The notes under the pieces are model-generated. The model saw only the letters and a program-made list of their open reading frames with translations. It was not told the origin of the DNA and searched no databases. Source: Acinetobacter phage vB_AbaM_ME3. From it: a stretch of DNA of 64,000 bases. Positions within the stretch are counted from its first letter, which is position 1; each line of letters begins with the position of its first letter. The DNA is taken from sequence record KU935715.1. One strand, 5' to 3'. The translations under genes were made by a program, and so were the position numbers. This document shows positions 1 through 64,000 of this stretch, in pieces.

Positions 1-349
1 CATCAAAATATTGTTTGCACTCTTTATGAAACTCTTTAAAATTTTGAAGAGTAGTATGTATTGGATTAAGTACAGTAAGAAGAGAAAGAACTGTTTGAAA
101 TTTAATTGTTTTAAAATTTAAAAGAGAGAGAAGTTGATTCACTTTCTTAAGGTCTTTCTCTTCACCATTCATTAAATCTTCAACAAACAGAATAATTAAA
201 TATATTACTTGATCAGTTGTATATACTTCTTCTAATTGATTTAAAAGTGATGATCTTTTTCTTACAGATTTATTATCGTAATACAGTGAGTCCATATACA
301 TAGCTTCACTGTACGTTAACTCTATAGGAATATGAGAAAATTTACTCAT
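1..349 (-). CDS. hypothetical protein, 3' end lies beyond window start
   Basis: Minus-strand ATG at 349 (ATGAGTAAATTTTCTCAT...) remains open to position 1; co-oriented with all neighbours. Not in the ORF track because no stop lies inside the window. Confidence 0.4.
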   Translation of the reverse strand, partial: MSKFSHIPIELTYSEAMYMDSLYYDNKSVRKRSSLLNQLEEVYTTDQVIYLIILFVEDLMNGEEKDLKKVNQLLSLLNFKTIKFQTVLSLLTVLNPIHTTLQNFKEFHKECKQYFD

Positions 350-353
350 ACAG

Positions 354-548
354 TTACTCACTATCTGAAACAATACCTATTAAAAATTCTATAGGAATTT
401 GTTCAATGGTTTTTGAACGATTTTTTAAAACTACTAAAGCTTTTTCTTGATTAGCTGTTATAAGCAAACCTTGTAAACCCTTATGTAAGCCATTATAAGG
501 ACGAACTAAAGCAACTAATTGATGCCCATAAATATCTTTTAATTTCAT
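354..548 (-). CDS. hypothetical protein (64 aa)
   Basis: ORF track; co-oriented; 4-nt overlap with upstream gene. Confidence 0.4.
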   Translation of the reverse strand: MKLKDIYGHQLVALVRPYNGLHKGLQGLLITANQEKALVVLKNRSKTIEQIPIEFLIGIVSDSE

Positions 549-763
549 TTAATAGATTGATACCACTTAGCTATTTTACCAGTGTGCCATAAATAATAAA
601 TGATTAAAGATAGAATGCCTGCACCACATAAAGTACAAATCATTCCTACAGTAACAACACTATACAATAAATATGTATGTTCTTGAGATACTGGGGCTTT
701 CTTATCAGCAAGAATAAATCCAATTGAAAGTAAGCTTACAACAAGAAGAAATAATATAAACAT
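545..763 (-). CDS. small membrane protein (two predicted TM helices)
   Basis: Hydrophobic stretches FILFLLVVSLLSIGFILA and VVTVGMICTLCGAGILSLIIYYL; start overlaps the stop of the upstream gene. Confidence 0.5.
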   Translation of the reverse strand: MFILFLLVVSLLSIGFILADKKAPVSQEHTYLLYSVVTVGMICTLCGAGILSLIIYYLWHTGKIAKWYQSIK

Positions 764-1110
764 TATTCAACTCCTTTAAATATTTTAAAACTATCTAGAA
801 TTAACAAAGATTCTGAAGGAATACTAAATTCAGTAAACTCAATTCGATTTTCTTTGAAATATTCATAAGTGGACATGAAATTGTTTAAGACAATCCAAGC
901 AGAGTAAAAACTATCTGCACTTCCAAAATGATCAACATAATGCTGAAAGTAATGAAAGAAAAACTTATTATCATCAACAGTTAATGGAAGCTTTAAAGTA
1001 TTTAAAGGTACTTGAAGATTGTTTAAAGATTCGTATAAAGACGTATAGACATCAATAAGTTGTCTATACGTCTTATCTACGACTAATACACTTAAAGTGA
1101 CATTAATCAT
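763..1110 (-). CDS. hypothetical protein (115 aa)
   Basis: ORF track; coupled to neighbours (763 shared, 1103/1110 overlap). Confidence 0.5.
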   Translation of the reverse strand: MINVTLSVLVVDKTYRQLIDVYTSLYESLNNLQVPLNTLKLPLTVDDNKFFFHYFQHYVDHFGSADSFYSAWIVLNNFMSTYEYFKENRIEFTEFSIPSESLLILDSFKIFKGVE

Positions 1111-1606
1111 CTACAGCCTTTTTCTTTTTACACTTACCTGTAAAGTTATTAAGCTTACTATCATGAACATATTCAAGTGCAACTTCACCACCTTTATGTA
1201 CAAAGGTAGCAACTTTACGGAATGGAGCTACTTTTTCAAACTTCTTGATACGTGCGTAAGCTTTAGCAGCTGAACGAGTAACAGGAATTGGTTGAGAATA
1301 AGTATTAGCTACTTGTGAAAAATGTTCTACAGATTTAATAACAATTACTTGACCTTTACTATTTAAGTAAGGAACAAAAGTCATTGCATTACGTAACGAC
1401 TCTTTAACCCAGCCAAGTTTTGCTACAGGTTTAGTACGAATTTTACGAGAAGCAACACCAGCTAATGCTGTTACTGCTTGTTGATCGTTAGGGTGAGCCT
1501 TAAGATGCTTGGCTAATTTACGCTTAGCATTCTTAGAGAAATTACCTTTCATTGCATATGAAGTAAATTTTGCTTTACGGCCAGCACCAGGCTTAAGTTT
1601 AGACAT
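1103..1606 (-). CDS. highly basic Lys/Ala-rich protein, possibly nucleic-acid binding
   Basis: N-terminus MSKLKPGAGRKAKF..., many K/R/A residues. AAAGGA Shine-Dalgarno sequence upstream of the ATG at 1606. Confidence 0.5.
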   Translation of the reverse strand: MSKLKPGAGRKAKFTSYAMKGNFSKNAKRKLAKHLKAHPNDQQAVTALAGVASRKIRTKPVAKLGWVKESLRNAMTFVPYLNSKGQVIVIKSVEHFSQVANTYSQPIPVTRSAAKAYARIKKFEKVAPFRKVATFVHKGGEVALEYVHDSKLNNFTGKCKKKKAVDD

Positions 1607-1767
1607 TTCTTTAATCCTTTTTTGGAAATTAATTGAAATAAAAAGAGAAATACACAGAGAAGTTTTAATTAGTCTTCAGAATTATCAATCACAATTGAAG
1701 CATAGTAATCTAAGCGACTATTGATCTCACTAATACTTTGAGCTAATACAGTTAATTTAAACATTAG

Positions 1768-2169
1768 TTATCCTTTAATAACACTTGTCATTTTTACATT
1801 TAATTCTACTTCAACCACATCATGATTTTCATAATAATGTACTAGTTGACGTAGAACAGGTTCAGGGATTGTTTCAAATACTCGTTCCTTAAATGTAGGA
1901 ACTTGAGGAGTATATGTTTGATCTTTTGTTTTAGGAATTTCTTTAATAGGTGTCTTAGTTTTCTTAGCAAAAACATCTTTTGAAGAAAGCAACTCTTTAG
2001 TCAATGGAACAATTCCATTGATATGATCTTTATAACGTTCCCAGCGACCTTTATTATAAAGTTCATAACTATCTTTTTCTCTTTGACGAAAAATAGTTAC
2101 AGTGTTCTTCTTTTGATTAAAGCGAACATGTGTAGAAGTCTCAGGAATAAATGTGTTACTTAAATTCAT
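1768..2169 (-). CDS. hypothetical protein (133 aa)
   Basis: ORF track; co-oriented. Confidence 0.5.
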   Translation of the reverse strand: MNLSNTFIPETSTHVRFNQKKNTVTIFRQREKDSYELYNKGRWERYKDHINGIVPLTKELLSSKDVFAKKTKTPIKEIPKTKDQTYTPQVPTFKERVFETIPEPVLRQLVHYYENHDVVEVELNVKMTSVIKG

Positions 2170-2176
2170 TTTAGAA

Positions 2177-3622
2177 TTACTCTTTAACTAATGCATAACG
2201 ATCTACTAATAGCGTTTCTTTCATAATAGCTTCAGGTGAAAACTCATCTAAAGTATTAGAACAAACTGCTTTTAATAGAGAAGGAGAAAAGCTAGATAAT
2301 AAACAAGCACCTGATTCATCATATTTAACAGGAAAGTTATTATTAGAAGGAGTGTTAAGAACCCAAAAGATTAATTTAGGACATTTTAATCCTGCTTCTT
2401 TAAACTTAACTTGAGCATCAACATATGCTGAGCTTTCACGAGAATTAAAATTAAACTGAGTGTCACTGAAGAAAACTAAATATTCAGGTAATTGATCTGA
2501 AGAAATATTATTAGAAACTACTAGATCTAATAGTAGTTTAAAGACACCTTCAACATTTGTACTATAACCAACTTGACTTTGAGCAATAAGATCATAACGC
2601 TCTTTTAAAGTTTTACAATCTTTGAGATCAACAAAAGAAGGATGATCTGCAAATGTAGTTACAAGGTTTTTAAATGGACCTTCAATACGTTCACTGATGT
2701 AAGCACCTAAAGTAATTGCAATATGTTTATATGTTGCATTACCTACAGCAGGAGCTTCCATTGAACCACTTAAATCAACTACAGGAAGAATCGATAAACC
2801 TTCTTTAATTAAATTAGGAAAGCTATTCCACTGAGCTTCTACAACAGGATTAGGTTCGAAATAAGGAGAATAACGAGACCCTAATATTGAATAAACTTCA
2901 GAAATTTCATGAAGAAATAATGTAGACGAATTTAAAGTTGCAGTTCCCTCACTCACTTTATTAATAAAATCATTAAAACGATCTGAGTCTTTAGACAAGA
3001 ATGTATTTTTATAACGATTAAAAGCTTTAGAAGGAACTGTACTATAATCTATTTCAGCGATACGATGCTCACACAATAAACGTTCAGTAACTTTAGCTCG
3101 TAAAGGGACAATTAACTGTCTTAATTCTTTAGGAGTGACCTTAAGATAAGAACGTAACATAGATGCAACATTGCCTTTCAAAGGTAACCACTTTGCAACT
3201 AATATCTGAGTTTCAGGATTTTTCAAATGTTCAGCTAATAGTCGAATAATCTTTTTCTTAATACGAAGATCAACATCACATTCTACTAAATTAAATAAAT
3301 CAGGATAATACCCTAACTCTACAATTTTAGATAAAAGATTAGTTTTTAAAAATACATCAATATCTATATGAGCTAAATGAATCATACAGAGATTAAATGA
3401 ATTACGAATACCTTTACCTTGTCTAATATCACGAGAATTCAAAAGATTACGAATTGCTAAATCTTTGTCTTCTAGATAAGCTTTTCGAAAATCTAAAATA
3501 GCTTCTTGAGAATAGTTAGGATCACCTAATTTAACAAAGAAATCTAAATTATGAGAAGCAGTACTAGAATAAGCTACTGCCCCATTAGTGGTTTGTGTTT
3601 TTAAAGCTGTTGCTGCAAACAT
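2177..3622 (-). CDS. von Willebrand factor A (vWA) domain protein, possibly with TROVE/Ro60-like N-terminal region
   Basis: MIDAS-type motif VVDLSGSM followed by conserved T (GNATYKH...) in the C-terminal half. The long alpha-rich N-terminal region is reminiscent of phage DUF2828/TROVE-vWA proteins, which is inference. Confidence 0.6.
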   Translation of the reverse strand: MFAATALKTQTTNGAVAYSSTASHNLDFFVKLGDPNYSQEAILDFRKAYLEDKDLAIRNLLNSRDIRQGKGIRNSFNLCMIHLAHIDIDVFLKTNLLSKIVELGYYPDLFNLVECDVDLRIKKKIIRLLAEHLKNPETQILVAKWLPLKGNVASMLRSYLKVTPKELRQLIVPLRAKVTERLLCEHRIAEIDYSTVPSKAFNRYKNTFLSKDSDRFNDFINKVSEGTATLNSSTLFLHEISEVYSILGSRYSPYFEPNPVVEAQWNSFPNLIKEGLSILPVVDLSGSMEAPAVGNATYKHIAITLGAYISERIEGPFKNLVTTFADHPSFVDLKDCKTLKERYDLIAQSQVGYSTNVEGVFKLLLDLVVSNNISSDQLPEYLVFFSDTQFNFNSRESSAYVDAQVKFKEAGLKCPKLIFWVLNTPSNNNFPVKYDESGACLLSSFSPSLLKAVCSNTLDEFSPEAIMKETLLVDRYALVKE

Positions 3623-3637
3623 TATGTTATTACCTAA

Positions 3638-4078
3638 TTATCGAATACGTTTATGAAAAGATATAAAATCAGGATCATCTATAAAACGTTTAAACATTTT
3701 TAGATTATATTCTGAAAAAGGAGAAGAGGAAGGGTTGGTTAATTGTTCAGGAGTTACATACTCTACCTTAGCTCCTTCTTTATTCACAAAAGGAAGTTTT
3801 GGTAAGTCTTTAACAACACCATCATATACATAAGTTAATGTATCATACTCACCATCCCAATCTTGGAATAGAAACATTAATTTTGTAGGATCTAACTCAA
3901 TACCTACTTCTTCACGAACTTCACGAACAAGTCCTTGAATTAATGTTTCTTCTTCCTCTGCCTTACCACCTGGAAGTCCTAATAAATTATGATTGTCTTT
4001 ACGTGATACTGATAACACCTTAGAACCAGTTTCTGGATCAGGGTAGAGTAAGAGTATAGCTTGTTTTAAATCTTTCAT
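3638..4078 (-). CDS. NUDIX hydrolase
   Basis: Nudix box GGKAEEEETLIQGLVREVREEVG (GX5EX7REUXEEXGU) is clearly present. Confidence 0.8.
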   Translation of the reverse strand: MKDLKQAILLLYPDPETGSKVLSVSRKDNHNLLGLPGGKAEEEETLIQGLVREVREEVGIELDPTKLMFLFQDWDGEYDTLTYVYDGVVKDLPKLPFVNKEGAKVEYVTPEQLTNPSSSPFSEYNLKMFKRFIDDPDFISFHKRIR

Positions 4079-4096
4079 TACGAGCTTCCTATAAGC

Positions 4097-5197
4097 TTAG
4101 AGAGCATATGCTGATTGGTTTGTTAAAAAACTTTTATACATTGGTTGAATAAGGAATTTAAGTCCTTGATGAATAATTGTAATTTCACGTGTCATTGGAT
4201 TTTGACTAATTTCACTATTCATGTGAGTAATATATACATCAAATGCTTGATCACCTAATTCTTCATCAGTTGAGTATGGGTTCCATTCATTACGATGTTT
4301 ATTTAAAAACTCTAATAAACATGAAGAATTAGCTACAAAATCAGCAGGATCATATTCAGAATTAGTATTAAGATTAAACGCTCGAATATTAAATTCAATA
4401 GTGTCATTATTCAATTGAGTTTTAATATTAAGAATTTCAGTTAAACTTGCAATTGACTCTTCAGGATACTGATTCATTTCTTTAATTAATACAGATAACA
4501 TATCAATATTAAATTTAGAGAACTTTCCTACAAATTCCAATACTTCACTAGTACGTGATTGATCTTCTAAGTTATCTTTCATGTACTCTTTAAGTAGTTC
4601 AATATCTAATGATTTGAACTCAATATTAAAATAAACACGACCAGGACGATTGCTAAAGTACTCTAAATGGTGACCATATAAAGTTGTATTAGCAGTCATT
4701 AAGAATAAAGTATGTTGAGGCCATGTACCATCTAATAAGCTTAACATAGAATTACGAGGTTCAGCTTCCATGTATACTTTTTCAAATTCATCAATCACTA
4801 CAATTTTATCTTGAGTAATACTTTGAAGGAATTGATTAAATGTAGAACCAGCATAAGGTTGATCAACAATTAAGACAATTCCTTGATGAGATTCTACAAA
4901 GTTAATACAAATACGTTTAAGTAATAAGCTCTTACCACTTCCTTTTTCACCTACAAAGGCAGCAGATGTAGCTTTGTCTTGACGTTCAAAGTATGTATCT
5001 AAGATACGACCAGCCCAACGATCTGATTTTCCATATACTTTATGGTAAATAGTAAAAGGATTTGTAGGGCTTAAGAAGAATTGTTTAACTTGGTCATCCC
5101 ATTGAACAGAATAATAACCAGCTGGAATAACAGGTACAATAAACTTTGCTAGATTTTCAGCAACATAATAACCATTAGGTTTATTTAAATAAGACAT
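4097..5197 (-). CDS. P-loop NTPase (Walker A/B ATPase) of unknown family
   Basis: Walker A GEKGSGKS and a Walker B-like IVVIDEFE; 366 aa. Confidence 0.55.
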   Translation of the reverse strand: MSYLNKPNGYYVAENLAKFIVPVIPAGYYSVQWDDQVKQFFLSPTNPFTIYHKVYGKSDRWAGRILDTYFERQDKATSAAFVGEKGSGKSLLLKRICINFVESHQGIVLIVDQPYAGSTFNQFLQSITQDKIVVIDEFEKVYMEAEPRNSMLSLLDGTWPQHTLFLMTANTTLYGHHLEYFSNRPGRVYFNIEFKSLDIELLKEYMKDNLEDQSRTSEVLEFVGKFSKFNIDMLSVLIKEMNQYPEESIASLTEILNIKTQLNNDTIEFNIRAFNLNTNSEYDPADFVANSSCLLEFLNKHRNEWNPYSTDEELGDQAFDVYITHMNSEISQNPMTREITIIHQGLKFLIQPMYKSFLTNQSAYAL

Positions 5198-5697
5198 TAT
5201 AAAAGTCCTTGTCTGATTTCATTTCGAATTTGCATTAATACTTCACCAAGAAGATTACGACCATTCCATTGAGAAGGATCTGTAGCTCTTGGATCATCTT
5301 CTTCTAAACCAACGCCCCAAATCTTATCATTAGGATTACATTCAACTAAGGTTAGTTCTTTAGTTGCTAATAAGTAGTCACGATACTTAGGAATAGTATA
5401 TTTTTGACGATTAATTTCTAGCATATAGTTATAACGAACTTGTTCCCAAGATGCATCATTATAATTAGATACTTTACGACCGAGTTGCTTAGCTTGGATT
5501 GGCTGTAACTGAGTATTTTCTAAAAGCTTCATTGTAGCTTTATCATTAAAATGAAGAGCTTTAGCATACATAAAAGCATTTTCTGTATATAAAAATGTAA
5601 CACCTTTATATTCAAAACCAGCAAAAGCAAAATTACTAAATGGGCCTCTTAAAAAGAGTAAGTAATTATCTTTAATTGTACATTGAGGAATATTCAT
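5197..5697 (-). CDS. NADAR (YbiA/DUF1768) domain protein
   Basis: Matches the NADAR family pattern: FLRGPFSNFA...FEYKGVTFLYTENAFMYAKA...KIWGVGL...WNGRNLLGEVLMQIR. Confidence 0.75.
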   Translation of the reverse strand: MNIPQCTIKDNYLLFLRGPFSNFAFAGFEYKGVTFLYTENAFMYAKALHFNDKATMKLLENTQLQPIQAKQLGRKVSNYNDASWEQVRYNYMLEINRQKYTIPKYRDYLLATKELTLVECNPNDKIWGVGLEEDDPRATDPSQWNGRNLLGEVLMQIRNEIRQGLL

Positions 5698-6071
5698 TAC
5701 ATTATCCTAGGATTAATAATTTGAAGATATACAGCATTTTTATTAGGACCATTACTAAACTTAAAGTAAGAGTCAGAATTGGGTAAGAGCATTATTAAAT
5801 CATTGTAAACTTGCTTAGTGAAAATAAAAGTAATACCTTCATTTTCAATTAAGATGTTTTCAAAGTTACTGGGATCTTTACTCCCAAAAGCTAGTGCAAA
5901 AAGATCAGAATAACCAATTTGAGGAATAAAAGTAACAACTTCTAATTCAGGAGCTTTCCTATAAACTGAGAAGAAATTTTTCCACATTCGAAGTGTATTC
6001 TGATGAATATTTCCAGGATGTATTCGAATCTCAGGTACATAAAATTTATTTAACTTTGGCATGTTAAGCAT
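5697..6071 (-). CDS. KFK-family paralog (member 1 of tandem array)
   Basis: N-terminus (L)NMPKLNKFYVPEIRI shares the M-x-K-L-x-K-F-K signature of the downstream array. The true start is probably the internal ATG (MPKLNKF). Confidence 0.5.
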   Translation of the reverse strand: MLNMPKLNKFYVPEIRIHPGNIHQNTLRMWKNFFSVYRKAPELEVVTFIPQIGYSDLFALAFGSKDPSNFENILIENEGITFIFTKQVYNDLIMLLPNSDSYFKFSNGPNKNAVYLQIINPRIM

Positions 6072-6448
6072 TAACTGTTAATTCAAATGTAATCACACTT
6101 GGTTCTGATAAAAATATTAAGCCTGTAGCATTTGAAGTTAATATAAAATATGAATCAGCTCTTGATAACTTATTATTTATATTCTCACGCATAGTGGCAC
6201 TGAATCCAAATACTAACCCATTGGACTCAATAAAGAGCATATCTTGAGATGTATAATGTTCTTTATCTCTAGGTAATACTCTTACTATGTATAATCCTTG
6301 TACGAATATGTTCGATATCATATACATAGAGAAAATCAACATTATCTCTAGAATTTAAAAAAGTTCTATACGAATCTGCTGTTTCCTGAATGATATGTCC
6401 ACCTACAATATTACATGGACTTACATTAAATTTTAAAAGGGGTTTCAT
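6064..6448 (-). pseudogene. KFK-family paralog with apparent +1 frame disruption
   Basis: ATG at 6448 overlaps the stop of the upstream gene (AGATGA). It opens a 59-codon ORF, MKPLLKFNVSPCNIVGG..., ending in TAG. The 92-aa track ORF 6064..6342 continues in the +1 frame, and the fused length (~128 aa) matches the family. Confidence 0.4.
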
Positions 6449-6786
6449 CTTTCTTTAAACTCAAATCTGGAGTTTTGAGAATTATAATCCAGAACAAAAT
6501 CTAGTCCTCTAAATTTAGAAAATATTGACTGAATTACATAGAATACATTGTTATCAATATAGAAGGACTTCAGATTAGTTTTAAATATAATCTTTAATGA
6601 ATTTTCAGTTGGTATATAAACAGGTGAAACTAATACAGATTGATTTGAAAGCTGAGATATTAAAAATTTAGAAACACCAGCTTCTCTATAAAGGGCTAAA
6701 GCTGCTTTAGCTGAATCAGATATATATAGTGAGTACTGAGATAAGTCAACAAATTGATTAAGTTTATTCATGAGGTTTGCAATCAA
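6445..6786 (-). CDS. KFK-family paralog
   Basis: MIANLMNKLNQF... N-terminus; tandem array member. Confidence 0.55.
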   Translation of the reverse strand: MIANLMNKLNQFVDLSQYSLYISDSAKAALALYREAGVSKFLISQLSNQSVLVSPVYIPTENSLKIIFKTNLKSFYIDNNVFYVIQSIFSKFRGLDFVLDYNSQNSRFEFKER

Positions 6787-7111
6787 TAATTTTATAAGGT
6801 TCTTTAAAATCTATTAAAGGTAATAATCCATATCTAATGCTTTTAGGTCCAAATACATAATCTGTTTCAAATGATTTACGCATAACTTGACCATCTATAT
6901 AAATAATGCATTGATTGATTTTAAACCATACAGAATCTTTTAAATCATATTTTGAAGGAGGAACTCGATAGAATCCTAAACAATCCTCAGCGTATGTACT
7001 ATCACTAATATAGACACTTTTATAGATATCCTTTATTTTTAATAATCTACTATACATATCTAAACACATTCGTATAGAATGATTTATCTTAAACCGAGAT
7101 AAAGTGTTCAT
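6764..7111 (-). CDS. KFK-family paralog
   Basis: MNTLSRFKINHSIR...; array member, overlaps its neighbour. Confidence 0.55.
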   Translation of the reverse strand: MNTLSRFKINHSIRMCLDMYSRLLKIKDIYKSVYISDSTYAEDCLGFYRVPPSKYDLKDSVWFKINQCIIYIDGQVMRKSFETDYVFGPKSIRYGLLPLIDFKEPYKIIDCKPHE

Positions 7112-7113
7112 AA

Positions 7114-7455
7114 TTATAAGACCTCAACGTCAATATATGCTGATGATGGGTTATCAATCATACGAAATGAATAACTAGCAAAAGAGTCTCTAAGCATAAC
7201 ATGCCCAGAGATAAAGAAATCAGTTAAGTCCCCACTAATTGAAACAATTTGTTGATTACTCAATCGTATTTTTATCTCATTATATGATTCATATAAGGCA
7301 GGTTTGATTCCACCTAAATGTACCTGATCGATCCCTTTTGAATAACGAGCAATATGTAGATGACCAAATTTTCCTGTATACTTAATAAGCTCCTCTACAC
7401 AACTTGAGTGTACTTTTATAGTAGTTAATTTTTTAAATTTAAGAAGAGTTGCCAT
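7114..7455 (-). CDS. KFK-family paralog
   Basis: MATLLKFKKLTTIKV... and the central motif ISGDLTDFF. Confidence 0.6.
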   Translation of the reverse strand: MATLLKFKKLTTIKVHSSCVEELIKYTGKFGHLHIARYSKGIDQVHLGGIKPALYESYNEIKIRLSNQQIVSISGDLTDFFISGHVMLRDSFASYSFRMIDNPSSAYIDVEVL

Positions 7456-7802
7456 TAAATCACATCCACTGGTAAATACTCATTATTTATATTAAAAGGA
7501 ACAGCACAATAAGACAACAATGAACTTCCAAGTTGTTTCTCTAAACAAAAACCATTTGATAGTAAATGAGCTATATCACCACTTATATAAATAGGACAAT
7601 TAATACCTATTCTAATTGCAAAAGAGCCTTCATCAATAAACTGTTTTGGTTTTATTGTCTGCAACAGATTTGCTGAAATATGTTCACTAATTTTGCTAAT
7701 ATATAATCTCATTTGGTATTTAGAATAAATTCGTAAATCATTAAAACAATCTTGACTTAATTTTATAGTTGTTGGAAGTTTAAATTTATTCAATTTTTGC
7801 AT
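7455..7802 (-). CDS. KFK-family paralog
   Basis: MQKLNKFKLPTTIKL... and the central motif ISGDIAHLL. Confidence 0.6.
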   Translation of the reverse strand: MQKLNKFKLPTTIKLSQDCFNDLRIYSKYQMRLYISKISEHISANLLQTIKPKQFIDEGSFAIRIGINCPIYISGDIAHLLSNGFCLEKQLGSSLLSYCAVPFNINNEYLPVDVI

Positions 7803-7818
7803 ATTAATCCTTTATATA

Positions 7819-8142
7819 TTAAGTAATCACTTCATCTAATGTTTTATAAAGGATATTTGATTCTTCTTTTTTACAAAATAATCCTTCTCCAGGAATTCGA
7901 TAAATTACCTTTTGAAGATCATAGTCTTTCTCAACTAAAATAGTAAGATAACCGTCACTATATATATTCATATTATTAATAACAGATTGAGCACAATGAC
8001 GTTTATAATAAACATGAAGTCGTGATCTACGTGTAGTATCTAAAGTTAATACAATAGAATCATTAACTCCTGATAATAATTCATATAGTTCATATTCTAA
8101 TTTTAAACCTTGAAAAGACTTAAACTTTTGTAAACTATTCAT
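7819..8142 (-). CDS. KFK-family paralog
   Basis: MNSLQKFKSFQGLKL... Confidence 0.55.
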   Translation of the reverse strand: MNSLQKFKSFQGLKLEYELYELLSGVNDSIVLTLDTTRRSRLHVYYKRHCAQSVINNMNIYSDGYLTILVEKDYDLQKVIYRIPGEGLFCKKEESNILYKTLDEVIT

Positions 8143-8506
8143 ATACTTCTATAAACTCTTCTTCTCGTATATCTCTAATAATACATCCTCTACCTGGATA
8201 TTCATCATATTTACGAGACATAACTTTGCTATCATTTTGAAGTAATTTAACTATGTCACCTGACATATGTAAGGTACAATTATTTTTAAAAGGAATTTTT
8301 AAAGAATCTTCTTCACAGTAATTCCTGTTGGTTTGAGTATAAAAACTAATAGCTTCTTTAAACTCAGGAACATCTTCTCTAGACATGTATTGTATATAGA
8401 TATTTTTATAAGTTCTTGAATGTTCTAATACACTGTTATAGACATCTTTAGTAAATTTAATAGAAGGTGGTAATTTGAATTTAGATAGTTTCATATTGAT
8501 CCTCAA
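8135..8506 (-). CDS. KFK-family paralog
   Basis: ...MKLSKFKLPPSIKF... and the central motif MSGDIVKLL. Confidence 0.6.
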   Translation of the reverse strand: MRINMKLSKFKLPPSIKFTKDVYNSVLEHSRTYKNIYIQYMSREDVPEFKEAISFYTQTNRNYCEEDSLKIPFKNNCTLHMSGDIVKLLQNDSKVMSRKYDEYPGRGCIIRDIREEEFIEVYE

Positions 8507-8840
8507 GATTTATTTCAATTACTTCATCTAAGTCACTTAAGTCATCAATTGAACTAATTATATAATCACCTGTAACTCCTCTAGCCATACATGCATTAGA
8601 GTTCAATTTATCTATAATGCTTCCGCATATAACTAAAGTATTATTTTGAAAAAGTTTAATTATACCTTTTGTATCTAATTGCATTCGTTTCCGAGGTATG
8701 GAATACAAAGAAAATTCATCTCGATCAAACCAGCAAGCATACATAATATTATGAGCTTTAGAATAGTTTATAAAGGTATCATAGAGGTCTTTAGTTATTT
8801 TTATAGATTTTGTATCTATAAATTTTTGTAATTTATTCAT
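8481..8840 (-). CDS. KFK-family paralog
   Basis: MNKLQKFIDTKSIKI... and the central motif ICGSIIDKL. Confidence 0.55.
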   Translation of the reverse strand: MNKLQKFIDTKSIKITKDLYDTFINYSKAHNIMYACWFDRDEFSLYSIPRKRMQLDTKGIIKLFQNNTLVICGSIIDKLNSNACMARGVTGDYIISSIDDLSDLDEVIEINLEDQYETI

Positions 8841-9171
8841 AATATATTTCTATTAATTCATCTTGAGATACTAATTCTTTATCAATTATTTCATACACAT
8901 TTTTAGATATTCTAGATAAACATACAGACTCATTTAATTGTTGAGCAACTGTACCACATATAAATAATAAAAAGTTATTTTCAAATCTTAAACATATATC
9001 ATTTACAGCTTGATAATTTGGAAGAGCTTTACTATACAGCACAATAGTACTACTACCTTGCTGTTGTATAACTAGTACCTTCTGCATAGCAAAATTATGA
9101 GAGAGATCAAGTGCTACTCTATGTGTTATGAATACACTTTTACGAATTTTAAATTTACTCAATTGCATCAT
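8833..9171 (-). CDS. KFK-family paralog
   Basis: MMQLSKFKIRKSVFI... and the central motif ICGTVAQQL. Confidence 0.55.
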   Translation of the reverse strand: MMQLSKFKIRKSVFITHRVALDLSHNFAMQKVLVIQQQGSSTIVLYSKALPNYQAVNDICLRFENNFLLFICGTVAQQLNESVCLSRISKNVYEIIDKELVSQDELIEIYYE

Positions 9172-9475
9172 AACAGTCTATTTCTATAACTTCTTCAAAA
9201 GTACTATTAAGAAAAACATAAACCCCTGGTTCTTTTCTATATAAATATTTTCCTTCTTCTATATCTAAACTATTTAAATAGAAGCGGGTTTGATCTATAT
9301 AGAAAATTACATATCTATCTAAAGAAAATTTTTTTGGACGACGAGTTCCTAAATATAATCCTTCATCATTAGAATAAAAATAAAAATCTCTTGAATTAAA
9401 TTTAGTCAAAAATTGGTAAAAAGAATGTGTAATTAATAGGGTAGTTTTAATTTTAAAAGACTTAAGAAAAGCCAT
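9155..9475 (-). CDS. KFK-family paralog
   Basis: MAFLKSFKIKTTLLI... Confidence 0.55.
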   Translation of the reverse strand: MAFLKSFKIKTTLLITHSFYQFLTKFNSRDFYFYSNDEGLYLGTRRPKKFSLDRYVIFYIDQTRFYLNSLDIEEGKYLYRKEPGVYVFLNSTFEEVIEIDCYDAIE

Positions 9476-9785
9476 AAATTTCTATCTCCATAATTTCTTC
9501 GTCTACATTATGAAGAAATTGATAATCAGCAGCACCTAATCTATGTAAAATTTTTCCTTGAAGAATACTTTCAAAATGTTCGGGATTTAATAACATATTA
9601 GAAGTTCCAATTCTAAATCTAATATAATTTATTCTTGAAACAGGTCGAATCATTTGAAGTCGCATACCACTATCACGATTGTTAACAAAAGTTAAAGGAC
9701 TTAACTCTATATCATTTATAAATTTATATGTTGACTTCGATATACGTATTACAGAAATTGTTTTGAATTTATTAAGCTTCTTCAT
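9462..9785 (-). CDS. KFK-family paralog (start refined to internal ATG MKKLNKFK)
   Basis: The track ORF extends to 9872, but the family signature MKKLNKFKTISVIRI begins at codon 30, which avoids a long overlap with the next paralog. Confidence 0.5.
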   Translation of the reverse strand: MKKLNKFKTISVIRISKSTYKFINDIELSPLTFVNNRDSGMRLQMIRPVSRINYIRFRIGTSNMLLNPEHFESILQGKILHRLGAADYQFLHNVDEEIMEIEIYGFS

Positions 9786-10113
9786 CAATGATTTCAAAAC
9801 TCCTAAAAGGTATATCAGTTTTAATAAACTTAGATACAATTCCATCCTTAACCAAAGCAGTACCTTCTTCAATACTATTTAAATGCCTTCTTGTTATATA
9901 GCATTTAATATTATCAATATAAAAATGTACATAAGGTCCTAAATCATAATGCCTTGCTAGATACATAACCCAACGATCAGCATCCATATGATAATATGTA
10001 AGGACAATCTCAGTTTCTTCATATCCTTCAAGATGATGTTTTAGTTCAGTAATCAAACTATCTGTTATGTTAATAACTTTAGAAAAAGTTTTAAACTTAT
10101 TAAATTTTTTCAT
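9772..10113 (-). CDS. KFK-family paralog (last member of first array)
   Basis: MKKFNKFKTFSKVINI... Confidence 0.55.
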   Translation of the reverse strand: MKKFNKFKTFSKVINITDSLITELKHHLEGYEETEIVLTYYHMDADRWVMYLARHYDLGPYVHFYIDNIKCYITRRHLNSIEEGTALVKDGIVSKFIKTDIPFRSFEIIDEEA

Positions 10114-10675
10114 CTTCTATATCCTGATGATATTTTTCGATAATGTCATCTAAAGAAAATACTTTGTGTTCTACGTCAAGACCAACATCATATTGGAACT
10201 TCTTACGATCTTTATAAGTACCGTGACAATGACCAAATAAATTAATTGATCCTCGATGAGACTGATCCCAAGAACCTAATGGATAATGACTCATAGTAAT
10301 ACGAGTAGTTAAAGAATCTGAAATTTTAACATCTCTTAAACAGAAGTAATGATTTATATATTTATGAGGATTTAGTTTATAGACTTGTTGAAAAGCTTGC
10401 ATAATCATATTAGCAAATTTTTCATCATGATTACCTAAAGCGATATAAACCAAAACACCCTTATCTTTAAAATATGTAAAGAACTTAATAAACTCTTGCA
10501 ACTTAATCCTAAAATTACAAGAGATATCTCCTAATAAGTAGAGAATATCTCCTGATTTTAAATGATCAAATTTAGACATGATCCATTGATTATGCTCTTC
10601 TTCAGTACATGGACGATTACAATATTTAATGATATTTTTGTGCGACAGGTGCAAATCCGATGAGAAATGGATCAT
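10100..10675 (-). CDS. calcineurin-like metallophosphoesterase (Ser/Thr phosphatase-like)
   Basis: Motifs SDLHLSH, LLGDISCN and GNHDEKF match the phosphoesterase signature D-x-H...GD-x-x-D...GNH[DE]. Confidence 0.75.
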   Translation of the reverse strand: MIHFSSDLHLSHKNIIKYCNRPCTEEEHNQWIMSKFDHLKSGDILYLLGDISCNFRIKLQEFIKFFTYFKDKGVLVYIALGNHDEKFANMIMQAFQQVYKLNPHKYINHYFCLRDVKISDSLTTRITMSHYPLGSWDQSHRGSINLFGHCHGTYKDRKKFQYDVGLDVEHKVFSLDDIIEKYHQDIEDEKI

Positions 10676-10684
10676 TTTTTTAAA

Positions 10685-10999
10685 TCACTCTTCTTCAATT
10701 TCTAAATCTAGGGATGGAGTATCTCCACGAGAATCACTTCCAAATAATGATTCAATAGTTTTAGCTTCTTCGTCTGTTAATTCTTTAATTTTGAGAGTAC
10801 TGAATACATCATCATAATTACGATAATAGATTTCTTCATTAGTACCAACCCAATGAATAAGGGGCTCACCACCATTTTTAAAATATTTTTCAATATCTTT
10901 TAAATAATTGTCAAGCCAATCTTTATCACAAATAGTCCATCCGTAGATGTCCATTTCATCAGCCCAGTTATCATTAACTTGTACTAACACTTGGGTCAT
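10685..10999 (-). CDS. hypothetical acidic protein (104 aa)
   Basis: ORF track; Asp/Glu-rich C-terminus. Confidence 0.5.
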   Translation of the reverse strand: MTQVLVQVNDNWADEMDIYGWTICDKDWLDNYLKDIEKYFKNGGEPLIHWVGTNEEIYYRNYDDVFSTLKIKELTDEEAKTIESLFGSDSRGDTPSLDLEIEEE

Positions 11000-11002
11000 T
11001 TA

Positions 11003-11323
11003 TTACACTCCTAAACGTTCTTTAAGAACAGCTAAAGGAGCCATACCACGAACAGTATTAGTAACTACACCATTTTCATAAACTAACATAGTAGGTACGG
11101 TAGTAATATTTAATTCTTTAGCTAAATTTTGTAAATCGTCTGTTTCAGGAGTCAAAGAAAAGAAAGACACACCTTCTGTTTCTTGTGAAAGTTTATTAAA
11201 TAAAGGAGCTAAAGCTTTACATGGAGCACAAGTACTTGTACTAATTTTAACAATACTTTTTTGTGTATTTGTAAGCACATCAGATTTATATTGTTCTGAT
11301 GATTGAATTTCAATAATTGACAT
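11003..11323 (-). CDS. trx: thioredoxin
   Basis: Redox-active site STCAPCK (CxxC) at the expected position in a 106-aa Trx-fold-sized protein. Confidence 0.8.
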   Translation of the reverse strand: MSIIEIQSSEQYKSDVLTNTQKSIVKISTSTCAPCKALAPLFNKLSQETEGVSFFSLTPETDDLQNLAKELNITTVPTMLVYENGVVTNTVRGMAPLAVLKERLGV

Positions 11324-11332
11324 ATATTCTTC

Positions 11333-11746
11333 TTATTTTTTATTAACTAATTGTGAAATTGTTTTAGCATCGTATTGAGATACATGGTAATTAGCTTTAA
11401 ACCAGTTCATAACAAATGCAGTTTTATTACCTTTATCTTCAGACCAATTTCCACACACTCTTTCAACAATTTCAATTGTTTTTTCAGGAGATAATGGTTG
11501 AGGTAATAAACTATTTAAAATTTCTAATTCTTCACGTGCAACTTCATTTAAAGGAGAGACACTTAATACTTGTAAAGCTGAATCACGAAACTTTTTTAAA
11601 GTATCTAAAGTAATAGTATTTCTATCTGCTTTTACTTTCTTTTCGGCTTGTTGAACTTCACCTAAAATAGTTGTAAACAGATTTGTATGAACTTTATTCT
11701 TATTTTTACGAGCTTCTAATGATTTTTCAGTAATTGTTTGAAACAT
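11333..11746 (-). CDS. hypothetical protein (137 aa)
   Basis: ORF track. Confidence 0.5.
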   Translation of the reverse strand: MFQTITEKSLEARKNKNKVHTNLFTTILGEVQQAEKKVKADRNTITLDTLKKFRDSALQVLSVSPLNEVAREELEILNSLLPQPLSPEKTIEIVERVCGNWSEDKGNKTAFVMNWFKANYHVSQYDAKTISQLVNKK

Positions 11747-11757
11747 TTTATATCCAA

Positions 11758-11792
11758 TAAAAAAGCCTCTACTATAATTTAGTAGAGGCTTT
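11758..11792 (-). terminator. intrinsic terminator (bidirectional hairpin)
   Basis: Perfect 14-bp inverted repeat AAAAGCCTCTACTA / TAGTAGAGGCTTTT with a 5-nt loop. It is followed on the minus-strand RNA by UUUUUUAUU and lies just downstream of the gene ending at 11797. Confidence 0.7.
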
Positions 11793-11796
11793 TATT

Positions 11797-12420
11797 TTAA
11801 GTTAAAGGAAGTATAACTGATCTTACAACATCATCTGATCCACGTACAGAGATCTTTAAATTGAAATCATCTATAACACTTAAAGATATATTAGAAGGTA
11901 ATCTAGCAGAATCTACTTTAGTACTCAAACCACTTGTTATTGTGGAATTTAAAGTAGATTCAAGAGTAGATACCTTAGAATCAACATATGGCTTAATAGA
12001 ATGAGGATCTTCTGAAGTTGTATGTTCTTCAATCTTTCTATCTAGTTCCATATCAACATAGTCGACATTATTATTAGAGATTTTGTTTAACATCTCATTT
12101 TGAATATCAACCATATTAACAGTAATAGAGTGGGGATCTAACATAGTAATAGGTAATTGACTAAGAGAGATCATCCCATTAACTAAATCTGCTTTAGTGT
12201 TATTAAGATTTTGAATAGCAGGATTGAATGTATCTCTCACTGCTTGTTCTCTCAAATCTATATACTGTTTTTGACTAATAGATAATGGTTTATCTATATC
12301 ACTAGTATTATCTACTTTATCGAGATCTAAAATTTGAGGAACATCAAGTAGTACCCAATTCTTTAATTTCTGAGTAGTTAGATGATATTTACCACGTCCG
12401 AGCAATAGGTATTTGTTCAA
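11797..12420 (-). CDS. hypothetical protein; probable true N-terminus in the +1-frame short ORF 12389..12487
   Basis: The track ORF begins with TTG directly after an in-frame TAG and has no Shine-Dalgarno sequence. 66 nt upstream, an ATG with AAGGAAG Shine-Dalgarno opens the 32-codon ORF MADAYLGQTISQVPEFPHELVGIEQIPIARTW, which runs into this gene out of frame. Deleting one A in an AAA run fuses the two. Confidence 0.5.
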   Translation of the reverse strand: MNKYLLLGRGKYHLTTQKLKNWVLLDVPQILDLDKVDNTSDIDKPLSISQKQYIDLREQAVRDTFNPAIQNLNNTKADLVNGMISLSQLPITMLDPHSITVNMVDIQNEMLNKISNNNVDYVDMELDRKIEEHTTSEDPHSIKPYVDSKVSTLESTLNSTITSGLSTKVDSARLPSNISLSVIDDFNLKISVRGSDDVVRSVILPLT

Positions 12421-12499
12421 TACCTACTAACTCATGAGGAAATTCTGGTACTTGACTTATTGTTTGCCCAAGATAAGCATCAGCCATTATAATTCTTCC

Positions 12500-13945
12500 T
12501 TATGTTCTTTGTTGAAAACCAAAACCAGTATTTACTAATTCTGTGCTTTCATTTTCACGTCTACCTGCTAATAAAGCAAATAGATTAGCTAAAGTAATAC
12601 GATCTGGAAGACTTTCTTCTAAGTCTAAACGATCACAACGATTTAGTACTTTAACTGCTTGTTCTTTATGCAATGCATCTACATGAATAGCTTTATAGCA
12701 ACGGCCTTCACGTAATAGAGCTTCATCAACATCTGCTAAATTATTTAAGTTAGAAGTAAAGATAACTTTCTTTTCTTTCTTAGCTGTTAATCCATCAGTG
12801 ATGTTAAGAAGTTTTTTCATCACTTCATTACCATCTTTCTGACGACTATTAATATAAGTATCAGCATCTTCAATAATTAAGAATCGTTCATCACTATCAT
12901 AGAAATGAGAGAATAACGAATCCATATTAGCAATATCTTTATTGTATGTGATTAAACAAGATTCATTAGCATAATGTAAAATTTGCTTTAATAAACTTGT
13001 TTTACCAGTACCTGGAGCTCCATACAATAATAACACAGCTGAATCAGATTCTAAATAGCCATTAATAAAATCTTGAAGATTAATATCATTTAAGAAAGGA
13101 TAAGCTTCTTCAATAAAAGTCTTATTACGAGGAATTGGAATAGTTTTAATATTCAAATCACCTGACTGTGTAATACGATCAACCCATTGAACTTCAACTG
13201 TCTTAGGTTTTAATTCTAATAAAGGGTGAAGTTCTTCAGCTAATGTAGTAGGCATGATTGCATTATTAATAAAGTAATCAGCAGGAACCTTATGAGTATG
13301 TTCAATAGATATAAAACCACCATCCATTAAAATCTCATAATGCTTTTGAAGCTTTTCACCATAATGAGTAAATACTGTTAAAGCTTTTGATTTAGCAAAT
13401 TCTAAAATAGCTTCAAATGATGCTTTTGTAATTTCAGTATATGTATAAGTAGATAAAGGAATTCCTTTATCTAAAGAATTTTGTTGAATATTAACTAGGT
13501 ACTGCATACCGAATGAAGCAGTAACAATACTAGGACTTAAATTATTTTGAGAAGTCATTGGAGGGCTCATAGGAATATTATATACAGGTACTTTAGTATA
13601 AGCTGGATTTACATCTGGTGAATGATAATAGTTAGGACCACTTACTGCGTAGACATGCTTGCCTGTATAAGATACTTGAAGATCATATGAATCTCTGGGG
13701 TTAGCATTGTACTGTGGACCAACCCCTGTAAGAGTATTATAAATAGACTTATTAAAACTTGAAGCAGTAATTTGTCTTAAAAAAGTTCTATAATACATAG
13801 ATACGTAACTAATACGATCATATGAATTTAACTCTCCAAACTCATTATTAACAGTTGGAGAAACACCTTCAACAATTTTAAAAGCGTTTCTAAATATAGA
13901 CATTATTTGAAATGGTCTATGTCTTCGAAGAGTTACTCTTGCCAT
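12500..13945 (-). CDS. AAA ATPase (classic AAA clade, single C-terminal AAA module)
   Basis: Walker A GAPGTGKT and Walker B FLIIEDAD. The second region of homology FTSNLNNLADVDEALLREGRCY matches T-N-x-x-x-x-LD-x-ALLR-x-GR. The roughly 250-aa N-terminal domain has unknown function. Confidence 0.8.
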   Translation of the reverse strand: MARVTLRRHRPFQIMSIFRNAFKIVEGVSPTVNNEFGELNSYDRISYVSMYYRTFLRQITASSFNKSIYNTLTGVGPQYNANPRDSYDLQVSYTGKHVYAVSGPNYYHSPDVNPAYTKVPVYNIPMSPPMTSQNNLSPSIVTASFGMQYLVNIQQNSLDKGIPLSTYTYTEITKASFEAILEFAKSKALTVFTHYGEKLQKHYEILMDGGFISIEHTHKVPADYFINNAIMPTTLAEELHPLLELKPKTVEVQWVDRITQSGDLNIKTIPIPRNKTFIEEAYPFLNDINLQDFINGYLESDSAVLLLYGAPGTGKTSLLKQILHYANESCLITYNKDIANMDSLFSHFYDSDERFLIIEDADTYINSRQKDGNEVMKKLLNITDGLTAKKEKKVIFTSNLNNLADVDEALLREGRCYKAIHVDALHKEQAVKVLNRCDRLDLEESLPDRITLANLFALLAGRRENESTELVNTGFGFQQRT

Positions 13946-13951
13946 ATTATA

Positions 13952-14140
13952 CTATTCACTTTTAAATTGCTTAATCATGTATGTGTTATGTTCATTCAAG
14001 AAATCATTCATAATTTGTAGTGTTTCTACATCTTGAGTTAACTTTTGATTTTCTTTAGTTAACTCGTCACATTTTTGATTAAGAACATAAATCGCTGCTA
14101 ATAATAAAAGAATAACAGAGATAACAAGACTAACCAGCAT
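13952..14140 (-). CDS. small single-pass membrane protein with coiled-coil tail
   Basis: TM segment LVSLVISVILLLLAAIYVL is followed by a heptad-like tail QKLTQDVETLQIMNDFL. Confidence 0.45.
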   Translation of the reverse strand: MLVSLVISVILLLLAAIYVLNQKCDELTKENQKLTQDVETLQIMNDFLNEHNTYMIKQFKSE

Positions 14141-14141
14141 A

Positions 14142-14831
14142 TTAATTCTCTTCTACAGAAGGCGCTACTGTAGCGCCTTTAAGAGCAGCTAAACGTTCTT
14201 GAGCTGATTTTTGAGTAGTATTGTATTTCTTAACTACTTCTTGACCAACTGGTTTAGTCTTCTCTTTTACACGTTTAATACCCTTATAACGAGAAGACAT
14301 TTCATCAGCATCGCGACGAACTTGTTCAATTTGGGCACGTAATCCATTAGGAATACTATCAGAGTGAAGTTCAATTAATGCTTTAGCAGCATCATAACGT
14401 ACTTCAGCTAATGTAAGCGTTTGCTGTGCTTGAACAATGTCTTCATCAATTGTTTTAAGCTCTTCTTCTAGATCTTTAGAATGTTCTACAAAAAGATCTA
14501 AAGTAGATTGTAATACTTCTAGTTCTCTTTCAGCAGCATCTAATTCACTTGCAATTATTTCTACATCTGAAGTATTACCTTCAGCATCAGCTTGTAATAA
14601 AGCTGAATTTAAAGCTTCAATTTGTTTTTGAGCTTCTACTACTTTACCTTCATATAAAGCCGCTTTACCTTCTGTAGTTTCAAAAGTTTTAACTACAGCA
14701 CAACGAGCTTCATTATATTGCTTTAAAATACGATGACTACGATTTTTAATTGAATCTAATTCATCTAATGTACGATCTAATTTAGATCCAAAAATTAAGA
14801 AGAATTTTTTGAGTAACTTAAAAAAGTTCAT
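14142..14831 (-). CDS. PspA/IM30 (Vipp1, ESCRT-III-like) family coiled-coil protein - tentative
   Basis: 229 aa and almost entirely coiled coil. It has an N-terminal amphipathic segment MNFFKLLKKFFLIFGSKL, E/Q/A/L-rich heptads, and a length and profile typical of PspA. Assignment is by pattern only. Confidence 0.45.
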   Translation of the reverse strand: MNFFKLLKKFFLIFGSKLDRTLDELDSIKNRSHRILKQYNEARCAVVKTFETTEGKAALYEGKVVEAQKQIEALNSALLQADAEGNTSDVEIIASELDAAERELEVLQSTLDLFVEHSKDLEEELKTIDEDIVQAQQTLTLAEVRYDAAKALIELHSDSIPNGLRAQIEQVRRDADEMSSRYKGIKRVKEKTKPVGQEVVKKYNTTQKSAQERLAALKGATVAPSVEEN

Positions 14832-14833
14832 GA

Positions 14834-15244
14834 TTATTCCTTTGTATATCTACGAATTAGTTGTTCACGTCTTGAACCAGTAGTTGACGTATTTAAGAGA
14901 GAAGCTAAAGTTTCAGGATTAAATATCACAGCTGTCTTTTCTCCTCCCATTATCTTATTACGATTAATAGTATCGAATAGAACATGAACTGCTTTAGGAC
15001 AAGTTTTTGGATAATTACTCTTTTGTTTTTCAAGCTTATTATACAACTTAGTAATAGTTGGAAATTCATAAGGATTGAAACCTAACAAACGAGTAACTGT
15101 ATCTGTATATGATTCAATTGTCTCTTCTACTGGTGCAGGAATTCTTTTTAATTTTTTATAACGTTTAAATAAAAATACAATTACAAAAAATAGACATTGT
15201 GCTAGAAGAAGTCCTAGACAAAATGCAGCAATTTTCTCACCCAT
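14834..15244 (-). CDS. N-terminally membrane-anchored protein (136 aa)
   Basis: Hydrophobic segment AAFCLGLLLAQCLFFVIVFLF followed by basic KRYKKLKR. Confidence 0.5.
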   Translation of the reverse strand: MGEKIAAFCLGLLLAQCLFFVIVFLFKRYKKLKRIPAPVEETIESYTDTVTRLLGFNPYEFPTITKLYNKLEKQKSNYPKTCPKAVHVLFDTINRNKIMGGEKTAVIFNPETLASLLNTSTTGSRREQLIRRYTKE

Positions 15245-15776
15245 GTAAATTTACCTTTTTATATTTCTTAATTGAAAAAGAGACCCCAGAAGAAGAGACT
15301 TTATCTTCTTGTTCTACTAACTGGAATTCAGAAGTATCTAAGTTATGATTATAGAACTTATTACCATTTTCAATTTCAATACCTACTACTGTAGCTATTA
15401 CTTCATCTGGCGGGTAAGACTCATATACTTTTTCACCACCTACTATAAGAATCTCTTCATTAGGATTAGCTTTAATATAATGATCCAATATTGGTTTAGT
15501 CCAATAAGAAATATTATTAGAATCTAATCCATAATCATCAATTAATTGTTGGGCTTTAATTGGATTTTGAGTAATAACTACAATATTACGCCCAGGAAGA
15601 ACTTCATGACTTTTTGCATAACCCACTACACTACGAAAAGTATTACTTCCCATATAAATAGTTTTTCCTAAAGTTAATTCTTTAAAGAGTTTTAAGTCTT
15701 CAGGTAAATGCCAAGGAAGACCATTGTCAATTCCAATTACATCATTTAAAGATTTAGCTACAATATGTTTAATCAT
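15237..15776 (-). CDS. frd: dihydrofolate reductase
   Basis: Collinear with bacterial FolA: IGxxNxLPWHLPEDLKxFKxxT, the GRNIVVITQN block, and the GG motif LIVGGEKVYE. Confidence 0.85.
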   Translation of the reverse strand: MIKHIVAKSLNDVIGIDNGLPWHLPEDLKLFKELTLGKTIYMGSNTFRSVVGYAKSHEVLPGRNIVVITQNPIKAQQLIDDYGLDSNNISYWTKPILDHYIKANPNEEILIVGGEKVYESYPPDEVIATVVGIEIENGNKFYNHNLDTSEFQLVEQEDKVSSSGVSFSIKKYKKVNLHG

Positions 15777-15778
15777 GG

Positions 15779-16117
15779 TTAATCCTCTAGAAGATCTCTA
15801 AAAATTTGTTCTCTTGTTCGTCCTGTCGTTAAATTAGGAACACGTCCATATTCAGAAAAATCAGAAGGTATTACCCTTGAATTCCTAAGTCTTGTACGAC
15901 TTTCTTCTCGGACATAATACTCATTAAATAGACGAGCATCAGTAGGAGGTAGACAACTAACAGAGCCTATTTCAGTCATAGTTGCCAGTAGTTCTTGAAT
16001 TTCTTTTGCCCATAAAGGATCATCTCTAACAATTTTCTTAAATTTAAGAAATGTTCCTTTTTTCTTCGATGGAGGATAGAAAAAAGGAAACCCTATAGTT
16101 GTAATATCATCCATCAT
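15779..16117 (-). CDS. hypothetical protein (112 aa)
   Basis: ORF track. Confidence 0.5.
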   Translation of the reverse strand: MMDDITTIGFPFFYPPSKKKGTFLKFKKIVRDDPLWAKEIQELLATMTEIGSVSCLPPTDARLFNEYYVREESRTRLRNSRVIPSDFSEYGRVPNLTTGRTREQIFRDLLED

Positions 16118-16517
16118 TTAGATAAGTCTCCAAGCAAGGATTAATACCTTCAGTAGTACCTGTAATTAACGTAGGTTGTCTTATAGGATAAGATGCTGAA
16201 GTTAATGTAAACATTGGAGGACTATAAGCTGTATTTAATTCAGCTCTTTGTGGTCTATACCTATCAGATAACATATATCCATAAAGTTGATCAAGTAAAA
16301 GATCATTTATTAATTTGGAAGTTTCATTCCAAGAACCTTCATACACACCATCTAGCCAACATTTAGAATCTTCTTCTATTAAAGGATTAGTATGAACAGT
16401 AGTCTTAAATTTATTAAGTTTTTGACCTTTATCTTTTTGTTCTTCAGGCTTGGTATATTTATAATATTTAATTTGAATAGGAGTTTCTAGTCTCCAATTT
16501 GAATAATCTCTTCTCAT
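16107..16517 (-). CDS. hypothetical protein (136 aa; contains internal KLNKFK signature)
   Basis: ORF track. The KFK-family signature QKLNKFKTTVHTN sits at codon 33, so the start may be misplaced. Confidence 0.45.
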   Translation of the reverse strand: MRRDYSNWRLETPIQIKYYKYTKPEEQKDKGQKLNKFKTTVHTNPLIEEDSKCWLDGVYEGSWNETSKLINDLLLDQLYGYMLSDRYRPQRAELNTAYSPPMFTLTSASYPIRQPTLITGTTEGINPCLETYLNDG

Positions 16518-16525
16518 GAATTCCT

Positions 16526-16738
16526 TTAATATGTAATTGTTTTATGTTTTATATTACCACATTTTTTACATTGTTTAATAAAGGAAACACCATAAGGAAT
16601 AGATTCATCTTTTTCGACTAAACTAATTTCTTTAACAACAACGTATTCATGTTTACAACTTAAAAATCTTGAGTACACTATAAACATACATAACGAGAAA
16701 AAGAAGCCAATAAATAATCCAATTATTTCATTAATCAT
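16526..16738 (-). CDS. small membrane protein with C-terminal CxxC...CxxC zinc-ribbon
   Basis: TM segment IIGLFIGFFFSLCMFIVY, then CKHEY...CKKCGN. Confidence 0.45.
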   Translation of the reverse strand: MINEIIGLFIGFFFSLCMFIVYSRFLSCKHEYVVVKEISLVEKDESIPYGVSFIKQCKKCGNIKHKTITY

Positions 16739-16747
16739 ATTAACTCC

Positions 16748-17239
16748 TTAATAAGAGTTAAACACATCTACACTACCATCTGGCTTAATGTGGTATGTCT
16801 CTTTTTTATTTTTTATTGAGTAATTTAATGTATACCATGTCCCACTTAATTTAGGAGATGGGTCTTCGTTTTCTAAAGTAATAGCAATCATAATAGAAGA
16901 TTCATTAACAATATCTCTATTACGAGCAAAGTAAGTTTTATCTTCTCTTACTTGATCACTTTTAAAATCACCTACCAATTTCTTACTGACTGGTGGATGA
17001 GCAACAACAGTAAAGTCATAAAGATCTTTTACTAGTTTTGCAGCTTGAGTATCAACTCCAATACAATCTCCTTGATGAAAGGTATCAAGCATTGGATATC
17101 GTTCTAGTAGTTTAGCTACAACAGAGAGGAAAGCCTTCTGTTGTAGCTTATTCATACCTTGACGAGTACCTGTGATACCTAAATCAGTAATCTTCACCTT
17201 GGATACCATAAGTAACTCCATTGATATTTGAAACACCAT
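16748..17239 (-). CDS. hypothetical protein (163 aa), possibly Rossmann-like
   Basis: ORF track. Weak G-x-T-G-T-R-Q-G and HQGDCIGVD motifs. Confidence 0.45.
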   Translation of the reverse strand: MVFQISMELLMVSKVKITDLGITGTRQGMNKLQQKAFLSVVAKLLERYPMLDTFHQGDCIGVDTQAAKLVKDLYDFTVVAHPPVSKKLVGDFKSDQVREDKTYFARNRDIVNESSIMIAITLENEDPSPKLSGTWYTLNYSIKNKKETYHIKPDGSVDVFNSY

Positions 17240-17837
17240 ACATTTTAAGTTCTTTTTTATTTAACTGACGATCATAGTGTTGGACTACAGGATAATATTC
17301 GTAATTATAACAACGAAGTTCTGGATTCCAAATTCTTTTAGATGCAGTAAACCAATAAAACATATATGGTGAAGGTTTATAAAAATACCCATCTTTTAAA
17401 ATTAATTTAACACCTTTTACATTTATTTCAAAGCGACCTTTCTCTTTCAATTTAGAAGGAGACCAACGACAAGAAGGATAACGAGATCGTACTAAGATTC
17501 CATTTTCAATTTTAAAATCAAATGGTCGATAACTAATAACACCTTTTTCAAGATCTTTTAAGTAATGTAATGACCAATTCTTGAAAAATTTATTATGTTT
17601 AAACTTAGAATTATTAATAACCTTATATCTAACTTCAGAGAAAGGTTTATTCTCATATTTAGCTAAAAGTCTTTCAAAGTAGTTTCTAACTTGATCAAAA
17701 TTATTGTGTTCAATACGAGCTACTTTGAAATCAATATAATCCCAATAGTTTTGTTTCTTGTGTTGTAATGTAAAACTTTCTTTTGTATAGATAGGTAGTT
17801 TAGATAGCTTTTCAGCTTTTTGATAGCAATTATTCAT
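17184..17837 (-). CDS. hypothetical protein (217 aa)
   Basis: ATG at 17837 preceded by GGAGGTG Shine-Dalgarno. Its 3' end overlaps the next ORF by 56 nt in another frame. Confidence 0.55.
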   Translation of the reverse strand: MNNCYQKAEKLSKLPIYTKESFTLQHKKQNYWDYIDFKVARIEHNNFDQVRNYFERLLAKYENKPFSEVRYKVINNSKFKHNKFFKNWSLHYLKDLEKGVISYRPFDFKIENGILVRSRYPSCRWSPSKLKEKGRFEINVKGVKLILKDGYFYKPSPYMFYWFTASKRIWNPELRCYNYEYYPVVQHYDRQLNKKELKMYGVSNINGVTYGIQGEDY

Positions 17838-17840
17838 TTA

Positions 17841-17874
17841 CACCTCCGTTAGTAATTGCACTAATGAGGGTGTA
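17841..17874 (-). promoter_or_regulatory. stem-loop able to sequester the Shine-Dalgarno of the gene starting at 17837
   Basis: On the mRNA, UACACCCUC (from 17866..17874) pairs with GAGGUGUA of the GGAGGUG Shine-Dalgarno (8 of 9 pairs); the loop is about 17 nt. Confidence 0.35.
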
Positions 17875-17901
17875 AACTCCTATGATTAAATAAAATCATA
17901 A

Positions 17902-18495
17902 TTAACGACGAGAGGAACGACTACTACTTCGAGTACTATATGACTTAGTTTTTGATAAGGTTGTATAAGACTTTTTAGTAGTAATATTAATAGGTTTCCT
18001 ACTAACTGTTTGAGGAGCTTTTTTAAGACTCACAGTCGAGGGAATAGAGCTAATAGTGGAAGGTTTATTAGCGGGCAAAGAAGTTTTAGATGGACTATCA
18101 GTAGAAGTAGTCTTTACTGGTTGACTATTGTAATTGTTAACTACAACAGTCTTTTTAACCACAGTTTGTTTAGGTTGTCTAACATAATTCTTACGATCAT
18201 AATCATTAGAATTATTAGCAATCATATGACCAGCTACAGCACCTGCAATACCAGAAAGTAAAACATCACTACCAGTATAACCACTCTGAGAAGCTACAGC
18301 TTGAGCTTGCTGAGGGTTTTGTTGGTATTGGGTAGTAAGAGCAACCCATTCATCTAACGTGCCTGTATATCCATCTGATTGAGCTTGCTTGTACGTAGTA
18401 ACAATTTTACTACTTTCATAACTCTCTGGAGCTTTTGTACAACCAACAAAAGACATAGATATAGCAATTACAGAACAAAGAAAAAACTTTTTCAT
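17902..18495 (-). CDS. lipoprotein with glycine-zipper segment and Ser/Thr-rich C-terminus
   Basis: Signal peptide plus lipobox MKKFFLCSVIAISMSFVGC. Glycine zipper GIAGAVAGHM. C-terminal third rich in S/T/K/R. Confidence 0.6.
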   Translation of the reverse strand: MKKFFLCSVIAISMSFVGCTKAPESYESSKIVTTYKQAQSDGYTGTLDEWVALTTQYQQNPQQAQAVASQSGYTGSDVLLSGIAGAVAGHMIANNSNDYDRKNYVRQPKQTVVKKTVVVNNYNSQPVKTTSTDSPSKTSLPANKPSTISSIPSTVSLKKAPQTVSRKPINITTKKSYTTLSKTKSYSTRSSSRSSRR

Positions 18496-18538
18496 TTCAA
18501 TTTCCTTAAAAAATAAAATTTAATACAACAGTAAGTAT

Positions 18539-18850
18539 TCATTTAATAACAACTATATCTATTTCAGTTGTAATTTGAATTGTTAAAGGGGTAAAAGAAT
18601 TAATAATAGAATCTATTCCAATATTAGAATATTCTTTAAAATCTAATTTGTGATTTAAAGGAAAACGAGTAGCATGATTAATACTATCTGTATAAGTAAT
18701 GTAGTGATGTAGCTGATTAAAAGCTTCTCGAAATTCAATTACTTTTAAATAACGACCTTTTAAATCTTTATATATTTGGTGTTGAACTACTTCTTTAGTT
18801 TTTAAACCATTAGGAAGTTCACCACTACCATACCCATCCCACATTTCCAT
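18539..18850 (-). CDS. hypothetical protein (103 aa)
   Basis: ORF track. Confidence 0.5.
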   Translation of the reverse strand: MEMWDGYGSGELPNGLKTKEVVQHQIYKDLKGRYLKVIEFREAFNQLHHYITYTDSINHATRFPLNHKLDFKEYSNIGIDSIINSFTPLTIQITTEIDIVVIK

Positions 18851-18862
18851 GCTATACCTCGT

Positions 18863-19354
18863 TTAACGAACATAAAAGAAAGCTATAAGAAGACAAATAC
18901 AAATAACTAATATAACTGCTAGAATATTTGTATAGTCTTTAGGCTTATCTTTTTCCATTTTAAGTTTAGCTTTAGCCTGACACTTATTCCAAATTTCTTG
19001 ATCTCTCACATGACAATCATATACATAATCAAAGAAATTACGGTTGTTTGTAAAAGCTTGAGAAAGATTTCTAAAAAGGTTTTCTTCTGTGTATCCCGTT
19101 TGAACTGTTGTAGTTAAAGCTTGATTAACAGATACTACAAGAGAATCAGGAATTTTATGGTCATTATAATATGAAGCAAATCCATATTTATAACGTAACC
19201 ACCAATATCCCATATGTCTAACTTGTAAAGCATTTAATTGTTTAAAAACTTTTGTATGACATGCAACTATAGTTTTAGCTGAAGGATTTGTTTTGCAGTA
19301 ATGTAAATACTGTTCATGCCAGCTATCTCTTAATTCTTCTTCAGTTAGCATCAT
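18863..19354 (-). CDS. hypothetical protein with C-terminal TM anchor
   Basis: C-terminus ILAVILVICICLLIAFFYV. Confidence 0.5.
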   Translation of the reverse strand: MMLTEEELRDSWHEQYLHYCKTNPSAKTIVACHTKVFKQLNALQVRHMGYWWLRYKYGFASYYNDHKIPDSLVVSVNQALTTTVQTGYTEENLFRNLSQAFTNNRNFFDYVYDCHVRDQEIWNKCQAKAKLKMEKDKPKDYTNILAVILVICICLLIAFFYVR

Positions 19355-19553
19355 CTTCTAATATCTCAATAAAAGGGTGTTGATTTCCAGAGGAATCAAT
19401 AAGCGTAACACCTACATGATTCCCATCATCCCCTTTAAAACCAACATATACAGCTGTAAAGCTAATAACTTTATTAACTACAGTGTAAGGCTTATTGATA
19501 GAAACTTTTCCACCAAATGTAAGATAAGGTTGTTCAGTAAATTGAATAATCAT
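19341..19553 (-). CDS. hypothetical protein (70 aa)
   Basis: ORF track; overlaps neighbours at both ends. Confidence 0.45.
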   Translation of the reverse strand: MIIQFTEQPYLTFGGKVSINKPYTVVNKVISFTAVYVGFKGDDGNHVGVTLIDSSGNQHPFIEILEDDAN

Positions 19554-19951
19554 GTATAAATTCCAACTCGTAATTTCTCTGAAAGTTTTAAATCATAGTC
19601 ATTGAAAGCACCAGCTCCATAAAGAACATGAGTTCTTTCTTCTAAACTTTGAAGAATTTTATAACGAAGAGTAGAAGCGTATTCAATATCTTGATGAATT
19701 CCAGGTCGAACAAAGTTACACCAATTAATGTACATTGTAAAAAACTCTGAATTATCAATTGGCTCTTTTATTCTTAAGAACTGTTCTACTTCTTCAACTT
19801 TAAATATTTGCTCAGTCTTAGAGTAAGTATTAAAGAATGTATAAGAAACAATTTCACCTTTTTCATTCTTTGTTATCTTACGACATACAAATCGAATCCA
19901 ATGCTTAGCTTCTACTTGAATTATGTATTCACGTTCTTTTCTGAAATTCAT
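19550..19951 (-). CDS. hypothetical protein (133 aa)
   Basis: ORF track. Confidence 0.5.
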   Translation of the reverse strand: MNFRKEREYIIQVEAKHWIRFVCRKITKNEKGEIVSYTFFNTYSKTEQIFKVEEVEQFLRIKEPIDNSEFFTMYINWCNFVRPGIHQDIEYASTLRYKILQSLEERTHVLYGAGAFNDYDLKLSEKLRVGIYT

Positions 19952-19954
19952 AAC

Positions 19955-20212
19955 TTAACCTTTATAGTTTTTTAAAACTACTAAACATTTATCCCAATTC
20001 TCTTGAGCACCATTCCAAAAGCCAACTGATGTATCAAATATTTTACTTAACTTCTTACAATCTTTGTCAGTTAATTTTCTTCCACTTGTAACTAATGTTA
20101 CAAGATAATTGATGTGCTTTTTACGAATATTGCCAACTTGTAATTGCATACAAAGCATTTTTAAAATTGCTTCATAAGGATTATCAGGTTTAAGTGGAGT
20201 AATAAGACTCAC
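19955..20212 (-). CDS. hypothetical protein (85 aa)
   Basis: ORF track. Confidence 0.45.
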   Translation of the reverse strand: MSLITPLKPDNPYEAILKMLCMQLQVGNIRKKHINYLVTLVTSGRKLTDKDCKKLSKIFDTSVGFWNGAQENWDKCLVVLKNYKG

Positions 20213-20625
20213 GAGATTTCCTTAAAACTTAAGTCGTTATTAAATAAAACAACTCGGATAGCGACAATATGAGGAACTGCACCCATTGAATTTGAATTGC
20301 AAAGGTCTGTATCAACATCCCACAATCCTGTTAATCCTTTCGTATCAAGGATCTCTTGATAACGATTAATTAAACTACGATCAATTAGATTACATTCTTC
20401 ATCAATAGTAGGATGATACTCAATTGTAATTTCTTCTAAAATCTTAGAGTACACATCTGAAGGTTGCCAAGTTCCATCTATATAGACATGCTGTTGTTCA
20501 TTTTCCTTGGCAATGAAGATTGTTCCATACTTATCAGCACATAAACAATGAGTTGCATATTTCCAAGGCTTTTTATTCATGTCATCAGTGATAAGCATAA
20601 TGCACCTATTGAGATTTAGGAACAT
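20209..20625 (-). CDS. hypothetical protein (138 aa)
   Basis: ORF track. Confidence 0.5.
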   Translation of the reverse strand: MFLNLNRCIMLITDDMNKKPWKYATHCLCADKYGTIFIAKENEQQHVYIDGTWQPSDVYSKILEEITIEYHPTIDEECNLIDRSLINRYQEILDTKGLTGLWDVDTDLCNSNSMGAVPHIVAIRVVLFNNDLSFKEIS

Positions 20626-21025
20626 CCGTTAAGTCGACTTTTACATCAACATCAGGAATAATTGATTGAGGTTTAAAGATAACGCGATAATGGTATGCAC
20701 TTACATTAGCACTATTCAATTGTTCACTAAAGTAAGTAACATTATCAGATAAGCCTAATGAATGTTTTTTATATTCATTAGGCCCAGTCTTACACATTAC
20801 ATCAACTTTACGTCCATTTTCATTAGGAGTAAAAGAACACTTACCTTCAATACTGAGAATGTAATCACTCGTAATCCCATTATAGAACACAATACGACGA
20901 TCAATTTCAAAGTTATCAGCAGCTGTAGCTATATTTTGTGATACTGTTTGAGCATCATTTTGTCCACAAGCTGTTAACGCTAAAGCGGACATAGCAATGC
21001 CAAGTCCAAGAGTTAATTTTTTCAT
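20606..21025 (-). CDS. lipoprotein
   Basis: The real ATG is at 21025 (the track start at 21037 is TTG). Signal peptide plus lipobox MKKLTLGLGIAMSALALTAC. Confidence 0.65.
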   Translation of the reverse strand: MKKLTLGLGIAMSALALTACGQNDAQTVSQNIATAADNFEIDRRIVFYNGITSDYILSIEGKCSFTPNENGRKVDVMCKTGPNEYKKHSLGLSDNVTYFSEQLNSANVSAYHYRVIFKPQSIIPDVDVKVDLTDVPKSQ

Positions 21026-21201
21026 TATACCATCCAAGGTTTAAACCAATGTAAAGAAATTAAATACATAATAAAAAGTATTAACCAAATGCTTAAAGTA
21101 TTTCTTAATATTTTAACTGGTTTAATTAAAATAGAACTTAATACAACTACTAATATATAAACTAGTAAACCAATTGAAGACCATACAACTAAGTTGTCCA
21201 T
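21025..21201 (-). CDS. small two-TM membrane protein (58 aa), not in ORF track
   Basis: ATG at 21201. Translation: MDNLVVWSSIGLLVYILVVVLSSILIKPVKILRNTLSIWLILFIMYLISLHWFKPWMV. Its stop overlaps the lipoprotein start (TAATG). Confidence 0.45.
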   Translation of the reverse strand: MDNLVVWSSIGLLVYILVVVLSSILIKPVKILRNTLSIWLILFIMYLISLHWFKPWMV

Positions 21202-22046
21202 ACATTACTCTCTATATAAGACTGAAGTTGTTGAGAAATGTTGTCAAATTCATCATCATTTGTATAAAAGAATGGATTAGTATGATGACCAACTTGATAC
21301 CAACCTTCAGCTTCTTTTACTTTACGAATAACACCTAAAGAGCGACCTTCCTTGTCTTCCATTTCCCAACCAAAACGTTCTTCATATAATGCAATACCAC
21401 AAGGAGAAACGTAAACTAATGGTTTTCGAACAATTTTACAAACGGAATAGACATAGATTAAATCAATATCAGGTTCATTATAAAGATAGTCAGCTTGGGA
21501 TTTTTGATTTCCAATATAACTTCCCCACTTTTCCCAACGCCAGCCACCACTTGGAGGTTGATGTTCTTTAAAAATAGGAGTTAAGAAAATACAATATTCA
21601 TCATCTTGTTGTTCAAGCCATTTATACATTCGATAAACTTGATCTTCATTATCACAAACACCATAACCTTTAAAATAATATTGATCTGTATAGGTCTTTT
21701 GAAGCTTTTGTAATTCAGCTCTAGAAAGATCTTTAACAGCATCCCAATGTTTTAAATGAAATTCAGTCTGACGGAAACCTAGCGCTTTACGAAACTTACG
21801 ATTTCGTTGATCAATTGGTTTACTTAATTTAATACGAGTTAAATGAGTTTCAATTTCGTATGAAGGGGGAGTACAAATATGTGGGTTTAAACTACCACAG
21901 ATCATGATACCTTTATATTTTGTTGCATAGAATCTTTCTCCATTTTGATAATCAATATACTTATGCATTGATTCTTCTGGAAAAGCTTCTTTAGCTTTTA
22001 GAGCATATACAGGATGATAGTGTTCAGAAGTAACATTACTTAACAT
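21189..22046 (-). CDS. hypothetical protein (285 aa)
   Basis: ORF track. Confidence 0.55.
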   Translation of the reverse strand: MLSNVTSEHYHPVYALKAKEAFPEESMHKYIDYQNGERFYATKYKGIMICGSLNPHICTPPSYEIETHLTRIKLSKPIDQRNRKFRKALGFRQTEFHLKHWDAVKDLSRAELQKLQKTYTDQYYFKGYGVCDNEDQVYRMYKWLEQQDDEYCIFLTPIFKEHQPPSGGWRWEKWGSYIGNQKSQADYLYNEPDIDLIYVYSVCKIVRKPLVYVSPCGIALYEERFGWEMEDKEGRSLGVIRKVKEAEGWYQVGHHTNPFFYTNDDEFDNISQQLQSYIESNVWTT

Positions 22047-22419
22047 TTTCAGATATCCAAGTTTGAATAGCAGATGGAGAAGTTAAATTTACAACAACAT
22101 TTAACTCATATTTATTATTAGAAATTTCATAAATAACTAAACGAGAAGCTTCTGATAAAATTGAATCAGGTAACAATGATGTAAAATTATCATGAACAGA
22201 AGCCATAAGAGTAAAACCAGGTCGAGATGGAGCTGTGTCTTTCCAACTATTACTATACAAATGTAGATCAACTGTACTTAATCTATTCCTTCTATTAAAT
22301 CCACTCCCAAATCTCCAAGTTTCAAAAAGACTACTATAAAAGGCTACAACGTATCTTTTATCTCCTTTCACAACTTCTGAAAACTTCATTAAAGGTTTAA
22401 GAATATTCATCGTAGACAA
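22036..22419 (-). CDS. SVHxN-family paralog (second tandem array)
   Basis: Central motif ASVHDNFTSLL; ~125 aa. Confidence 0.55.
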   Translation of the reverse strand: MSTMNILKPLMKFSEVVKGDKRYVVAFYSSLFETWRFGSGFNRRNRLSTVDLHLYSNSWKDTAPSRPGFTLMASVHDNFTSLLPDSILSEASRLVIYEISNNKYELNVVVNLTSPSAIQTWISENVK

Positions 22420-22769
22420 ATTCCTAGAGTCTTTTCTAGAGATTCTATTGTTGGTTGATGAATATCATATATAAGTTTTAATTCATCTTTAGAAATGAAA
22501 GTCTTTTCTGTATCAAAAAATGAATATACTTTAAAAGATGTAATAGCGGATGCAGGAACTTGCATAATATTTAAAATTGCAGCACCTTTTAACTTATCTA
22601 AGCTATCAATTGGATAAGCATGTCCAGAGACATTTTCAATCCTGATAATCCTAGAAGGTAACTCTGAAATTCCACTATTTAAATATACTTCATGTAGAAT
22701 TCCAGCGTTCGAAACCATTACAGAACAGATATACTGTTGAGGGTTAGAAAATCTGCTTAATCGTCGCAT
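22407..22769 (-). CDS. paralog of second array
   Basis: N-terminus MRRLSRFSNPQQY resembles the KFK signature; ~120 aa. Confidence 0.5.
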   Translation of the reverse strand: MRRLSRFSNPQQYICSVMVSNAGILHEVYLNSGISELPSRIIRIENVSGHAYPIDSLDKLKGAAILNIMQVPASAITSFKVYSFFDTEKTFISKDELKLIYDIHQPTIESLEKTLGICLR

Positions 22770-23149
22770 TCAATCTCCAAGGCTTCAAATAAAGATTTAA
22801 TAGTTGGATTAGTAAGCCTATGAAGAAGTGACAATTCATTTTTTGCATACACTTTATTCTCATAAGGAGGTAAAGCATATATTTTAATTAGATAAACACT
22901 TCTTCTTGGGTCTGAAAGTATTTGTAAAAGATTAGATTGTTTTAATACATTAGGATCTGTAATAACAAAAGCTAATTGAAGATAAACAGGCATATCACTT
23001 GTTACTGAATGATTAATTGTAACTCGACGTACAGGATTTTCAGTTAAAGAGTGATATAAAAATACTTCATTAGAATCAACTAAAGATTGAATAGAGATAA
23101 CATATTCCACATGAGATTTAAATTTCTTTAAATATTTTGTCTGATCCAT
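22757..23149 (-). CDS. paralog of second array
   Basis: N-terminus MDQTKYLKKFKSHVEY. Confidence 0.5.
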   Translation of the reverse strand: MDQTKYLKKFKSHVEYVISIQSLVDSNEVFLYHSLTENPVRRVTINHSVTSDMPVYLQLAFVITDPNVLKQSNLLQILSDPRRSVYLIKIYALPPYENKVYAKNELSLLHRLTNPTIKSLFEALEIECDD

Positions 23150-23496
23150 TCTTCTATCTCTTCTTGGGATTTCAGATTTGCAATAAGAGAAGGGTATTCA
23201 TAATACTCTTCAAAACCATAGATTTGAATTGATGTTGATCTTTCAATAAGAGACTTACTAAGTAAAGCTATAAAATTTGTATGAACTGAAGTTGTTAAAT
23301 TTGCAGAGCAAATGTTCTCATGAAACTCAGGAAACATTCTACGAACATTAATACAAGCAATTCGATTCTTGGAATTAATTGCGGATGCATAAATCCAGTC
23401 CGAATCCAAACTATCTTCATAGAGTTTGGATTTAAAAAGAGCAAAAAACTTAGAAGGAAATCTTACAGAAGGCTTAAATATAGATAATATTCTCAT
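23128..23496 (-). CDS. SVHxN-family paralog
   Basis: Motifs RMFPEFHENICSANLTTSVHTNFIALL and EEIEEWI are shared with the gene at 27194..27583. Confidence 0.55.
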   Translation of the reverse strand: MRILSIFKPSVRFPSKFFALFKSKLYEDSLDSDWIYASAINSKNRIACINVRRMFPEFHENICSANLTTSVHTNFIALLSKSLIERSTSIQIYGFEEYYEYPSLIANLKSQEEIEEWIRQNI

Positions 23497-23627
23497 ATAT
23501 AGCCTAGGTGTTTTAAAAACATATATGTAATAACAAAACCTAAACCAACAGCAGATAGATTAGTCTTAGGTTTTTCTACAAATAAACTAATTAAAATAAA
23601 AAGAGAACCTAAAACTAAAAAGGGCAT
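23493..23627 (-). CDS. possible small membrane protein (44 aa), not in ORF track
   Basis: ATG at 23627 overlaps the upstream stop (TAGTATG) and carries a GGAAAT Shine-Dalgarno-like sequence. Translation: MPFLVLGSLFILISLFVEKPKTNLSAVGLGFVITYMFLKHLGYI. Its TGA overlaps the next ATG. Confidence 0.35.
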   Translation of the reverse strand: MPFLVLGSLFILISLFVEKPKTNLSAVGLGFVITYMFLKHLGYI

Positions 23628-23628
23628 A

Positions 23629-24708
23629 CTATTTCCTTAATTCGTTAGGAACAATTCTTTTAAATCGCCAATGGTTACTTCCATCAGCAATATGATTTGC
23701 TCTAACTAATTTACAAAGTTTATTTCGAAATTCAGAATAATGAAAAGATTTAGTTGTACGAACTACTATACCTTCATGTCCTGCTTTAACAACTTGTTTA
23801 AATAAATCATTAATTACAACTTCATCGTATGGTCCTCGATATATTTCTTGAACCATTGTCATACCTAACAATTCAAACCATTCTTTTGTATCATCCCAAG
23901 ATAGACATATGTCCTTATCCCACACTTGGAATCCGTACAAATATGAATCTAAATCTTGATAATGAATTGCATGTTTAGCATATAAATTCTCTGCATAGTA
24001 ACGCATACCTTCAGGAATATTATAAGCAATATGTTGATAATGGAAGTTCTTTGCCCAAGCACGAGATTCATGATCTAAAGAATCGATAGAACGAGCATGA
24101 CAATAATCGGGGTATCCCGCAAAGTTCTCTCCATCCATTTTAATAGTTATTACAATTTCATCAGATACTAAATGATGTGATATATTGTAATTAGTTTTAT
24201 CATCTTCAGTTTTATGAGCACTTAAAGGATGATGATACGAACGAGGATACTTGTAATAATGAGTAAATTCATCTAGTACTCCGCCATCAGATAAAACTTT
24301 CTGAACTGATTCATCATAGAATAATGGACCAGGCATTCTCTTACCATTAAGAAGAATGATGTTACCCCATTTATCATATTGATGATCAGGGTACATATAT
24401 TCAGGAAGAACAACTTTTTGAGCTCCTACCTTCTCTCTTACTTCATCACAACTAATAACTGTTTGTTCGCACTTTAAATGACAAGAATCACAGACGGTAC
24501 CAGCGTTTTCGATATGATAGCCAAAACAATCCGAAAATAAACGTCTTTCGACAATGTGATGCACAGATAATTTCTCTGTACTACCACAGAAGATACACTT
24601 GTGGTTGTCTCTTATTAAACCTTGTTCTCTAAATTCATCTCTAGATAAAGGTTTCCCATCTGTTCCATGACAACCACAAATTGTTGAGTGAGGTTTACTA
24701 GATTTCAT
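23629..24708 (-). CDS. Rnl2-like ATP-dependent RNA ligase with N-terminal Cys/His (HNH-like) zinc-finger domain
   Basis: Nucleotidyltransferase motif I IKMDGEN (KxDGxN, as in T4 Rnl2 KIHGTN). Motif IV/V HEGIVVRTTK...FRNKLCK. The N-terminal 80 aa is rich in C/H pairs (CGCHG...CIFCG...HHIVERR...CDSCH). Confidence 0.55.
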   Translation of the reverse strand: MKSSKPHSTICGCHGTDGKPLSRDEFREQGLIRDNHKCIFCGSTEKLSVHHIVERRLFSDCFGYHIENAGTVCDSCHLKCEQTVISCDEVREKVGAQKVVLPEYMYPDHQYDKWGNIILLNGKRMPGPLFYDESVQKVLSDGGVLDEFTHYYKYPRSYHHPLSAHKTEDDKTNYNISHHLVSDEIVITIKMDGENFAGYPDYCHARSIDSLDHESRAWAKNFHYQHIAYNIPEGMRYYAENLYAKHAIHYQDLDSYLYGFQVWDKDICLSWDDTKEWFELLGMTMVQEIYRGPYDEVVINDLFKQVVKAGHEGIVVRTTKSFHYSEFRNKLCKLVRANHIADGSNHWRFKRIVPNELRK

Positions 24709-25091
24709 ATTGGATTACCTTTTATTACTTTAATAATATCCCATCTAGAGACACCTTGATCAAATATAGTAACTTTAAAAGAAGAGAAGTTAACAGAGTT
24801 ATTATCATCGACTTCATATTCACATATTGCAATCTGATTGACACTACTAAAGTATGGTGAAAAATCATCAACAATTGTTTCTAATGAGGATGTTAATGTT
24901 ATTGAACCAGTATGATTAAAATTATGTTTTTCTATTTGAACCCTATTAGTTCTGAAATATTTTAAGCCTTGACATGACTTTAATGCCATACCATGCCAAT
25001 TTTCAAAGTAATCAGGAACAAATGAATTTAAACGATAGAAAAGTCCATAGTACTTTTGAGTACATAATTTATATTTTTCTAAGTATTTCAT
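24705..25091 (-). CDS. hypothetical protein (128 aa)
   Basis: ORF track. Confidence 0.5.
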   Translation of the reverse strand: MKYLEKYKLCTQKYYGLFYRLNSFVPDYFENWHGMALKSCQGLKYFRTNRVQIEKHNFNHTGSITLTSSLETIVDDFSPYFSSVNQIAICEYEVDDNNSVNFSSFKVTIFDQGVSRWDIIKVIKGNPI

Positions 25092-25106
25092 TTTGTTCCT
25101 GTCTAA

Positions 25107-25325
25107 TTAAATTTCTGTAGAATCTAATTGAAGAACAATAGTTTTAATGATAGATTCTTCGTCTACCATACGAAAAACAAGATGCTTAGTTACAACTAAT
25201 TCTTCAATTTGTTTTTCAGTTAAATTATAAAAATAATTTAGTTTAGAAGTTAATTCTTCCCGACCATTTGCAATTAGAGGTAGGTTATCTCCAACTTGGA
25301 CAGATACTAAATATAAAGTAGCCAT
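25107..25325 (-). CDS. hypothetical protein (72 aa)
   Basis: ORF track. Confidence 0.45.
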   Translation of the reverse strand: MATLYLVSVQVGDNLPLIANGREELTSKLNYFYNLTEKQIEELVVTKHLVFRMVDEESIIKTIVLQLDSTEI

Positions 25326-25334
25326 AATTATTCC

Positions 25335-25748
25335 TTAAATAATTAATTTAAAATGCTCTGGATTACTATCCAAATTTAAAGTTTCACTACGACCATAACA
25401 AGCTAGCCCATTAGTGAATCCAGCACTTAACTTTTTACGAAAATTTTCATCTACATACTGGACGGCATCAAACATAAAATCATGGTTAATACTTTTACTA
25501 AATAGTACTATTTCCTGAACACCATTTTCATTTTCCATACAAATATATTTCAATTCATCACGGAACATTGGTTTGTAGTCTTCAATAACTTCAAGAATTT
25601 TACGTTCTGGTCTAATCCAAATCCCACGAGTTCCATGTTTAATATATTGAAGATTCTCTCTAAAAGCTTGAAGACCAATAGATGAAGAAACAATAAAAAC
25701 TTCTTCTTGTTCAGTGTGGAGATTTAAAGTTTTAATCTTGATCATCAA
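25335..25748 (-). CDS. hypothetical protein (137 aa)
   Basis: ORF track. Confidence 0.5.
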   Translation of the reverse strand: MMIKIKTLNLHTEQEEVFIVSSSIGLQAFRENLQYIKHGTRGIWIRPERKILEVIEDYKPMFRDELKYICMENENGVQEIVLFSKSINHDFMFDAVQYVDENFRKKLSAGFTNGLACYGRSETLNLDSNPEHFKLII

Positions 25749-26070
25749 AAGTTATCTCTTGTTCAATAGATAATAATTTAGCTTTAATTGCTTTCGTTGC
25801 CTCTTCTAAGAAGAAACCACGTTCATCGTCTTCAAAGTAACCATCACCTTTTGTATTAGCAGAATATATAGTTTCTCCACCACAATCAGGATAATCAACA
25901 CGAAAGTGACCATGACGAAGTCTTAAATAACCAACTTGAATACCATTGGAAAAGACTTCATATTGTTCAGGACAAGCTGTACATGTTTGTACAAATGTAA
26001 ACTCAGTCATATTATTTCTTCTTAAAAAAGAAACGAGTAATGAGTCCACCAATAATAGTTTTGACAACAA
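25732..26070 (-). CDS. hypothetical protein (112 aa)
   Basis: ORF track. Cys pairs CTACPE...DCGGE may be a Zn site. Confidence 0.45.
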   Translation of the reverse strand: MLSKLLLVDSLLVSFLRRNNMTEFTFVQTCTACPEQYEVFSNGIQVGYLRLRHGHFRVDYPDCGGETIYSANTKGDGYFEDDERGFFLEEATKAIKAKLLSIEQEITFDDQD

Positions 26071-26115
26071 ATAAAGTGACTGTTTTAAATATAGACCACA
26101 TATAAATTCCTAAAA

Positions 26116-26457
26116 TTATTGAAGAGATTGATAATATTCATTTACCTCTTGTCTGGTTTTTAAATGAATAATAGGTGTTAAAGTTTTATCTGAATGGTAG
26201 TAACAGATAACAGCTTGTTGAGCAAAGCGTTGAACTCCTTTAGACATTAAATCTTTTAAATTTTCATGAATAGAAGCTGAATGATTTATAGGAGAATATT
26301 TTTTAGCTACATCACATTTTTGTGAAATAATACTAGATCCTACCCTATTCGCTGCATTGTATCCTAAAGCATATTGCCAACGAGATTCTGTTAATTCTGT
26401 AAAAAGTACAACATATCTAGGAATAAATTGCGTTTTAAAATTAGATAATTTTTCCAT
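26116..26457 (-). CDS. SVHxN-family paralog (third array)
   Basis: MEKLSNFKTQFIPRYVVLF... and the motif SASIHENLKDLM. Confidence 0.55.
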   Translation of the reverse strand: MEKLSNFKTQFIPRYVVLFTELTESRWQYALGYNAANRVGSSIISQKCDVAKKYSPINHSASIHENLKDLMSKGVQRFAQQAVICYYHSDKTLTPIIHLKTRQEVNEYYQSLQ

Positions 26458-26461
26458 ATTA

Positions 26462-26827
26462 TTAAGAACCTAGAGATTGTTTAAACTCTCGAATTTGCTC
26501 TTTAGTTTCAAGTTTTTTATATTCGTGAAGATTATAAATATCATCAACTTTAGTTACAGAACAAATAATGATTTCTTGAGAAACTAACATTATATTCGAA
26601 CTTAATAAGTTATTAAGATTCTTATGTAAAGAACCTCGATTATTAATAACTTTATAAGTTTGCATTACTTGATCTTCAGGATCAATATAACATCGTCCTG
26701 TAGAATGTGATGCATTAAACCCTAAGCCTACTTGCCAACGAGGATATCTTTCTTCTCTAAAGAGTACAACATATTCTCCAGTATCAATTTGATTTAAACT
26801 TTTTGTAAAACTATTTAACTTTTTCAT
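26462..26827 (-). CDS. SVHxN-family paralog
   Basis: MKKLNSFTKSL...YVVLFRE... and the motif RGSLHKNLNNLL. Confidence 0.55.
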   Translation of the reverse strand: MKKLNSFTKSLNQIDTGEYVVLFREERYPRWQVGLGFNASHSTGRCYIDPEDQVMQTYKVINNRGSLHKNLNNLLSSNIMLVSQEIIICSVTKVDDIYNLHEYKKLETKEQIREFKQSLGS

Positions 26828-27215
26828 AATAGTCTATCCAAGGCTGAAGATGTTCTAAGTCATGTTGTCGAATAAATGCAACGATATTATGAGAAGTTAA
26901 ACTAGTTAGTGATCTAATTTCTGATAAATCAGGAGATAATTCAATAATAGTTTTTGACCAAGATATAGGAAGACTAGTAGGTAAAAGAGTTTTCAAATCT
27001 TTATGAACAGAAACTGTATTATTTATCAAGTCATGCATAATTCTATAATCATTTAACACTTCACTTTCTGTATAAACTTTAACGTGTCTACTTCGTTCAG
27101 TTGCGTTTAATCCACTAGCAAACATATCACTAATGACTAATGCAAATACAGAATCAAATTGAAATCGATTTTGTACATAACTTTTAAATTTAATTAGCTG
27201 TTGTTGACTCGCCAC
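26811..27215 (-). CDS. SVHxN-family paralog
   Basis: ...LIKFKSYVQNRF... and the motif TVSVHKDLKTLL. Confidence 0.55.
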   Translation of the reverse strand: MASQQQLIKFKSYVQNRFQFDSVFALVISDMFASGLNATERSRHVKVYTESEVLNDYRIMHDLINNTVSVHKDLKTLLPTSLPISWSKTIIELSPDLSEIRSLTSLTSHNIVAFIRQHDLEHLQPWIDYYEKVK

Positions 27216-27583
27216 TCTTCAGCCTCTTGTATATTTTTGAAATGAAGAATTTCATGTACTACAGGTTCACCTTTATAATAACGATATACTTTAATTTCTT
27301 TAAAATAGTTATCTTCTACAATTTCTTCAGAAATTAAAGTTAGAAGATTATCATGAACAGAAGCTTGAGTATTTTGACTATCACATGCTTTATGTAATTC
27401 TGGGAACATGTCTTCAACATCTATATATGTAAGTCGATTATCAGATGTTACACCATCTCCATATTCCCAATAGCAAACTTCATAATCTGTTTCATCGTCA
27501 TAATGATTTTCATCAAATCTGAACAGCATGAAATAAAGAGGATCACCTTTTAAGGCAGGGTTAAAATTATCTAATCGTTTCAC
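27194..27583 (-). CDS. SVHxN-family paralog
   Basis: MKRLDNFNPAL... and the motifs EDMFPELHKACDSQNTQASVHDNLLTLI and EEWRVNNS. Confidence 0.55.
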   Translation of the reverse strand: MKRLDNFNPALKGDPLYFMLFRFDENHYDDETDYEVCYWEYGDGVTSDNRLTYIDVEDMFPELHKACDSQNTQASVHDNLLTLISEEIVEDNYFKEIKVYRYYKGEPVVHEILHFKNIQEAEEWRVNNS

Positions 27584-27953
27584 GTTTAATCTTAATTCCT
27601 AAATTTTTTTCAAGATCTTCTAATTTAGGATTGGTAAAAGACCAATACAATTTTAAATCAGAAGGAGTTAACTCAGTATCAGATGTAGTCTCAATAAGAA
27701 CTTCATATATTTTAATACTTTGAACATTTCCTTGATTAAATACTTCTTGAGTTACAGCATTAAATTGAAAAGCAGTTTGAAAATCTTCAAATACAGTTAC
27801 AGATGAAGATATTTGTCTGCTAAACATTCCTTCTATATAAGCTTCAAAACCTTCTTTAAGAGAGCTACGTAGAAATACATCTAGAATGTTATGAGAATCT
27901 AAAGAAACAACATATTGACTTCTTTTAGAAAATTTATTTAATTTAGCCATCAT
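27567..27953 (-). CDS. paralog of third array
   Basis: MMAKLNKFSKRSQYVV... Confidence 0.5.
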   Translation of the reverse strand: MMAKLNKFSKRSQYVVSLDSHNILDVFLRSSLKEGFEAYIEGMFSRQISSSVTVFEDFQTAFQFNAVTQEVFNQGNVQSIKIYEVLIETTSDTELTPSDLKLYWSFTNPKLEDLEKNLGIKIKRETIR

Positions 27954-28712
27954 GTTCTCTTTGATAATTATCCAAAGTTTTTGTCAAACTATTGAATATA
28001 ACTCGAAGAGAAAATTCATGATCTGTATTTTCTACAATATGTTTAATCTGATCTAAAAGGTTAATGCAACCTTTCTTACGTTTTTCTACTTTACAAGGTT
28101 GTTGCTGTGATAAGTAATCAATCAATCGTTCTAAACTTCGTTTAACACAAGATACATTGTTTGTATAGATGTAATCACCTTCAATCATTGTATCGTTATA
28201 AGAAGTTGGTAATCGAATTTCTCCTATACAACCATTTTTAATATGTTCTTCAGTAATATATTTAAAATAATTAGATGGAAGAGGAATACGGAAAAGATGC
28301 TGTTTAACTTCAGAAGAACAGATCATATCTTGAGAATGTTCATTGAAATAACGTCTATAAGTTGAAAAATCATCAGCTTTATATGTTGGAAAATTTGCAT
28401 CAACTAAAGCGTCATCTTTAGGTAAGTCTACATAACAACTTGCATATGAATAAGCTGCTGCTTTACTAACAGCATTCTTACTACATTTAATTGATTTAAT
28501 CTCTTCTTTAGAGAAAACAAATCTACTAGAAGTTTTAATTACCTTTCCATTTACTAATGTAATTTCAATTTCTTTTCGATTACGATTATGAACAATAGAA
28601 AAAGTAGTATTTAAATATGGAATAACTACTACATAATCTTTATTACTCTTCTCGTCTGGAATAAGAGTGCTATTCATATTTACAAAATTAATAGCAAATA
28701 TTTTTTCAATCA
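27943..28712 (-). CDS. hypothetical protein (~256 aa; start refined)
   Basis: The track ORF extends to 28842, but its first 43 codons are the alternative frame of the S/G-rich upstream gene. ATG at 28712 (MIEKIF...) overlaps that gene's stop (TATGATTGA). Confidence 0.5.
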
Positions 28713-29083
28713 TAACTACCACCTGATGATCCACTGTCACATGAACTTGATCCTGAATCTCCACCAGAACAAGATGAGTACCCACCACTATAATCATAAT
28801 GACTAGAAGTTGATGGACTACTATGTGAAGGAGAAGTTTCACTTTTAGTAGTCTTTTTATTATTTCTGGTCTTTAGTAATTTATCAACAATTGTGGGAGG
28901 GGAGGAAGTTTTTGAAAGAGATCGAGACAATTTATTATATTTAGAAATAAGATTTTCATAGCTCTCTTTCAAAAGTAAATTTGCAGAATTAGCTTGAGCA
29001 AGTTTTCCATTTAAAGATAAAGCTTTAAAAATTAAAATAATATTAGAGACTAATAAAACTATTAAACAAAAAGTACTAAACAT
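28706..29083 (-). CDS. membrane-anchored protein with coiled segment and Ser/Gly-rich low-complexity tail
   Basis: TM segment FCLIVLLVSNIILIF, then ...SGGDSGSSSCDSGSSGGSYD. Translationally coupled to the next gene. Confidence 0.5.
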   Translation of the reverse strand: MFSTFCLIVLLVSNIILIFKALSLNGKLAQANSANLLLKESYENLISKYNKLSRSLSKTSSPPTIVDKLLKTRNNKKTTKSETSPSHSSPSTSSHYDYSGGYSSCSGGDSGSSSCDSGSSGGSYD

Positions 29084-29116
29084 AACAGGATTTTTCCATA
29101 ATTGCTACTAACATAA

Positions 29117-29656
29117 TCATTCGAAATTAATTCCTAAACCTACTGCACGTAACATTTCAAATGTGAGTTGAGGATGGGTATGATGAATTGCATGACCACC
29201 AGCTTCAAGCCATTGTTTAATAGTTCGATCATAATCATCAATTAGTAAAGAGCCAGATTCAGCAAATACTTGTTTCTCCGCACTACCTTTAGCAAAGTTA
29301 ACTTTCAACTTACAATCGTAAGCTTTTAACCAACTAAGTTTTTGTCTTTCTAATTCTTCACGATGACTATTATACTTCATAGTTGAAGTTAAGATTTCAA
29401 CTTCTATACCTTGTTTTAACCAATGAGGTACATAAACTAAAAACATTTGTAATCCAAAATTAGTAATTGGAGCAGTTTCAAATAATTTTTGTTCAATACA
29501 TTTATTAATTAAAGGAAAAACAACTTTATTTTTATAACCTAAAACTTTAGCTTTTAAGATTTCAGTTGTTGTTCCTTTACCTAATTGTTCAAACATGCCT
29601 AGATCATTTACTAGAACACCATCCATATCTAAATAAATTTTTTTAATACTTGACAT
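29117..29656 (-). CDS. HAD-family 5'(3')-deoxyribonucleotidase-like phosphatase
   Basis: HAD motif I IYLDMDGVL in the first 15 residues. The real ATG is at 29656 (MSSIKK) with an AGGA Shine-Dalgarno. The track start at 29692 is a TTG inside the terminator hairpin. Confidence 0.65.
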   Translation of the reverse strand: MSSIKKIYLDMDGVLVNDLGMFEQLGKGTTTEILKAKVLGYKNKVVFPLINKCIEQKLFETAPITNFGLQMFLVYVPHWLKQGIEVEILTSTMKYNSHREELERQKLSWLKAYDCKLKVNFAKGSAEKQVFAESGSLLIDDYDRTIKQWLEAGGHAIHHTHPQLTFEMLRAVGLGINFE

Positions 29657-29674
29657 AAATATTCCTAATACAAA

Positions 29675-29708
29675 AAGAAAAGGAGAAGTCAATTTTGACT
29701 TCTCCTTT
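29675..29708 (-). terminator. intrinsic terminator downstream of tail fibre gene
   Basis: Perfect palindrome AAAAGGAGAAGTCA-ATTT-TGACTTCTCCTTTT. The minus-strand RNA hairpin is followed by UUUUCUUUUU. Confidence 0.7.
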
Positions 29709-29717
29709 TGTAAAACG

Positions 29718-32700
29718 TTAAGCTATTTTAGCAATAGCTGTAGGGTTAATATAAATCCAATCTGTATAAGATCCATCCCAAGCTGAATTGATTACTAAAT
29801 CATGATCAGTAGGAGATAAGTAACTTACTAGTCTAACATTAGATTCTAAACCACTTCCATAATTTAATTCTACACTACCTAATTTAGCAGGAGTATAATC
29901 AGAAGTACCTTTATAAATAGGTGAAAGGATTCTAAAAACTGATTGCCCAGCTGTTAATGAGACAGGGAGTTTTAATTTTCCTCTAACCCATAAGTACCCA
30001 TCAAGATTAGCAAACTCTAGTAAGCAATTTTCATAAGTGACTCCTGATTGAGGATCACCGATGTTTACCATACTAATCCACTTTTGAATAGGTTTATTAA
30101 GAAGAGAATATTTGTAATTCAGATTATTTTGATCCGAAGTTAAAACTTCAACTACATCTCCAGTATTATAAATAGAACCATCTATTTCTAATCCGTCTAC
30201 AGTAACATTAATCATGTCACCTGACTTAGCTAACCAAGGTTTAAATGAAGTATCTGTATGCCTAATTTTAGAATAACTATTAAAATTAGATGTATCAAAA
30301 CTTACATTTAAAGTATCTTGTAAACTTAGTTTAGTTTCTGACTGCATATTAGGAGTAAAAGTAAAGAAAATAGATCCATCCCAAGATCCAGTCTTAGTGA
30401 CGTTTAATCCATCTGGATATCTATTACTTGTTACAGTAAAAGTATATTCACTTTCAGATATTTTTCTAACAAGGAAACCTAATTGAAGATCAAATGAATA
30501 AGTGACTCCTGGAATTTCAGAAATTCTAAATTGATTTCTACCATCTACTGAAACAGTTGTACCTCCAATAACAATAGCAAAGCTACCCTGAATAGCATTA
30601 ACTGTAAAAGTTGTATAATCTTCTGAAATAGTTAACTTCCTACCATATCGATATGTAGCAGGAGGAGCATATCCATAAATAATTGGTACAGTAATATTTC
30701 CAATATCTGATGTTGGTACTAATTTCCATGCATTAGTATTATCATCACTATGGAGTGATGGTAAATAATTGTTATAAGGTTTAAATCCAACATATGCTTT
30801 AGAATCTAAAGAATTTGATAAAGCTTCTACCTTATTAGTAACAAAAGAAGAAACAGCATTAGAATTAACTGGGTTATATCTAGAAGTATCTAAATCGTTT
30901 AATGTATAATTGGCTACATTATAGTCTTTATCTCTGTATACAACAAAATCAGATGTATCTTCATCAACAAAAACTATTAAATCATTATCTTCTAAAATTA
31001 TCGGATTATTTAATTCAAATTTAGACCAATTAGGAAAACTTCCAATAATCTTATAGTAAGTTTTAAAATTGGCTCCTACTGGTTTCTTAATTCTCATAGC
31101 TGGTTTAACAGCATATTTAAATGAAGTTGCAGAAATATAAGAATTATTTACTGAGAGATCTTGTAAATTAACATAAAGATTAGCTGGTTTTAAATATCCT
31201 AGATAATCTGATAAATCTAAAAATCCTAAAACTTCATTATTAAAATCATAATCAGGAAGGAAGTAAACTTTTCCAACATCTTTATCAAAATAAAGAGTAA
31301 CTGTTGGATCAGTGTTTGTTCCTTGATACCAGTTAAACTGAGCAACATCTATTATGTTGTAAAGATTATTAAAAGCAAATTGGATTTTAATCTTTTTACC
31401 ACCAAAGTCACCTTCTTCATGTGTAAAAATTAACACTGGACTAGGAAGAGAACTTGGATTATTGATATATATAGTATCTAACGAAGCATCATTTGATAAA
31501 CTTAACACTAAAGGCTTTGTTTCAAGTAATCCTATATTAAGTACTGATTTATTACTAATTGGTTGAGAAGCACATAACCCTTGCATTGGAAGTATATTTG
31601 GATTATCCAGAACAGTAGTCGTATCCGTTCCTGAATCATAAGTAGCAGTTGTATAACTTGATACTTGAAATGCATTACCAGTTGTAAAAGACTCTTGTAA
31701 ATCACTACTATTAATAGGAATTACTTGTGAAACAACATCAGGAATTTCTGGGTTAGTTGTTGACTGTTCTGGAACTCTATCGATATAAATAAATTTAGTA
31801 CCATTATCATAAAATGATATTACACTATTAGCTTTAACTGTTTGAGATAGAATAGTTAAATCAACAGGAACAGTATAGAATACACCATCAACAGAATTAA
31901 TAGTTATTGTACTAGTATTTCTTTTACTCAAATCGAAAGGAATTGTTTGCGCATATAAATTTGCTCCATTCATTACAGCACCAACAGATACAAAATATGT
32001 ATTGTCTGTAAACTGATATTCGAATGTATATGCGTCTGTTGCAACAATTGTATCTTCTAAATAAATAGATAACTTATTATTTTTAATTTCTAAATAAATA
32101 AATTCATTTGCATAGTTAGGTCGAGAAAAACTATAAACTGGGGCACCAGTAGATAGTTTAACAACACTGACATCAACTGTACCAGTACCTTTACTTACTG
32201 TAATAATCTCATCATAATTAGATGTTGTACCAATTAAAGGAACAATATCAATAGGACTTGTAACTTGAGTCTCACTAAAAACTACTGAAACAGCCTTTGA
32301 AGAAGCTACAAATCCAAATTTAGATGTAAAAGGAATATTAACATTTGGAATATATGTTGCTTCTGGAACACCACCAGTGAGTGTTTTAGAAGTTATTACA
32401 CCTTTATTAAGAGTCCCTTCAAGTAACTGATCATTAGTTCCTAGTATTAAATTTGTTGATTTACCATCTACTGTATATGGTAAAGGTTCTACACCTACTG
32501 AACCACTTCCACCACCAGTTGGAATTTTACTAATTTCCGTAGTTACATAATCGCTAACTGCTTTAACTGTAGGATACTTAGTAGTATCAGCAATGCTTGT
32601 AGAATCAATTATAGTAGCTTTAGAAGCAATCTTTTCTAAAGATGATGTATCTATAGTAACAGAATTTAAATCTTCTTTAGTAGCGTAATCAGAAAGAACT

Positions 32701-33270
32701 GAAGCATCTGCTTTAGTACTAACAATATTCGTCAAGTTTGTAACTTGAGATTGAGTTGTAGTAATAGCTGAAGAATTAGCTGCAATGCTACTATTTGTTT
32801 CTGTTTTAAACTGGTCTAATTCAGAATTTAAAGTATCTAAACTGCTAGTTGTAGAAGTTTTGTGATTAGCTAAATCTGCTTGTACAGTAGACATAGTTAA
32901 ATCATTAGAACTTTTATAACTATCTATTTTTCCATTAACAGCAGTTATACTATCTTGTAAAGCACTTAAATTTGTCGTAGTATCATTTTTAAAATTATTA
33001 AAACTAGAATTAGTAGTTATAATTCTACCTTCAATCGCAGTTACTGAAATAGTAAGATTTTCTATAAGTGCTGTAGAAGATGTTGCTTTTGTATCAACTG
33101 CGGCTACAGAATCTGCAATTACAGAAAGTTCAGTTTCTGTATTAGTTTTAAGTTCATCTAATTCTAATGATACGTCTGTTAATCTATCTCTTGTTGTTGT
33201 AGCAATTGTATTAGTAGAAGTGAGACTACCTTCAGCAATTGTTAATCTATCATCTAAAGCCTCAATCAAC
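29718..33270 (-). CDS. long tail fibre protein (main body, 1183 codons)
   Basis: The N-terminal quarter is T/S/N-rich with coiled, repetitive segments, followed by a long beta-rich T/S/N/G-rich region typical of fibre shafts. The size is like T4 gp34-class fibres. The track start is TTG with no Shine-Dalgarno sequence. Confidence 0.7.
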
Positions 33271-33385
33271 GCTTTATTAGTGTCTCCAGTAATAATACCT
33301 TCAATATCTTCTTTATTCTTTTTAGATTGATAAGCTAATTTAGCAATAGAAGAAATAATAGTATCTTGATCTGTTACAGGAATAC

Positions 33386-33525
33386 TAGTTCCAGGTATAA
33401 CTAATCCGTTTTAATTGAGTATTACGAATTTCTTCTCTTGTATATCCAGATGTACTACCAGTAATAGTTACTTCTTGATCAACAGATTCTACTGCTTGAT
33501 TAATAATTGAAATTGTATTACTCAT
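33386..33525 (-). CDS. probable true N-terminus of the tail fibre gene (46 codons, +1 out of frame with the main body)
   Basis: ATG at 33525 overlaps the upstream stop (TAATG). Translation: MSNTISIINQAVESVDQEVTITGSTSGYTREEIRNTQLKRISYTWN. The main-body frame is open back to 33411 without an ATG. Removing one A from the AAAA run (CAATTAAAACGG, ~33405) fuses the two. Confidence 0.5.
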
Positions 33526-33761
33526 TAACGTGTTACCTCTAAGTCTAATGCTAGTGAACCTTGTACTACTCTATATCGATCTCCATTAGGAAATTCTACT
33601 TCTAAGTCATAAACAGCTTGGCAAAAATGAAATGCAGCTGTTTCACTAGCAGTCATTTTTAATTCAATTCGATTATCATCTAAATTAAAATTAATTTTTC
33701 CATTTTCTGTAGATAACTCTAATAGAATATCTGGATCCCCGATAGATTCACGAATTTGCAT
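33525..33761 (-). CDS. hypothetical protein (78 aa), possibly N-terminally extended by the short ORF 33799..33882
   Basis: ORF track. Weak Shine-Dalgarno at its own ATG. An upstream 27-codon ORF (MIGIKPLIKNFVIYQGSTFKAAFNWRS) with a strong AAGGAG Shine-Dalgarno is +1 out of frame with it. Confidence 0.5.
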   Translation of the reverse strand: MQIRESIGDPDILLELSTENGKINFNLDDNRIELKMTASETAAFHFCQAVYDLEVEFPNGDRYRVVQGSLALDLEVTR

Positions 33762-33917
33762 AGAAGCTTTACAATCTTGAGTTAAAGGATAATCCTCTTC
33801 AACTCCGCCAATTAAAAGCAGCTTTAAATGTTGAACCTTGGTAAATTACAAAGTTTTTTATTAATGGTTTAATACCTATCATCAATTTCTCCTTGATTAA
33901 GATATTTTTGGTTGTAT

Positions 33918-33948
33918 GTGAAGGAGATCCAACCAAAGTCTCCTTCAC
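33918..33948 (-). other. hairpin immediately downstream of stop of gene 33949..34308
   Basis: 10-bp inverted repeat GTGAAGGAGA / TCTCCTTCAC with an 11-nt loop. No clear U-tract follows on the minus-strand RNA. Confidence 0.4.
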
Positions 33949-34308
33949 TTATAATTTCATATAACGGTCTCTAGTACCCTTAAATGTTTCTAATTCTTTT
34001 TGTAAATCTTCTTCAACAAGTTTAGCATGTTCAGTTACTTTTTGTAAATAATGATCAATTGCTTCTTGCTCTGTTGCAAAAGCATATATTTCTGCATAAG
34101 GTGAATAACTGTATAAGTTATTATACCAATTTACTTCCCCATTCTTAGAAACAGGTGAAATAAATTTATCCTTATGGTGTGCAGAAACTGCTATAGGTTT
34201 CCTAACTGTTGTAGCTCTCTTATTTCCTGGTAACCAATTAAAACCAGAGATATAGAAGACATCAGGTAAAAAATTTCTAATAGATGCAATATCACTAATT
34301 TTAATCAT
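33949..34308 (-). CDS. hypothetical protein (119 aa)
   Basis: ORF track. Confidence 0.5.
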   Translation of the reverse strand: MIKISDIASIRNFLPDVFYISGFNWLPGNKRATTVRKPIAVSAHHKDKFISPVSKNGEVNWYNNLYSYSPYAEIYAFATEQEAIDHYLQKVTEHAKLVEEDLQKELETFKGTRDRYMKL

Positions 34309-34583
34309 TTAGTTACTAATTCAGCTAAAGACTTAGTAGTATGAGTTATAGAAAACTCTTGTACAATTCCTGTACTTCCAATAAAAGTAAACTTGAGTCT
34401 ACCTTTTTTGTTACAAACTTCTAAAGTAGTGGCCTGAACACCTTTAGTAACACTACTTAAGAGGGAAGAATATTTTAATTTATATTCTTTGTCATCAATA
34501 ATAATACTATTTGTATTAGGTTTAGGCGTAATCTCTAAACCATCTATAATTAATTCTTTTAATTTTGTAATTGTGATAAACAT
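34305..34583 (-). CDS. hypothetical protein (92 aa)
   Basis: ORF track. Confidence 0.5.
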   Translation of the reverse strand: MFITITKLKELIIDGLEITPKPNTNSIIIDDKEYKLKYSSLLSSVTKGVQATTLEVCNKKGRLKFTFIGSTGIVQEFSITHTTKSLAELVTK

Positions 34584-34954
34584 TAAGATCTCATAAATTT
34601 AATAAAATTTTCAATATAACAATTAATATTTTCTTTTCCAATAGGATTCATACTATGAACATACCATGTTAAATCATTAGGTTCTAAACTCATATCAACA
34701 ATAGTATCACATAAATATTTAGCAGCATGATACCCTGTATATTCATTATGAGTATTATCAAAACAAGCTAAATCATGATCAAAAGAAAATACATAATCTT
34801 TCAAGTCTACAGAAAGATGGCATAACGAATCACACCAATCTTTAAATTCATCATATGTTCGTAGAATAGTAATAGAAGAAAATAACTGATTATAATTCAA
34901 CCATGTTACATCTTCAACAACTCGTTCATCATCTAAAAAAATTAATTTTTTCAC
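34583..34954 (-). CDS. hypothetical protein (123 aa)
   Basis: ORF track. Confidence 0.5.
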   Translation of the reverse strand: MKKLIFLDDERVVEDVTWLNYNQLFSSITILRTYDEFKDWCDSLCHLSVDLKDYVFSFDHDLACFDNTHNEYTGYHAAKYLCDTIVDMSLEPNDLTWYVHSMNPIGKENINCYIENFIKFMRS

Positions 34955-35418
34955 TTAGAATTTCTTTTTAAATAGTCTTCAAAAGTTTCATTATTAGAAT
35001 GATTACAACCCCAATAAAAGAAATCTCTACATAATCCACAAAAGATAAAAATATTAAAAACTAAATATGAAGCTGCAATTACTGCTGCGATATTAACAGC
35101 AAATGTAATTAAACCTCTAATTTCAGCATCTGTTTCATTTGGACGATAGAGAGTAACTTCTTCTCCAACTTCATATTTATAATATGTTTCTTTTGTTACT
35201 GAGATAGGAGCTTGTCTAGGAAATTTAACAGTATATTTAACTCCATAAAGATCCTTAGTCATTTCTTCAATAACACCAGAACCAACTAACTCTTGTTTGA
35301 TAGGATGTTCTTTTCCTAAGTATGTATAACAATATGAACAAATACCAATAGAAATAAGAATTAAACAAGATCTTACAAAATAAAGAAAAATCGATTGAGA
35401 TTTAAACTTTCTTATCAT
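34951..35418 (-). CDS. membrane protein (N- and C-terminal TM segments)
   Basis: Hydrophobic segments IFLYFVRSCLILISIGICSY and ITFAVNIAAVIAASYLVFNIFIFCGLC. Confidence 0.5.
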   Translation of the reverse strand: MIRKFKSQSIFLYFVRSCLILISIGICSYCYTYLGKEHPIKQELVGSGVIEEMTKDLYGVKYTVKFPRQAPISVTKETYYKYEVGEEVTLYRPNETDAEIRGLITFAVNIAAVIAASYLVFNIFIFCGLCRDFFYWGCNHSNNETFEDYLKRNSK

Positions 35419-35620
35419 ACTGGAATATTCCTAATGAAGATTTCTTAATAATTTCAGTATATCCATAAGGGATAGTTGCTGCTAATTGGCCACCATTATA
35501 AATCTTAAATGGTTCAATACATACTATTCTACAATAGTCTTGTTTAATGTTATGAAGCACCTCTACTTTATACCCGATAGGGTGCTTCATAACTTTAACT
35601 TTAAGAAGCTGCCTTGGCAT
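35402..35620 (-). CDS. hypothetical protein (72 aa)
   Basis: ORF track. Confidence 0.45.
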   Translation of the reverse strand: MPRQLLKVKVMKHPIGYKVEVLHNIKQDYCRIVCIEPFKIYNGGQLAATIPYGYTEIIKKSSLGIFQYDKKV

Positions 35621-36017
35621 CTAAGATAGCAAGTTGAGCTTGAAGATCTTCTAAAGATCCTGAAGTTAATGCTTCTTTTTGTTTAGCTTCAATAGCTTCA
35701 CGAATAGCAGCACGTTGCTCATCAAGACGTTGACGATCTAATTTAGTTTTGTTTTCAGCCATACGTGTATCAATGATATGTTTTACAATATCAAAACGTA
35801 ATTGATTTAATTTATCTGCTTCAGATTGAACTGAATTATCAACAAAACTAATTTGAGTAGATGCACGTAATTCGCTGTGAAGGTCTACTGCAATACTGTT
35901 TAAACTAGATCCAGTCTTAGCTGTAAGAGCTAAATCCCACAGTTGTTCAACTGTTAATTCTCCACGAGTAGAAGGGAAACGTAGTTTAAGACGGCTTGCT
36001 TTTTCAAATAAAGACAT
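35601..36017 (-). CDS. hypothetical coiled-coil protein (138 aa)
   Basis: ORF track; the C-terminal half is heptad-rich. Confidence 0.5.
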   Translation of the reverse strand: MSLFEKASRLKLRFPSTRGELTVEQLWDLALTAKTGSSLNSIAVDLHSELRASTQISFVDNSVQSEADKLNQLRFDIVKHIIDTRMAENKTKLDRQRLDEQRAAIREAIEAKQKEALTSGSLEDLQAQLAILDAKAAS

Positions 36018-36027
36018 AGCTTATCCT

Positions 36028-38055
36028 TTAAATAGATACTTGATATACACGTTGGGTTTTACCTGATACACGTACTACAAATTCATTGTTAGTACTGTCA
36101 TTAAATCCAACACCACTTAATTGTTCTTCTGAAGGAGCAACACGTAGTTTACTTCCTAAGACTTCGAAGACTTTACGATGTTTCGTTAATTCTGGACGTA
36201 AGAATTCGTTAAAGAAACTACGAGGTGTTTCTGGATTCTTACAACCTTCTAACATAAACATATAATGCTTATTACCTTCAGCTTGATCGCCCCAATGATT
36301 TGGAGAATTCATGACTAAGCTTACAGGAACAAACGTATTTGTATTAATACCCCAAATCTCTTGACCTGGACCATCAGAGCTTTCTAATAATTGACAAACT
36401 TTTTTAACAGTAAAACCAGTACCATCAAATTCAATATCAAGCATTGTTTCATTTTGATTGAAAGCTTTTTCATATGTGAAGTTTTGTACTACACCATCAG
36501 CTTCAACTTGTAAAACAAAACCAACATTAGTATTAGAACGTTTAGAGTAATTATTTACAATTACACGATAAACCCCTTTAGTCATACGACGACGATCAGG
36601 GTAGATAATATTTTCAACTGGCTCTGTATCTGAATGTTTATCCAAACCATTCATATCTAAATCTAATGTACCACCATTACTAGAATGCTTATTTCGATAC
36701 CAGATACGTTGACCTGTTGGCTCCTGAATAGATAGATCTAAATCATCAGCATTAAACCAACTCAATGATACTCGAAGATCACCTTCAACTGAGCCACCAA
36801 ATTTCTTAACAGTTTCACGAATTGAATCTGTAATGTCTCCATTGTAAGCCCATGAAAAACCATTATCCCAACGTAATAATGAAGTACGTGGTTGAACAGG
36901 GGCAATTAAAGAAACAAAGTTTGGTTTCAATTTGTTAGTGACTAACAATTCAACTTTATTAGATGTAGGTAATACATTTGCTAAAAAGTCTTTAATTCCA
37001 ATAGCAATAGCTTTGGTTAAGATTTTAGGATCAAATTTTGAAGAAGCTTCTTGTGTAAGATCATCAAATACATTTAAAGCTTTTTTAGCATTTGCAGAGA
37101 ATAATACTTCAGATACATTAATATCTGTTTCTTTAGCAAATCGACGTTGGAGATCATCTTCGAGTCCTAAACTTTTAACTACTTCTTGTGCTTCTGAAAT
37201 CATACGAGGTGTGATTACAGCTGAAGTACGTTTGTAGTTAGTAGGAGCAACTTTAGATTCAAATTTAGAAACAGCAGTATCTAAATCAATACCTGAACTA
37301 ATATCTTCTACTAATGTTCCAATAACTGTATTACGGAAACGAGCATTAAAATGTTCTGTAGCAACTGTATGCCAAATAAATGCTTCTTTATTAGCTTCAG
37401 GAACAGCTTCATATTTCTTTTTAAGATCTACAAAAGCTTTAACTTGAGAACGGAATTCATTTCCACGATAAATAGAATTACCATCAATTAGCTCAAGAAC
37501 TGTCTCAGCAGCATCTAAAGAAAATTCCTTTAATCCACGTTGAATTACTTGATAAGAATTATTGTATTCACCAACAACAGAAGAAAAATCATTTACCGAA
37601 ACAACTAAAGACTTAGGAACTTCAGCGTAAAAATGATTCCAGCTTACATTACGAACTAAGTCTTTAGTTGTAGCTGAACCAATAATAGCTGTTTCAGAGC
37701 GATATACAGCTGCAATAGGAGTATCAAGAACAAATTTATTTAAAGCATTTGCTACAGCTTGATAGTATCCCTCTACTTCTACATTCCAGATAGATGTTTT
37801 CTTAAATGTACGAGGATCAATTGCAACAACACCACCCATACGACGAATAAAAGACTTACAATTATTACAATCGTATTCACGTCGTTCTTTTAACATTGGG
37901 TTAGTGCCTTCAGGGAATGCAGATAAATAAGTTTCCCAAAGAACATCTGGATTAATATCAACACGAACAAGCACTAATCCAGCAGCAGTTAAAGTACGAA
38001 TTTGTTGATAGATAGCTTTTTGAAAATTAATAAAGTTACTCATCTTCTTCTCCAA
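36028..38055 (-). CDS. large protein of the Ter-associated operon; C-terminal region with TerD-like signature
   Basis: 675 aa. The C-terminal segment LRVSLSWFNADDLDLSIQEP...GGTLDLDMNG echoes the GWD...DLDLS core of the TerD domain at 41521..42132. First gene of an overlapping-ORF operon. Confidence 0.5.
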   Translation of the reverse strand: MEKKMSNFINFQKAIYQQIRTLTAAGLVLVRVDINPDVLWETYLSAFPEGTNPMLKERREYDCNNCKSFIRRMGGVVAIDPRTFKKTSIWNVEVEGYYQAVANALNKFVLDTPIAAVYRSETAIIGSATTKDLVRNVSWNHFYAEVPKSLVVSVNDFSSVVGEYNNSYQVIQRGLKEFSLDAAETVLELIDGNSIYRGNEFRSQVKAFVDLKKKYEAVPEANKEAFIWHTVATEHFNARFRNTVIGTLVEDISSGIDLDTAVSKFESKVAPTNYKRTSAVITPRMISEAQEVVKSLGLEDDLQRRFAKETDINVSEVLFSANAKKALNVFDDLTQEASSKFDPKILTKAIAIGIKDFLANVLPTSNKVELLVTNKLKPNFVSLIAPVQPRTSLLRWDNGFSWAYNGDITDSIRETVKKFGGSVEGDLRVSLSWFNADDLDLSIQEPTGQRIWYRNKHSSNGGTLDLDMNGLDKHSDTEPVENIIYPDRRRMTKGVYRVIVNNYSKRSNTNVGFVLQVEADGVVQNFTYEKAFNQNETMLDIEFDGTGFTVKKVCQLLESSDGPGQEIWGINTNTFVPVSLVMNSPNHWGDQAEGNKHYMFMLEGCKNPETPRSFFNEFLRPELTKHRKVFEVLGSKLRVAPSEEQLSGVGFNDSTNNEFVVRVSGKTQRVYQVSI

Positions 38056-38239
38056 AGATTTCTTTTTGTGATTCTTCAGTTAAACCTGTTTTAATGAATT
38101 CACGTTCAGTAGGTGTTAAATGAGGGAAAGCATTTTGAATTAATGTACCACTAGCATAAGAATCTAGTTGAGCTTGAGTTACATTTAAATCAAGAGTATT
38201 CAATTTCCCTGTATAAGGATCAACTCGTTGAATTTGCAT
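38036..38239 (-). CDS. hypothetical protein (67 aa)
   Basis: ORF track; 20-nt overlap with the upstream gene; acidic C-terminus. Confidence 0.45.
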   Translation of the reverse strand: MQIQRVDPYTGKLNTLDLNVTQAQLDSYASGTLIQNAFPHLTPTEREFIKTGLTEESQKEIFGEEDE

Positions 38240-38241
38240 AA

Positions 38242-39309
38242 TTATCTCAAAATAGCTATAGCTTGATAAGGTGAAATATTTGAATCAATCTCTATTTCAA
38301 CTTCTAATGGATCTGCAAGAGATTTCATAAAATGATAAACAGAAGCTGAAGAACCTGAACAAATAATTAATCGAGGTTTTCGACGAAGTAATGCACGAGT
38401 GCATTCACTAATCGTTGGCTTGATCTTTAGTTCATCTTGAACATTATAAGTTTCAGTAACATGATCAATAACAAAATTTGTACGCCGATCACATTGCTGC
38501 TTCAGATAAGAAGTAACCTTAGCAGGAATACTATCAAATTTATCTAATACTTCAGTAATTTGATCAAGAAAGTAGTTAGTTACATCATACTCTTGAAGAT
38601 TCTGATATATTGCACATGTGTGATATTTACCTTTATCTGAAATTACAGAACGAGATAATAACCCACTAATTACACTATTAAGAATTCCAAAAGGAATAAT
38701 TTCATCAGTGTCTGTAGCATAGATATCAGAGATATGATTAATGTCATTTAAGACTACTAAACGAAAAGGTTTCATACCTAAAGGTAAACCTAACTGTCTC
38801 CAACTTTCACGCAACTGATTGAAAATTGTTCCTTTACCAGTCCAACCATCTACAAAGAATAGATCACATTCTGCACTATGTTTTTCGATAATATGATTAA
38901 ATGCTAATTCATCTAATCCAAAATCTCGAATAATAGATAGTGCATAATGGTGTACTTTAATCTTATAACGTAGTTCTAGAGAACGTTTAATTAATACACC
39001 TAAAGGTAGTCCAGCTCGAATTAAACTAGCTAATACAATATTGTTTTTATCTTTTGATTGTTCAAAAATTGCATCAGCTAATCCATTAATCCATTTACCT
39101 AAACTAATACGATATGAGTAAGAACTCATTAAACGATTAAATTCAGATAATTGTTCACGAGATGGAGCATCTTCAGATAACAGAAAAGATGAATAATGTT
39201 CACCAGAAGCAATACGAGCTTCTTTTTCATCTTTAGTGATAAATGTATGATCTGTAGAAATATTTAATAAAAGGGTAACATCTTCTGGTTTAAATGTACT
39301 AAAAGTCAT
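38242..39309 (-). CDS. phosphoribosyltransferase (type I PRTase-like) paralog A
   Basis: PRPP-loop-like LFFVDGWTGKGT. Its N-terminal region AGLPLGVLIKRSL is paralogous to the second PRTase (AETGLGLGYLVHNQL). Confidence 0.5.
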   Translation of the reverse strand: MTFSTFKPEDVTLLLNISTDHTFITKDEKEARIASGEHYSSFLLSEDAPSREQLSEFNRLMSSYSYRISLGKWINGLADAIFEQSKDKNNIVLASLIRAGLPLGVLIKRSLELRYKIKVHHYALSIIRDFGLDELAFNHIIEKHSAECDLFFVDGWTGKGTIFNQLRESWRQLGLPLGMKPFRLVVLNDINHISDIYATDTDEIIPFGILNSVISGLLSRSVISDKGKYHTCAIYQNLQEYDVTNYFLDQITEVLDKFDSIPAKVTSYLKQQCDRRTNFVIDHVTETYNVQDELKIKPTISECTRALLRRKPRLIICSGSSASVYHFMKSLADPLEVEIEIDSNISPYQAIAILR

Positions 39310-40025
39310 GATAATAACTCTTTAATAATTTGAACATTATCTTTAGTAGGAGTCATTAAGAAATCACATTCTAACATAAAGAACAGATCAGATTTTGAAT
39401 CACCTATACCAATAGTAACTACACCTGGATGTAGCTCTAACATCTTTTTCTTAATGAAACGAACAGCATCTGTTTTAGGTTTTAATGTTTTAGGGAATAT
39501 AGAAAAACCAGTACCATTAATATACAACTCAAGCCCTTTGTGTTGCTTTAGAATAGAATTTAATTTTAATAAATCCGTAGACTTGTTGTTAATGTTCCCT
39601 TCAATATAAAACCCATAAGTTTTATGAGTAATTAATTTTGAATGAACATTATACAAATGAAGGTACTTAATACTTTCTCTTAATTCATTCTGACTACTAG
39701 ATACTTTACCAATAAGGGTGTCAGTAAATTCTGGAATCAATTTATTATCATAGGTATAAATAAATACACCATAATTACAAACTTTAAATGAGTTAAAGTT
39801 AAAAGTTGATTCAACACGTTTTAAACTTTCAATAGATCTAGCAGTTACAGGAATAACACCACTAGAGCCTGAGTTAAATTCATTAAATAAAGAAATTTGT
39901 TTAGGGGTAGTGCAAATATTACTACCAGAATCTGATGTATAAACAACGTGACGTGGTTCATCAGACTCTAGATGGCGTTCAGTTTGAATGAAAGTTAAAT
40001 CGAGATCACAAAAGCTTAAAAACAT
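39306..40025 (-). CDS. HAD-superfamily phosphatase
   Basis: Motif I FCDLDLTF (DxDxT) at the N-terminus. Motif IV GIGDSKSDL near the C-terminus. Confidence 0.6.
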   Translation of the reverse strand: MFLSFCDLDLTFIQTERHLESDEPRHVVYTSDSGSNICTTPKQISLFNEFNSGSSGVIPVTARSIESLKRVESTFNFNSFKVCNYGVFIYTYDNKLIPEFTDTLIGKVSSSQNELRESIKYLHLYNVHSKLITHKTYGFYIEGNINNKSTDLLKLNSILKQHKGLELYINGTGFSIFPKTLKPKTDAVRFIKKKMLELHPGVVTIGIGDSKSDLFFMLECDFLMTPTKDNVQIIKELLS

Positions 40026-41133
40026 TTACATTATTCCATGCAACCAATGATTCTATTAATGAACTTTGAGGAGCATCTTCGATAGATAAACACACAGAAT
40101 CAAGTCCTTTATTTAATAGGTCATCGAAATTATATAGATATGATTCCATTGTGGAATCATAAAGATTAGGAAGTACAAGTTTAGTCTTAATAATAGTATT
40201 AAGCTTTAACGGAGAAGATGAAATAGACAACAATACTGAATCTTTTCCAGTATTATTAAATTTATTTATACAATTTAGAAGAGAAGCAAAGATTAATTCA
40301 TCATAATAAATCTGAATATCAGAACTATTGAAGTACTTAGGATCTTTACATTTAGAGACAATGTCTGACAAAGAGTCAAACGAAGGTAATCTGAAATGAT
40401 CATTAGTTACATTTGTTAATGATACATTATCAGATTTTTTATAAGGAAGATGTGGTACTGGAACATTCGAATCTTGTTCCCAAGTATAAGTACCTTTAAC
40501 TAACGAATAAGTCTTTAGTTCAACATCATCTACTGTTAAATTTGAAGACCAATCTGTTAAAGAGAGAACAATAACTTTTCTTAAACAAGGTAATTTTTCT
40601 TTAAGAGATTCAACTAAATTCTTAATAGTATTACCTGTAGTGACTTCATCATCTACAATAATTAAAGTATTTGTTTGTTCTAAATGCTCATTAACAGATT
40701 TGTCAAAAGACTTATAGATATAATGATTAGGGAAATGACTATGAGGTTCTACAAATTCAGCAAGAACAGGAGCAGATAATGTTCTTCGTGTAGTTTGTAG
40801 ACGTAGAATATTAACCCAATCTTTAGATAATTGGTTATGAACTAAATAACCTAACCCTAAACCAGTTTCTGCTAAAGAGAGCAGAGAAATTTTATTATTT
40901 TCACCTTCTAAGTCTTTAGACTCAATTTGTTCACTAAGAGACTTAGCTATAGAGTTTAATATACTAAAAGGTGTAGGGGTATAACGACCAATTACTTTAG
41001 ATACGAACATGAACTGACGTTTAGGATTTAAACGTTCAGCTAAAGAGCAAATACTATCAAAACGATAATGTTCAGTTTCGAAATTCAGAGATAATTTTCC
41101 AGTATTTAAATTATACTCTTTAAAATTTGACAT
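40006..41133 (-). CDS. phosphoribosyltransferase (type I PRTase) paralog B
   Basis: Canonical PRPP-binding loop TLIIVDDEVTTGNT (hhhhDDxxxTGxT) at about residue 150. It has a ~200-aa C-terminal extension. Confidence 0.65.
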   Translation of the reverse strand: MSNFKEYNLNTGKLSLNFETEHYRFDSICSLAERLNPKRQFMFVSKVIGRYTPTPFSILNSIAKSLSEQIESKDLEGENNKISLLSLAETGLGLGYLVHNQLSKDWVNILRLQTTRRTLSAPVLAEFVEPHSHFPNHYIYKSFDKSVNEHLEQTNTLIIVDDEVTTGNTIKNLVESLKEKLPCLRKVIVLSLTDWSSNLTVDDVELKTYSLVKGTYTWEQDSNVPVPHLPYKKSDNVSLTNVTNDHFRLPSFDSLSDIVSKCKDPKYFNSSDIQIYYDELIFASLLNCINKFNNTGKDSVLLSISSSPLKLNTIIKTKLVLPNLYDSTMESYLYNFDDLLNKGLDSVCLSIEDAPQSSLIESLVAWNNVNVFKLL

Positions 41134-41136
41134 GTC

Positions 41137-41436
41137 TTAATCCTTTTTAGGATAGATATATTGTTGGTATTGAGCAATTGCAGCAGCTGAAGAGAAACCT
41201 TTATCAAGAAGAATACATCGAACAGTATCTTCAATATTCTCCAGACTAACCATAACATCTTGTAAAGATAAAGGTGGTTTTGGTTCTTCATCGAAGTCTT
41301 GATAATCTAATTGAGATTCTATCTTTTCAGCAGATCCTTTCTTTTCTTTTTCAGAAATATCTAATAAGGACTCTTCAATATGATGCAGGCTCATTAAGAT
41401 GTCTAAAATGAGTTTTGTATTATCTTGGTGTGACAC
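41137..41436 (-). CDS. hypothetical acidic protein (99 aa), GTG start
   Basis: GTG at 41436 preceded by an AAGGA Shine-Dalgarno. It lies downstream of the intra-operon terminator. Confidence 0.5.
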   Translation of the reverse strand: MSHQDNTKLILDILMSLHHIEESLLDISEKEKKGSAEKIESQLDYQDFDEEPKPPLSLQDVMVSLENIEDTVRCILLDKGFSSAAAIAQYQQYIYPKKD

Positions 41437-41447
41437 TTTAAATCCTT

Positions 41448-41482
41448 CTGAAAAAGAAAAGGACAGAATATTTCATCTGTCC
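41448..41482 (-). terminator. intrinsic terminator after TerD gene
   Basis: 7-bp stem GGACAGA / TCTGTCC with an 8-nt loop. The minus-strand RNA hairpin is followed by UUUUCUUUUUC. Confidence 0.55.
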
Positions 41483-41520
41483 ATCTCTTTGTTATTTATT
41501 CAATTTAGAAATTTTAAATC

Positions 41521-42132
41521 TTATTCGGTTTTAGCACCATAAGATTGTAATACTTCTTCTAAGCCGTTATCAAATCCAAGATCGATTTTCTTAACTCGCC
41601 AACCACCATCATGACGATAGATTTCAGCAACATTAACAGCTTTAGATGCAGCATGATCTTCAGTCAAATCAATTTTGAGTGAATCCATACCATCAACATT
41701 TACATCAACGTAAGCATTTTCAACTTGACCAAATGTGATACCAAGATTCTTTTCATCATGGATACTCATAAGTACCATGATACATCCAATTTCGGGTGGT
41801 AGGGTTTCTAAATTTAGATTACCATTTTCATCATAACCGTCACCAGAACCATCACGATTGTCTTTATCAAGAACAATACTACCACAAGCCGATTTTAACA
41901 AGTTATAGAAAACAATTCCTGGATTTCCATCAGACTGTGTTACAAGATTTTTAGATTTTGAATCTGCTAATAAAATAAAACTTAAATCTAAGTCATGTTT
42001 AACATTAGATTGACGAGCAGAATCCCAACCACAGCCTACATGTACACTTTTTAAAGATACAGCAGAACCATCAGGTTTAGCTAAACGAATAGGTACACCT
42101 TTAGTTAAAGGGATAACATGTTGAGTAGTCAT
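41521..42132 (-). CDS. terD: TerD-domain protein (tellurite-resistance TerD/TerZ/CABP family)
   Basis: Collinear with bacterial TerD: KG..I.L.K, the VGLGWD block (HVGCGWDS), DLDLS, the acidic Ca-binding run DNRDGSGDGYDENGNLNLE, and the C-terminal block EIYRHDGGWRVKKIDLGFDNGL. Confidence 0.85.
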   Translation of the reverse strand: MTTQHVIPLTKGVPIRLAKPDGSAVSLKSVHVGCGWDSARQSNVKHDLDLSFILLADSKSKNLVTQSDGNPGIVFYNLLKSACGSIVLDKDNRDGSGDGYDENGNLNLETLPPEIGCIMVLMSIHDEKNLGITFGQVENAYVDVNVDGMDSLKIDLTEDHAASKAVNVAEIYRHDGGWRVKKIDLGFDNGLEEVLQSYGAKTE

Positions 42133-42142
42133 AATAAAATCC

Positions 42143-42493
42143 TTATGAAATTGTAAAACGAATAACAGGAGGAAGACCTGTTACTGAATAATTTATAATT
42201 GGTTCACGTTGGTTAGTTTTAATGTGTCTATAAGATGTAAGCTTTTTAACTAACCTTTCATGTTCCCATTTTTTAAACTTAGTCTCAGACTGCTCTAACA
42301 TCTGAGAAATATAAGGCGCCAAAAAACTTCCTGTATCTTTTAAGCTAAGGAGTTCTTTTCTGTACTCTTGAAGAGTTGACGCATATACTAAAATGAGCCT
42401 ACCTGACTGAGTACGAATTAAAGTTCCTTTATCAGTAATAAATAATTCGTACTCAAGTTGAGGTAGTTGTTTATTATGCTGCAAGTGTTCCAT
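42143..42493 (-). CDS. hypothetical protein (116 aa)
   Basis: ORF track; operon member. Confidence 0.5.
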   Translation of the reverse strand: MEHLQHNKQLPQLEYELFITDKGTLIRTQSGRLILVYASTLQEYRKELLSLKDTGSFLAPYISQMLEQSETKFKKWEHERLVKKLTSYRHIKTNQREPIINYSVTGLPPVIRFTIS

Positions 42494-43586
42494 TATCAGA
42501 ACTACTTTCTTTTTTGTTTTCTCGAATAGATGAGAAAACAGCTAAGATGATGAAGGCAATACTAATAAGGCCTACAGCAACTTCTGGTAGATGAATAAAC
42601 GGAGAAGAAAGCATAATCAATGCTAATGCTGCAATTGCATACATAGCACCATGTTCAAGATAACGATATGTATCAAGAGTTCCTTTCTTAACTAAATAAA
42701 CAGTTAAGCAACGAACAACCATAGCACCAATAGCTAAACCAAGCATGATAACAATAATGTCAGTAGTAACAGCAAAAGCTCCAGCTACACCATCAACGCT
42801 AAATGAAGCATCAACTAATTCTAGATAAAGGAAACCACCAATACCTGCTTTAACTGTACCAGTTGCTACTTGACCATTCGCTTCAGATTCTTCTTCAGTA
42901 TCACCAGTAAACATTTCAATAATGGAGCCTAAAGCTTGCACACCAAAATAAGAAGCGATACCTACGAGACCACCTTTAAAAATCTGACTACTTAAAATAG
43001 CATCTGACATTGTAATTACAATTAAGGCTGCAAGAACAATAAATGCAAACATATAAGGAGTAAACCAACCAAAGGTTTTACCTAATACTTCACCAACCTT
43101 CTCTAAAGGTCCTAACCAGTTAACATCTTTTTCATCATCAAAGAAGAAGTTTAAGAACACCAACAATAAGAACATACCACCAAAAGAAGCAACTAATGTA
43201 TGGCTTGCTAAAAGATGTTTAGAGTATTCGGTAGGACTATTAAGTGCTAATGTAAAAGATTCAATAAACGACATTTCTGTTGTGGATGAAACAATTACAA
43301 TAGGAAATACGAGTCGCATACCAAATACAGCAACAAGAATACCAACTGTTAAAAATAACTTTTGCCAGAATGGATTCCAATGTTTTAAAACTGTGGCATT
43401 ATATACAGCATTATCAATTGATAATGAAATTTCCAGTACAGCTAAAATAACTGTAATGAATAAGATATTGAATGCTTGACTTAATCCTGCATCTACACCG
43501 TGATTTAAACCCCAGAAGAAAGCTAAGGTTAAACACACCAGACCAAAGATGATAGAAAGTTTGAAGTTATCCCAAATATTTTTCAT
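42474..43586 (-). CDS. polytopic integral membrane protein (TerC-like?)
   Basis: 370 aa with about 8-9 hydrophobic helices. Its position in a Ter-type operon suggests a TerC/DUF475-like transporter, which is inference. Confidence 0.5.
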   Translation of the reverse strand: MKNIWDNFKLSIIFGLVCLTLAFFWGLNHGVDAGLSQAFNILFITVILAVLEISLSIDNAVYNATVLKHWNPFWQKLFLTVGILVAVFGMRLVFPIVIVSSTTEMSFIESFTLALNSPTEYSKHLLASHTLVASFGGMFLLLVFLNFFFDDEKDVNWLGPLEKVGEVLGKTFGWFTPYMFAFIVLAALIVITMSDAILSSQIFKGGLVGIASYFGVQALGSIIEMFTGDTEEESEANGQVATGTVKAGIGGFLYLELVDASFSVDGVAGAFAVTTDIIVIMLGLAIGAMVVRCLTVYLVKKGTLDTYRYLEHGAMYAIAALALIMLSSPFIHLPEVAVGLISIAFIILAVFSSIRENKKESSSDNGTLAA

Positions 43587-43598
43587 GATTAATCCTTA

Positions 43599-44288
43599 TT
43601 AACCAAATTTTGCAATAACTTCAGGATTGACTACAGCATCAATTAATTCTGCATCAGTCTTACTGAAATCAGCAATACTAGAGTAACCAACTGAATCGTA
43701 ACGATCACCTAAGCTACTTAAGAAGTTTGAATGGAAGCCTACACAAATAAGTTGAACATATACATTATTTGATGATTCGATTTGTTTGATTTTAGCTTCA
43801 AACTCACGTTCGTCAGATGAAGAGGTTTCACCATCTGTAATAAAGGTAATAAGTTGTTTACCTTTAATGGAAGCCAATGGGTTACCAAATAACCCACCAA
43901 GGAATCCACCGCCACCAAGTTTCTTAAGAATAGCATCGATAGCTGGTGTATAAGCTGTACCGCCAAAACCATACTTACGAATGCTTTCACCTAAGATATG
44001 TTCTACTTGGTCATATTGGCTTACATTTAATGTCCCAGCATCAAATGCTTGGCTATGATAAACAACAAATGGTAAGTTACCATCATCATCAATTACATTA
44101 CTAATACCAAGAAGATGACGAAGAATATTAGCTACAGTACCATTACCAAAGTAGTTAGACATACTTCCTGATTGATCTAATACTAAAGAGACATTAATGT
44201 CTTTAGGAATATTTGTAACACCTTTCTTTTGAAGAGAAATTACTACATCTTCAGAAACTTTTTTCAGAGAGATTACTTGAGAAGTCAT
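43599..44288 (-). CDS. vWA-domain protein (TerY-like)
   Basis: MIDAS motif VSLVLDQSGSM and a downstream conserved T (GGTAYTPAI); 229 aa. Confidence 0.7.
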   Translation of the reverse strand: MTSQVISLKKVSEDVVISLQKKGVTNIPKDINVSLVLDQSGSMSNYFGNGTVANILRHLLGISNVIDDDGNLPFVVYHSQAFDAGTLNVSQYDQVEHILGESIRKYGFGGTAYTPAIDAILKKLGGGGFLGGLFGNPLASIKGKQLITFITDGETSSSDEREFEAKIKQIESSNNVYVQLICVGFHSNFLSSLGDRYDSVGYSSIADFSKTDAELIDAVVNPEVIAKFG

Positions 44289-45250
44289 TATACTTCACCT
44301 ACATAATGGTTAGCGGTAACTTGGTATTGATCACCAAATAATTTAATAAGTTCTTTCTTGAGAACATCCATAGGATAATCATCAATGTTAGAGATTTTAA
44401 CAATTTCATAACGTTCTTGATTATGGAAATTTTGATAAATAATCTTACGACCAATAGCTTTATCAAAATGATCATTTACATGACATAATGCAGAACTTAC
44501 TGCCATATATGTCATTCCATTATGAACGAATAATAAAGCTAATCCAGTAATACCACCAGTAGAATTTAAATCTACTTCTTCGTTAGGATTTTTAACTTGC
44601 TGTTCGCAAATGTATTCAAATGTTCCATACATATTTTCGTAGAACTTATTATTATAACGACGAATATAAATTGGAATTGTTTGAATATTACGTGCAAGTA
44701 ATCCTTCAAATTGGGCAGTAATAGTAGACTTAGCTAAAATCTCTAACTCTGCTTCTTTGGCAAAAGTAAGAGGATGTACACCAGTATCTGGTTTTTCTTG
44801 TTTAGGTAAAGGAGCTTTTTCAAGAACTACTTTATTAATGAAACGATAGAATTGGCTCAATACTTTAGGATATTGGCGATCTTCAGTTTCTAAGATAATT
44901 TGATTATTAATTAATTGAGATTTTAAACGATCTTTTGCTTCTACACGACCGATTAAGCGAGAATAAGTATCTTCTTTACTACAAATAGCATAAGAATACT
45001 GAGGAAGAGAAAGTGAAGGGGAAACTAAAATAGCAACACATACACCGTTAATACGATTTGTGTTATAACGACGAGCGTTATTAATTTTAGTGGCTAATAA
45101 GTGACTGTGGTGAAAGATATATACTTTCGAGTCTGGATAGTTTTCTTTAAACCAACTATTTAGTTGGATGTCAGATTCATGATAAGCAACATTGAAATTG
45201 ACTTGACGATTTTTCTTAGCAGATGGATTTCCAATCTGAGCAACTGTCAT
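44288..45250 (-). CDS. hypothetical protein (320 aa), last gene of Ter-associated operon
   Basis: ORF track; 1-nt overlap with the vWA gene. Confidence 0.55.
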   Translation of the reverse strand: MTVAQIGNPSAKKNRQVNFNVAYHESDIQLNSWFKENYPDSKVYIFHHSHLLATKINNARRYNTNRINGVCVAILVSPSLSLPQYSYAICSKEDTYSRLIGRVEAKDRLKSQLINNQIILETEDRQYPKVLSQFYRFINKVVLEKAPLPKQEKPDTGVHPLTFAKEAELEILAKSTITAQFEGLLARNIQTIPIYIRRYNNKFYENMYGTFEYICEQQVKNPNEEVDLNSTGGITGLALLFVHNGMTYMAVSSALCHVNDHFDKAIGRKIIYQNFHNQERYEIVKISNIDDYPMDVLKKELIKLFGDQYQVTANHYVGEV

Positions 45251-45345
45251 TTTTACTATATCCTTAAAAGGTAAAGTGTGTGGAAAGAAGTTTTAGTTGC
45301 ACATTAAGGCAACTATTCTTCAGTAATAAATAAAAAATAAAAAGA

Positions 45346-45942
45346 CTATAAGCCTAAGTTCTTTAACAGAGTCTTAGATAAGTTCTGTTTAGCCCAAGTG
45401 ATATAAGCTGGATCAACATGTTGAACTTCTTTTACAGTTCTTCCTTTATATCGACCCATAGTAAATGTAGGTTCAGAATAAGTATAGAAGTGCATAGGAT
45501 GTACTTTAATCTTATTAAATACTGAATCAAAGTATTCATTCATTGATTGAATAGCTAAAGGATCTGTTACTACTAAAGCCATATCATCATAGCTACTTCC
45601 TGTAAGATTTATACCACCTATGATAGCTTTATTACCACGAGATATATACTTTAAATGAAGATTTTTAGCTACATGAATATTATAATTTTTAGACAATCCT
45701 AATAAATTATTAGATCGTTTTTGATTATTCACATCACAAGCTTTACAACCTACAGTACAAGAACTATATGAAGTTCCAATCATTATCGATGAGGGTGCAG
45801 CTAAAGTTAAATCTAAAAAACGTTCAGTATCTTCATTACGAACAGATAAATTAAAAGAGGATATACGAACTTGACCTCTTTCTCTTTGCAGTATATTAGT
45901 AGCTTCACTAATAAACTCTGCATAAGTTTTTAATACTTTCAT
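45346..45942 (-). CDS. hypothetical protein (198 aa)
   Basis: ORF track. Confidence 0.5.
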   Translation of the reverse strand: MKVLKTYAEFISEATNILQRERGQVRISSFNLSVRNEDTERFLDLTLAAPSSIMIGTSYSSCTVGCKACDVNNQKRSNNLLGLSKNYNIHVAKNLHLKYISRGNKAIIGGINLTGSSYDDMALVVTDPLAIQSMNEYFDSVFNKIKVHPMHFYTYSEPTFTMGRYKGRTVKEVQHVDPAYITWAKQNLSKTLLKNLGL

Positions 45943-46568
45943 TAAGGAGTGTACTCAACTATGTAGAGATCTACTAAACCATCTTCAAAGACAGAAGTTA
46001 ACAAAGGAAAAACTTCATCTTCCCAACTCATTCCACCACGATCACTAGCAAGTTTATATGGTACATAAACTGGAATTTTTGCATTCTTAGCTAAGGTTTT
46101 AACTTGTTGTAAACCTTGTTCTAAAGAACTTAAACAAGTATTACGAGATGGAATACGACTAATACGAAATTGAGAAAAGATATTAGCAATAAATAAATCA
46201 GAATTAATTGAATTAAAAGAAACTTTACCTAATAAGTCATCTTTATTATCTTCAATAAAAGCTAAATACTCTTCTTCCCAACCTTGATACATCTTTTTAA
46301 TTGGTACTACAACACCTGAACCACTACGTCCTAGTGTATTAACTTGATGGGTAATAACACCTTTATCTGTATGTGTTATATCTCCCTTAATCCAATGAAT
46401 GTTATTCAAAATAGTAACATCTCCAATAGCAATGTTACCTAACACTGAAGGATTATTCTTGTACTGAGAATAGTTTAAACGTATGTTTCCTTTTACATCA
46501 TCTACTGAATGAATATGAAATGTATGAGAAAGACTAGAATCTTTTAACTTAAAGCACTTACCTAACAT
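45942..46568 (-). CDS. macro-domain protein (ADP-ribose binding/processing)
   Basis: Macro signature GDITHTDKGVITHQVNTLGRSGSGVVVPI (cf. GDIT...IVNAAN...GGGV..AI) and a C-terminal block IPVYVPYKLASDRGG. The ATG is at 46568 (the track start is TTG at 46574). Confidence 0.6.
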   Translation of the reverse strand: MLGKCFKLKDSSLSHTFHIHSVDDVKGNIRLNYSQYKNNPSVLGNIAIGDVTILNNIHWIKGDITHTDKGVITHQVNTLGRSGSGVVVPIKKMYQGWEEEYLAFIEDNKDDLLGKVSFNSINSDLFIANIFSQFRISRIPSRNTCLSSLEQGLQQVKTLAKNAKIPVYVPYKLASDRGGMSWEDEVFPLLTSVFEDGLVDLYIVEYTP

Positions 46569-46590
46569 AGGCAACTATTCTCCAGTTGTA

Positions 46591-46666
46591 TTAAAAAATT
46601 AAACAATGTAAATACATAGACTTTAAAAGATAACACTTAATAAATATAAGTCTATGTATTTACATT
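46591..46666 (-). terminator. large hairpin terminator / possible RNase III site
   Basis: Perfect 19-bp inverted repeat AATGTAAATACATAGACTT (46605..46623) / AAGTCTATGTATTTACATT (46648..46666) with a 24-nt loop. On the minus-strand RNA it is followed by GUUUAAUUUUUUAA. Confidence 0.55.
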
Positions 46667-46698
46667 ACTACATATTATTTAAGTTTAAAATGTTCATA

Positions 46699-46756
46699 AA
46701 AGAGTTTTAAAATTCTTTTAGAAAATTAATATTTTTACATTAAAGAGTTTTAAAAT
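46699..46756 (-). promoter_or_regulatory. 15-nt direct repeat pair in intergenic region (candidate tandem promoters/operators)
   Basis: AAAGAGTTTTAAAAT occurs at 46699..46713 and 46742..46756. On the coding strand each reads ATTTTAAAACTCTTT, followed 17 nt later by TATTAAT/TAAATAAT-like -10 hexamers. Confidence 0.35.
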
Positions 46757-46810
46757 GACTAGTAATAATACCTGTTTATATACTACAGATTAAGGTCTAC
46801 TCAGAATGGA

Positions 46811-46846
46811 AATAAAAGAAAAAAGAGACTTGTTAAAGTCTCTTTT
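46811..46846 (-). terminator. intrinsic terminator after gene 46851..47492
   Basis: 11-bp stem AAAAGAGACTT / AAGTCTCTTTT with the loop GTTA. On the minus-strand RNA it is followed by UUUUCUUUUAUUU. Confidence 0.7.
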
Positions 46847-46850
46847 AATA

Positions 46851-47492
46851 TTAGTCTGGAAAATTAGTAACATCAAATAATTGTCCAGCATAACCTAATT
46901 GAACTGCTAGTTGTTCTAGATCTAAAAGTGAATAACGAGTACATCCAATAGATATATGATTATCTCCTCGATTTAATCGAACACGATAATAATCTTGGTA
47001 AGCTATTTGATGTGAATCATCATATACTTCAATTACTTTCGAAATGTTAACACTATAATGAATATTAAATAAACGTTTAACTGTTAAAATACTAGTACAA
47101 CGTTGCATACCATTACGTTCTTTAATTTTAGAATGCAATATTTCATAATGATCTAAAATATTAAATGAATCCAAAGGTACTATAGTAAGATTATTAAAAT
47201 TAAAATCTTTTATAGACAAACCATCTTTAAGCTCATGAAAAGCATTAATAACTTTTTTAGCATTCTCTTCAGATAAATTATGAGGAGAAGATACTAAAGC
47301 TATTCGTAATAGTTTAGGATTTATTTTAAATTGGTTAAACATATGTCCAATATTATCTAAATTTAATTTAGGGATAACATGAACTTCTAGTTCAACCTTT
47401 TCAAATGTACATTGTTTAATTAAAGCTATTTGATCTTCAGGTTCCATTTTAGACCAAATATCTCTATCTACATATTTAACAGACTTTGTCAT
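46851..47492 (-). CDS. hypothetical protein (213 aa)
   Basis: ORF track. Confidence 0.55.
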   Translation of the reverse strand: MTKSVKYVDRDIWSKMEPEDQIALIKQCTFEKVELEVHVIPKLNLDNIGHMFNQFKINPKLLRIALVSSPHNLSEENAKKVINAFHELKDGLSIKDFNFNNLTIVPLDSFNILDHYEILHSKIKERNGMQRCTSILTVKRLFNIHYSVNISKVIEVYDDSHQIAYQDYYRVRLNRGDNHISIGCTRYSLLDLEQLAVQLGYAGQLFDVTNFPD

Positions 47493-47502
47493 AAATTATC
47501 TA

Positions 47503-48273
47503 CTATAATTCTGTTCGAAAGATAAAATCAGTATTAAATCTAAATCGTTTAAATTCAGAAGAATTAATTCGATCTTGAATTCGATTAGCTACTGAATGAG
47601 GTACTGTTATTCCTAATTCATAATCTTCAAATTGTTGGTAAGTAAATCCAAGTTCTTGTTCATCTGTTCGTCCTGAAGCTAAACCTCCTTTAGGTGGAGT
47701 ATTTAATATTTCTTCAGGTATATTAAAATATTTAGCAATTGCTATTACTTCACTTTTATAAAATTCAATAATAGGATGAATACCAAGAATATCTAAATAC
47801 TGACTAAACCAACCTAAAGACCATTCAGAATAATTAGTAGTACTTACAAGAATACTATTTTCATTTCGTGTAGCTTCGGCATAAAAAGCCATTGGACGCA
47901 ACCAATAGTCATTTTGTTGTTGAAGATAAGGAGAAGTTAAACTTAAAGCATTTACACAAGCTTTAGCTACTTCTCGTAAACTTATAAATTTTTCTTCATA
48001 TTCGAAATGAGTACAAACAGCTTTACCTAAATTATAAGCTTCTTCTTGTTCTGTAGTTCCATCACTTTCTGAAATAGGAGCAAGAATAGGAATTACTGTA
48101 TATGTATTAGGATACATAGTATCTAAAGCTTTTAGAAATCCTAAAACTACAGCAGAATCAACACCACCTGATACACCAACAATTAAAGTTTTACGACTTT
48201 CTTTTTGTAAAACATTATGAAGAAGATTTACTTTCTTTGTAATCAATTCATGAGTAATTGTTTTATAGATCAT
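47503..48273 (-). CDS. nadE: NH3-dependent NAD+ synthetase-like PP-loop ATP pyrophosphatase
   Basis: PP-loop motif LIVGVSGGVDSAVV near the N-terminus. The C-terminal block TPPKGGLASGRTDEQELGFTYQQFEDY parallels the NadE block KAPTADLE...DE.ALGVTYD.IDDY. 256 aa. Confidence 0.65.
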   Translation of the reverse strand: MIYKTITHELITKKVNLLHNVLQKESRKTLIVGVSGGVDSAVVLGFLKALDTMYPNTYTVIPILAPISESDGTTEQEEAYNLGKAVCTHFEYEEKFISLREVAKACVNALSLTSPYLQQQNDYWLRPMAFYAEATRNENSILVSTTNYSEWSLGWFSQYLDILGIHPIIEFYKSEVIAIAKYFNIPEEILNTPPKGGLASGRTDEQELGFTYQQFEDYELGITVPHSVANRIQDRINSSEFKRFRFNTDFIFRTEL

Positions 48274-48908
48274 TTATGAGTAACTCCTATAGAATTTAGG
48301 TCTAATAAAGATTTAAATTCTAAACAAAATCTTCGATAATCATCAAAATAAATACTAGCTTTCTTATATAAGATTTCTTTATTTTGATGATATTTAAAAC
48401 GAGATAAGTAATAAATGTTTGGTAAAAAATCAGCAATTTGAACTACTAGACCTGATGTAAGAAAATCATCAAAATCTAATATTTCATTTTCATTCATTTC
48501 ATCAGGAGAAATATTTAAAAATGAAAATGTTTCAACTGTACAGCCTTGAGATTCCAATAAAGTTTTAACTAAATTGAAACCAATGCCATTTACAATATCA
48601 TGATCATATAAAACAATATTATTGTTATTGTATTTACGACCATCATATTTAATAACATGATGAAGATAATTACCTTCTATATCATGTACACGACTAACAT
48701 CAATGTTATGATCCAGAGTAATGAATTTATCTATAGATACAAATGTTTTTTCAGGAAAGTCTTTAACTAATCCTAATAAAACTTCTTTCTGTTCATGAAT
48801 ATTATAAATAAAAACTTCTTTATAAAATTTCAAAAAGAAATCTTTAATATTTTCTAAAACAGTTTTAGAATATTTAGAACAGTCTATTCGTAAATACAAT
48901 GATTTCAT
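48270..48908 (-). CDS. hypothetical protein (212 aa)
   Basis: ORF track; 4-nt overlap with nadE. Confidence 0.5.
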   Translation of the reverse strand: MKSLYLRIDCSKYSKTVLENIKDFFLKFYKEVFIYNIHEQKEVLLGLVKDFPEKTFVSIDKFITLDHNIDVSRVHDIEGNYLHHVIKYDGRKYNNNNIVLYDHDIVNGIGFNLVKTLLESQGCTVETFSFLNISPDEMNENEILDFDDFLTSGLVVQIADFLPNIYYLSRFKYHQNKEILYKKASIYFDDYRRFCLEFKSLLDLNSIGVTHK

Positions 48909-48918
48909 GTATTATTAC

Positions 48919-49116
48919 CTATTTTAAATAATGTAAATAAATATAAACCCAACTCATAAGGACATAGGGAAAACAGATGAGAGAAACTAAATATGTCCAT
49001 GAAATTTCTTTTGGAATATTTACACGAATCATCTTTTCATCTGTTTCTCTATATTCATCTATTTCTTCCCCTAATCCATAATATTCAGTCATTCTATGTT
49101 GGCTCCAAATCATCAT
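48919..49116 (-). CDS. small membrane protein (65 aa)
   Basis: C-terminal TM segment WTYLVSLICFPYVLMSWVYIYL. Confidence 0.4.
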   Translation of the reverse strand: MMIWSQHRMTEYYGLGEEIDEYRETDEKMIRVNIPKEISWTYLVSLICFPYVLMSWVYIYLHYLK

Positions 49117-49402
49117 CTAATTTTTGAGTAATTAATTCAATTGTATCAAATTTTCCTAAATATGAAAGATCTACAGATTTACCAATTAAACTAGAAAGTT
49201 CTTTATTTAATTTATCACATATTTTGATAAAATCAGCTTCTTGATTATCTGTAAATCTAGAATCATATTTAGGATATTTTGGTTGAAATTCTAAAAATAA
49301 TTTAAGAACTTCTTCTGCTTTCTGTCTATTCAATGTTTTGTAATTAGGACTTGATATGCCTTCAACAGAATGAATAACAGTTACAATATAGATATTTTTC
49401 AT
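49094..49402 (-). CDS. hypothetical protein (102 aa)
   Basis: ORF track. Confidence 0.5.
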   Translation of the reverse strand: MKNIYIVTVIHSVEGISSPNYKTLNRQKAEEVLKLFLEFQPKYPKYDSRFTDNQEADFIKICDKLNKELSSLIGKSVDLSYLGKFDTIELITQKLDDDLEPT

Positions 49403-49411
49403 AAAATGTGT

Positions 49412-49804
49412 CTAAATTTGAAGATTAATAGCTATTCCATATGTTATTAAAAGACAAGTATAATGCAAAGTTTGATCTAAACCTATAATACTAAAGAATC
49501 CAAAATTAGGAACTGTAGGACTACCAAGTTTACCAGCTGCATATTTTTTGCTAGCTACTCGGCTAGTAACATAGTCAATACCAAAATGTAAATAACCATT
49601 AACTGCACAAAATAGAAAAGTTACTATAAGATTTTTAAAAATAAATAAAGATGGCAAAGTAAAAATCAAACCATAAACCCAGCAATGAAATACTAATGGT
49701 TTATTATCTTTTGATTTATTACGAGCCATCCAATCAGTTTGACAGACAAAGTCTGCAATATAGTGTAACCACACAATGATTAACACATGAGATAAATGTA
49801 ACAT
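49412..49804 (-). CDS. polytopic membrane protein (about 4 TM, 130 aa)
   Basis: Alternating hydrophobic helices, for example VLIIVWLHYIADFV, LVFHCWVYGLIFTLPSLFIF and LIVTFLFCAVNGYL. Confidence 0.5.
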   Translation of the reverse strand: MLHLSHVLIIVWLHYIADFVCQTDWMARNKSKDNKPLVFHCWVYGLIFTLPSLFIFKNLIVTFLFCAVNGYLHFGIDYVTSRVASKKYAAGKLGSPTVPNFGFFSIIGLDQTLHYTCLLITYGIAINLQI

Positions 49805-49811
49805 TAAATCC

Positions 49812-49997
49812 TTATTTCTTTATACAAAATGCATGATAAATTTTAGGTTGTTGTTTAGTAAACTGTGCAGCTTGTATACAACGTTCACGAGATGAAAGTT
49901 CGACAGCTAACATTTGAGGAGCCAATCTTTCAGAATTATTTGGATTTGTATTAGATCCACTAGGAAAATAACTACTTAATACAATCATAATCCACAT
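49812..49997 (-). CDS. small secreted/membrane Cys-containing peptide (paralog pair, member 2)
   Basis: MWIMIVLSSYF... signal-like N-terminus and the motif C-I-Q-A-A-Q-F-T-K-Q...A-F-C, shared with 50009..50170. Confidence 0.45.
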   Translation of the reverse strand: MWIMIVLSSYFPSGSNTNPNNSERLAPQMLAVELSSRERCIQAAQFTKQQPKIYHAFCIKK

Positions 49998-50008
49998 AAA
50001 TTATTTCC

Positions 50009-50170
50009 TTATCCTTTAGGTACACAATAAGCATCTTGAATTAATTGACGCTTTTTACTAAATTCAACTGCCTTTACACAACTTTCTTTAGTTTTAAAGT
50101 TGTCTACAGAAGTAATAATATATGAAGAACTAGTACCATATGTTACAGTAATTAAAATTAAAGCCCACAT
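50009..50170 (-). CDS. small secreted/membrane Cys-containing peptide (paralog pair, member 1), not in ORF track
   Basis: ATG at 50170 with an AGGTAAAG Shine-Dalgarno. Translation: MWALILITVTYGTSSSYIITSVDNFKTKESCVKAVEFSKKRQLIQDAYCVPKG. It ends 11 nt before the next ATG. Confidence 0.45.
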   Translation of the reverse strand: MWALILITVTYGTSSSYIITSVDNFKTKESCVKAVEFSKKRQLIQDAYCVPKG

Positions 50171-50171
50171 A

Positions 50172-50951
50172 TTATACTTTACCTATAGCTTGATAGAATA
50201 CATCAAAACGAATAATAATACGTTCTTTGCCTTCTAAATTTTGAGATACATCATGTGGAAGATAATGAGGAAAAAGCAAAACTTTACCTTGTTCACTTTT
50301 GACTGTTCGTAAAACATCAGATTCTTGAGCATCTTCTGTCCAGTCTTCATGATCTCGATTATGAAAAGGTAAATTACCTTGATAGTCTTCAATAAATCGA
50401 GTATAGACTTCATTGTCAGTAAGATATAAAACACCTGAAAGAACAGTTCGAACTAAAGGATTATCTTTAACTTTATAAGTTGCATCATAATGAACTGCAT
50501 GTTTACCACCTTCTTGATATTTCATATAACGAAACACAGGTGACACATGAAGAGGAACCCAATAATTTAAGTTATTAGGATTATCAGATTTCCAATCTAC
50601 AGGTGACTGATCATTAAATACAACAGGTGTTAAACGACCTTGTAATGAGTTCCATATAATTTGTGTTAAATATTTTGAAAAGTTTTCATCATGTACTGTT
50701 ACACGATAACTACCAATCTGTTCATCTTGAGATACATCTGACTTACCTTGAATACCTACAGGATGAAATCGACTATTATTTTCAAAATGTTCAATAATAG
50801 AACTACAATCAGTGTCATTAAATAAAAGCATTTCTTTAATAGGAATATGTGTATTCAATTCTGAAGTACAATCAAACTCTTTAAGAGTTAAACCTTTAGA
50901 TAAAGCTTCTTTTTGATTACTAAGAAAAGACATACTAAACACCTTCTTCAA
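50172..50951 (-). CDS. 2OG-Fe(II) oxygenase superfamily protein - tentative
   Basis: HxD...H...R pattern: HAVHYDATY, LFPHYLPHDVS, RIIIRFDV. 259 aa. Confidence 0.5.
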   Translation of the reverse strand: MKKVFSMSFLSNQKEALSKGLTLKEFDCTSELNTHIPIKEMLLFNDTDCSSIIEHFENNSRFHPVGIQGKSDVSQDEQIGSYRVTVHDENFSKYLTQIIWNSLQGRLTPVVFNDQSPVDWKSDNPNNLNYWVPLHVSPVFRYMKYQEGGKHAVHYDATYKVKDNPLVRTVLSGVLYLTDNEVYTRFIEDYQGNLPFHNRDHEDWTEDAQESDVLRTVKSEQGKVLLFPHYLPHDVSQNLEGKERIIIRFDVFYQAIGKV

Positions 50952-51153
50952 AAGTATTTTCTGTTAATCGTACTGTACTTAAAATAGGTTCTGGTTTTCC
51001 ATGATGATTTACATTAACATTATGTAAATCTCTAATAGTTACAAACTGAGAACTTGTAGCAGGAAAATTCCAAAGCTCTGTTATAACTACCTCACATCCA
51101 TCTTGAATTACAGGACAATTCGCTTTTAATAAAACTTTAGTTTCACCAATCAT
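50935..51153 (-). CDS. hypothetical protein (72 aa)
   Basis: ORF track. Confidence 0.45.
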   Translation of the reverse strand: MIGETKVLLKANCPVIQDGCEVVITELWNFPATSSQFVTIRDLHNVNVNHHGKPEPILSTVRLTENTFEEGV

Positions 51154-51170
51154 ATAAAAACCTTATAAAT

Positions 51171-51203
51171 AAAAAGCGATGCCTGTTTTAGACATCGCTT
51201 TTT
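51171..51203 (-). terminator. intrinsic terminator (bidirectional) after 3' exon gene
   Basis: Stem AAAAAGCGATG / CATCGCTTTTT with an 11-nt loop; U/T-tracts on both sides. Confidence 0.65.
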
Positions 51204-51213
51204 AAATTACGTA

Positions 51214-52341
51214 TTAAGACATTAAAGAAATCTCTTTCATAAGATCTTCAAAGCTTTGTTTATTCTGTTCACGTGCAACTTCAGTTTGATGTTCATGCTG
51301 ATAGATTACATTATAAATTGGTTCTAACAACATACCAAAATAAGTATCTTTCTGAATGAACTTCTGATGTTCTTCTAGCTTTTCTTTTACTTTATCTTTA
51401 GGTTGAGTACCTTTATTATAAAGTTTAAGAAAAGCTGCACATGCTTCATACATACCTGTAATTTCAGCCCAAGATGTAATACGAACAATATCACTTACAG
51501 ACTTATCATCTAATTCTAATGGACCTAACAATAATTCACGAACCTTTTTAGAGTTCGCTTCTTTTGCAATATTCTTAAGGAATAACATTTCAAAGTTGGC
51601 ACTGCCACCTTCATTATGTTTAATCCCAGTAACAACGAAATCCTGTAAACCTCGAATATAAGCAAAATGATACTTAAAGAACTTAGCACGAGATAAAGAA
51701 ATCATTGGAATCTTTTTGTTAGGTTCATTAGGTGGTGAATATTCATAATTATTTCGTTTAGCATAACTTTCATATGCTTCAAGAATCATTGCAAATATCC
51801 AACCATCATTAGTTGCGAGTCCTACCGCCCCTTTAGCCTGAACAGCTTGAAATAGGTATGTGCTATAAGATGGAATTACTTCACGACCTTTCTTAGAGTC
51901 TTCCAAAGCAACGTCATAGAGTTTATATGGTTCATCTACTAATTTCTTAGTAACTGGATCAATTAATGCATCATTAGCATCATATTCACCTTTAATGTAT
52001 GTTTGAGTCCATTCAAGTTCTTCTTTACATACATCAGTTAACACAAACTCACGAAGAAGCTTTTGACACTCTGGTGAATTACCTGTAAACACAGGTGAAT
52101 GATCGCCATCAACATCGGAGTGTTCCGCCCCTAATACGTTTTTACTAAATAACAGAATTGATTTATTCTGCTCTTTAAGTAAATACTTTTCAATAGAAAT
52201 ACCATATTGATTCATAAGATAAATACGATAATCATCATAAGACCAGATTTTTACTCGGACGAGCTGGGTTCTCCATAACGAAATCTTCAATACAAGCCGA
52301 AAACTTGTACCAGCAGCATTATCTGCATCTATAGTTATTAA
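51214..52341 (-). CDS. 3' exon of intron-split gene of unknown function
   Basis: The frame is open from just after an in-frame TAG at 52342..52344 to the stop at 51214. There is no ATG or Shine-Dalgarno at its 5' end (the track start is TTG). It lies directly downstream of the group I intron core. It contains an acidic DVDGDH motif. Confidence 0.55.
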   Translation of the reverse strand, partial: LITIDADNAAGTSFRLVLKISLWRTQLVRVKIWSYDDYRIYLMNQYGISIEKYLLKEQNKSILLFSKNVLGAEHSDVDGDHSPVFTGNSPECQKLLREFVLTDVCKEELEWTQTYIKGEYDANDALIDPVTKKLVDEPYKLYDVALEDSKKGREVIPSYSTYLFQAVQAKGAVGLATNDGWIFAMILEAYESYAKRNNYEYSPPNEPNKKIPMISLSRAKFFKYHFAYIRGLQDFVVTGIKHNEGGSANFEMLFLKNIAKEANSKKVRELLLGPLELDDKSVSDIVRITSWAEITGMYEACAAFLKLYNKGTQPKDKVKEKLEEHQKFIQKDTYFGMLLEPIYNVIYQHEHQTEVAREQNKQSFEDLMKEISLMS

Positions 52342-52673
52342 CTATACGTCGAGACTATATCTTAATTTATACATATACTTATAGAATGATTATGTTATCT
52401 TTATCATTCAATATATGTATAAACCACAAGCACTTCGGAAACTCTTGTTCCCTACTCCTTCCTACAGGATAGTCGTTGAACCTTACTCTTAGGTAAAACC
52501 CTTAGAGTCTTGGCTGCTGATATTGCATTTACTCAGCGTAATTATAATAACTAATAGATAATTACACATGAATCTTCACACTTTTTAAACATTCACGCTT
52601 GCTATTTCTAGCTACGTTGTAGTGTATGAAGCTTTAGCCTTTCCCAGCAATTCACTTGTGTTACGACAGATGT

Positions 52674-53405
52674 CTATTCATCTGAAGAGCTTTTAATCTT
52701 TTCTTCAATAAAAGATTTAATTTCATTTAAAGCTTTAAATTTAAATAATTCAGTACAGCCTTTAAATGCATTACCATCTGAAATGTAATAACGATCAGAG
52801 TCAAAAGTACTAAGTACTAATTTTTCTATATTAACTACATCTCTAGCTTTAGCTTCTAAGTCTAGTATTACTTCTTTTTCGAATTGTTTATAAACAACAG
52901 GTTTAAACCTATCTTCAACAGTTCGTGAAGTTACACCAACTTTTATAAATTCATACTGTTTTGATTTAAATTTAACTAAATAAATACGAGCAGGTTCTAA
53001 TCCAGATTCATCAAGATTAGTCATTCCACCAAAACGAGAAAGTTTTAATCTTCCACATTTTGGACAACCATTGCCTTGTAAGTGACTATTAGGTTCTTGC
53101 TTAAAATCACCATGATGAGGACATCCAATAGTAATTTTAATATTCCAAGCCTTATAATCAACTTTTGAATAATCGTATTTAGTACCATGCATTTTTACAA
53201 AATCTTCAATAACTTTATCTTTCGATTTAGTATTTCTTTTAGATTTTGCATTAGTCTCACAAGGTTTACAACCATTAAAATGTAGATGATTTGCAGGTGT
53301 CTGTTCAAAAGTATTAGAACATTGATTACAAATTATCTTAATCTTAACATTGTTTTTATTGTAGTCTATTAACGAATAATCAAAACGATTTCCGCCATAC
53401 TGCAT
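52674..53405 (-). CDS. intron-encoded homing-endonuclease-like protein (T5orf172/GIY-YIG-like C-terminal domain, tandem Cys zinc-ribbon repeats)
   Basis: The C-terminal block ARIYLVKFKSKQYEFIKVGVTSRTVEDRFK fits the GIY-(10)-YIG / T5orf172 pattern. The N-terminus has two repeats: F/YDYS..DY....KI.I.C..C/HH..F.Q.P..HL.G.GC..C. An upstream ATG at 53451 with an AAGGAG Shine-Dalgarno is +1 out of frame with it. Confidence 0.55.
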   Translation of the reverse strand: MQYGGNRFDYSLIDYNKNNVKIKIICNQCSNTFEQTPANHLHFNGCKPCETNAKSKRNTKSKDKVIEDFVKMHGTKYDYSKVDYKAWNIKITIGCPHHGDFKQEPNSHLQGNGCPKCGRLKLSRFGGMTNLDESGLEPARIYLVKFKSKQYEFIKVGVTSRTVEDRFKPVVYKQFEKEVILDLEAKARDVVNIEKLVLSTFDSDRYYISDGNAFKGCTELFKFKALNEIKSFIEEKIKSSSDE

Positions 53406-53462
53406 GAGCTTTCTGAATAAAATTGTCTTTTCTTTCTTCTATTGATTGCATTTAGTTCTCCT

Positions 53463-53476
53463 TATTTATATTTATA
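53463..53476 (-). promoter_or_regulatory. T4-type late promoter motif(s) TATAAATA upstream of intron ORF
   Basis: On the minus strand the sequence reads CATTATATAAATATAAATAAGGAGAACTAAATG. Two overlapping TATAAATA octamers lie 12-25 nt upstream of the Shine-Dalgarno/ATG. Confidence 0.5.
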
Positions 53477-53552
53477 TAATGTTAATTGGTTATATTTCAA
53501 ACCATAAAACAATTATATAATACTTCTTTGGAGAACTCAATTCATAGATTAA

Positions 53553-55949
53553 TTAACTAGGATTACGTACATGAAGTCCATATAAACCATGTTGTAAAGA
53601 TTCAACAGGTCCTCGTTCTTTACCAAAACAATCATATTCAATACTTTGATAAAGTTTATCATCAGTAATAACAAGAGTATTAGGAGGTAACAAAACATCT
53701 ACTGATTGCTTCATAGCAAAACCTTGCATATGAGGATTACTAAATGTTGTTACTCGCATTTCTTTTGCTTTATCACTAGTAAAAATGATTCCATAAATGT
53801 CACGTAAATAACGGTCACTCAATGTATCTCGTTTTACCTTTGCTGTACGACGATTAAAGATATAATGAGGAGTATCAGTGAGGAAAGCCTTAATCATTTT
53901 TCCAATAGTGATAAATACTGCATGATACATCCATGCCCCTGTTTTTAATTCACTCTCAAACATCTTAAGCGTTTTAGCACAAGGAATACGGATTAGTGGA
54001 CCTAACTGAGGACGGAAATCAAAGAAAAATCCATTAGGGTTAAACTCTTCATCTGTCAATATAGTTGAAGATTGAGTTAACTGTACAGTTGATGTAATGA
54101 TATCATCGTCACTAAACATCTTTAAACGTTTAATATCTTTAACTGTATAATGTGGTAATTCTTTTTCACCATGAAATACATCAGATTGTAATAGAATCTT
54201 TTGAAATTCTACTAAAGCTTCTTTCATATCTTCATCAATAAAACGATTCCAAATATGATGAAAGAGTCTTGAATCTAAATTATGGAATAAATTACGACCA
54301 CATTCATGAGATAACGATTGAGGTTCATATGAAGAATATGTATCAGTTAATTCAGTATAACGATAATATACAATACCAATTTGAACATTTTCTTGAAGAT
54401 TACCAAATTCATCATAATACTTATAGTTAGGAAGAGATTGAGAAGCTGTATTAATTTCTAACTCATCTAAAGTATTTAATAAATTTGACCAATGTTTAGG
54501 TTTATAATATCCAAGATCAGTTGCTAAGGCTGCACGAGCAAGTTTAATGCCATTTTGTTTAGCTTTAAAACTATTCATACCAAAAGCCATATCAGGACGA
54601 AGTTCTTTACCATCTTCTAAGATAATCTTACCTAAATAAGGTTTACCTTTAGTAACAGCTTTTAAACCTGTATTACTATCAATACGAGCATTTCCTGCAC
54701 GAACTGCAATACGTAAACTAATGTTTTCACGACCATAAGGACCAGTAGTCATACGTCGACGAACAAAACGAACAGCTTTTACACCTTCAACATATACATC
54801 ACGGAAACCACCATTTTCTTCTACACGTCCAATAAGAATCTTATCTTTAACATGTTCAAAACCATGCTTATCAATATAAGAATCTGCATGAACAATTGAA
54901 CCATCTTCAGGAATACAAAGATGATCAAAAGCATCTAAGATTTTATGTTCTTTCCATACATATGTATTATAAAAATCTTCAGTAACTTCACATTCTCCAT
55001 AAAGATACTGTTGAGTTTCTTCATTAATAGGACGAATTACAACTAAAGCAGATTTATAACATTGGTCTTTAGGAAGATAAGCTTGATGTTCTTCAGAATA
55101 ATTATAATCTTGAGCAAAATGTGAATCAGGCTCAAAAGCATAAATTTCTTTAGCATCAGCAGTTACGTGAGTTTTATTTCGAGCTGTAATATTTTGAGCT
55201 GCTTTAAATAAAGATTTAAAGAAATATTTTCCTTTACTATCTTGAAATAAAGTATGACCAACAGAACGATAAATAGGCCCATTAGTATAAGGACTTAATA
55301 CTAACTTACCTGTTTTAGAACAACCTGATTCACTACTATAATGAATTGGTAATTGATCTTTTAAACGAGCCCAAACAATATTGTTCGGAATATACCCTTT
55401 ACGATGAAGAAGATCTCCAAGAGTACCTCGTTTGAATTCATTTTGATCTGTAAATAATGAACAGATAATATATGAATGTTCATCTTTCGCTTTAGCATTA
55501 AAAGCTTCACATAACGTATTATTAGCGAAAGAGTTAACTGCTTTAATGTCATTTTCTAATAAACGACTATAAGCAACAGGTCTACCTACAAATGTTAACA
55601 AGCGATGTTGTAATGCTATGTAAAGCATTTCATTTTGATTAAAGATATACCGATCTGAAGTATCAGTAAAGTAATCTAATTTCGCTTTAAAAGAACTACG
55701 CTCAATTAAAAATTGAGGATAACTAACTTTATTTTTAGCAGGATTATAAATCGTGTCAGGAATAATGATTTCATTATCACGATACTCATCATTAAGTAAC
55801 GTAATAGAAATTTCATGTTGCTTTAATTGAACCTGAATAAGATCTTCAAATCCTTCTGGAATTAACATTAACGGTTGAGTACCAGTTAATACAGATGGAA
55901 TTCTTGGAACTGAACGAAATTGTCCATTATAACCAATAGGTTCTTGCAT
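53553..55949 (-). CDS. 5' exon (798-codon ORF) of intron-split gene of unknown function
   Basis: A long ORF directly upstream of the intron. No P-loop, polymerase or RNR catalytic motifs were recognised. It contains the motif YYRYTELTD. Its last codons may be intron-encoded. Confidence 0.55.
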   Translation of the reverse strand: MQEPIGYNGQFRSVPRIPSVLTGTQPLMLIPEGFEDLIQVQLKQHEISITLLNDEYRDNEIIIPDTIYNPAKNKVSYPQFLIERSSFKAKLDYFTDTSDRYIFNQNEMLYIALQHRLLTFVGRPVAYSRLLENDIKAVNSFANNTLCEAFNAKAKDEHSYIICSLFTDQNEFKRGTLGDLLHRKGYIPNNIVWARLKDQLPIHYSSESGCSKTGKLVLSPYTNGPIYRSVGHTLFQDSKGKYFFKSLFKAAQNITARNKTHVTADAKEIYAFEPDSHFAQDYNYSEEHQAYLPKDQCYKSALVVIRPINEETQQYLYGECEVTEDFYNTYVWKEHKILDAFDHLCIPEDGSIVHADSYIDKHGFEHVKDKILIGRVEENGGFRDVYVEGVKAVRFVRRRMTTGPYGRENISLRIAVRAGNARIDSNTGLKAVTKGKPYLGKIILEDGKELRPDMAFGMNSFKAKQNGIKLARAALATDLGYYKPKHWSNLLNTLDELEINTASQSLPNYKYYDEFGNLQENVQIGIVYYRYTELTDTYSSYEPQSLSHECGRNLFHNLDSRLFHHIWNRFIDEDMKEALVEFQKILLQSDVFHGEKELPHYTVKDIKRLKMFSDDDIITSTVQLTQSSTILTDEEFNPNGFFFDFRPQLGPLIRIPCAKTLKMFESELKTGAWMYHAVFITIGKMIKAFLTDTPHYIFNRRTAKVKRDTLSDRYLRDIYGIIFTSDKAKEMRVTTFSNPHMQGFAMKQSVDVLLPPNTLVITDDKLYQSIEYDCFGKERGPVESLQHGLYGLHVRNPS

Positions 55950-55976
55950 TTTACATCGATCCTTTATTTTAAAGTA

Positions 55977-56204
55977 TTACACAGTATAAGTACTTTCTTT
56001 TAAAACAACATTTTTTGTACATTGATGCAATGTAGCTTTATGCACTTTAGGTTGAGTTACAACAATTGAAGTACCAGAGACGACATTAGGATTATGTGTT
56101 AGAAAATAATCTAAAGCTTGTTCAGGAGTATTAGCTTCAATAAGTTGCACATAATCAATATCATCAGAACCTTCAATTAAAGTTGTTACTAAAAATAAAG
56201 TCAT
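55977..56204 (-). CDS. hypothetical protein (75 aa)
   Basis: ATG at 56204 preceded by an AAGGGGAGGT Shine-Dalgarno. Confidence 0.55.
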   Translation of the reverse strand: MTLFLVTTLIEGSDDIDYVQLIEANTPEQALDYFLTHNPNVVSGTSIVVTQPKVHKATLHQCTKNVVLKESTYTV

Positions 56205-56222
56205 ATTTTGGTACCTCCCCTT

Positions 56223-56345
56223 GTTTAATAACTTAATGTAACTATTCTCAAGTTAAAGATACATTAAGTTATTAAACAGAAAAGCTCACACAGATATTAA
56301 ATCCATATGAGCTTTATATAATTCTACTGTAATTCTGTAGAATTA
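56223..56345 (-). promoter_or_regulatory. cluster of three hairpins in intergenic region (candidate terminator / RNase III processing site)
   Basis: Perfect 18-bp inverted repeat GTTTAATAACTTAATGTA (56223..56240) / TACATTAAGTTATTAAAC (56260..56277) with a 19-nt loop. An 8-bp stem AAAGCTCA/TGAGCTTT lies at 56281..56315. A 9-bp stem formed by the last codons of gene 56324..56959 lies at 56320..56345. Confidence 0.5.
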
Positions 56346-56959
56346 AATTGATTAATTGGTATTCCATAGTTATGCAAGAACTGCTTTAAATTAGCAATTG
56401 TTTGTGTAACATCATCTGAAGCAAAATTGAAAACAGGAATTTTATGGTTTTTTGCTAAACCAATAGCACTGCTACTAAATCCTTTAACAATTCCATTTAC
56501 ATCTGGTTCATCATAAACAATTAGAAAAGTAGAAGGAGTATTTAATTGTTCACCAAACATAACTAATGCATTTTTACTATGCATATATTTTGATTGGTTC
56601 CCAATACCACGCCAATAAGGTGTAACAGATTTAACTAATTCTGAACAATGTTGATAGTTAGAACTATTAATTGTTACATAACACTGTTTATAAGGCACAC
56701 AATTTGTATACTTTATATAGGGACGACATATTTTTAAACGAGCTGGTGAAACAACGCCTTTAGACATTAAATCCAAATAAGAAGAAACTGCTAAAGATTC
56801 GATACCTTGTTCAGTACCACTAGTTCTTAAAGTAAAACCTAAATAGCCTAGATTAGTTAACAAACCTTTAATGAAAATACCTAATTCAGAATTTTCACTT
56901 AAGGGCGAATGTCCTAGAACACTTACTATACGAGATTGTAACATAATTTGGTACCTCAA
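56324..56959 (-). CDS. hypothetical protein, possibly Rossmann-fold DprA/LOG (SLOG)-like
   Basis: 211 aa. The segment LVMFGEQLNTPSTFLIVYDEPDVNGIVKGFSSSAIGLAKNHKIPVFNF resembles SLOG/DprA-like nucleotide-binding cores. Weak. Confidence 0.45.
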   Translation of the reverse strand: MRYQIMLQSRIVSVLGHSPLSENSELGIFIKGLLTNLGYLGFTLRTSGTEQGIESLAVSSYLDLMSKGVVSPARLKICRPYIKYTNCVPYKQCYVTINSSNYQHCSELVKSVTPYWRGIGNQSKYMHSKNALVMFGEQLNTPSTFLIVYDEPDVNGIVKGFSSSAIGLAKNHKIPVFNFASDDVTQTIANLKQFLHNYGIPINQFNSTELQ

Positions 56960-57071
56960 TATTATATAACTGGCATTTAATATATCCCTGATATTAAATA
57001 ATAATCAAATGTGAGTATAAACCCACACATTAAAGTTTTAAAGATTAAACATTAAAATAGTGTCTACATAG

Positions 57072-57257
57072 CTATATATACCCTTGTTCAATGTCCATCT
57101 TTGTTAATACATATGCTTCTACAAATGTTTTTACAAAACCTGATAACAAACCAAATATACCAGTTTCATTTCTACTGATCCATCTAGCTTTCCAACCACC
57201 CCACAAATAAGTAAGGTATCGTTGAAAACATTTAAGTGTTACAGTTACCCAAGGCAT
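57072..57257 (-). CDS. hypothetical protein (61 aa)
   Basis: ORF track. Confidence 0.4.
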   Translation of the reverse strand: MPWVTVTLKCFQRYLTYLWGGWKARWISRNETGIFGLLSGFVKTFVEAYVLTKMDIEQGYI

Positions 57258-57426
57258 AAGGATACTCCTCTAAAGTATTACTAATCAAATAAAAGAGTAT
57301 TCTTATACTCACATTATAGAGAACAATTAGAACATGTCTTTATAACTACTTTAAAATTACTACCTATTATAGAAAAATCTAAAGAATTTCTACAATAATT
57401 TAAAGCATCATATAATGATAATTGCG

Positions 57427-57465
57427 TAACAACCACTTGTTTACATTTCTTACAAGTGGTTGTTA
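57427..57465 (-). other. hairpin 6 nt downstream of stop of gene 57474..57800
   Basis: Perfect 13/14-bp inverted repeat AACAACCACTTGT / ACAAGTGGTTGTT with an 11-nt loop. No U-tract follows on the minus-strand RNA. Confidence 0.45.
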
Positions 57466-57473
57466 AATTTGTG

Positions 57474-57800
57474 TTAACCATTTGAATTAAATTCTTTCAG
57501 TAAACAAATATCTAATTTCTTCACATGAAAAGTTTTAGATACACTATGAAAATTAAGAACTTCATTGTTTGAAAGTTTTGTCGTATATTCATAGTGTATT
57601 GTTTTAACATCAGTAGAACAATTAACTGTATTAATTGAATACTTTAACATTTCAAATGGAATGTATTCTTTCTCTTTATATTGTACTATTGGATATTGAA
57701 TATTAAGGATTTCAATATTATTTGAATTCTGTTGTTTATCAACAACAGGAGCAATAATAAAAGGAGAAAAGAATACACTAAATAGAATTAAATCAAACAT
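57474..57800 (-). CDS. secreted/membrane-anchored protein (108 aa)
   Basis: N-terminal hydrophobic segment MFDLILFSVFFSPFIIAPVV. Confidence 0.5.
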   Translation of the reverse strand: MFDLILFSVFFSPFIIAPVVDKQQNSNNIEILNIQYPIVQYKEKEYIPFEMLKYSINTVNCSTDVKTIHYEYTTKLSNNEVLNFHSVSKTFHVKKLDICLLKEFNSNG

Positions 57801-58185
57801 CAGTATCTTCCTTATAAGACTGTCTATAAAGTTCTAAAGCTTTTTCTAAAGAATACTCTTCTTTACCTACTTGCGATACTTGAACCATAGATGAAGTTGT
57901 ATTTCGTCTATGAAGCATAAGACTTACTTTATTTTCTTTAAAACTACTTATATAAATACCATATATGGAATTCATTTCTTTATAAAAATGATGAAGTTCT
58001 TCTTCAGTAATTTTACAACAAAGTGCGCAATATACTGAACTTAATGTAGGAAACTTTTCTAACATTCCTTTAACATTAATTTCTAAACTATCTAAATATT
58101 CTCTTGAAAGAGTAGTAACAGAATTAGAGAAATTATTTAAATGATTAGTCATGTTCAATACATCCGTATGATTTAAAAGCTTCAA
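57793..58185 (-). CDS. hypothetical protein (130 aa)
   Basis: ORF track. Confidence 0.5.
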   Translation of the reverse strand: MKLLNHTDVLNMTNHLNNFSNSVTTLSREYLDSLEINVKGMLEKFPTLSSVYCALCCKITEEELHHFYKEMNSIYGIYISSFKENKVSLMLHRRNTTSSMVQVSQVGKEEYSLEKALELYRQSYKEDTDV

Positions 58186-58483
58186 ATAATTGATCTCTTC
58201 CTATAATATCAAACTGAGAATTTTCAGTATTACTTGAAACTATTAATTGTATTCCATAAACTACAGATGTTTGTTGAGGAAGAGATATCCAATAATTTTT
58301 ATCTAAAAATTCAAAAATATTATTAAATTCAACTTCAGTTAATTTTCGAACTACAATATAAATATATGGATTTGTTCGAAATTCTTTAAGTGTTGATTTA
58401 ATCTCTTCCAAATTTATTAAATATTTTTTAGATAACAGAGGTATTTTAAATTTCTTTAAATATTTAGTCATACTACTTTTCAC
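58145..58483 (-). CDS. KFK-signature protein (isolated paralog?)
   Basis: N-terminus MKSSMTKYLKKFKIPLLSKKYLINLEE. Confidence 0.45.
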   Translation of the reverse strand: MKSSMTKYLKKFKIPLLSKKYLINLEEIKSTLKEFRTNPYIYIVVRKLTEVEFNNIFEFLDKNYWISLPQQTSVVYGIQLIVSSNTENSQFDIIGRDQLFEAFKSYGCIEHD

Positions 58484-58865
58484 TTGAAGACATTACTAAA
58501 AATAAAGCAATGAAAGGCACAAAGGTTAAAGGAAGAATAGAAAATATAAAGTAATTAACATAAAAAGGAGTAATATCTTCTACTTTATATATAGTAAATT
58601 CTTGACCTCTTCTATGAGTTCTAAATGCTGTTTCAGATATTTCATAAACTTGATTATCTATAGTAAAACCATAGCGTGTACATGTATATCGTTTATGTTT
58701 ACCACAAGCATAATCTTCACTAAAAGAATCTTGAATAATTCCTGTATGATAAGGGATATTTTTATTAAACTTACCATTACTCCACTGTATTAAAAAATAG
58801 TAACCTAATCCAAGATGCATTAAATATAGTAAAACACCAATAGAAATTAAAAATTTAGCTTTCAT
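58473..58865 (-). CDS. membrane protein (N-terminal signal/TM and C-terminal TM)
   Basis: Hydrophobic segments FLISIGVLLYLMHLGLGYYFLI and FIFSILPLTFVPFIALFLVM. Confidence 0.5.
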   Translation of the reverse strand: MKAKFLISIGVLLYLMHLGLGYYFLIQWSNGKFNKNIPYHTGIIQDSFSEDYACGKHKRYTCTRYGFTIDNQVYEISETAFRTHRRGQEFTIYKVEDITPFYVNYFIFSILPLTFVPFIALFLVMSSSEK

Positions 58866-59092
58866 AATTTAAATCTTCTTTCAATATTCTCTAATAATGT
58901 TACAGTTTCATCTACAATAAAAGCGAATAAGGATGGAATAGAATCTTTAATCATTTGTAGAGAATCATAATCTTCTTCTATACAAACTTTAATTATTAAC
59001 AGCTGTAAAGGAAGTTTAGATTCTTCATGAGGTAATTGAAGAAGACGAGTTAATTCAATCTGTAACTCGTCTTTAATTTTCTTTTGACTCAT
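58862..59092 (-). CDS. hypothetical protein (76 aa)
   Basis: ORF track. Confidence 0.45.
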   Translation of the reverse strand: MSQKKIKDELQIELTRLLQLPHEESKLPLQLLIIKVCIEEDYDSLQMIKDSIPSLFAFIVDETVTLLENIERRFKL

Positions 59093-59144
59093 GAAGAATC
59101 TCCTTAGATATTAAATTTAAAACTTAAAAATAAAAACCAAATAA

Positions 59145-59642
59145 TTAAGATACAAAACGAGAAAGACAAGTTTGTAAATCTTTAATATCTGAATCTTCCA
59201 ATGCATCTAAATTAGTACAGATAGATAATAATCTTTCTTTTAATTCAGAACGTAAACGATCTTCTGGTTTAATATCTTCATAAACAATATGATGTGTTTT
59301 ATAAGTATCAAGAACTGCTTTAGAAAAGATATTAATATAATTGAAATAAGTAAAGCCTTCGTTAGGATTTATGATAGATAATTCATAATATAACCAATCA
59401 GGATAATTATCTTCTCCATCATAACATTCTTGAGAAATAGCAATTAACTCTTCATAAGTTCCATTTTTCTTCATCCAATTAATATATTTAACTAAAAATT
59501 TAGTAAACATACCTTTAGGAAGATTATAATAAAATGGTACTATAGATTTTAACTTTCCTTGTTCTTTATTGAATACATCCCATTTAAATTCTGAGTAAGC
59601 AAAGAAAGGAGAAGGTTTAAACCACTCAAATTTATGCGACAT
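59145..59642 (-). CDS. hypothetical protein (165 aa)
   Basis: ORF track. Confidence 0.5.
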   Translation of the reverse strand: MSHKFEWFKPSPFFAYSEFKWDVFNKEQGKLKSIVPFYYNLPKGMFTKFLVKYINWMKKNGTYEELIAISQECYDGEDNYPDWLYYELSIINPNEGFTYFNYINIFSKAVLDTYKTHHIVYEDIKPEDRLRSELKERLLSICTNLDALEDSDIKDLQTCLSRFVS

Positions 59643-60186
59643 TTTTAACCTCCTTATACATCTGAGTTACTTTTACTTTAGGAATAAGATGGAAACTGAC
59701 ATCAAAATTAACAAGTAATCTCATATAACGTACAAAGTTACGACGAGTAATATATACATCTTTAAGATTATACAAAGATAAATGTTGAATTTTTGATAAA
59801 TAAGCTAAATGATTTGTAGGTACAGGCTTAATAATTTCAAAAAGAATCTTATTAAGACGTACAATGTGATCATTAACAAATTTAGGATCTGTAATAGAAA
59901 ATACTATTTTTTCTTTACCTTTAGTTAAAATTAAATCATGGTTAAAGAAATAACAAAGTTTAAATAATTGAGCAATAGAAAGTGATTTGTCACTATCTTT
60001 TAAAACTCTTGTAAGATATTTAACATTTAAATTTAAGCTAGAAGCAATAGCAATTCTCTCTTTAGAATTTAAAACATCCCATTTATCACTAAAAACCTGT
60101 ACAAGTTCTTTATAAAGAGTAAAAACAACAGAAGGAGCTACAGGGAGTTTAACAAAAGAATCAACTTCAACTAAATTTTCTAACAT
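59632..60186 (-). CDS. hypothetical protein (184 aa)
   Basis: ORF track. Confidence 0.5.
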   Translation of the reverse strand: MLENLVEVDSFVKLPVAPSVVFTLYKELVQVFSDKWDVLNSKERIAIASSLNLNVKYLTRVLKDSDKSLSIAQLFKLCYFFNHDLILTKGKEKIVFSITDPKFVNDHIVRLNKILFEIIKPVPTNHLAYLSKIQHLSLYNLKDVYITRRNFVRYMRLLVNFDVSFHLIPKVKVTQMYKEVKNVA

Positions 60187-60584
60187 TATACAATACCCAT
60201 ATATTTCAATTGACCATAACTATATTTAACTAAACAAATCTTTTCTTTAAAAGACTTATTTAATACATCTTTACTATTCTTCATGTAACCATTACATAAT
60301 GATTCCATAGACATTGTATAGTATGTATAACCTACAGTATCTTTTCCATATGCTTTTTTAATATTCTTGTCTAAACGTTTATATTCATTATTAAACATAG
60401 AAACAGAACAAGATAAAGTATTACATTTAGATACTACTTTAGTAGTAAATTTATCCAATTGATTATCAGCATATTTTAAAGAAATATTAATATCTTTTTC
60501 AGCGTAAGCTTCGAATGATATTAAACTACATATTAATATCATTATAGAAATCAATAACTTAAACATTGAGAATAATCCTATCAT
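60186..60584 (-). CDS. secreted protein with signal peptide and 4 Cys (132 aa)
   Basis: N-terminus MIGLFSMFKLLISIMILICSLISFEAYAEKD. Confidence 0.5.
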   Translation of the reverse strand: MIGLFSMFKLLISIMILICSLISFEAYAEKDINISLKYADNQLDKFTTKVVSKCNTLSCSVSMFNNEYKRLDKNIKKAYGKDTVGYTYYTMSMESLCNGYMKNSKDVLNKSFKEKICLVKYSYGQLKYMGIV

Positions 60585-60746
60585 TTATCTTTTAATATCA
60601 ATAAGATATAAAAATATTAATAAATCTTTTAAAGTTCTAATTTATAAAACAATAATTCGATTCTATATTTCATTGATATTAAAAGAAAAAGCTACAACAC
60701 TTTTTACAATGTTGTAGCTTTTTACAGAATTTCTACAAATTAGAAA

Positions 60747-62144
60747 TTAGATAATGTCTTTCTTAGAAGAACCTAATTGAGATTGATTATCTGATTCATC
60801 AGCAGAAAAGGTTACAGAACCAGCAACACCATTATCGATACTAGCTCCATCAATAATTGACTGAGCATTAGCAATCATTTGAGATAAATCATCTGAATCT
60901 GAATTTACTTCAAAATCACTACCAAGAGCAGCTTCAAAAGAAGTGATATTAGAGTTAGTACGATGTTTAGTATATTCATTCACTACAATAGTAGGACGAG
61001 TTAAACCATTGGTAGAACTACCAGCATCTTGAGACATAACAATCGGGAAATACTTACCAATTACAAATAACTGTTCATTATTTTGAGTGTTGTCATCGAA
61101 GATTTTAGCTAAGCTAATCTGGTTCTGATTGTTAGGATTAGAATAACCCTGATCCTGACGACGAAGTAATACAGAAGCTTCATTTCCGAAAGTATCAGAA
61201 ATGATAGCAAGCTTAGTTGCTTCAGTACGTTTAGAATTATTGATTGTCTCTTCACCACCTTCGACTTCTTTACTTAATGGACGAATACCAGTAGTTAAAG
61301 ACTCATTGAATTCATCTGAAATCGCTTCAGAATTAACACGAGCAAAGCCAAAGAACTCATTGATAGTTGGCATATAGCTTGCTTTTTCTAGAATAGCTGA
61401 AGAACGTAAGAATGGGTTAACATTCTTAGTACCACTATCCATAGTAATAGCAGGAACTAAAGAACTATCAGCAACACTTAAAGCATAAGCTAAACGTAAA
61501 TGACCAGACTGAATAAGTTTAGTCATCTGTGTTTGATATGCAGCATAAAGAGTTGCCATATGAGATTGATAATCAGCATTAAATGCTAAATCACCAGTAG
61601 TACGAGCTTTCAAATAATTGTGTGCATTAATAATGTCTTTAGAGCAAGAATTAAATGCTTGAACTAAACCTTCATCATTAAACAAAGCAGGAACAGGAAC
61701 CAAACGGAAGAAACCAGATGCAAGCAATGTATTCCAAGGATTGTTAAATGTTTTTCCACCTTCTTCAATAGATTCAGTTAAGAACATATTAAGTACAGCA
61801 GGGTTAGAATTACGAACAATCATTTGATTCGTTTCAGGATCAGCAATAACCCCTTTATCATCCATACTTACTTGTAAATACTGAACACGATTACGATATG
61901 CAGCAGTATTAGAAGTAGAGTTATGAACACGAACTGGAATAAGTTTATACACTTGTAGTTCACCTTCTTTAGGAAGATAAACCATATTTAATACTGCATG
62001 ACGAGTTACGTTAGCAATATTAAAGAATTGTAAAACTTGACGATGTGAAGGATTACGTTCCCGATCAACGTTAGCAATAACTTCTGATTGAGAATTCATC
62101 ATCAATGCTTGAGCAATCTGATTTTGAGTATATTGAGTAGTCAT
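60747..62144 (-). CDS. hypothetical protein (~466 aa; start refined to ATG at 62144)
   Basis: The track ORF runs through the intergenic hairpin to 62270. MTTQYTQNQ... at 62144 has an AGGA upstream. The C-terminal third is acidic and S/N/D-rich. Confidence 0.55.
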   Translation of the reverse strand: MTTQYTQNQIAQALMMNSQSEVIANVDRERNPSHRQVLQFFNIANVTRHAVLNMVYLPKEGELQVYKLIPVRVHNSTSNTAAYRNRVQYLQVSMDDKGVIADPETNQMIVRNSNPAVLNMFLTESIEEGGKTFNNPWNTLLASGFFRLVPVPALFNDEGLVQAFNSCSKDIINAHNYLKARTTGDLAFNADYQSHMATLYAAYQTQMTKLIQSGHLRLAYALSVADSSLVPAITMDSGTKNVNPFLRSSAILEKASYMPTINEFFGFARVNSEAISDEFNESLTTGIRPLSKEVEGGEETINNSKRTEATKLAIISDTFGNEASVLLRRQDQGYSNPNNQNQISLAKIFDDNTQNNEQLFVIGKYFPIVMSQDAGSSTNGLTRPTIVVNEYTKHRTNSNITSFEAALGSDFEVNSDSDDLSQMIANAQSIIDGASIDNGVAGSVTFSADESDNQSQLGSSKKDII

Positions 62145-62229
62145 ATAAATATGTCCTATATAAAGTAGTAATAAATAAAAGTAAATTAAAGGAGTCTTTC
62201 CATATTGTAAGAATAACAAAAAATTGTCA

Positions 62230-62286
62230 CTCCTACATGTAAAGTAGCGGAAGATGAATTTATTTATCAACTAACTTACATGTAGG
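62230..62286 (-). other. hairpin in intergenic region (candidate terminator for upstream gene)
   Basis: Perfect 12-bp inverted repeat TCCTACATGTAA / TTACATGTAGGA with a 33-nt loop. On the minus-strand RNA, AAUUUUUUGUUAUUCUU follows within 10 nt. Confidence 0.45.
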
Positions 62287-62372
62287 AACGAACCGAAGAT
62301 ATTCAGTCCTTCCTTCACTTTAAAATCCTAAGTATTTACAAAGATTAATTCGATTATTACCGAATAAAATAC

Positions 62373-62702
62373 TTAAGATTTAAAATTAATATTTAACAAA
62401 GAGTAAGTAATTTCTTTATAAACTGAAAGATCTATATTAGAGTTATTAATACAAACTAATAATAAATCTGAAGCATCAGCAATTAACATATTCTTTGTTT
62501 TTCCCTTTAATTCTTCAATTTTCTCATCTAATTGATCCATTAAGAAAGAACAATCACTAATAACAATACAATTATGTATAGATAAGAAAGAAGAATTAAA
62601 TAAATTGTTAGTACGGATATGATTATCAATAGCTAAAGCAATATCGGAAACAATTAAAGACTTAAGAATTATTGTAGCATTCATAAATATCCAAATAAAC
62701 AA
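62373..62702 (-). CDS. hypothetical protein (109 aa)
   Basis: ORF track. Confidence 0.5.
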   Translation of the reverse strand: MFIWIFMNATIILKSLIVSDIALAIDNHIRTNNLFNSSFLSIHNCIVISDCSFLMDQLDEKIEELKGKTKNMLIADASDLLLVCINNSNIDLSVYKEITYSLLNINFKS

Positions 62703-62722
62703 TTTTCATAAAAGAGTTTTAA

Positions 62723-63139
62723 TTACTCTATAGTAATATCTTTTTCTTCAAATCCTAAAGAAGCTAATGTACTTAAAACATCGATCTTATTACCATAAGC
62801 AATAAGAGTAACATTAGTACTAATTTCAATATCATCAGCACCAATAAGAATTAGCTTTTCATCATCATCAGAACTACAAGGCATATGAGAAATACAATTA
62901 AATACATCTATATGAATAGAAGCTCTATCATTTTCATATCTAGTGCATATAGGATCTAATATAGCTTTTACATCTTTATTTAAGACATGAGAAAGAACTC
63001 CAATACGATTGATATCATTCCAGCCCCATCCAAATTCAATCCTTAAAGGATTCTGAAATAATGTAGCAGCAATGAAATACTTACATGTAGGTTTAGTAAG
63101 TTTATTAAATCTTTCTAATTGTTTCACTTTTTCTCCCAA
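62723..63139 (-). CDS. hypothetical protein (138 aa)
   Basis: ORF track. Confidence 0.5.
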   Translation of the reverse strand: MGEKVKQLERFNKLTKPTCKYFIAATLFQNPLRIEFGWGWNDINRIGVLSHVLNKDVKAILDPICTRYENDRASIHIDVFNCISHMPCSSDDDEKLILIGADDIEISTNVTLIAYGNKIDVLSTLASLGFEEKDITIE

Positions 63140-63480
63140 GTTAAATCACTAAATTTAAAAGATGATTTATCAACACGTCGAGATGTAATAACTAATATTT
63201 TATCTTTACCTAAAAAATGACTATAAGAGAAAGTATTAATCAATTCATCATCTTCTAAAGCCACTAATTCTTTAATAGCTTTAGTAAAGTAAGAATGTTC
63301 AAAACAAAGATCATCGTATAAAACTTTATGATTAATATAATTAAATAAATCTAAACGAAAGCTATGATTCATTAAAGCATATTTTTCAAATGAAGAAGAA
63401 ACAAAGCTTTCTGCTGTTGTCTTATCTTCACTATACCAATTGTTTAATGATACTAAAGTTAACACTATTTGAATTTTCAT
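63124..63480 (-). CDS. hypothetical protein (118 aa)
   Basis: ORF track. Confidence 0.5.
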   Translation of the reverse strand: MKIQIVLTLVSLNNWYSEDKTTAESFVSSSFEKYALMNHSFRLDLFNYINHKVLYDDLCFEHSYFTKAIKELVALEDDELINTFSYSHFLGKDKILVITSRRVDKSSFKFSDLTWEKK

Positions 63481-63524
63481 AAGATTTGATACTCACCCCT
63501 ATATGAAAATGGACGTTAAGAGAA

Positions 63525-63734
63525 TTAAATAACTTTATAACGAGTCCAAATAGAATCAGAAACTACAATAATCGAATCATTAGCTTGCCATTCTACTTTT
63601 GAACATTCATCACTATTCAAGACAGTATAAGTATCAGGAATGAAATGTTGATTGCTACTATAAGAAGATTCAACAACTAACTTTAAACCTTCAGGAAATA
63701 AAGGCTGTGAGAAAAAGATAATATTACTAGGCAT
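63525..63734 (-). CDS. hypothetical protein (69 aa)
   Basis: ORF track. Confidence 0.45.
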   Translation of the reverse strand: MPSNIIFFSQPLFPEGLKLVVESSYSSNQHFIPDTYTVLNSDECSKVEWQANDSIIVVSDSIWTRYKVI

Positions 63735-63753
63735 TCTGTTTTTCCTCTATCAA

Positions 63754-63945
63754 TTAAACAAACTTATATCCAACTACACTATCAATACTAATACGAACAC
63801 CTAAGTATTCATTATAGAAGTAATAGTTATTACCATGTCCTTGTTCCCATTTAAGATCACAAGTAATAGTATCACCAGATTTTAATTGAACAACAATAGT
63901 ATTTAAACTATGTGTTTCCATATATGTATAAATCATATCACACAT
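63754..63945 (-). CDS. hypothetical protein (63 aa)
   Basis: ORF track. Confidence 0.45.
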   Translation of the reverse strand: MCDMIYTYMETHSLNTIVVQLKSGDTITCDLKWEQGHGNNYYFYNEYLGVRISIDSVVGYKFV

Positions 63946-64000
63946 AGAAGGAATGAAAGGAATATACTCATTAGATGATTGAATGAGATACTTTAATGTA

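What the first reader, a model, noticed from the sequence alone, without database searches (positions are those of the whole stretch)
5697..10113. Tandem array of about 13 paralogous 110-135-aa genes with N-terminal M-x-K-L-x-K-F-K signature and central SGDIxxLL motif
Thirteen consecutive, mostly overlapping ORFs (4.4 kb) encode small proteins. They share an N-terminus such as MQKLNKFKLPTTIKL, MATLLKFKKLTTIKV or MKKFNKFKTFSKV, and a mid-protein motif I/M-S/C-G-D/S-I-x-x-L-L. Many junctions are stop/start overlaps (ATGA). An expanded, rapidly diverging family in a lytic phage is typical of host-interaction or anti-defence gene sets. The family is not one I can name. At least one member (6064..6448) appears frame-disrupted.
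Basis: seen in the sequence. Interest (0 to 1): 0.7.

Follow-up and report, generated by a model that had tools for sequence, protein, structure and literature searches.

The report
Small-protein gene array in jumbo phage
Acinetobacter jumbo phage ME3 carries 13 back-to-back genes for small, fast-evolving proteins of no known family that share an 8-residue N-terminal tag, a tag also found on at least a dozen unrelated small proteins elsewhere in the phage and therefore likely to be a common docking or sorting signal.

Summary
The array is real. It lies on the minus strand of Acinetobacter phage vB_AbaM_ME3 and holds 13 adjacent genes of 106-127 aa between a metallophosphoesterase gene and a NADAR gene.

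- **One family or several:** by sequence, nine members form one family and m01+m02 form a second. m03 and m07 link to the others only through the N-terminus. AlphaFold models of m06 and m01 have the same order of strands and helices.
- **Motifs:** all 13 start with M-x-K-L-x-K-F-K. The SGDIxxLL motif is complete in three members and partial in three.
- **Frame-disrupted copy:** it differs from intact 127-aa orthologues by one extra base, at 6301.
- **Relatives:** found only in metagenome contigs. They keep the array at the same locus with 4 to 17 copies.
- **Evolution:** orthologues are 67% identical against 90% for neighbouring genes. dN/dS is 0.21-0.69, so selection is purifying but relaxed. 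There are no recent duplicates.
- **Known families:** no Pfam or PHROG match, and only 23 representatives among 1.84 billion proteins. The nearest fold is IscA/HesB, weakly, without the cysteines.
- **Main new lead:** the N-terminal peptide is constrained at the amino-acid level, modelled as unstructured, and also heads at least two other ME3 paralogue families.

Function is untested. My best guess is a set of specialised binding proteins that share one docking or sorting peptide.

The parts
9772..10113 (-). m13, 113 aa (MKKFNKFKTF...). First gene of the array. Its start overlaps the stop of the phosphoesterase gene by 14 nt.
   Evidence: It belongs to the main family cluster. Orthologues are L001_01 (66% identity) and L008_01 (41%). 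dN/dS is 0.26.
9462..9785 (-). m12, 107 aa, counted from the ATG at 9785 (MKKLNKFKTI...). The mechanical ORF runs on to a TTG at 9872.
   Evidence: Orthologues are 107-110 aa and start at the motif. BLASTP against m11 gives E 1e-10. dN/dS is 0.21.
9155..9475 (-). m11, 106 aa (MAFLKSFKIK...).
   Evidence: It belongs to the main family. It is 50% identical to L001_03, with dN/dS 0.60.
8833..9171 (-). m10, 112 aa (MMQLSKFKIR...). The central motif reads FICGTVAQQL.
   Evidence: E 1e-6 against both m08 and m09. dN/dS is 0.31.
8481..8840 (-). m09, 119 aa (MNKLQKFIDT...). The central motif reads VICGSIIDKL.
   Evidence: dN/dS is 0.28.
8135..8494 (-). m08, 119 aa, counted from the ATG at 8494 (MKLSKFKLPP...). 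The central motif reads HMSGDIVKLL.
   Evidence: E 1.5e-12 against m06. The orthologue L001_06 is 119 aa and 71% identical. dN/dS is 0.26.
7819..8142 (-). m07, 107 aa (MNSLQKFKSF...). A divergent member that links to the main family only over its first 48 residues.
   Evidence: hhalign gives 94% probability, falling to 3.5% after the N-terminal 12 residues are removed. Held-out HMM score is 15 bits, against a top decoy score of 17. Orthologues are 68% and 51% identical. dN/dS is 0.44.
7455..7802 (-). m06, 115 aa (MQKLNKFKLP...; annotated gp239). The central motif reads IYISGDIAHLL. This is the member used for the structure model.
   Evidence: One search gives the gp239 name. The AlphaFold2 model has pLDDT 87.4 and pTM 0.80, with the order b-a-b-b-b-b-a-b-b-b and a low-confidence stretch at residues 1-10. 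dN/dS is 0.40.
7114..7455 (-). m05, 113 aa (MATLLKFKKL...). The central motif reads VSISGDLTDFF.
   Evidence: E 2e-9 against m06. dN/dS is 0.35.
6764..7111 (-). m04, 115 aa (MNTLSRFKIN...; annotated gp241).
   Evidence: (E 3e-7 against m08). dN/dS is 0.33.
6445..6771 (-). m03, 108 aa, counted from the ATG at 6771 (MNKLNQFVDL...). A divergent member.
   Evidence: Orthologues are 108-109 aa. hhalign to the main family gives only 40% probability, and none once the N-terminus is removed. dN/dS is 0.23.
6064..6448 (-). m02, a frame-disrupted copy split into ORFs 6269-6448 and 6064-6342. Only the second part is annotated, as gp243 (87 aa). Intact orthologues are 127 aa.
   Evidence: It belongs with m01 in a second sequence group (hhalign 97%, E 6e-11).
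6301..6301 (-). The single extra base that breaks m02: an A in the gene's orientation, a T on the + strand. It does not lie in a homopolymer.
   Evidence: DNA alignment to L003 and L001. Coordinate. ME3 was sequenced by 454 (PMC5000817), so a sequencing error cannot be told apart from a real mutation.
5697..6062 (-). m01, 121 aa, counted from the ATG at 6062 (MPKLNKFYVP...). It is annotated as gp244 with a start three codons upstream. Last gene of the array; its stop overlaps the NADAR start by 1 nt.
   Evidence: The AlphaFold2 model has pLDDT 86.1 and pTM 0.79, with the same order of secondary-structure elements as m06 and residues 1-8 below pLDDT 50. dN/dS is 0.69.
10100..10675 (-). Upstream boundary gene: a calcineurin-like metallophosphoesterase. 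It is conserved (94.7% identical in L001).
5197..5697 (-). Downstream boundary gene: a NADAR-domain protein. It is conserved (90% identical in L001) but absent from L011.

Best explanation
**What it is.** The array is a lineage-specific multigene family of soluble proteins of 12.5-14.5 kDa. Each protein has two parts:
1. A nearly invariant N-terminal peptide, M-x-K-L-x-K-F-K, which mixes basic and hydrophobic residues and is predicted not to pack against the domain.
2. A fast-evolving beta-alpha-beta domain of about 100 residues. Its topology is weakly IscA/HesB-like, but it lacks the iron-sulfur cysteines.

**How it arose.** The genes came from old single-gene and block tandem duplications. 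They sit in one co-directional, mostly overlapping run, which probably means they are translationally coupled. The run lies among accessory enzyme genes: thioredoxin, phosphoesterase, NADAR, Nudix and a DUF2828 (Ro-like) protein. Related phages gain, lose and inactivate copies, giving 4 to 17 at the same site.

**Most likely mechanism (inferred).** Each paralogue is a specialised binding protein, for example an inhibitor or modulator of a different host factor or defence protein. The variable domain supplies target specificity. The shared N-terminal peptide docks all of them, together with at least two other ME3 small-protein families, onto one common partner or destination.

**Shown here:** gene reality, family structure, turnover, the selection regime, the amino-acid-level constraint on the peptide, and its presence on other families.

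**Inferred:** the binding function, the common partner, and early expression.
For: **The genes are real and under selection**
- The coding strand has 12 stop-free runs of at least 100 codons in DNA of 27% GC, against 0.04 in shuffles.
- dN/dS is 0.21-0.69 for all 12 intact genes compared with L001.
- L001 keeps all 13 orthologues in order, and L008 keeps 11 of them in order.

**Turnover at one locus**
- ME3 has 13 copies, L001 has 15, L008 has 17, L011 has 4 plus a decayed copy, and L006 has at least 8.
- L008 carries an old three-gene block duplication, with 42-47% identity between the copies.

**Faster evolution than neighbours**
- Median orthologue identity is 67% against 89.6% in L001, and 42.6% against 81.5% in L008.

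**Protein properties**
- No hydrophobic segment suggests a membrane span (maximum 19-residue hydropathy 1.31 or less). pI ranges from 4.9 to 9.6.

**Fold**
- Two confident AlphaFold2 models (pLDDT 87 and 86) have the same order of secondary-structure elements.

**The N-terminal peptide**
- It is the lowest-entropy segment of the family, at 1.36 bits against 2.2-3.3 elsewhere. L4 occurs in 32/36 sequences, K6 in 30/36, F7 in 34/36 and K8 in 29/35.
- Leu4 uses all six codons at about the frequencies seen in the gene bodies, so the constraint acts on the peptide and not on the DNA or RNA.
- Its pLDDT is below 60 (m06) and below 50 (m01).
- Seven non-array genes score at least 8 bits at their N-terminus, against 0.42 expected. 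Only 4 of 14,237 internal positions reach that score.
- Families F2 (phrog_17379) and F3 align to the array family only over their first 11-21 residues.

**Context**
- Pfam assigns NADAR, Nudix, Metallophos, Thioredoxin and DUF2828 to the flanking genes.
- Phage NADAR-type enzymes neutralise the DarTG1 defence system (PMC11825919).
Against: - There is no experimental or homology-based functional evidence of any kind.
- Gene-wide dN/dS is below 1, and site-level positive selection could not be tested.
- No recent duplicates exist, so there is no sign of an ongoing arms-race amplification.
- The IscA-like fold match is below the usual significance levels.
- m03 and m07 are not shown to share the fold.
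- The peptide might instead be a structural element, such as a strand exchanged in an oligomer, that a monomer model cannot show.
- Two genes (15779-16117 and 16107-16517) carry the motif 20-35 residues from the N-terminus, so a strictly N-terminal signal is not required.
- Expression timing is unknown.
Confidence: 0.45

Rival explanations
1. These are capsid-packaged 'internal' or ejection proteins. The shared N-terminal peptide would be a capsid-targeting sequence that loads a diverse, fast-evolving set of small proteins into the prohead for injection with the DNA, like the T-even phage internal proteins.
For: - The hallmark holds: a conserved short N-terminal peptide sits on small proteins that are otherwise diverse. 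It appears on at least 5 sequence groups and about 27 genes in this window.
- The locus is hypervariable between relatives.
- Giant phages package large sets of ejection proteins (PMC5694885 abstract).
Against: - No conserved cleavage motif follows the peptide, and there is no conserved Glu as in the T4 L/I-x-E site. That comparison rests on my recollection of T4; the alignment itself is.
- Two motif-bearing genes carry the motif internally.
- The array sits among enzyme genes of early type, not head genes.
- No virion proteome exists for ME3, and the isolate is lost (PMC8878043).
- About 27 different cargo proteins would be unusually many.
Confidence: 0.15
2. The members are subunits of one hetero-oligomeric or filamentous assembly. 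The basic N-terminal peptide of one subunit would pair with the acidic C-terminal strand (E-E-h-I-E-I) of another, so the array would encode a single multi-subunit structure and not independent binders.
For: - Most members have a basic N-terminus (net charge +2 to +4 over the first 10 residues) and an acidic C-terminus (net -2 to -5 over the last 12).
- Overlapping, probably translationally coupled genes suit balanced expression.
- IscA-type folds are known to oligomerise (from my own knowledge).
Against: - Copy number varies from 4 to 17 between close relatives, and copies decay (m02 in ME3; L011 5695-5944). That fits poorly with a fixed-stoichiometry complex.
- The peptide also occurs on unrelated families elsewhere in the genome.
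- m01, m03 and m07 lack a markedly acidic C-terminus (net -1 to +1 over the last 12 residues), and so does m02 in its repaired form (-1).
Confidence: 0.1
3. They are A-type iron-sulfur or metal carrier proteins (IscA/SufA/HesB) that supply phage or host Fe-S enzymes.
Against: - No member matches Pfam Fe-S_biosyn, even at E up to 10.
- No cysteine column is conserved, and m01, m03 and m12 contain no cysteine at all.
- Thirteen divergent copies make no sense for a housekeeping carrier.
Confidence: 0.03
4. The array is non-functional: chance ORFs in AT-rich DNA, or decaying duplicates without a role.
For: One copy is frame-disrupted in ME3 and another in L011. There are no database homologues outside this lineage.
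Against: - AT-rich DNA is rich in stop codons (0.0885 per codon), so a run of 105 open codons has probability 6e-5. Twelve such runs are seen on one strand and none on the other.
- dN/dS is below 1 for all 12 intact genes.
- Orthologues keep their order across three phage lineages.
- The structure predictions are confident.
Confidence: 0.02

Closest known systems
T-even phage internal proteins (IPI, IPII, IPIII and the polymorphic ip locus) with their capsid-targeting sequence
   Same: Both are sets of small, diverse, fast-evolving proteins in a locus that varies between related phages. In both, the proteins are united mainly by a conserved N-terminal peptide of about 8-10 residues (PMC3012670).
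   Different: There is no sequence relationship. No protease cleavage motif is evident after the peptide. Packaging is untested. Most ME3 array members also share a domain fold, whereas T4 internal proteins are unrelated to each other beyond the targeting sequence. Two ME3 genes carry the motif internally.
A-type Fe-S carriers IscA/SufA/HesB (Pfam PF01521)
   Same: This is the nearest fold to the m06 model in three searches. Both have a beta-alpha-beta-beta-beta-beta-alpha-beta-beta type order, with two 'strand then helix' motifs.
Tandem amplification of counter-defence genes ('genomic accordions'): T4 dmd-tifA amplification, poxvirus K3L
   Same: Both involve tandem multiplication of a small accessory gene and copy-number differences between close relatives. 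This array also sits next to a NADAR gene, a family with phage counter-defence members (doi 10.1101/2022.04.14.488369; PMC11825919).
   Different: Those amplifications are recent and near-identical, and they act through gene dosage. Here paralogues are at most 42% identical, no DNA repeat remains, and each copy has its own conserved orthologue. This is an old array maintained by birth-and-death evolution with sub-specialised copies.
phrog_17379, a second ME3 paralogue family (window 22036-27583 and 62723-63139)
   Same: It occurs in the same phage, with the same protein size range, tandem or clustered arrangement, N-terminal L-x-K/x-F motif, and unknown function.
   Different: No similarity to the array family is detectable beyond the first 11 or so residues (hhalign 14% probability). 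No array member matches this PHROG.
Paralogous ejection or inner-body protein families of giant phages (phiKZ, SPN3US)
   Same: These are jumbo myoviruses with lineage-specific paralogue families thought to be delivered into the host (PMC5694885 and PMC7411985 abstracts; further detail from my own knowledge).
   Different: Those proteins are larger, are proven virion components, and are processed by the prohead protease. None of that is known for the ME3 array.

Membership tests
IscA/SufA/HesB A-type Fe-S carriers (PF01521) | A sequence match to the Pfam Fe-S_biosyn profile | tested here: not met
   No member matches at E up to 0.1. None of 45 family sequences matches at E up to 10.
IscA/SufA/HesB A-type Fe-S carriers (PF01521) | Three conserved cysteine ligands for the Fe-S cluster | tested here: not met
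   No conserved Cys column appears in the 36-sequence alignment. m01, m03 and m12 have no cysteine.
IscA/SufA/HesB A-type Fe-S carriers (PF01521) | A HesB-like fold | tested here: inconclusive
T4-type internal proteins with a capsid-targeting sequence | A short conserved N-terminal peptide shared by small proteins that are otherwise dissimilar | tested here: met
   PSSM enrichment is 19 observed against 0.42 expected at 8 bits or more. Families F2 and F3 align to the array only over their N-terminal 11-21 residues.
T4-type internal proteins with a capsid-targeting sequence | A prohead-protease cleavage site directly after the peptide (L/I-x-E in T4, recalled from memory) | tested here: not met
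   Positions 9-12 are the most variable stretch of the protein (entropy 2.8-3.4 bits) and hold no conserved Glu. The specificity of ME3's own protease is unknown.
T4-type internal proteins with a capsid-targeting sequence | Presence in the virion and ejection into the host | not testable with these tools
   No proteome is available, and the ME3 isolate is reported lost (PMC8878043).
Tandem paralogue array with birth-and-death turnover | At least three adjacent, same-strand genes with significant mutual similarity | tested here: met
   Nine members fall in one BLAST cluster, and m01 and m02 form a second group.
Tandem paralogue array with birth-and-death turnover | Gain, loss and pseudogenisation of copies between related genomes at the same locus | tested here: met
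   Copy numbers are 13, 15, 17, 4 and at least 8. There are disrupted copies in ME3 and L011 and a block duplication in L008.
Active gene amplification ('accordion') | Near-identical recent copies and DNA-level tandem repeats | tested here: not met
   The highest paralogue identity within ME3 is 42%. TRF and the repeat finder detect no unit-length repeats.
phrog_17379 and other PHROG families | A profile match | tested here: not met
   No array member has a PHROG hit below E 0.005, and none matches phrog_17379.
Polymorphic-toxin immunity proteins (Pfam Imm/SUKH families) | A profile match to an immunity family | tested here: not met
   Only one of 45 sequences gives a non-significant Imm64 hit (E 0.051).

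The most novel reading that the evidence does not exclude
The L-x-K-F-K peptide may be a previously unrecognised sorting or docking signal of the ME3 phage lineage. It would mark a repertoire of about 27 or more small, fast-evolving effector proteins, drawn from at least five sequence groups and making up about a fifth of the genes in this 64-kb window. The destination could be the capsid interior, for co-injection as with T4 internal proteins, or one hub protein of the host or phage. On this reading the 13-gene array is the largest cassette of that effector arsenal.
Probability: 0.2. Interest if true: 0.8.

Novelty: new variant of a known kind. Interest (0 to 1): 0.55.

Why it matters
Jumbo phages are full of unnamed small genes. 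Here about a fifth of the genes in a 64-kb stretch can be grouped by one 8-residue peptide that is constrained at the amino-acid level, which turns 'hypothetical proteins' into a testable class. Finding what the peptide binds, or whether it directs packaging, would assign a common logic to dozens of orphan genes at once. It could also yield a tag for delivering cargo in Acinetobacter phages.

The array is also a clean natural example of long-term birth-and-death evolution of accessory genes in a phage. It shows 4-17 copies, each with its own orthologue, evolving two to three times faster than neighbouring genes. It sits next to a NADAR gene, whose family includes phage counter-defence enzymes, and Acinetobacter baumannii is a priority target for phage therapy.

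The work also shows that ME3, described as a genomic orphan, has several relatives in public metagenome assemblies.

Tried and rejected
**Database searches that found nothing useful**
- Megablast of the array and tblastn of m06, m08 and an F2 member against 50,697 deposited phage genomes gave no match. ME3's own record is evidently not in that collection.
- Pfam and PHROG scans of members found nothing significant.
- A profile search against PDB sequences gave only 7y7n_A at E 0.61. That weak alignment places 'LSLSGDCIIGL' against the ISGD motif and is not significant.
- The phosphoesterase protein found no relatives in IMG/VR.
- An exact-pattern scan of IMG/VR for MKK[LF]NKFK gave 20 single, unrelated hits. 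None scored against the family HMM (best E 0.21), so they are chance matches.
- A third large protein search, using a 45-sequence profile, found only the same lineage.

- The afdb50 fold library was not installed.
The m01 and m06 models could therefore be compared only by their order of secondary-structure elements.

**Ideas rejected**
- *The N-terminal motif is an RNA- or DNA-level signal, such as an AU-rich initiation region or recombination microhomology.* Rejected because Leu4 uses all six codons at gene-body frequencies.
- *Programmed frameshift in m02.* A T_TTT_TTA heptamer lies upstream, but the second ORF needs a +1 shift downstream of it, and the relatives have a simple intact ORF.
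- *Internal promoters or terminators divide the array.* Promoter-like sites are fewer than in shuffles, and terminator-like sites are at the chance level.
- *Signal peptide or membrane protein.* No hydrophobic segment is present.

Full report
**Source and observation**

The window comes from Acinetobacter phage vB_AbaM_ME3, a 234.9-kb jumbo myovirus. Two array proteins are identical to its gp239 and gp241, and two more to gp243 and gp244. All genes of the finding lie on the minus strand. From 10113 down to 5697 there are 13 adjacent genes, which I call m13 to m01, between a calcineurin-like phosphoesterase gene (10100-10675) and a NADAR gene (5197-5697).

They are not chance ORFs. The region is 27% GC, and a stop codon is expected every 11 or so codons, so a run of 105 open codons has probability 6e-5. 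Even so, the coding strand has 12 stop-free runs of at least 100 codons, against 0.04 in shuffles and none on the other strand.

Using the start codons that orthologues support, the proteins are 106-127 aa. The 123-136-aa values come from mechanical ORFs that extend upstream.

Ten of 14 junctions overlap, mostly by 8, 14 or 17 nt, and only one is ATGA. About half the starts lack a recognisable Shine-Dalgarno sequence, so I infer translational coupling.

**Is it one family?**

BLASTP within ME3 links m04, m05, m06, m08, m09 and m10 at E 1e-6 to 1e-12, and m11 to m12 at 1e-10. With relatives added, nine members (m04-m06 and m08-m13) fall into a single BLAST cluster of 36 sequences.

m01 and m02 form a second group (hhalign 97%, E 6e-11). 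m07 reaches the main family at 94% probability, but only over its first 48 residues, and m03 reaches 40%. After the first 12 residues are removed, none of m01, m02, m03 or m07 shows any link to the main family. In held-out HMM tests they score no better than the best of about 3,100 decoys.

For the other four, shared ancestry rests on position, size, the N-terminal motif and predicted structure.

AlphaFold2 gives confident models for m06 (pLDDT 87.4, pTM 0.80) and for m01 (86.1, 0.79; modelled from its own subgroup's alignment). Both have the same order of elements: strand, helix, four strands, helix, then two or three strands.

The central S-G-D-I-x-x-L-L motif marks the fifth strand and second helix. 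It is complete only in m05, m06 and m08.

**The broken copy**

m02 is split into two ORFs by one extra base at window 6301. Relatives L003 (otherwise 100% identical) and L001 lack that base and encode an intact 127-aa protein.

ME3 was sequenced by 454. The site is not a homopolymer, so error and mutation cannot be told apart. A programmed frameshift is unnecessary and does not fit the geometry.

**Relatives and evolution**

The family is extremely narrow:
- A full HMM scan of 1.84 billion representative proteins finds 23, all 91-121 aa.
- Three word-indexed searches of 5.8 billion proteins find only the same lineage.
- Deposited phage genomes and IMG/VR contribute nothing.

The hits sit on metagenome contigs that are syntenic with ME3 over about 20 kb. 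In each, the array occupies the same slot after the phosphoesterase gene:

| Locus | Copies |
|---|---|
| ME3 | 13 |
| L001 | 15 |
| L008/L009/L010 | 17 |
| L006 | at least 8 (the contig ends) |
| L011 | 4, plus a decayed copy |

Orthologues keep their order. L001 has two extra genes exactly where ME3 has its only sizeable intergenic gap. L008 has an old three-gene block duplication, with 42-47% identity between copies. Within ME3 no two members exceed 42% identity, and no DNA-level repeat remains. The duplications are therefore ancient and the copies individually maintained.

Array orthologues are far more diverged than neighbouring genes. Medians are 67% against 89.6% for L001, and 42.6% against 81.5% for L008. 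Nei-Gojobori dN/dS is 0.21-0.69 for the array. It is 0.04-0.18 for four conserved flanking genes, and 0.32 and 0.40 for two others. This is relaxed purifying selection. Diversifying selection is not shown, and site models could not be run on three lineages.

**What the proteins look like**

They are soluble, with no hydrophobic span. They weigh 12.5-14.5 kDa, have pI 4.9-9.6, and usually have a basic N-terminus and an acidic C-terminus.

No Pfam, PHROG or PDB sequence match exists.

The agreement across methods suggests a similar topology, but every score is sub-threshold. The defining cysteines are absent, and three members have no cysteine at all. I therefore do not file the family under IscA/HesB.

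**The N-terminal peptide is the most informative feature**

- Across 36 main-family sequences, residues 1-8 have mean entropy 1.36 bits, against 2.2-3.3 everywhere else. L4 occurs in 32/36, K6 in 30/36, F7 in 34/36 and K8 in 29/35.
- Both structure models leave this stretch at low confidence, ahead of the first strand.
- Leu4 is encoded by all six leucine codons at roughly gene-body frequencies. The constraint is therefore on the peptide, not on the DNA or mRNA.
- The motif is not confined to the array. A matrix trained only on non-ME3 arrays finds seven further minus-strand genes in the window at 8 bits or more at their N-termini, where 0.42 are expected. Only 4 of 14,237 internal positions score that high.

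The extra genes belong to other paralogue sets:
- F2 (phrog_17379) has seven genes, at 22036-27583 and 62723-63139.
- F3 has three genes, at 22407, 22757 and 27567.
- Two are singletons, at 24705 and 58145.
- F2 and F3 align to the array family only over their first 11-21 residues.

Two more fast-evolving genes (15779-16117 and 16107-16517) carry the motif 20-35 residues in, and it is conserved in three orthologues each. In total about 27 of roughly 117 minus-strand ORFs of at least 60 aa in this window carry it.

**Interpretation**

*Shown:*
- The gene family is real and under selection.
- It turns over by birth and death at a fixed locus.
- It combines a fast-evolving domain with an invariant peptide that is probably flexible and is shared with other families.

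*Inferred:* the variable domains are specialised binders of host or defence factors, and the peptide docks them to a common partner or destination. Three things support this:
- the pattern of constraint, with an invariant peptide on a variable domain;
- the accessory nature and turnover of the locus;
- the context beside NADAR, Nudix, the DUF2828 (Ro-like) gene and, in L011, Hen1 and Pnkp RNA-repair genes. Phage NADAR-type enzymes are documented counters to DarTG1 (PMC11825919).

[quoted passage not shown] I rate that specific reading, packaging and injection, at about 0.15. No cleavage motif follows the peptide, two genes carry it internally, and no virion proteome exists.

*Other rivals:* a hetero-oligomer built by N-terminus-to-C-terminus pairing (0.1), a genuine Fe-S carrier role (0.03) and non-function (0.02).

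**Prior knowledge and novelty**

The genome announcement does not mention the array. [quoted passage not shown] ME3 is described there and in PMC8878043 as a genomic orphan whose isolate is lost.

The following appear to be new:
- the family definition and its subgroups;
- its turnover in newly found relatives;
- the predicted fold;
- the shared peptide, which is the most important of these.

The general kind, a lineage-specific array of accessory paralogues in a large phage, is known. I therefore rate this a new variant of a known kind, with moderate interest (0.55). It would rise to about 0.8 if the peptide proves to be a sorting signal.

Noticed in passing
window 22036-22410, 23128-23496, 26116-26457, 26462-26827, 26811-27215, 27194-27583, 62723-63139 (all minus strand): A second paralogue family of seven small proteins (113-138 aa). 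Six of them match phrog_17379, of unknown function, at E 1e-48 to 1e-6. They begin with the same L-x-K/x-F motif and share a mid-protein S-h-H-x-N/D-h-x-x-L-h motif. They show no detectable homology to the array beyond the N-terminus.
   Followed up: partly
window 22407-22769, 22757-23149, 27567-27953; also 24705-25091 and 58145-58471 (minus strand): A third small family (mutual BLASTP E 7e-9 to 7e-3), interleaved with the phrog_17379 genes, plus two singletons. All start with the same motif (MRRLSRFS, ..YLKKFKS, MMAKLNKFSK, MKYLEKYK, MTKYLKKFKI). None has a Pfam or PHROG match.
   Followed up: partly
window 15779-16117 and 16107-16517 (minus strand): Two adjacent fast-evolving genes (30-38% identity to L008, against an 81% neighbourhood median) carry the motif internally, as ..GTFLKFKKIVRDDPLW.. 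and ..GQKLNKFKTTVHTNP... The motif is conserved in the L001, L008 and L006 orthologues. It is therefore not strictly N-terminal.
   Followed up: partly
L011 5127-12524: In this more distant ME3-like contig the array has shrunk to 4 genes plus a decayed copy (5695-5944), and NADAR is missing. The DUF2828 (Ro-like) gene is replaced by a Hen1 plus Pnkp RNA-repair pair. The neighbourhood thus swaps RNA-repair and ADP-ribose modules.
   Followed up: partly
L008 10970-13457: An old block duplication lies inside the 17-gene array. Genes 05/06/07 resemble genes 08/10/11 at 42-47% identity, which shows that the array also grows by multi-gene segments.
   Followed up: partly
whole window (composition): [quoted passage not shown] Either the published figure is wrong or this 64-kb region is atypical.
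   Followed up: no
window 29718-33269 (minus strand): A 1183-aa protein has no PHROG match and no tblastn match in 50,697 phage genomes. The 798-aa (53553-55949) and 507-aa (60747-62270) proteins also have no PHROG match.
   Followed up: no
window 23629-24708 (minus strand): An RNA ligase (phrog_24030, E 1e-192) has weak HNH-endonuclease profile hits at its N-terminal residues 25-91. It sits between the interleaved small-gene families.
   Followed up: no
window 36028-38055 (minus strand): A phrog_1735 protein is 47% identical to proteins of Klebsiella, Proteus and Salmonella Vi1-like (Ackermannviridae-type) phages. Those proteins are variously annotated as hypothetical, DNA-directed RNA polymerase or SAP-domain protein. 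It is one of the few ME3 genes with clear relatives among cultured phages.
   Followed up: no
L001, L006, L008-L012 (Logan/JGI metagenome contigs): ME3 is described in the literature as a genomic orphan whose isolate is lost. Several ME3-like phages, 43-100% identical at the protein level and syntenic over 20 kb, exist in public metagenome assemblies (runs SRR27674915, SRR34434921, SRR28003059, SRR29668569 and others).
   Followed up: partly

Follow-up and report, generated by a model that had tools for sequence, protein, structure and literature searches.

PspA owes its name to the fact that phage infection induces it; it is viewed as a polymer with which cells repair their membranes, with descent from the ancestor of ESCRT-III. 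In the psp operon, pspA adjoins pspB and pspC. The described systems that come closest to the locus reported here are the PspA/IM30/Vipp1/LiaH family (PF04012), the archaeal and eukaryotic pairing of ESCRT-III with Vps4 (CdvB/CdvC) and, among AAA ATPases, Bcs1, the mitochondrial Rieske translocase, and YjoB, a SigW-regulated chaperone of B. subtilis. A comparative survey of the PspA family does not mention viruses (PMC11237479), and in a recent review phage appears only as a stress triggering PspA (PMC7619361). No report of a phage-borne PspA cassette was found in the literature searched.

Unlike the described members of the PspA family, the copy analysed here comes from a large lytic-type phage. 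The window, which is the whole stretch of 64,000 nucleotides that was analysed, is taken from Acinetobacter phage vB_AbaM_ME3 (KU935715.1). The four tightly packed ORFs called by the first-pass annotation were present at the same coordinates, all on the minus strand and spaced 1-6 nt apart. In the direction of transcription, they are the gene for an N-terminally anchored LGFNPY protein (14834..15244, 136 aa), the PspA-like gene (14142..14831, 229 aa), the gene for a small transmembrane (TM) and coiled-coil protein (13952..14140, 62 aa) and the AAA ATPase gene (12500..13945, 481 aa). The PspA-like gene had been described as downstream of the AAA gene; in the direction of transcription it is upstream. 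A dihydrofolate reductase (DHFR) gene (15237..15776, minus strand; Pfam DHFR_1, 1.5e-29) is located upstream of the 136-aa ORF and overlaps it by 8 nt. A gap of 6 nt separates the AAA gene from the cassette of three genes, and this tight packing is seen in three contigs.

The order DHFR, ~130-aa TM protein and PspA-like protein is kept in the related loci L001, L002 and L005-L009, down to 43% identity, with the small TM protein next in most of them. DHFR is located 5' of the ~130-aa TM gene in all of the relatives whose locus extends that far upstream. The neighbours of the cassette are genes of nucleotide and redox metabolism (DHFR, thioredoxin, YqeY). The nearby genes that were examined included no PspF-type regulator. 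Promoter-like sites numbered 31 versus 28 expected, with no excess over chance. A perfect 14-bp palindromic stem-loop with A and T runs on its flanks (11761..11793, unstranded) is the sole terminator-like site in 11500..17000, where the chance mean is 1.4. It may be a bidirectional terminator, with the transcription unit ending behind a 207-aa gene that follows the AAA gene, but this reading is weak, as one site is no more than the chance expectation.

The 229-aa protein matched PHROG 26980, labelled 'unknown function', over its full length (7e-93). The Pfam scan showed no PF04012 match even at E<=1, with generic coiled-coil families below the threshold, and the NCBIfam PspA and LiaH models did not match. 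In this respect the protein differs from the PspA/IM30/Vipp1/LiaH proteins described, having diverged too far for direct detection by Pfam or NCBIfam. Searches of the PDB sequences with the 229-aa protein returned generic coiled coils, tropomyosin and SMC-type proteins, and those with the family profile returned tropomyosin-type noise only. A profile built from the 11 closest members of the PspA-like family was then compared with 1.84 billion protein representatives and returned 13 proteins, 12 of which were 219-249 aa in length, the remaining one being a 122-aa fragment. The family profile found P0022 (E 5.9e-5, colinear from 12-221 to 10-220) and P0017 (E 1e-13). P0022 is a bona fide PspA, with a score of 98 bits against Pfam PspA_IM30 (PF04012) over 1-218 of 220 positions. 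P0017, with 30 bits against Pfam PspA (E 5e-7), is an intermediate that links the phage family and PspA.

Membership of the 229-aa protein in the PspA/IM30 family, as proposed by the first-pass annotation, was borne out by profile-profile comparison. The PspA-like family reached 96.5% in hhalign against P0022 and 97.7% (E 1.7e-12, 212 columns) against P0022 and its relatives, the one small clade that served as the bona fide PspA reference, whereas the reversed and heptad-block-shuffled controls gave 3.3% or less. The alignment with the P0022 clade was full length and colinear from the N-terminus. With the 229-aa sequence of the window alone, the value was 94.2% (E 1.1e-7). In the reverse direction, the true-PspA clade HMM had the window protein as its best match (3.3e-9) among the six-frame ORFs of the window and the loci, and nothing outside the family was matched among these ORFs. 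Against one Salmonella sequence, that of the PspA paralogue YjfJ, hhalign gave no more than 55%. Taken as profiles, the sequences support the product of 14142..14831 as a real but divergent homologue of PspA/IM30 (ESCRT-III superfamily).

A similarity to 'phage shock protein A' is recorded for ORF54 of the Ralstonia phage RsoM2USA (PMC8504454). This ORF was considered as a precedent and rejected, having no Pfam PspA match and only 0.3% in hhalign to the family.

The PspA-like family is very small, with about 13 clusters at 50% identity. No relative of the protein was found by tblastn in 50,697 phage records, or by pattern scans of IMG/VR, JGI metagenomes and GTDB genomes, and megablast of the 6-kb region gave no match. 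The P0022 PspA clade sits on a phage-like 185-kb contig.

The AF2 model of the 229-aa protein is helical almost throughout. The predicted helices include a long hairpin (H3-83 and H87-154) with its tip near residue 84, followed by H162-191, H195-202 and H210-221. Residues 2-19 form a predicted amphipathic N-terminal helix (muH about 0.5), consistent with the earlier description of an all-coiled-coil protein with such a helix. The modelled helix pattern, the length of 229 aa and the amphipathic N-terminus would fit the PspA layout of about 220-230 aa, in which a predicted amphipathic N-terminal helix and an alpha1-alpha2/3 hairpin are followed by alpha4 and alpha5. Foldseek placed Vipp1 at rank 3 and CdvB2 at rank 7 (E about 0.02), intermixed with generic coiled coils. 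Thus, of the comparison suggested against PspA, Vipp1 and ESCRT-III, the profile part was positive and the structural part was not discriminating; the PspA/IM30 assignment is due to the sequence profiles.

The AAA protein matched Pfam AAA (PF00004) at residues 305-423 (E 1.5e-13, 51.8 bits versus a cut-off of 21.2) and PHROG 14322, also labelled 'unknown function' (8e-145). Because both PHROGs carry this label, the PspA and Bcs1/YjoB assignments extend the existing annotation. The motifs present are GAPGTGKT (Walker A), IIEDAD (Walker B) and TSN...ALLREGR (second region of homology), and the motif FTSNLNNLADVDEALLREGR lies inside the PF00004-matched region. Residues N399, R412 and R415 are invariant among 35 homologues, and the ED-type Walker B, which reads FLIIEDAD in the window protein, is shared by 35/35. 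The use of ED in place of DE in Walker B is a hallmark of Bcs1/YjoB (PMC9565160). The best Foldseek matches were likewise Bcs1 (4e-13) and YjoB (4e-11), over 370-390 aligned columns that include the N-terminal alpha/beta and AAA domains, with p97 and Rpt behind them at about 1e-9; the TM-scores of the matches were low (0.34-0.49). The best PDB sequence matches were Cdc48, AFG2, NSF and Bcs1, with no Vps4 among the best 60. NCBIfam CdvC reached E 0.11 only, and Pfam BCS1_N was not among the best 25 of the 31 matches listed.

[quoted passage not shown] The first-pass annotation had grouped the protein with the Vps4, katanin and FtsH types; the classic clade and the second region of homology were upheld, and the Vps4 likeness gave way to Bcs1/YjoB. 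The suggested search of the N-terminal part for an MIT domain found none in the predicted structure, and the best 50 PDB matches in Foldseek contained neither MIT nor Vps4. Instead, residues 1-139 are a low-confidence, fast-evolving region of predicted beta or coil, followed by a predicted alpha/beta domain at residues 140-280. The N-terminal region of about 139 residues is extra to Bcs1/YjoB. No TM segment was found, as the maximum KD19 is 0.83; the protein therefore resembles the soluble YjoB and lacks the TM anchor of Bcs1. It further differs from both in being phage-encoded, with a family that is widespread on jumbo-phage contigs.

As in the ESCRT-III and Vps4 systems, an ESCRT-III-superfamily gene adjoins a classic-clade AAA gene in the window, and the first-pass annotation had read the two as a membrane-remodelling module. 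We regard it as unlikely that the PspA-like polymer and the AAA protein form a functional ESCRT-III/disassemblase module, in which the AAA protein would remodel or recycle the polymer at the membrane. The close spacing of the genes, in one apparent operon, is what such a module would predict, and the adjacency is repeated in L006 and L007; however, these two loci and the window, a clade of at least 80% identity, are the only places where the AAA gene adjoins the PspA-like cassette. In L002, the AAA gene is 4 kb (9 genes) from the PspA-like gene, on a 233-kb contig it is about 17 genes and 9.7 kb away, and in L005 and L008 none was seen within the sequence covered. The pair, whose conservation the annotation had proposed to test, is thus adjacent in the closest clade, and elsewhere lies 4-10 kb apart or has no visible AAA member within the sequence covered. 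In the ~55% clade, the two genes still share contig and strand, a point in favour of the module, but the AAA family exceeds the PspA-like family in breadth by about 20-fold (277 matches versus about 13) and occurs without it. The loci of distant AAA homologues contained no PspA-like ORF within 10 kb, and at the true-PspA phage locus L015 no AAA gene was called within 8 kb. A 491-aa downstream gene in L001 was considered as the AAA gene and rejected; the real AAA gene there is 9.7 kb from the PspA-like gene.

The properties of the AAA protein itself also bear on the module. Its fast-evolving 139 N-terminal residues could be a lineage-specific recognition region, and in some bacteria AAA+ ATPases are found together with PspA and Snf7 genes (Ravi et al. 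2024, PMC11237479). Against this, there is no MIT domain, Vps4 is absent from the best 50 structural matches, and the ED Walker B places the protein in the Bcs1/YjoB group and not with Vps4, katanin and spastin. The known Bcs1/YjoB members enclose folded clients in a chamber, and threading of filament tails is not described for them (PMC9565160). The AAA protein is of the Bcs1/YjoB type, and outside the closest relatives its gene is not beside the PspA-like one; it is therefore no Vps4-like partner, and the module as first proposed was not supported. The AAA gene is adjacent here and is no conserved part of the cassette, although, given the tight packing in three contigs, the two could be functionally linked in this lineage.

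The two small single-TM proteins beside the PspA-like gene are real, as the first-pass annotation had it, and their positions are kept in nearly all of the relatives. The 136-aa protein has a single N-terminal TM segment (residues 8-26, KD19 2.77), and orthologues are found at the equivalent place in L001, L002 and L005-L008. Alignment of these orthologues showed conservation of the LGFNPY motif and of a C-terminal R..L..KY motif. The Pfam, PHROG and NCBIfam scans assigned it to no family, and gave only a faint Pfam holin-family match (E 0.16). The gene of the LGFNPY protein invariably precedes the PspA-like gene, and the protein is a candidate membrane anchor or partner. The 62-aa protein has a TM segment at residues 2-20 (KD19 3.03), followed by a short coiled-coil helix. 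Its position and architecture are conserved, with proteins of 54-149 aa and similar architecture at this position in L001, L002, L005, L007 and L008, but its sequence is poorly conserved; no small TM protein was called downstream of the PspA-like gene in L006.

Both flanking proteins fit the predicted architecture of the PspB/PspC type, being small, having a single TM segment at the N-terminus and being encoded beside the PspA-like gene, and in this arrangement the locus resembles the psp operon. The suggestion that they are PspB/PspC-like did not extend to homology: PspB (PF06667) and PspC (PF04024) were absent among the matches listed at E<=1 for 13 flanking proteins from 6 loci, and the partner proteins in the window are unrelated in sequence to PspB, PspC and LiaI.

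Lysis cassettes typically have single-pass TM proteins with coiled-coil tails, and the architecture of the flanking proteins could accordingly be taken to indicate a cassette for lysis or the control of lysis timing. The TM proteins would then be holin-, antiholin- or spanin-like and the coiled-coil protein their modulator, with no general membrane-protective role. We consider this quite improbable. The 62-aa protein matched Rz-like spanin PHROGs (2e-5 and 3e-4), but these matches and the holin match of the 136-aa protein are weak and driven by TM and coiled-coil composition. An i-spanin must span the periplasm, for which 62 aa is too short. Moreover, no endolysin or recognisable holin was present among the genes from 9000 to 19000, the setting among nucleotide and redox metabolism genes argues against lysis, and the specific PspA homology would be left unexplained.

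The explanation that we favour, and consider probable, is a divergent phage-borne PspA/IM30 protein that would stabilise the membrane, encoded in a conserved cassette of three genes of which the other two specify single-pass membrane proteins, the AAA protein being a separate Bcs1/YjoB-type chaperone. The phage-borne PspA cassette is the supported part of this explanation. The analysis shows the homology, predicted architecture and synteny of the cassette and the class of the AAA protein; membrane recruitment, polymerisation, a protective role and the timing of expression are inferred, the mechanism by analogy with the PspA-PspBC and LiaH-LiaI systems. The soluble PspA-like protein would be recruited to the host inner membrane, on its cytoplasmic side, through the amphipathic N-terminal helix, the two anchors or both. 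There it may polymerise and stabilise the membrane, which would keep up the proton-motive force during a long infection. The leaks countered could arise from DNA injection, phage membrane proteins and membrane-targeting host defences. The membrane-protective role is proposed purely by analogy. The AAA protein would be a soluble, chambered ATPase of the Bcs1/YjoB type and most likely a chaperone for folded clients, placed beside the cassette in this phage by a lineage-specific rearrangement and not by a conserved functional pairing.

It appears very unlikely that the PspA-like protein instead serves in anti-defence or host takeover by mimicking host PspA. In work on CBASS, host PspA is described as a conjugation target that regulates a CBASS cyclase during infection (bioRxiv 10.1101/2023.09.29.560134; PMC11153139), and the phage protein has kept the overall architecture despite its wide divergence from cellular PspA; however, with two dedicated membrane partners conserved beside it, a structural role at the membrane is a better fit than that of a soluble decoy. 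Least plausible, to the point of being nearly negligible, is a generic coiled-coil or scaffold protein with PspA similarity as a composition artefact, since the Pfam and PDB coiled-coil matches that would suit it are opposed by the collapse of the score in the controls, the colinear full-length match, the restriction of the reverse HMM to family members among the ORFs of the window and loci, and the P0017 intermediate that connects both sides.

A broader and improbable possibility is that large T4-like/jumbo phages have their own PspA/ESCRT-III-superfamily membrane-maintenance cassettes with previously undescribed anchors, in at least two independent clades (that of the window and the Pfam-recognisable P0022 clade), and that in the window lineage the cassette is operon-coupled to a polymer-remodelling Bcs1/YjoB-type AAA protein. 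If true, such remodelling would be a non-Vps4 way in which a bacterial system drives ESCRT-III dynamics with ATP. As to the pairing first proposed, the result is negative: adjacency in a tightly packed phage genome failed as evidence for an ESCRT-III/Vps4-like pair. If the favoured explanation is true, mechanistic work would gain from the cassette a minimal PspA that has diverged far, together with two new candidate partners. A phage with its own PspA and its own anchors would also mean that an energised host inner membrane is a viral priority, comparable to that reflected by auxiliary metabolic genes.

The ORF map of the window placed five tightly packed genes on the minus strand: in transcription order, a DHFR gene (15776..15237; Pfam 1.5e-29), a 136-aa ORF (15244..14834), a 229-aa ORF (14831..14142), a 62-aa ORF (14140..13952) and a 481-aa ORF encoding an AAA ATPase (13945..12500). 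DHFR and the 136-aa ORF overlap by 8 nt, and gaps of 1-6 nt separate the last four genes, in agreement with the four ORFs described in the first-pass annotation. The GC content of the window is ~30%. The phage derivation of the DNA is well founded, since PHROG families are present, a single strand carries all ORFs of at least 120 aa, the accessory genes are of the large-phage type (RNA ligase, a Hen1-like protein, NAD synthase, StiP and PRTase_2), and the contigs of relatives are as long as 233 kb.

Several other features of the window were recorded. A second 481-aa ORF (2177..3622, minus strand) matched PHROG 850, 'RNA-binding protein', and its counterpart in the syntenic locus L006 gave a Hen1_N Pfam match. 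A 146-aa ORF of NUDIX-like type and a second P-loop ATPase (4097..5197, minus strand; phrog_2376) are close by. Taken with an RNA ligase (23629..24708), these genes (2177..5197) are suggestive of a set for RNA repair. Downstream of a Metallophos phosphoesterase (10100..10675) come four ORFs of 106-136 aa in tandem (8833..10113, minus strand), apparently paralogues, which share a K-F-K-T/I-like motif at the N-terminus; longer runs of ~110-119-aa ORFs occupy the matching place in L006 and L007. A perfect 14-bp inverted repeat at 11761..11793 (AAAAGCCTCTACTA…TAGTAGAGGCTTTT), between a 207-aa gene and YqeY, looks like a bidirectional intrinsic terminator. A 197-aa ORF (17902..18495, minus strand) combines a lipoprotein-type signal (…SMSFVGC) with a C-terminal half rich in Ser, Thr and Lys; its product is a candidate lipoprotein of the phage and might act in superinfection exclusion or in a spanin-like role.

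The 229-aa protein did not match Pfam PspA_IM30 even at E ≤ 1, and showed only sub-threshold similarity to generic coiled-coil families. An NCBIfam scan returned SMC-type noise, and phmmer found no match in the PDB. A full-length match was obtained to PHROG 26980 (7e-93), labelled 'unknown function'. The family is tiny: it comprised 10 clusters among 5.8 billion proteins, and a profile of these clusters retrieved only 13 proteins from 1.84 billion representatives, 12 of them 219-249 aa long and the remaining one a 122-aa fragment. Two of these proteins connect the family to PspA. P0022 matched the family profile (E 5.9e-5), colinear over its whole length, and matched PspA_IM30 with 98 bits over model positions 1-218 of 220. 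P0017 matched the family profile at E 1e-13 and PspA_IM30 with 30 bits (E 5e-7), colinear from 3-152 to 2-150.

In profile-profile comparisons, for which the family profile was built without P0022, the family matched P0022 at 96.5% and the five-member P0022 clade at 97.7% (E 1.7e-12; 212 columns, residues 4-221). Controls were run because coiled coils yield spurious matches, and a coiled-coil artefact, the reading that the generic Pfam similarities might invite, fared poorly: reversed alignments gave 1.4-2.3% and heptad-block shuffles (n = 20) at most 3.3%. The signal was 97.5% once the bridging P0017 was taken out, 96.0% with the close family only, and 94.2% (E 1.1e-7) for the window sequence on its own. 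When the search was turned round, with an HMM of the true-PspA clade run against every six-frame ORF from the window and loci, the window protein came out as the best match (3.3e-9), with no match outside the family. In PspA and Vipp1, an amphipathic N-terminal helix leads into a long hairpin, with three shorter helices after it. The helices predicted by the AF2 model of the 229-aa protein (pLDDT 74.9; 3-83, 87-154, 162-191, 195-202 and 210-221) fit this layout, and residues 2-19 have a helix amphipathicity (muH) of ~0.5. The protein is, on sequence grounds, a divergent PspA/IM30 homologue, and its earlier assignment to the PspA family was borne out.

The order DHFR, ~130-aa protein, PspA-like protein, small protein recurs in the relatives that could be placed on contigs, whose PspA-like proteins are 81, 81, 56, 54, 52 and 43% identical to that of the window; the three-gene cassette is conserved. 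By alignment, the upstream ~130-aa protein has a single N-terminal TM segment in every relative (19-residue hydrophobicity score of 2.77 in the window protein), with an invariant LGFNPY and a C-terminal R..L..KY motif. Where called, the downstream small protein (54-149 aa) consists of a TM segment at the N-terminus and a short tail of coiled-coil or low-complexity type. Its sequence is little conserved, and it was not called in L006. The flanking proteins had been proposed as PspB/PspC-like partners. They resemble PspB/C in architecture and position but differ in family, as none of the 13 flanking proteins matched PspB, PspC or another informative Pfam family among the matches listed. The two membrane proteins are new candidate partners for a divergent phage PspA.

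A Ter-type stress cluster was also present in the window (38242..44288, minus strand), ~23 kb from the PspA-like gene. It includes StiP with PELOTA (38242..39309, minus strand; Pfam 6e-68), PRTase_2 (40006..41133, minus strand; 2.5e-44) and a membrane protein, possibly TerC-like (42474..43586, minus strand; phrog_30252). In the ~55% relatives, TerD, PRTase_2 and StiP/PELOTA precede DHFR and the PspA cassette by ~2 kb. The cluster was found upstream of DHFR in L001, L002, L008 and L009, with TerC also called in L002, and may link two membrane or stress systems.

The 481-aa AAA protein matched Pfam AAA with 51.8 bits and contains the second region of homology, as first annotated. Its AF2 model has pLDDT below 50 over residues 1-139, a confident alpha/beta domain at ~140-280 and an AAA domain at ~290-460; the first ~135 residues are very fast-evolving across 35 homologues. 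The three-helix MIT bundle of the anticipated Vps4-like enzyme was not found in the model. Without exception, the best 15 Foldseek matches were to Bcs1 (lowest E 4e-13) or to YjoB of B. subtilis, with alignments of 370-390 columns spanning both the alpha/beta and AAA domains. Next came p97 and proteasomal Rpt subunits (~1e-9), and Vps4 was absent from the best 50. The Walker B motif is FLIIEDAD, its ED-type form being kept in 35/35 homologues; ED replacing DE is a stated peculiarity of Bcs1 and YjoB (PMC9565160). A hydrophobicity scan found no TM segment in the window AAA, as in YjoB. The protein is Bcs1/YjoB-like, not Vps4-like.

An AAA-driven remodelling module would draw on the adjacency of the AAA gene to the cassette, which was confined to the window and the two closest relatives, L006 and L007. 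In L002, the AAA gene is found nine genes (4 kb) further downstream; on the 233-kb contig, the distance is 9.7 kb and ~17 genes, and NADAR follows the AAA gene; and no AAA gene was found within the locus sequence of L005, L008 or L009. The AAA family itself gave 277 matches. Part of the N-terminal domain is common to about 65 AAA clusters, whose contigs reach 377 kb, and three loci of such homologues had no PspA-like ORF within 10 kb. The gene pair is not conserved. The observation of the first-pass annotation is confirmed and its interpretation supported in part; the ESCRT-III plus Vps4-like module, its headline claim, is not supported, given the class of the AAA protein and the unconserved pairing. 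The AAA most likely acts apart from the cassette, as a chambered chaperone.

In the ~55% clade, a NADAR-domain gene directly follows the Bcs1/YjoB-like AAA (L002, 12585..14500; L016, 4001..5940), and the locus sequence of L005 has a NADAR gene (5710..6210) and no AAA. On a 272-kb contig (L010, 10001..13977), DHFR and then NAPRTase come straight after the gene for P0059, a distant AAA homologue, and no PspA cassette intervenes. It appears that AAA, DHFR and NAD-salvage genes move together within a single variable accessory region.

The P0022/P0031 clade is a second clade of phage PspA, independent of the first. One of its genes, a bona fide match to Pfam PspA_IM30, was observed on a phage-like 185-kb contig (L015) together with NADAR, RNA ligase, endonuclease VII and homing endonucleases. 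Within 8 kb of this gene no AAA was called, and 8 kb upstream of it there is a Band_7 (SPFH) gene; the two genes are covered by L015 1..236 and 8001..8669. In bacteria, Band_7 is known as a partner domain of PspA (PMC11237479).

Viruses are not mentioned by Ravi et al. 2024 (PMC11237479), and a 2025 review states that bacteria appear to lack a Vps4-like ATPase, and names phage solely as a PspA-triggering stress (PMC7619361). RsoM2USA ORF54 was examined as a precedent for phage PspA and did not hold up. A collection of 50,697 isolate-phage records held no relative of the window PspA-like protein or P0022. Provisionally, no earlier description of a phage PspA cassette was found in the non-subscription literature searched.

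The phage carries a divergent PspA cassette whose candidate partner proteins are new. Less probably, it might serve in lysis timing, or its PspA-like protein might be a PspA decoy directed at host signalling or CBASS. [quoted passage not shown]

Follow-up and report, generated by a model that had tools for sequence, protein, structure and literature searches.

Acinetobacter phage vB_AbaM_ME3, a jumbo myovirus, carries a Ter system that includes the Ter-linked biosynthetic triad, arranged in the same order as in bacterial and plasmid loci, which bears out the core of a preliminary description of this DNA. Our leading, though tentative, reading is that it is a compact, phage-adapted form of the Ter system for stress and phage exclusion found in bacteria and plasmids, and that it helps protect the infected cell against superinfection and toxins. 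The cluster, described here within a 64,000-nucleotide stretch of record KU935715.1 (the window, whose numbering is used throughout), is already published: Buttimer et al. 2016 (PMC5000817) remarked on the ME3 Ter genes, and the same locus appears in Fig. 7c and section 3.4.10 of Iyer et al. 2021 (PMC7824862). The available text of these two papers does not give per-gene evidence and makes no mention of the g320 and g99 families, other phage-like relatives, the relationship to PDB 6CJ0, or how the 675-aa neighbor g675 should be classed. New here are the conservation of eight cluster genes, g320 and g99 among them, in divergent jumbo-phage-like contigs, the homology of the phage HAD protein to the crystallized Pseudomonas aeruginosa “trehalose phosphatase” (6CJ0), itself encoded by a Ter-module gene, and the identification of StiP as a PRTase fold without a conserved cysteine.

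Structurally, every ORF in 45250..36028 lies on the minus strand, in line with the co-orientation reported earlier, and the ORFs of at least 60 aa number 11 rather than the 12 genes first counted. They encode vWA-TerF-like, DUF475 (TerC-clan), TerD, PRTase_2, HAD phosphatase, and StiP/PRTase_1-PELOTA proteins, plus five unnamed products. Overlapping stop and start codons, first ascribed to the whole set, occur at five of the ten junctions (1, 20, 20, 4, and 8–20 nt), with gaps of 2–84 nt elsewhere. The catalytic, MIDAS, and Ca-site motifs of the cluster are intact, the six core genes have dN/dS values of 0.05–0.31, and no PADLOC defense-system model matches the ME3 Ter gene set.

Transcriptionally, the cluster is apparently expressed as a single minus-strand operon. 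The upstream intergenic region (45251..45345, minus strand) is a probable promoter or regulatory region with the ribosome-binding site for the cluster: it retains 92% identity across ME3-like contigs, where synonymous divergence of the flanking genes is 0.4–1.1, and it contains CTGAAGAATAG, which has only two other mismatch-free copies on the same strand (46575 and 56242), both intergenic. Between terD and g99, a consensus scan placed an intrinsic-terminator-like hairpin and T-run (41451..41490, minus strand), with a stem at 41482..41461 (dG −17.7 kcal/mol, z −4.2) that none of 200 shuffled sequences equaled in stability and that shows a compensatory C:G to T:A change in two related contigs (L003 and L006). 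The hairpin and T-run reported after terD are thus real, but the proposed split into two transcription units is unsupported: because only ~14 nt (41437..41450), including the ribosome-binding site, separate the end of the T-run from the g99 start codon, a partial terminator or attenuator inside one operon is more likely, and the hairpin is probably such an attenuator.

Three proteins make up the membrane-proximal set. The vWA protein (43599..44288, minus strand) matches PF10138 vWA-TerF-like (E 8e-18) and phrog_5359 (E 3e-70), and is 49% and 40% identical to its counterparts in contigs L007 and L021, respectively; its MIDAS motif, read from the sequence as DQSGS, agrees with the DxSGS noted previously, whereas the TerY-like label does not hold, PF10138 being the TerF C-terminal type. 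Next to it, the 370-aa protein (42474..43586, minus strand) described as multi-TM is a DUF475 polytopic membrane protein of the TerC clan (PF04332, E 6e-93; PF03741 TerC, E 4e-17) with about 8–9 hydrophobic segments. The TerD assignment at 41521..42132 (minus strand), a Ca2+-binding beta-sandwich family, is likewise secure (PF02342, E 1.8e-37), with a match to Klebsiella TerD (PDB 2KXT, E 2.4e-31) and invariant DN..G...GDxDE-type residues (D91, G95, G99, D101, and E102) in a 17-sequence alignment.

The triad begins with a PRTase_2-family phosphoribosyltransferase (40006..41133, minus strand; PF15609, E 2.5e-44; PF00156, E 3.5e-6) and ends with StiP/PRTase_1, which has a C-terminal PELOTA/L7Ae-like domain (38242..39309, minus strand; PF11202, E 6e-68; PF15608 PELOTA_1, E 1.6e-14). 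The two PRPP loops expected of these PRTases were found, as LIIVDDEVTTGNT in the former and LFFVDGWTGKGT in the latter. StiP adopts the PRTase fold in its AlphaFold model (pLDDT 93.7), whose top PDB fold matches are the type-I PRTases HGPRT and PyrR (probability 1.0), while its C-terminal profile matches L7Ae (E 0.003) and 46 homologues have no invariant cysteine in common. Its catalytic competence is uncertain, since the PRPP loop VDGWTGKG has one acidic residue instead of the usual two. Between these two genes lies the HAD-IIB-type phosphatase (39306..40025, minus strand), which had no match in Pfam and only weak matches in NCBIfam, yet hits PDB 6CJ0/6D3V with E 8e-42 as a 7-sequence profile and E 4.6e-11 as a single sequence; all four HAD motifs are present, with D7, D9, T11, T61, K184, and GDSxxD invariant, so the original HAD call stands.

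The cluster also encodes proteins without assigned families. The 320-aa g320 (44288..45250, minus strand), which contains two internal repeats and shares 1 nt of its stop codon with the start of the vWA gene, is a Ter-linked component so far seen only in phage-like contigs; it matches nothing in Pfam, NCBIfam, PADLOC, or PDB, has 28 remote relatives by phmmer, and evolves at dN/dS 0.10–0.22. In L021/L022 and L024, a single small ORF separates its relatives (35–41% identity) from vWA-TerF-like, which follows two genes downstream. The small acidic protein g99 (41137..41436, minus strand; dN/dS 0.09–0.11), always directly upstream of PRTase_2 in phage versions, has no Pfam family match; weak homologues fill its place in L010, at 30% identity (E 6e-7), and in L021, at 36% (E 2e-10). 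Neither g320 nor g99 had a match in the 80 bacterial Ter (StiP) loci compared. Two further small proteins occur only in the ME3 lineage: g116 (42143..42493, minus strand), basic, found in L003–L006, without a match in Pfam, NCBIfam, or PHROG searches and the fastest-evolving gene of the cluster (dN/dS 0.41–0.55), and g67 (38036..38239, minus strand), acidic, detected in just two of the loci compared, L003 and L006.

The conserved neighbor g675 (DUF8224/phrog_1735; 36028..38055, minus strand, annotated ATG start 38043) was rejected as a Ter component. Initially taken for the first gene, it is the last in the direction of transcription, and the TerD-like signature attributed to it found no Pfam TerD match, a BLASTP E of 8.9, and an hhalign probability of 0.3%. 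This protein is identical (100%) to ME3 FDH01_gp177, matches phrog_1735 (E 4e-257), carries a precomputed PF26675 assignment, and has no significant PDB match by Foldseek. The identity to gp177 marks the window as ME3, and its GC and strand bias agree with PMC5795418. Its family spans 530 phage records, including Ackermannviridae, mostly from phages without a TerD match in the searches made, and it was absent beside the Ter genes of L007, L010, and L021 and in all 80 bacterial Ter loci.

Evolutionarily, the homologs are linked rather than scattered, the linkage being conserved in related phages, and the TerD, PRTase, and HAD assignments have profile support. Four ME3-like contigs are collinear over 11 genes (g67 being detected in L003 and L006), with StiP 73–83% identical to that of ME3; the 218 kb jumbo-phage-like contig L007 has the six core genes in common (36–57% identity), and L021, which ends inside PRTase_2, shares five core genes and also has counterparts of g320 and g99. 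The gene order PRTase_2-HAD-StiP recurs in R478, a P. aeruginosa plasmid, Moraxella, and Acinetobacter guillouiae, and at least 48 of the 80 bacterial loci have it. In a set of 50,697 phage records, PRTase_2/StiP appeared only in an ME3-derived piece of PBAB25 and one unverified fecal contig. That the phage holds the whole module was an overstatement: the ATPgrasp_Ter, HpcH-type C-C lyase, TerB, TelA, and TerY-P triad are missing from the cluster, and none was among the families returned by a Pfam scan of ORFs of at least 90 aa across the 64-kb window.

Functionally, we infer a role from the protein families and from the model put forward by Anantharaman 2012 and Iyer 2021. PRTase_2 would join PRPP and a base into a ribonucleoside 5'-monophosphate analogue, from which the HAD enzyme would remove the phosphate to leave a nucleoside-like molecule, and StiP may carry out a second ribosyl transfer or bind the product or RNA. 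A TerD/vWA/DUF475 complex at the inner membrane could then bind metal ions or the nucleoside-like ligand and so alter envelope or transport properties, with the terD-g99 hairpin probably keeping the enzymes at a lower expression level than the structural proteins. By analogy, the likeliest benefit to the phage would be that, over the long course of a jumbo-phage infection, the infected cell is shielded from superinfecting phages and from toxins that act on membranes. In enterobacteria, terZ-F is sufficient for tellurite resistance, and the ME3 set, which is without TerB, TerZ/TerA, TerC proper, ATP-grasp, and C-C lyase, may thus act differently.

An unlikely, though the best surviving, alternative is host maintenance, in which TerD, vWA, and DUF475 buffer metals (Ca2+, Mn2+/Zn2+) or oxidative or xenobiotic stress with no direct anti-phage role. 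The membrane-proximal set is consistent with this, as DUF475 belongs to the TerC clan, whose TerC family has been tied to Mn, Zn, and other metals (PMC10197570, PMC12054061, PMC12096827), and TerD matches the Ca2+-binding Klebsiella protein; the text of Iyer et al. also mentions xenobiotic resistance (PMC7824862), and tellurite sensitivity and an altered morphology have been reported for an A. baylyi stiP mutant (Reichert 2013, as cited in PMC11994780). However, host maintenance leaves it unexplained that purifying selection retains, next to the membrane proteins, a three-enzyme biosynthetic set and two proteins that have no counterpart in bacteria, and many phages retain just the TerD/TerC/vWA part.

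We consider it improbable that the PRTases and phosphatase serve counter-defense by rebuilding or destroying an immune nucleotide, such as NAD+ or a signaling nucleotide. The surroundings are suggestive, with an NAD synthase 2.2 kb upstream in ME3, NADAR and NUDIX domains in the window, NAPRTase, a Gad2-family protein, a PRPP-synthetase-like gene, Tpt1, and NUDIX flanking the L007 module, and NAPRTase 3.3 kb away in L010, and PRTase_2 weakly matches PRTase effectors of defense systems. Yet this neighborhood is mere adjacency inside a long auxiliary-gene block, similarity to known NAD-reconstitution enzymes ends with the PRTase fold, and PRTase_2-HAD-StiP is tightly linked to TerD/TerC in hundreds of bacteria and plasmids without an NAD context.

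Hypermodification, i.e., a non-canonical nucleotide made for phage DNA or RNA, would draw on the two PRTase-fold proteins and the PELOTA/L7Ae-like RNA-binding domain, and DNA modification is frequent in jumbo phages, but it is very improbable given that PRTase products are ribonucleotides, that the neighboring HAD would strip the phosphate required for incorporation, that a profile search of the cluster found no linked kinase, reductase, or transferase, and that homologous bacterial and plasmid modules adjoin TerD/TerC in Ter stress loci, not nucleic-acid-modifying enzymes. Just as doubtful is a module for a sugar-like compatible solute or glycoconjugate, with the HAD a true trehalose-6-phosphate-type enzyme. 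The P. aeruginosa “trehalose-6-phosphate phosphatase” (PDB 6CJ0, 6D3V, 6D3W) is a full-length homologue of the phage HAD at about 25% identity, its published substrate is trehalose-6-phosphate, on which it was active in vitro (PMC6838324), and relatives in the HAD-IIB group include sugar-phosphate phosphatases such as MPGP, so the phage substrate may be a sugar phosphate instead of a nucleotide. The gene of the P. aeruginosa enzyme, though, is itself flanked by PRTase_2 and StiP within a Ter locus, so the label may reflect promiscuous activity in vitro, and no trehalose-phosphate synthase is linked in the phage or the P. aeruginosa plasmid.

Among known systems, abbreviated phage Ter clusters (Klebsiella phiKp34/05F01, Caulobacter and Brevundimonas jumbo phages, and Lysinibacillus LysYB1) have TerD in common with ME3, and several also have DUF475/TerC and the TerF-type vWA, but unlike ME3 they are without PRTase_2 or StiP. 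In the host genus, the chromosomal Ter locus of A. guillouiae shares DUF475 (52% identity) and TerD, followed by PRTase_2, HAD, and StiP, whereas no g320, g99, or TerF-type vWA was detected across its 13 kb; its enzymes are 28–35% identical to those of ME3, which argues against a recent capture from the host. The R478 (IncHI2) ter locus, like E. coli O157 and Klebsiella loci, shares with ME3 a TerD-family protein, a TerC-clan membrane protein, and a vWA protein, and R478 has the collinear PRTase_2, HAD, and StiP/PELOTA as well, the ter proteins of the two being 24–36% identical. In addition, R478 encodes TerZ, TerA, TerB, TerC proper, TerE/F, an HpcH-type C-C lyase, DUF4236, TerW, and a TerX/TerY-PP2C-kinase set, ATP-grasp is present in P. 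aeruginosa and Moraxella Ter loci and absent in ME3, and g320 and g99 set ME3 apart from the 80 bacterial loci compared. The superinfection and toxin protection that we propose for the ME3 system parallels the phage inhibition and colicin resistance conferred by the R478 ter locus, according to citations in PMC8386662 and PMC8115787.

All ORFs between 36028 and 45250 lie on the minus strand, so that the genes are co-oriented as the preliminary description had it, although we counted 11 of them and not twelve. In the direction of transcription (unnamed ORFs are designated by their length in amino acids), these are g320 (45250..44288), the vWA protein (44288..43599), a 370-aa membrane protein of the DUF475 type (43586..42474), g116 (42493..42143), TerD (42132..41521), g99 (41436..41137), a 375-aa phosphoribosyltransferase (PRTase_2, 41133..40006), a 239-aa HAD protein (40025..39306), a 355-aa StiP protein (39309..38242), g67 (38239..38036), and a 675-aa protein (g675, 38055..36028), which had been taken for the first gene and is instead the last to be transcribed. 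Overlapping junctions, thought to run throughout, were found at five positions, whereas the other five junctions have gaps of 2-84 nt, the 84-nt gap being a minus-strand, hairpin-containing interval between TerD and g99. All coding in the window is on the reverse strand, in keeping with the strand bias that PMC5795418 lists for ME3. The G+C content of the window is 25-34% (about 30% overall), with 30.76% tabulated for ME3 (PMC5795418), and given the window values and this later figure, the 40% G+C of the ME3 genome announcement (PMC5000817) appears to be an error.

The TerD assignment was confirmed, with a Pfam match to PF02342 (E 1.8e-37) and a match to the Klebsiella TerD structure 2KXT (E 2.4e-31); the phage protein keeps the acidic Ca-site residues. 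The vWA protein carries the MIDAS motif DQSGS in its sequence and matches the vWA-TerF-like family (PF10138, E 8e-18, Pfam); the vWA and MIDAS parts of the earlier reading therefore stand, but its TerY type does not, since only the TerF-C profile was matched. That the 370-aa protein is a polytopic membrane protein holds as well: it has 8-9 hydrophobic segments and matches DUF475 at E 6e-93 and TerC at E 4e-17 (Pfam), and on these profiles it is assigned to the DUF475 family of the TerC clan rather than to TerC proper. Pfam returned no match to TerB or TelA among the cluster proteins, and neither was among the 24 Pfam families found when the window's 80 other ORFs of 90 aa or more were scanned. 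The TerY-P triad (TerY vWA, PP2C phosphatase and kinase) was not found in the cluster and had no PADLOC match, and PADLOC gave no system-level match for the cluster.

The predicted biosynthetic enzymes are encoded by three consecutive genes. PRTase_2 matches PF15609 (E 2.5e-44, Pfam) and has an intact PRPP loop, VDDEVTTGNT. The HAD protein had no Pfam match and only weak NCBIfam matches; in an alignment with the proteins encoded at the same position in phage and bacterial loci, however, it showed four invariant HAD motifs (D7, D9, T11; T61; K184; GDSxxD), and the resulting profile matched PDB entries 6CJ0/6D3V over its full length (E 8e-42), in agreement with the proposed HAD phosphatase. Its gene sits between the two PRTase-fold genes, in synteny with the IncHI2 plasmid R478, a P. 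aeruginosa plasmid and A. guillouiae. The HAD of the P. aeruginosa plasmid (NZ_CP083368.1; 9211-9969 of locus L012), whose gene likewise has PRTase_2 and StiP as its neighbors, gave E 2e-159 against 6D3V, and the crystallised P. aeruginosa “trehalose-6-phosphate phosphatase” (6CJ0, 6D3V, 6D3W) is, by this match and gene position, assigned to the Ter-module HADs, with a physiological substrate that may be other than trehalose-6-phosphate.

The StiP protein matches PF11202 (E 6e-68) and PELOTA_1 (PF15608, E 1.6e-14) in Pfam, and its AlphaFold model (pLDDT 93.7) found the type-I PRTases HGPRT and PyrR as best fold matches in the PDB (Foldseek, probability 1.0), with a weak match of the C-terminal part to L7Ae. 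An alignment with 46 homologues contained no invariant or nearly invariant cysteine, while RAG.P.G and VDGWTGKG are invariant in the N-terminal domain (window 38242-39309 and the same homologues). The database name “cysteine protease StiP” thus looks doubtful, and the modeled fold speaks for a PRTase-fold protein instead. Because of this fold and the lack of a conserved cysteine, the presence of two PRTases, as originally proposed, is better supported than the database name.

Two ORFs of the cluster represent new Ter-linked families, g320 and g99, neither of which was matched in the 80 bacterial Ter (StiP) loci compared. An exhaustive phmmer search found 28 relatives of g320, and in two further lineages, the more distant jumbo-phage-like contigs L021/L022 and L024, relatives that share 35-41% identity are encoded two genes ahead of vWA-TerF-like, TerD and DUF475 genes. 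The protein contains two repeats that both terminate in C..D.[YF].[RK]..GR, and had no PDB or Pfam relative, including with a profile query. The small acidic g99 immediately precedes PRTase_2 in L010 and L021 as well. The 675-aa protein, 100% identical to ME3 FDH01_gp177, corresponds to phrog_1735 / DUF8224, a family present in 530 phage records, Ackermannviridae included. The TerD-like signature ascribed to it did not hold up: there was no match in the Pfam library searched, BLASTP gave E 8.9, an hhalign profile-profile comparison gave a probability of 0.3%, and Foldseek against the PDB returned no significant match and no TerD among the 50 matches listed. Its gene does not adjoin Ter genes in the more distant phages and is absent from the 80 bacterial loci, and on this distribution it is best regarded as a neighbor rather than a Ter component.

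Downstream of terD, the hairpin at 41451..41490 (-) is stable (dG −17.7 kcal/mol, z −4.2) and its stem shows a compensatory change in relatives. It had been described as an internal terminator that splits the cluster into two transcription units; the element itself is well supported, but a single operon in which the hairpin attenuates transcription is more probable than two separate units. Only ~14 nt, with a ribosome-binding site, lie between the end of its T-run and the g99 start codon. At the other end, the 95-nt region upstream of g320 (45251..45345) is 92% conserved and contains a CTGRAGAATAG motif common to two other intergenic regions. Without mismatch, CT[GT][AG]AGAATAG occurs on the minus strand only at 45313-45323, 46575-46585 and 56242-56252, each intergenic and upstream of a gene, and may mark a promoter or regulatory element of the phage, with overall counts of the pattern only ~2x chance expectation. 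A scan for sigma-70 promoters gave fewer sites than shuffled controls (25 vs 51).

Elsewhere in the window, a group I intron (RF00028, Rfam) was detected at 52329-52720 (-) with the full-length model (51 bits, the gathering threshold being 50; E 5e-10). The minus-strand ORFs on either side of it, 52674..53405 and 51214..52290, probably represent two exons of a single gene. The window also encodes further conflict and repair functions, namely an RNA ligase whose N-terminal part matches HNH endonucleases (23629-24708), a Ro/TROVE-like RNA-binding protein (2177-3622), a cREC phosphoesterase-type receiver domain (34583-34954), and a PLD-like protein (45346-45942), carrying an ExoX-like motif at its C terminus, that adjoins the Ter cluster on its upstream side.

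We also found that more phage lineages carry the Ter module. All eleven genes are present in identical order in four ME3-like contigs from public sequencing runs (L003-L006), whose StiP is 73-83% identical to that of the window, and one further contig encodes a StiP with 93% identity. Among the more distant contigs, L007 (218 kb) has the six core genes (vWA, DUF475, TerD, PRTase_2, HAD, StiP) at 36-57% identity, flanked by genes for DHFR, NAPRTase, a PRPP-synthetase-like protein, Tpt1, NUDIX and a Gad2-family protein. L010 (234 kb), which ends just upstream of the cluster, has TerD, a g99-like ORF, PRTase_2, HAD and StiP, followed by DHFR and NAPRTase genes, and L021, which ends inside PRTase_2, has vWA, two TerD genes, DUF475 and PRTase_2. 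The expected conserved linkage was therefore found, in these phages (L003-L007, L010) and in the gene order of bacterial loci. Separately, a 345-kb viral contig with 42.5% GC (L016, IMGVR_UViG_3300045988_179014) encodes DUF475, two TerD genes, PRTase_2 and StiP, such that a further jumbo-phage lineage may have Ter biosynthetic genes.

The biosynthetic genes were rare in the viral collections searched. StiP or PRTase_2 occurred in 2 of 50,697 phage records (a collection that excluded the ME3 records KU935715 and NC_041884), namely PBAB25 (PRTase_2 only) and an unverified faecal contig; an alignment-based scan of IMG/VR yielded 4 loci only, a single-protein IMG/VR scan found nothing, and an exact-protein look-up of the window's StiP returned no record. 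By megablast against the phage collection, the 16 kb neighboring the cluster had no match, and the cluster itself matched Acinetobacter phage PBAB25 alone (L001, MG366115.1), in which a 4-kb piece (10417-14249) is 99% identical to the ME3 Ter cluster. This piece shows PBAB25 to be a chimera or mixed assembly in which sequence of an IME_AB3-like siphovirus is combined with that of an ME3-like jumbo phage; the record is labeled UNVERIFIED and listed as a Lokivirus of 40 kb. The PRTase_2, HAD and StiP triad is, by contrast, common among bacteria and plasmids, and was found in 2,573 plasmid records and the genomes of at least 595 species. Evolutionarily, recent capture of the cluster from the host can be ruled out, because phage StiP reaches at best about 36-40% identity to bacterial proteins and 35% to Acinetobacter. 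All eleven genes are under purifying selection, with dN/dS of 0.05-0.31 among the six core genes and a maximum of 0.55, in g116. Identities are mosaic, with PRTase_2 91% identical to L006 vs 79% to L003, and TerD, vWA and g320 closer to L003, which suggests recombination within the cluster among ME3-like phages. It is conceivable, though we put it forward only tentatively, that a low-GC jumbo clade (ME3, L007, L010, L021, L024) has a distinct, vertically inherited phage-type Ter system, with components of its own (the two-repeat g320 ahead of the vWA gene and g99 ahead of PRTase_2), that would need only three enzymes to make a small nucleoside-like effector.

Functionally, beyond the identities, motifs, synteny and selection, which are observed, a mechanism can be inferred from the protein families and the published model. 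PRTase_2 would join a base to PRPP, the HAD enzyme would remove a phosphate from the product to leave a nucleoside-like molecule, and StiP could carry out a second transfer or bind the product or RNA, with a TerD/vWA/DUF475 complex, together with g320, working at the inner membrane. Even in bacteria, the nucleoside-like metabolite is no more than predicted (PMC8115787). The best supported benefit, and quite possibly the actual one, would be to keep out competing phages and toxins that act on membranes, as the R478 ter locus is cited in two papers for phage inhibition and colicin resistance (PMC8386662, PMC8115787). Iyer et al. proposed that the Ter cluster serves jumbo phages in warding off superinfecting phages or in making the host resistant to xenobiotics (PMC7824862). 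That the cluster maintains ion or stress homeostasis in infected cells seems to us unlikely. More doubtful still is counter-defence through nucleotide or NAD metabolism, for which the sole hint is the neighboring genes: NAD-related genes lie near the Ter module in three phage lineages, as an NAD synthase in ME3 (window 47503-48273), in L007 at 2040-3680 and 12263-13120 (NAPRTase, PRPP-synthetase-like, Gad2-family) and as a NAPRTase in L010 (9032-10642), and NADAR and NUDIX domains occur in the window (Pfam, ORFs of at least 90 aa). Nucleic-acid hypermodification and a sugar-phosphate pathway are both very improbable.

The Ter cluster of ME3 already appears in two papers (PMC5000817; PMC7824862) and the finding is therefore known at the bioinformatic level, with abbreviated TerC/TerD/TerF/TelA clusters of other lytic phages also on record (PMC8386662); in the literature searched, experiments on the phage cluster or on the bacterial biosynthetic product did not turn up. 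The preliminary description was thus largely correct and its core interpretation sound, while several of its details were wrong, and function is predicted. Ter systems are found widely among pathogens and on plasmids, and have for decades been associated with resistance to tellurite, colicins and phages. A stripped-down version under purifying selection in a lytic phage shows a minimal gene set to be held together across divergent phage lineages. For phage-versus-phage exclusion, as for metabolite identification, the ME3 cluster offers a small, genetically separable model and, if the proposed reading is true, no system may be easier to work with than ME3 for identifying the Ter metabolite and the membrane target of that metabolite, because ME3 is a cultivable lytic phage with the minimal set.

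In comparison with known systems, the Ter-linked biosynthetic module of Anantharaman, Iyer and Aravind (2012) reportedly includes, in its five-enzyme version, an ATP-grasp and a TIM-barrel C-C lyase. Neither the ATP-grasp (ATPgrasp_Ter) nor the lyase was found in the ME3 cluster or among the Pfam families of the other window ORFs, so that the biosynthetic module of the phage is a reduced one and the phage Ter module as a whole, judged by its gene content, a reduced version that lacks ATP-grasp, C-C lyase, TerB, TelA and the TerY-P triad. The suggestion that the whole bacterial module is present thus stands for PRTase_2, HAD and StiP/PELOTA but not for ATP-grasp, C-C lyase, TerB and TelA. The Moraxella and P. 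aeruginosa loci have both ATP-grasp and C-C lyase, and R478 has the C-C lyase and the TerY-P triad, whereas none of these was found in the ME3 window; the gene order PRTase_2, HAD, StiP recurs in R478, the P. aeruginosa plasmid, Moraxella and A. guillouiae.
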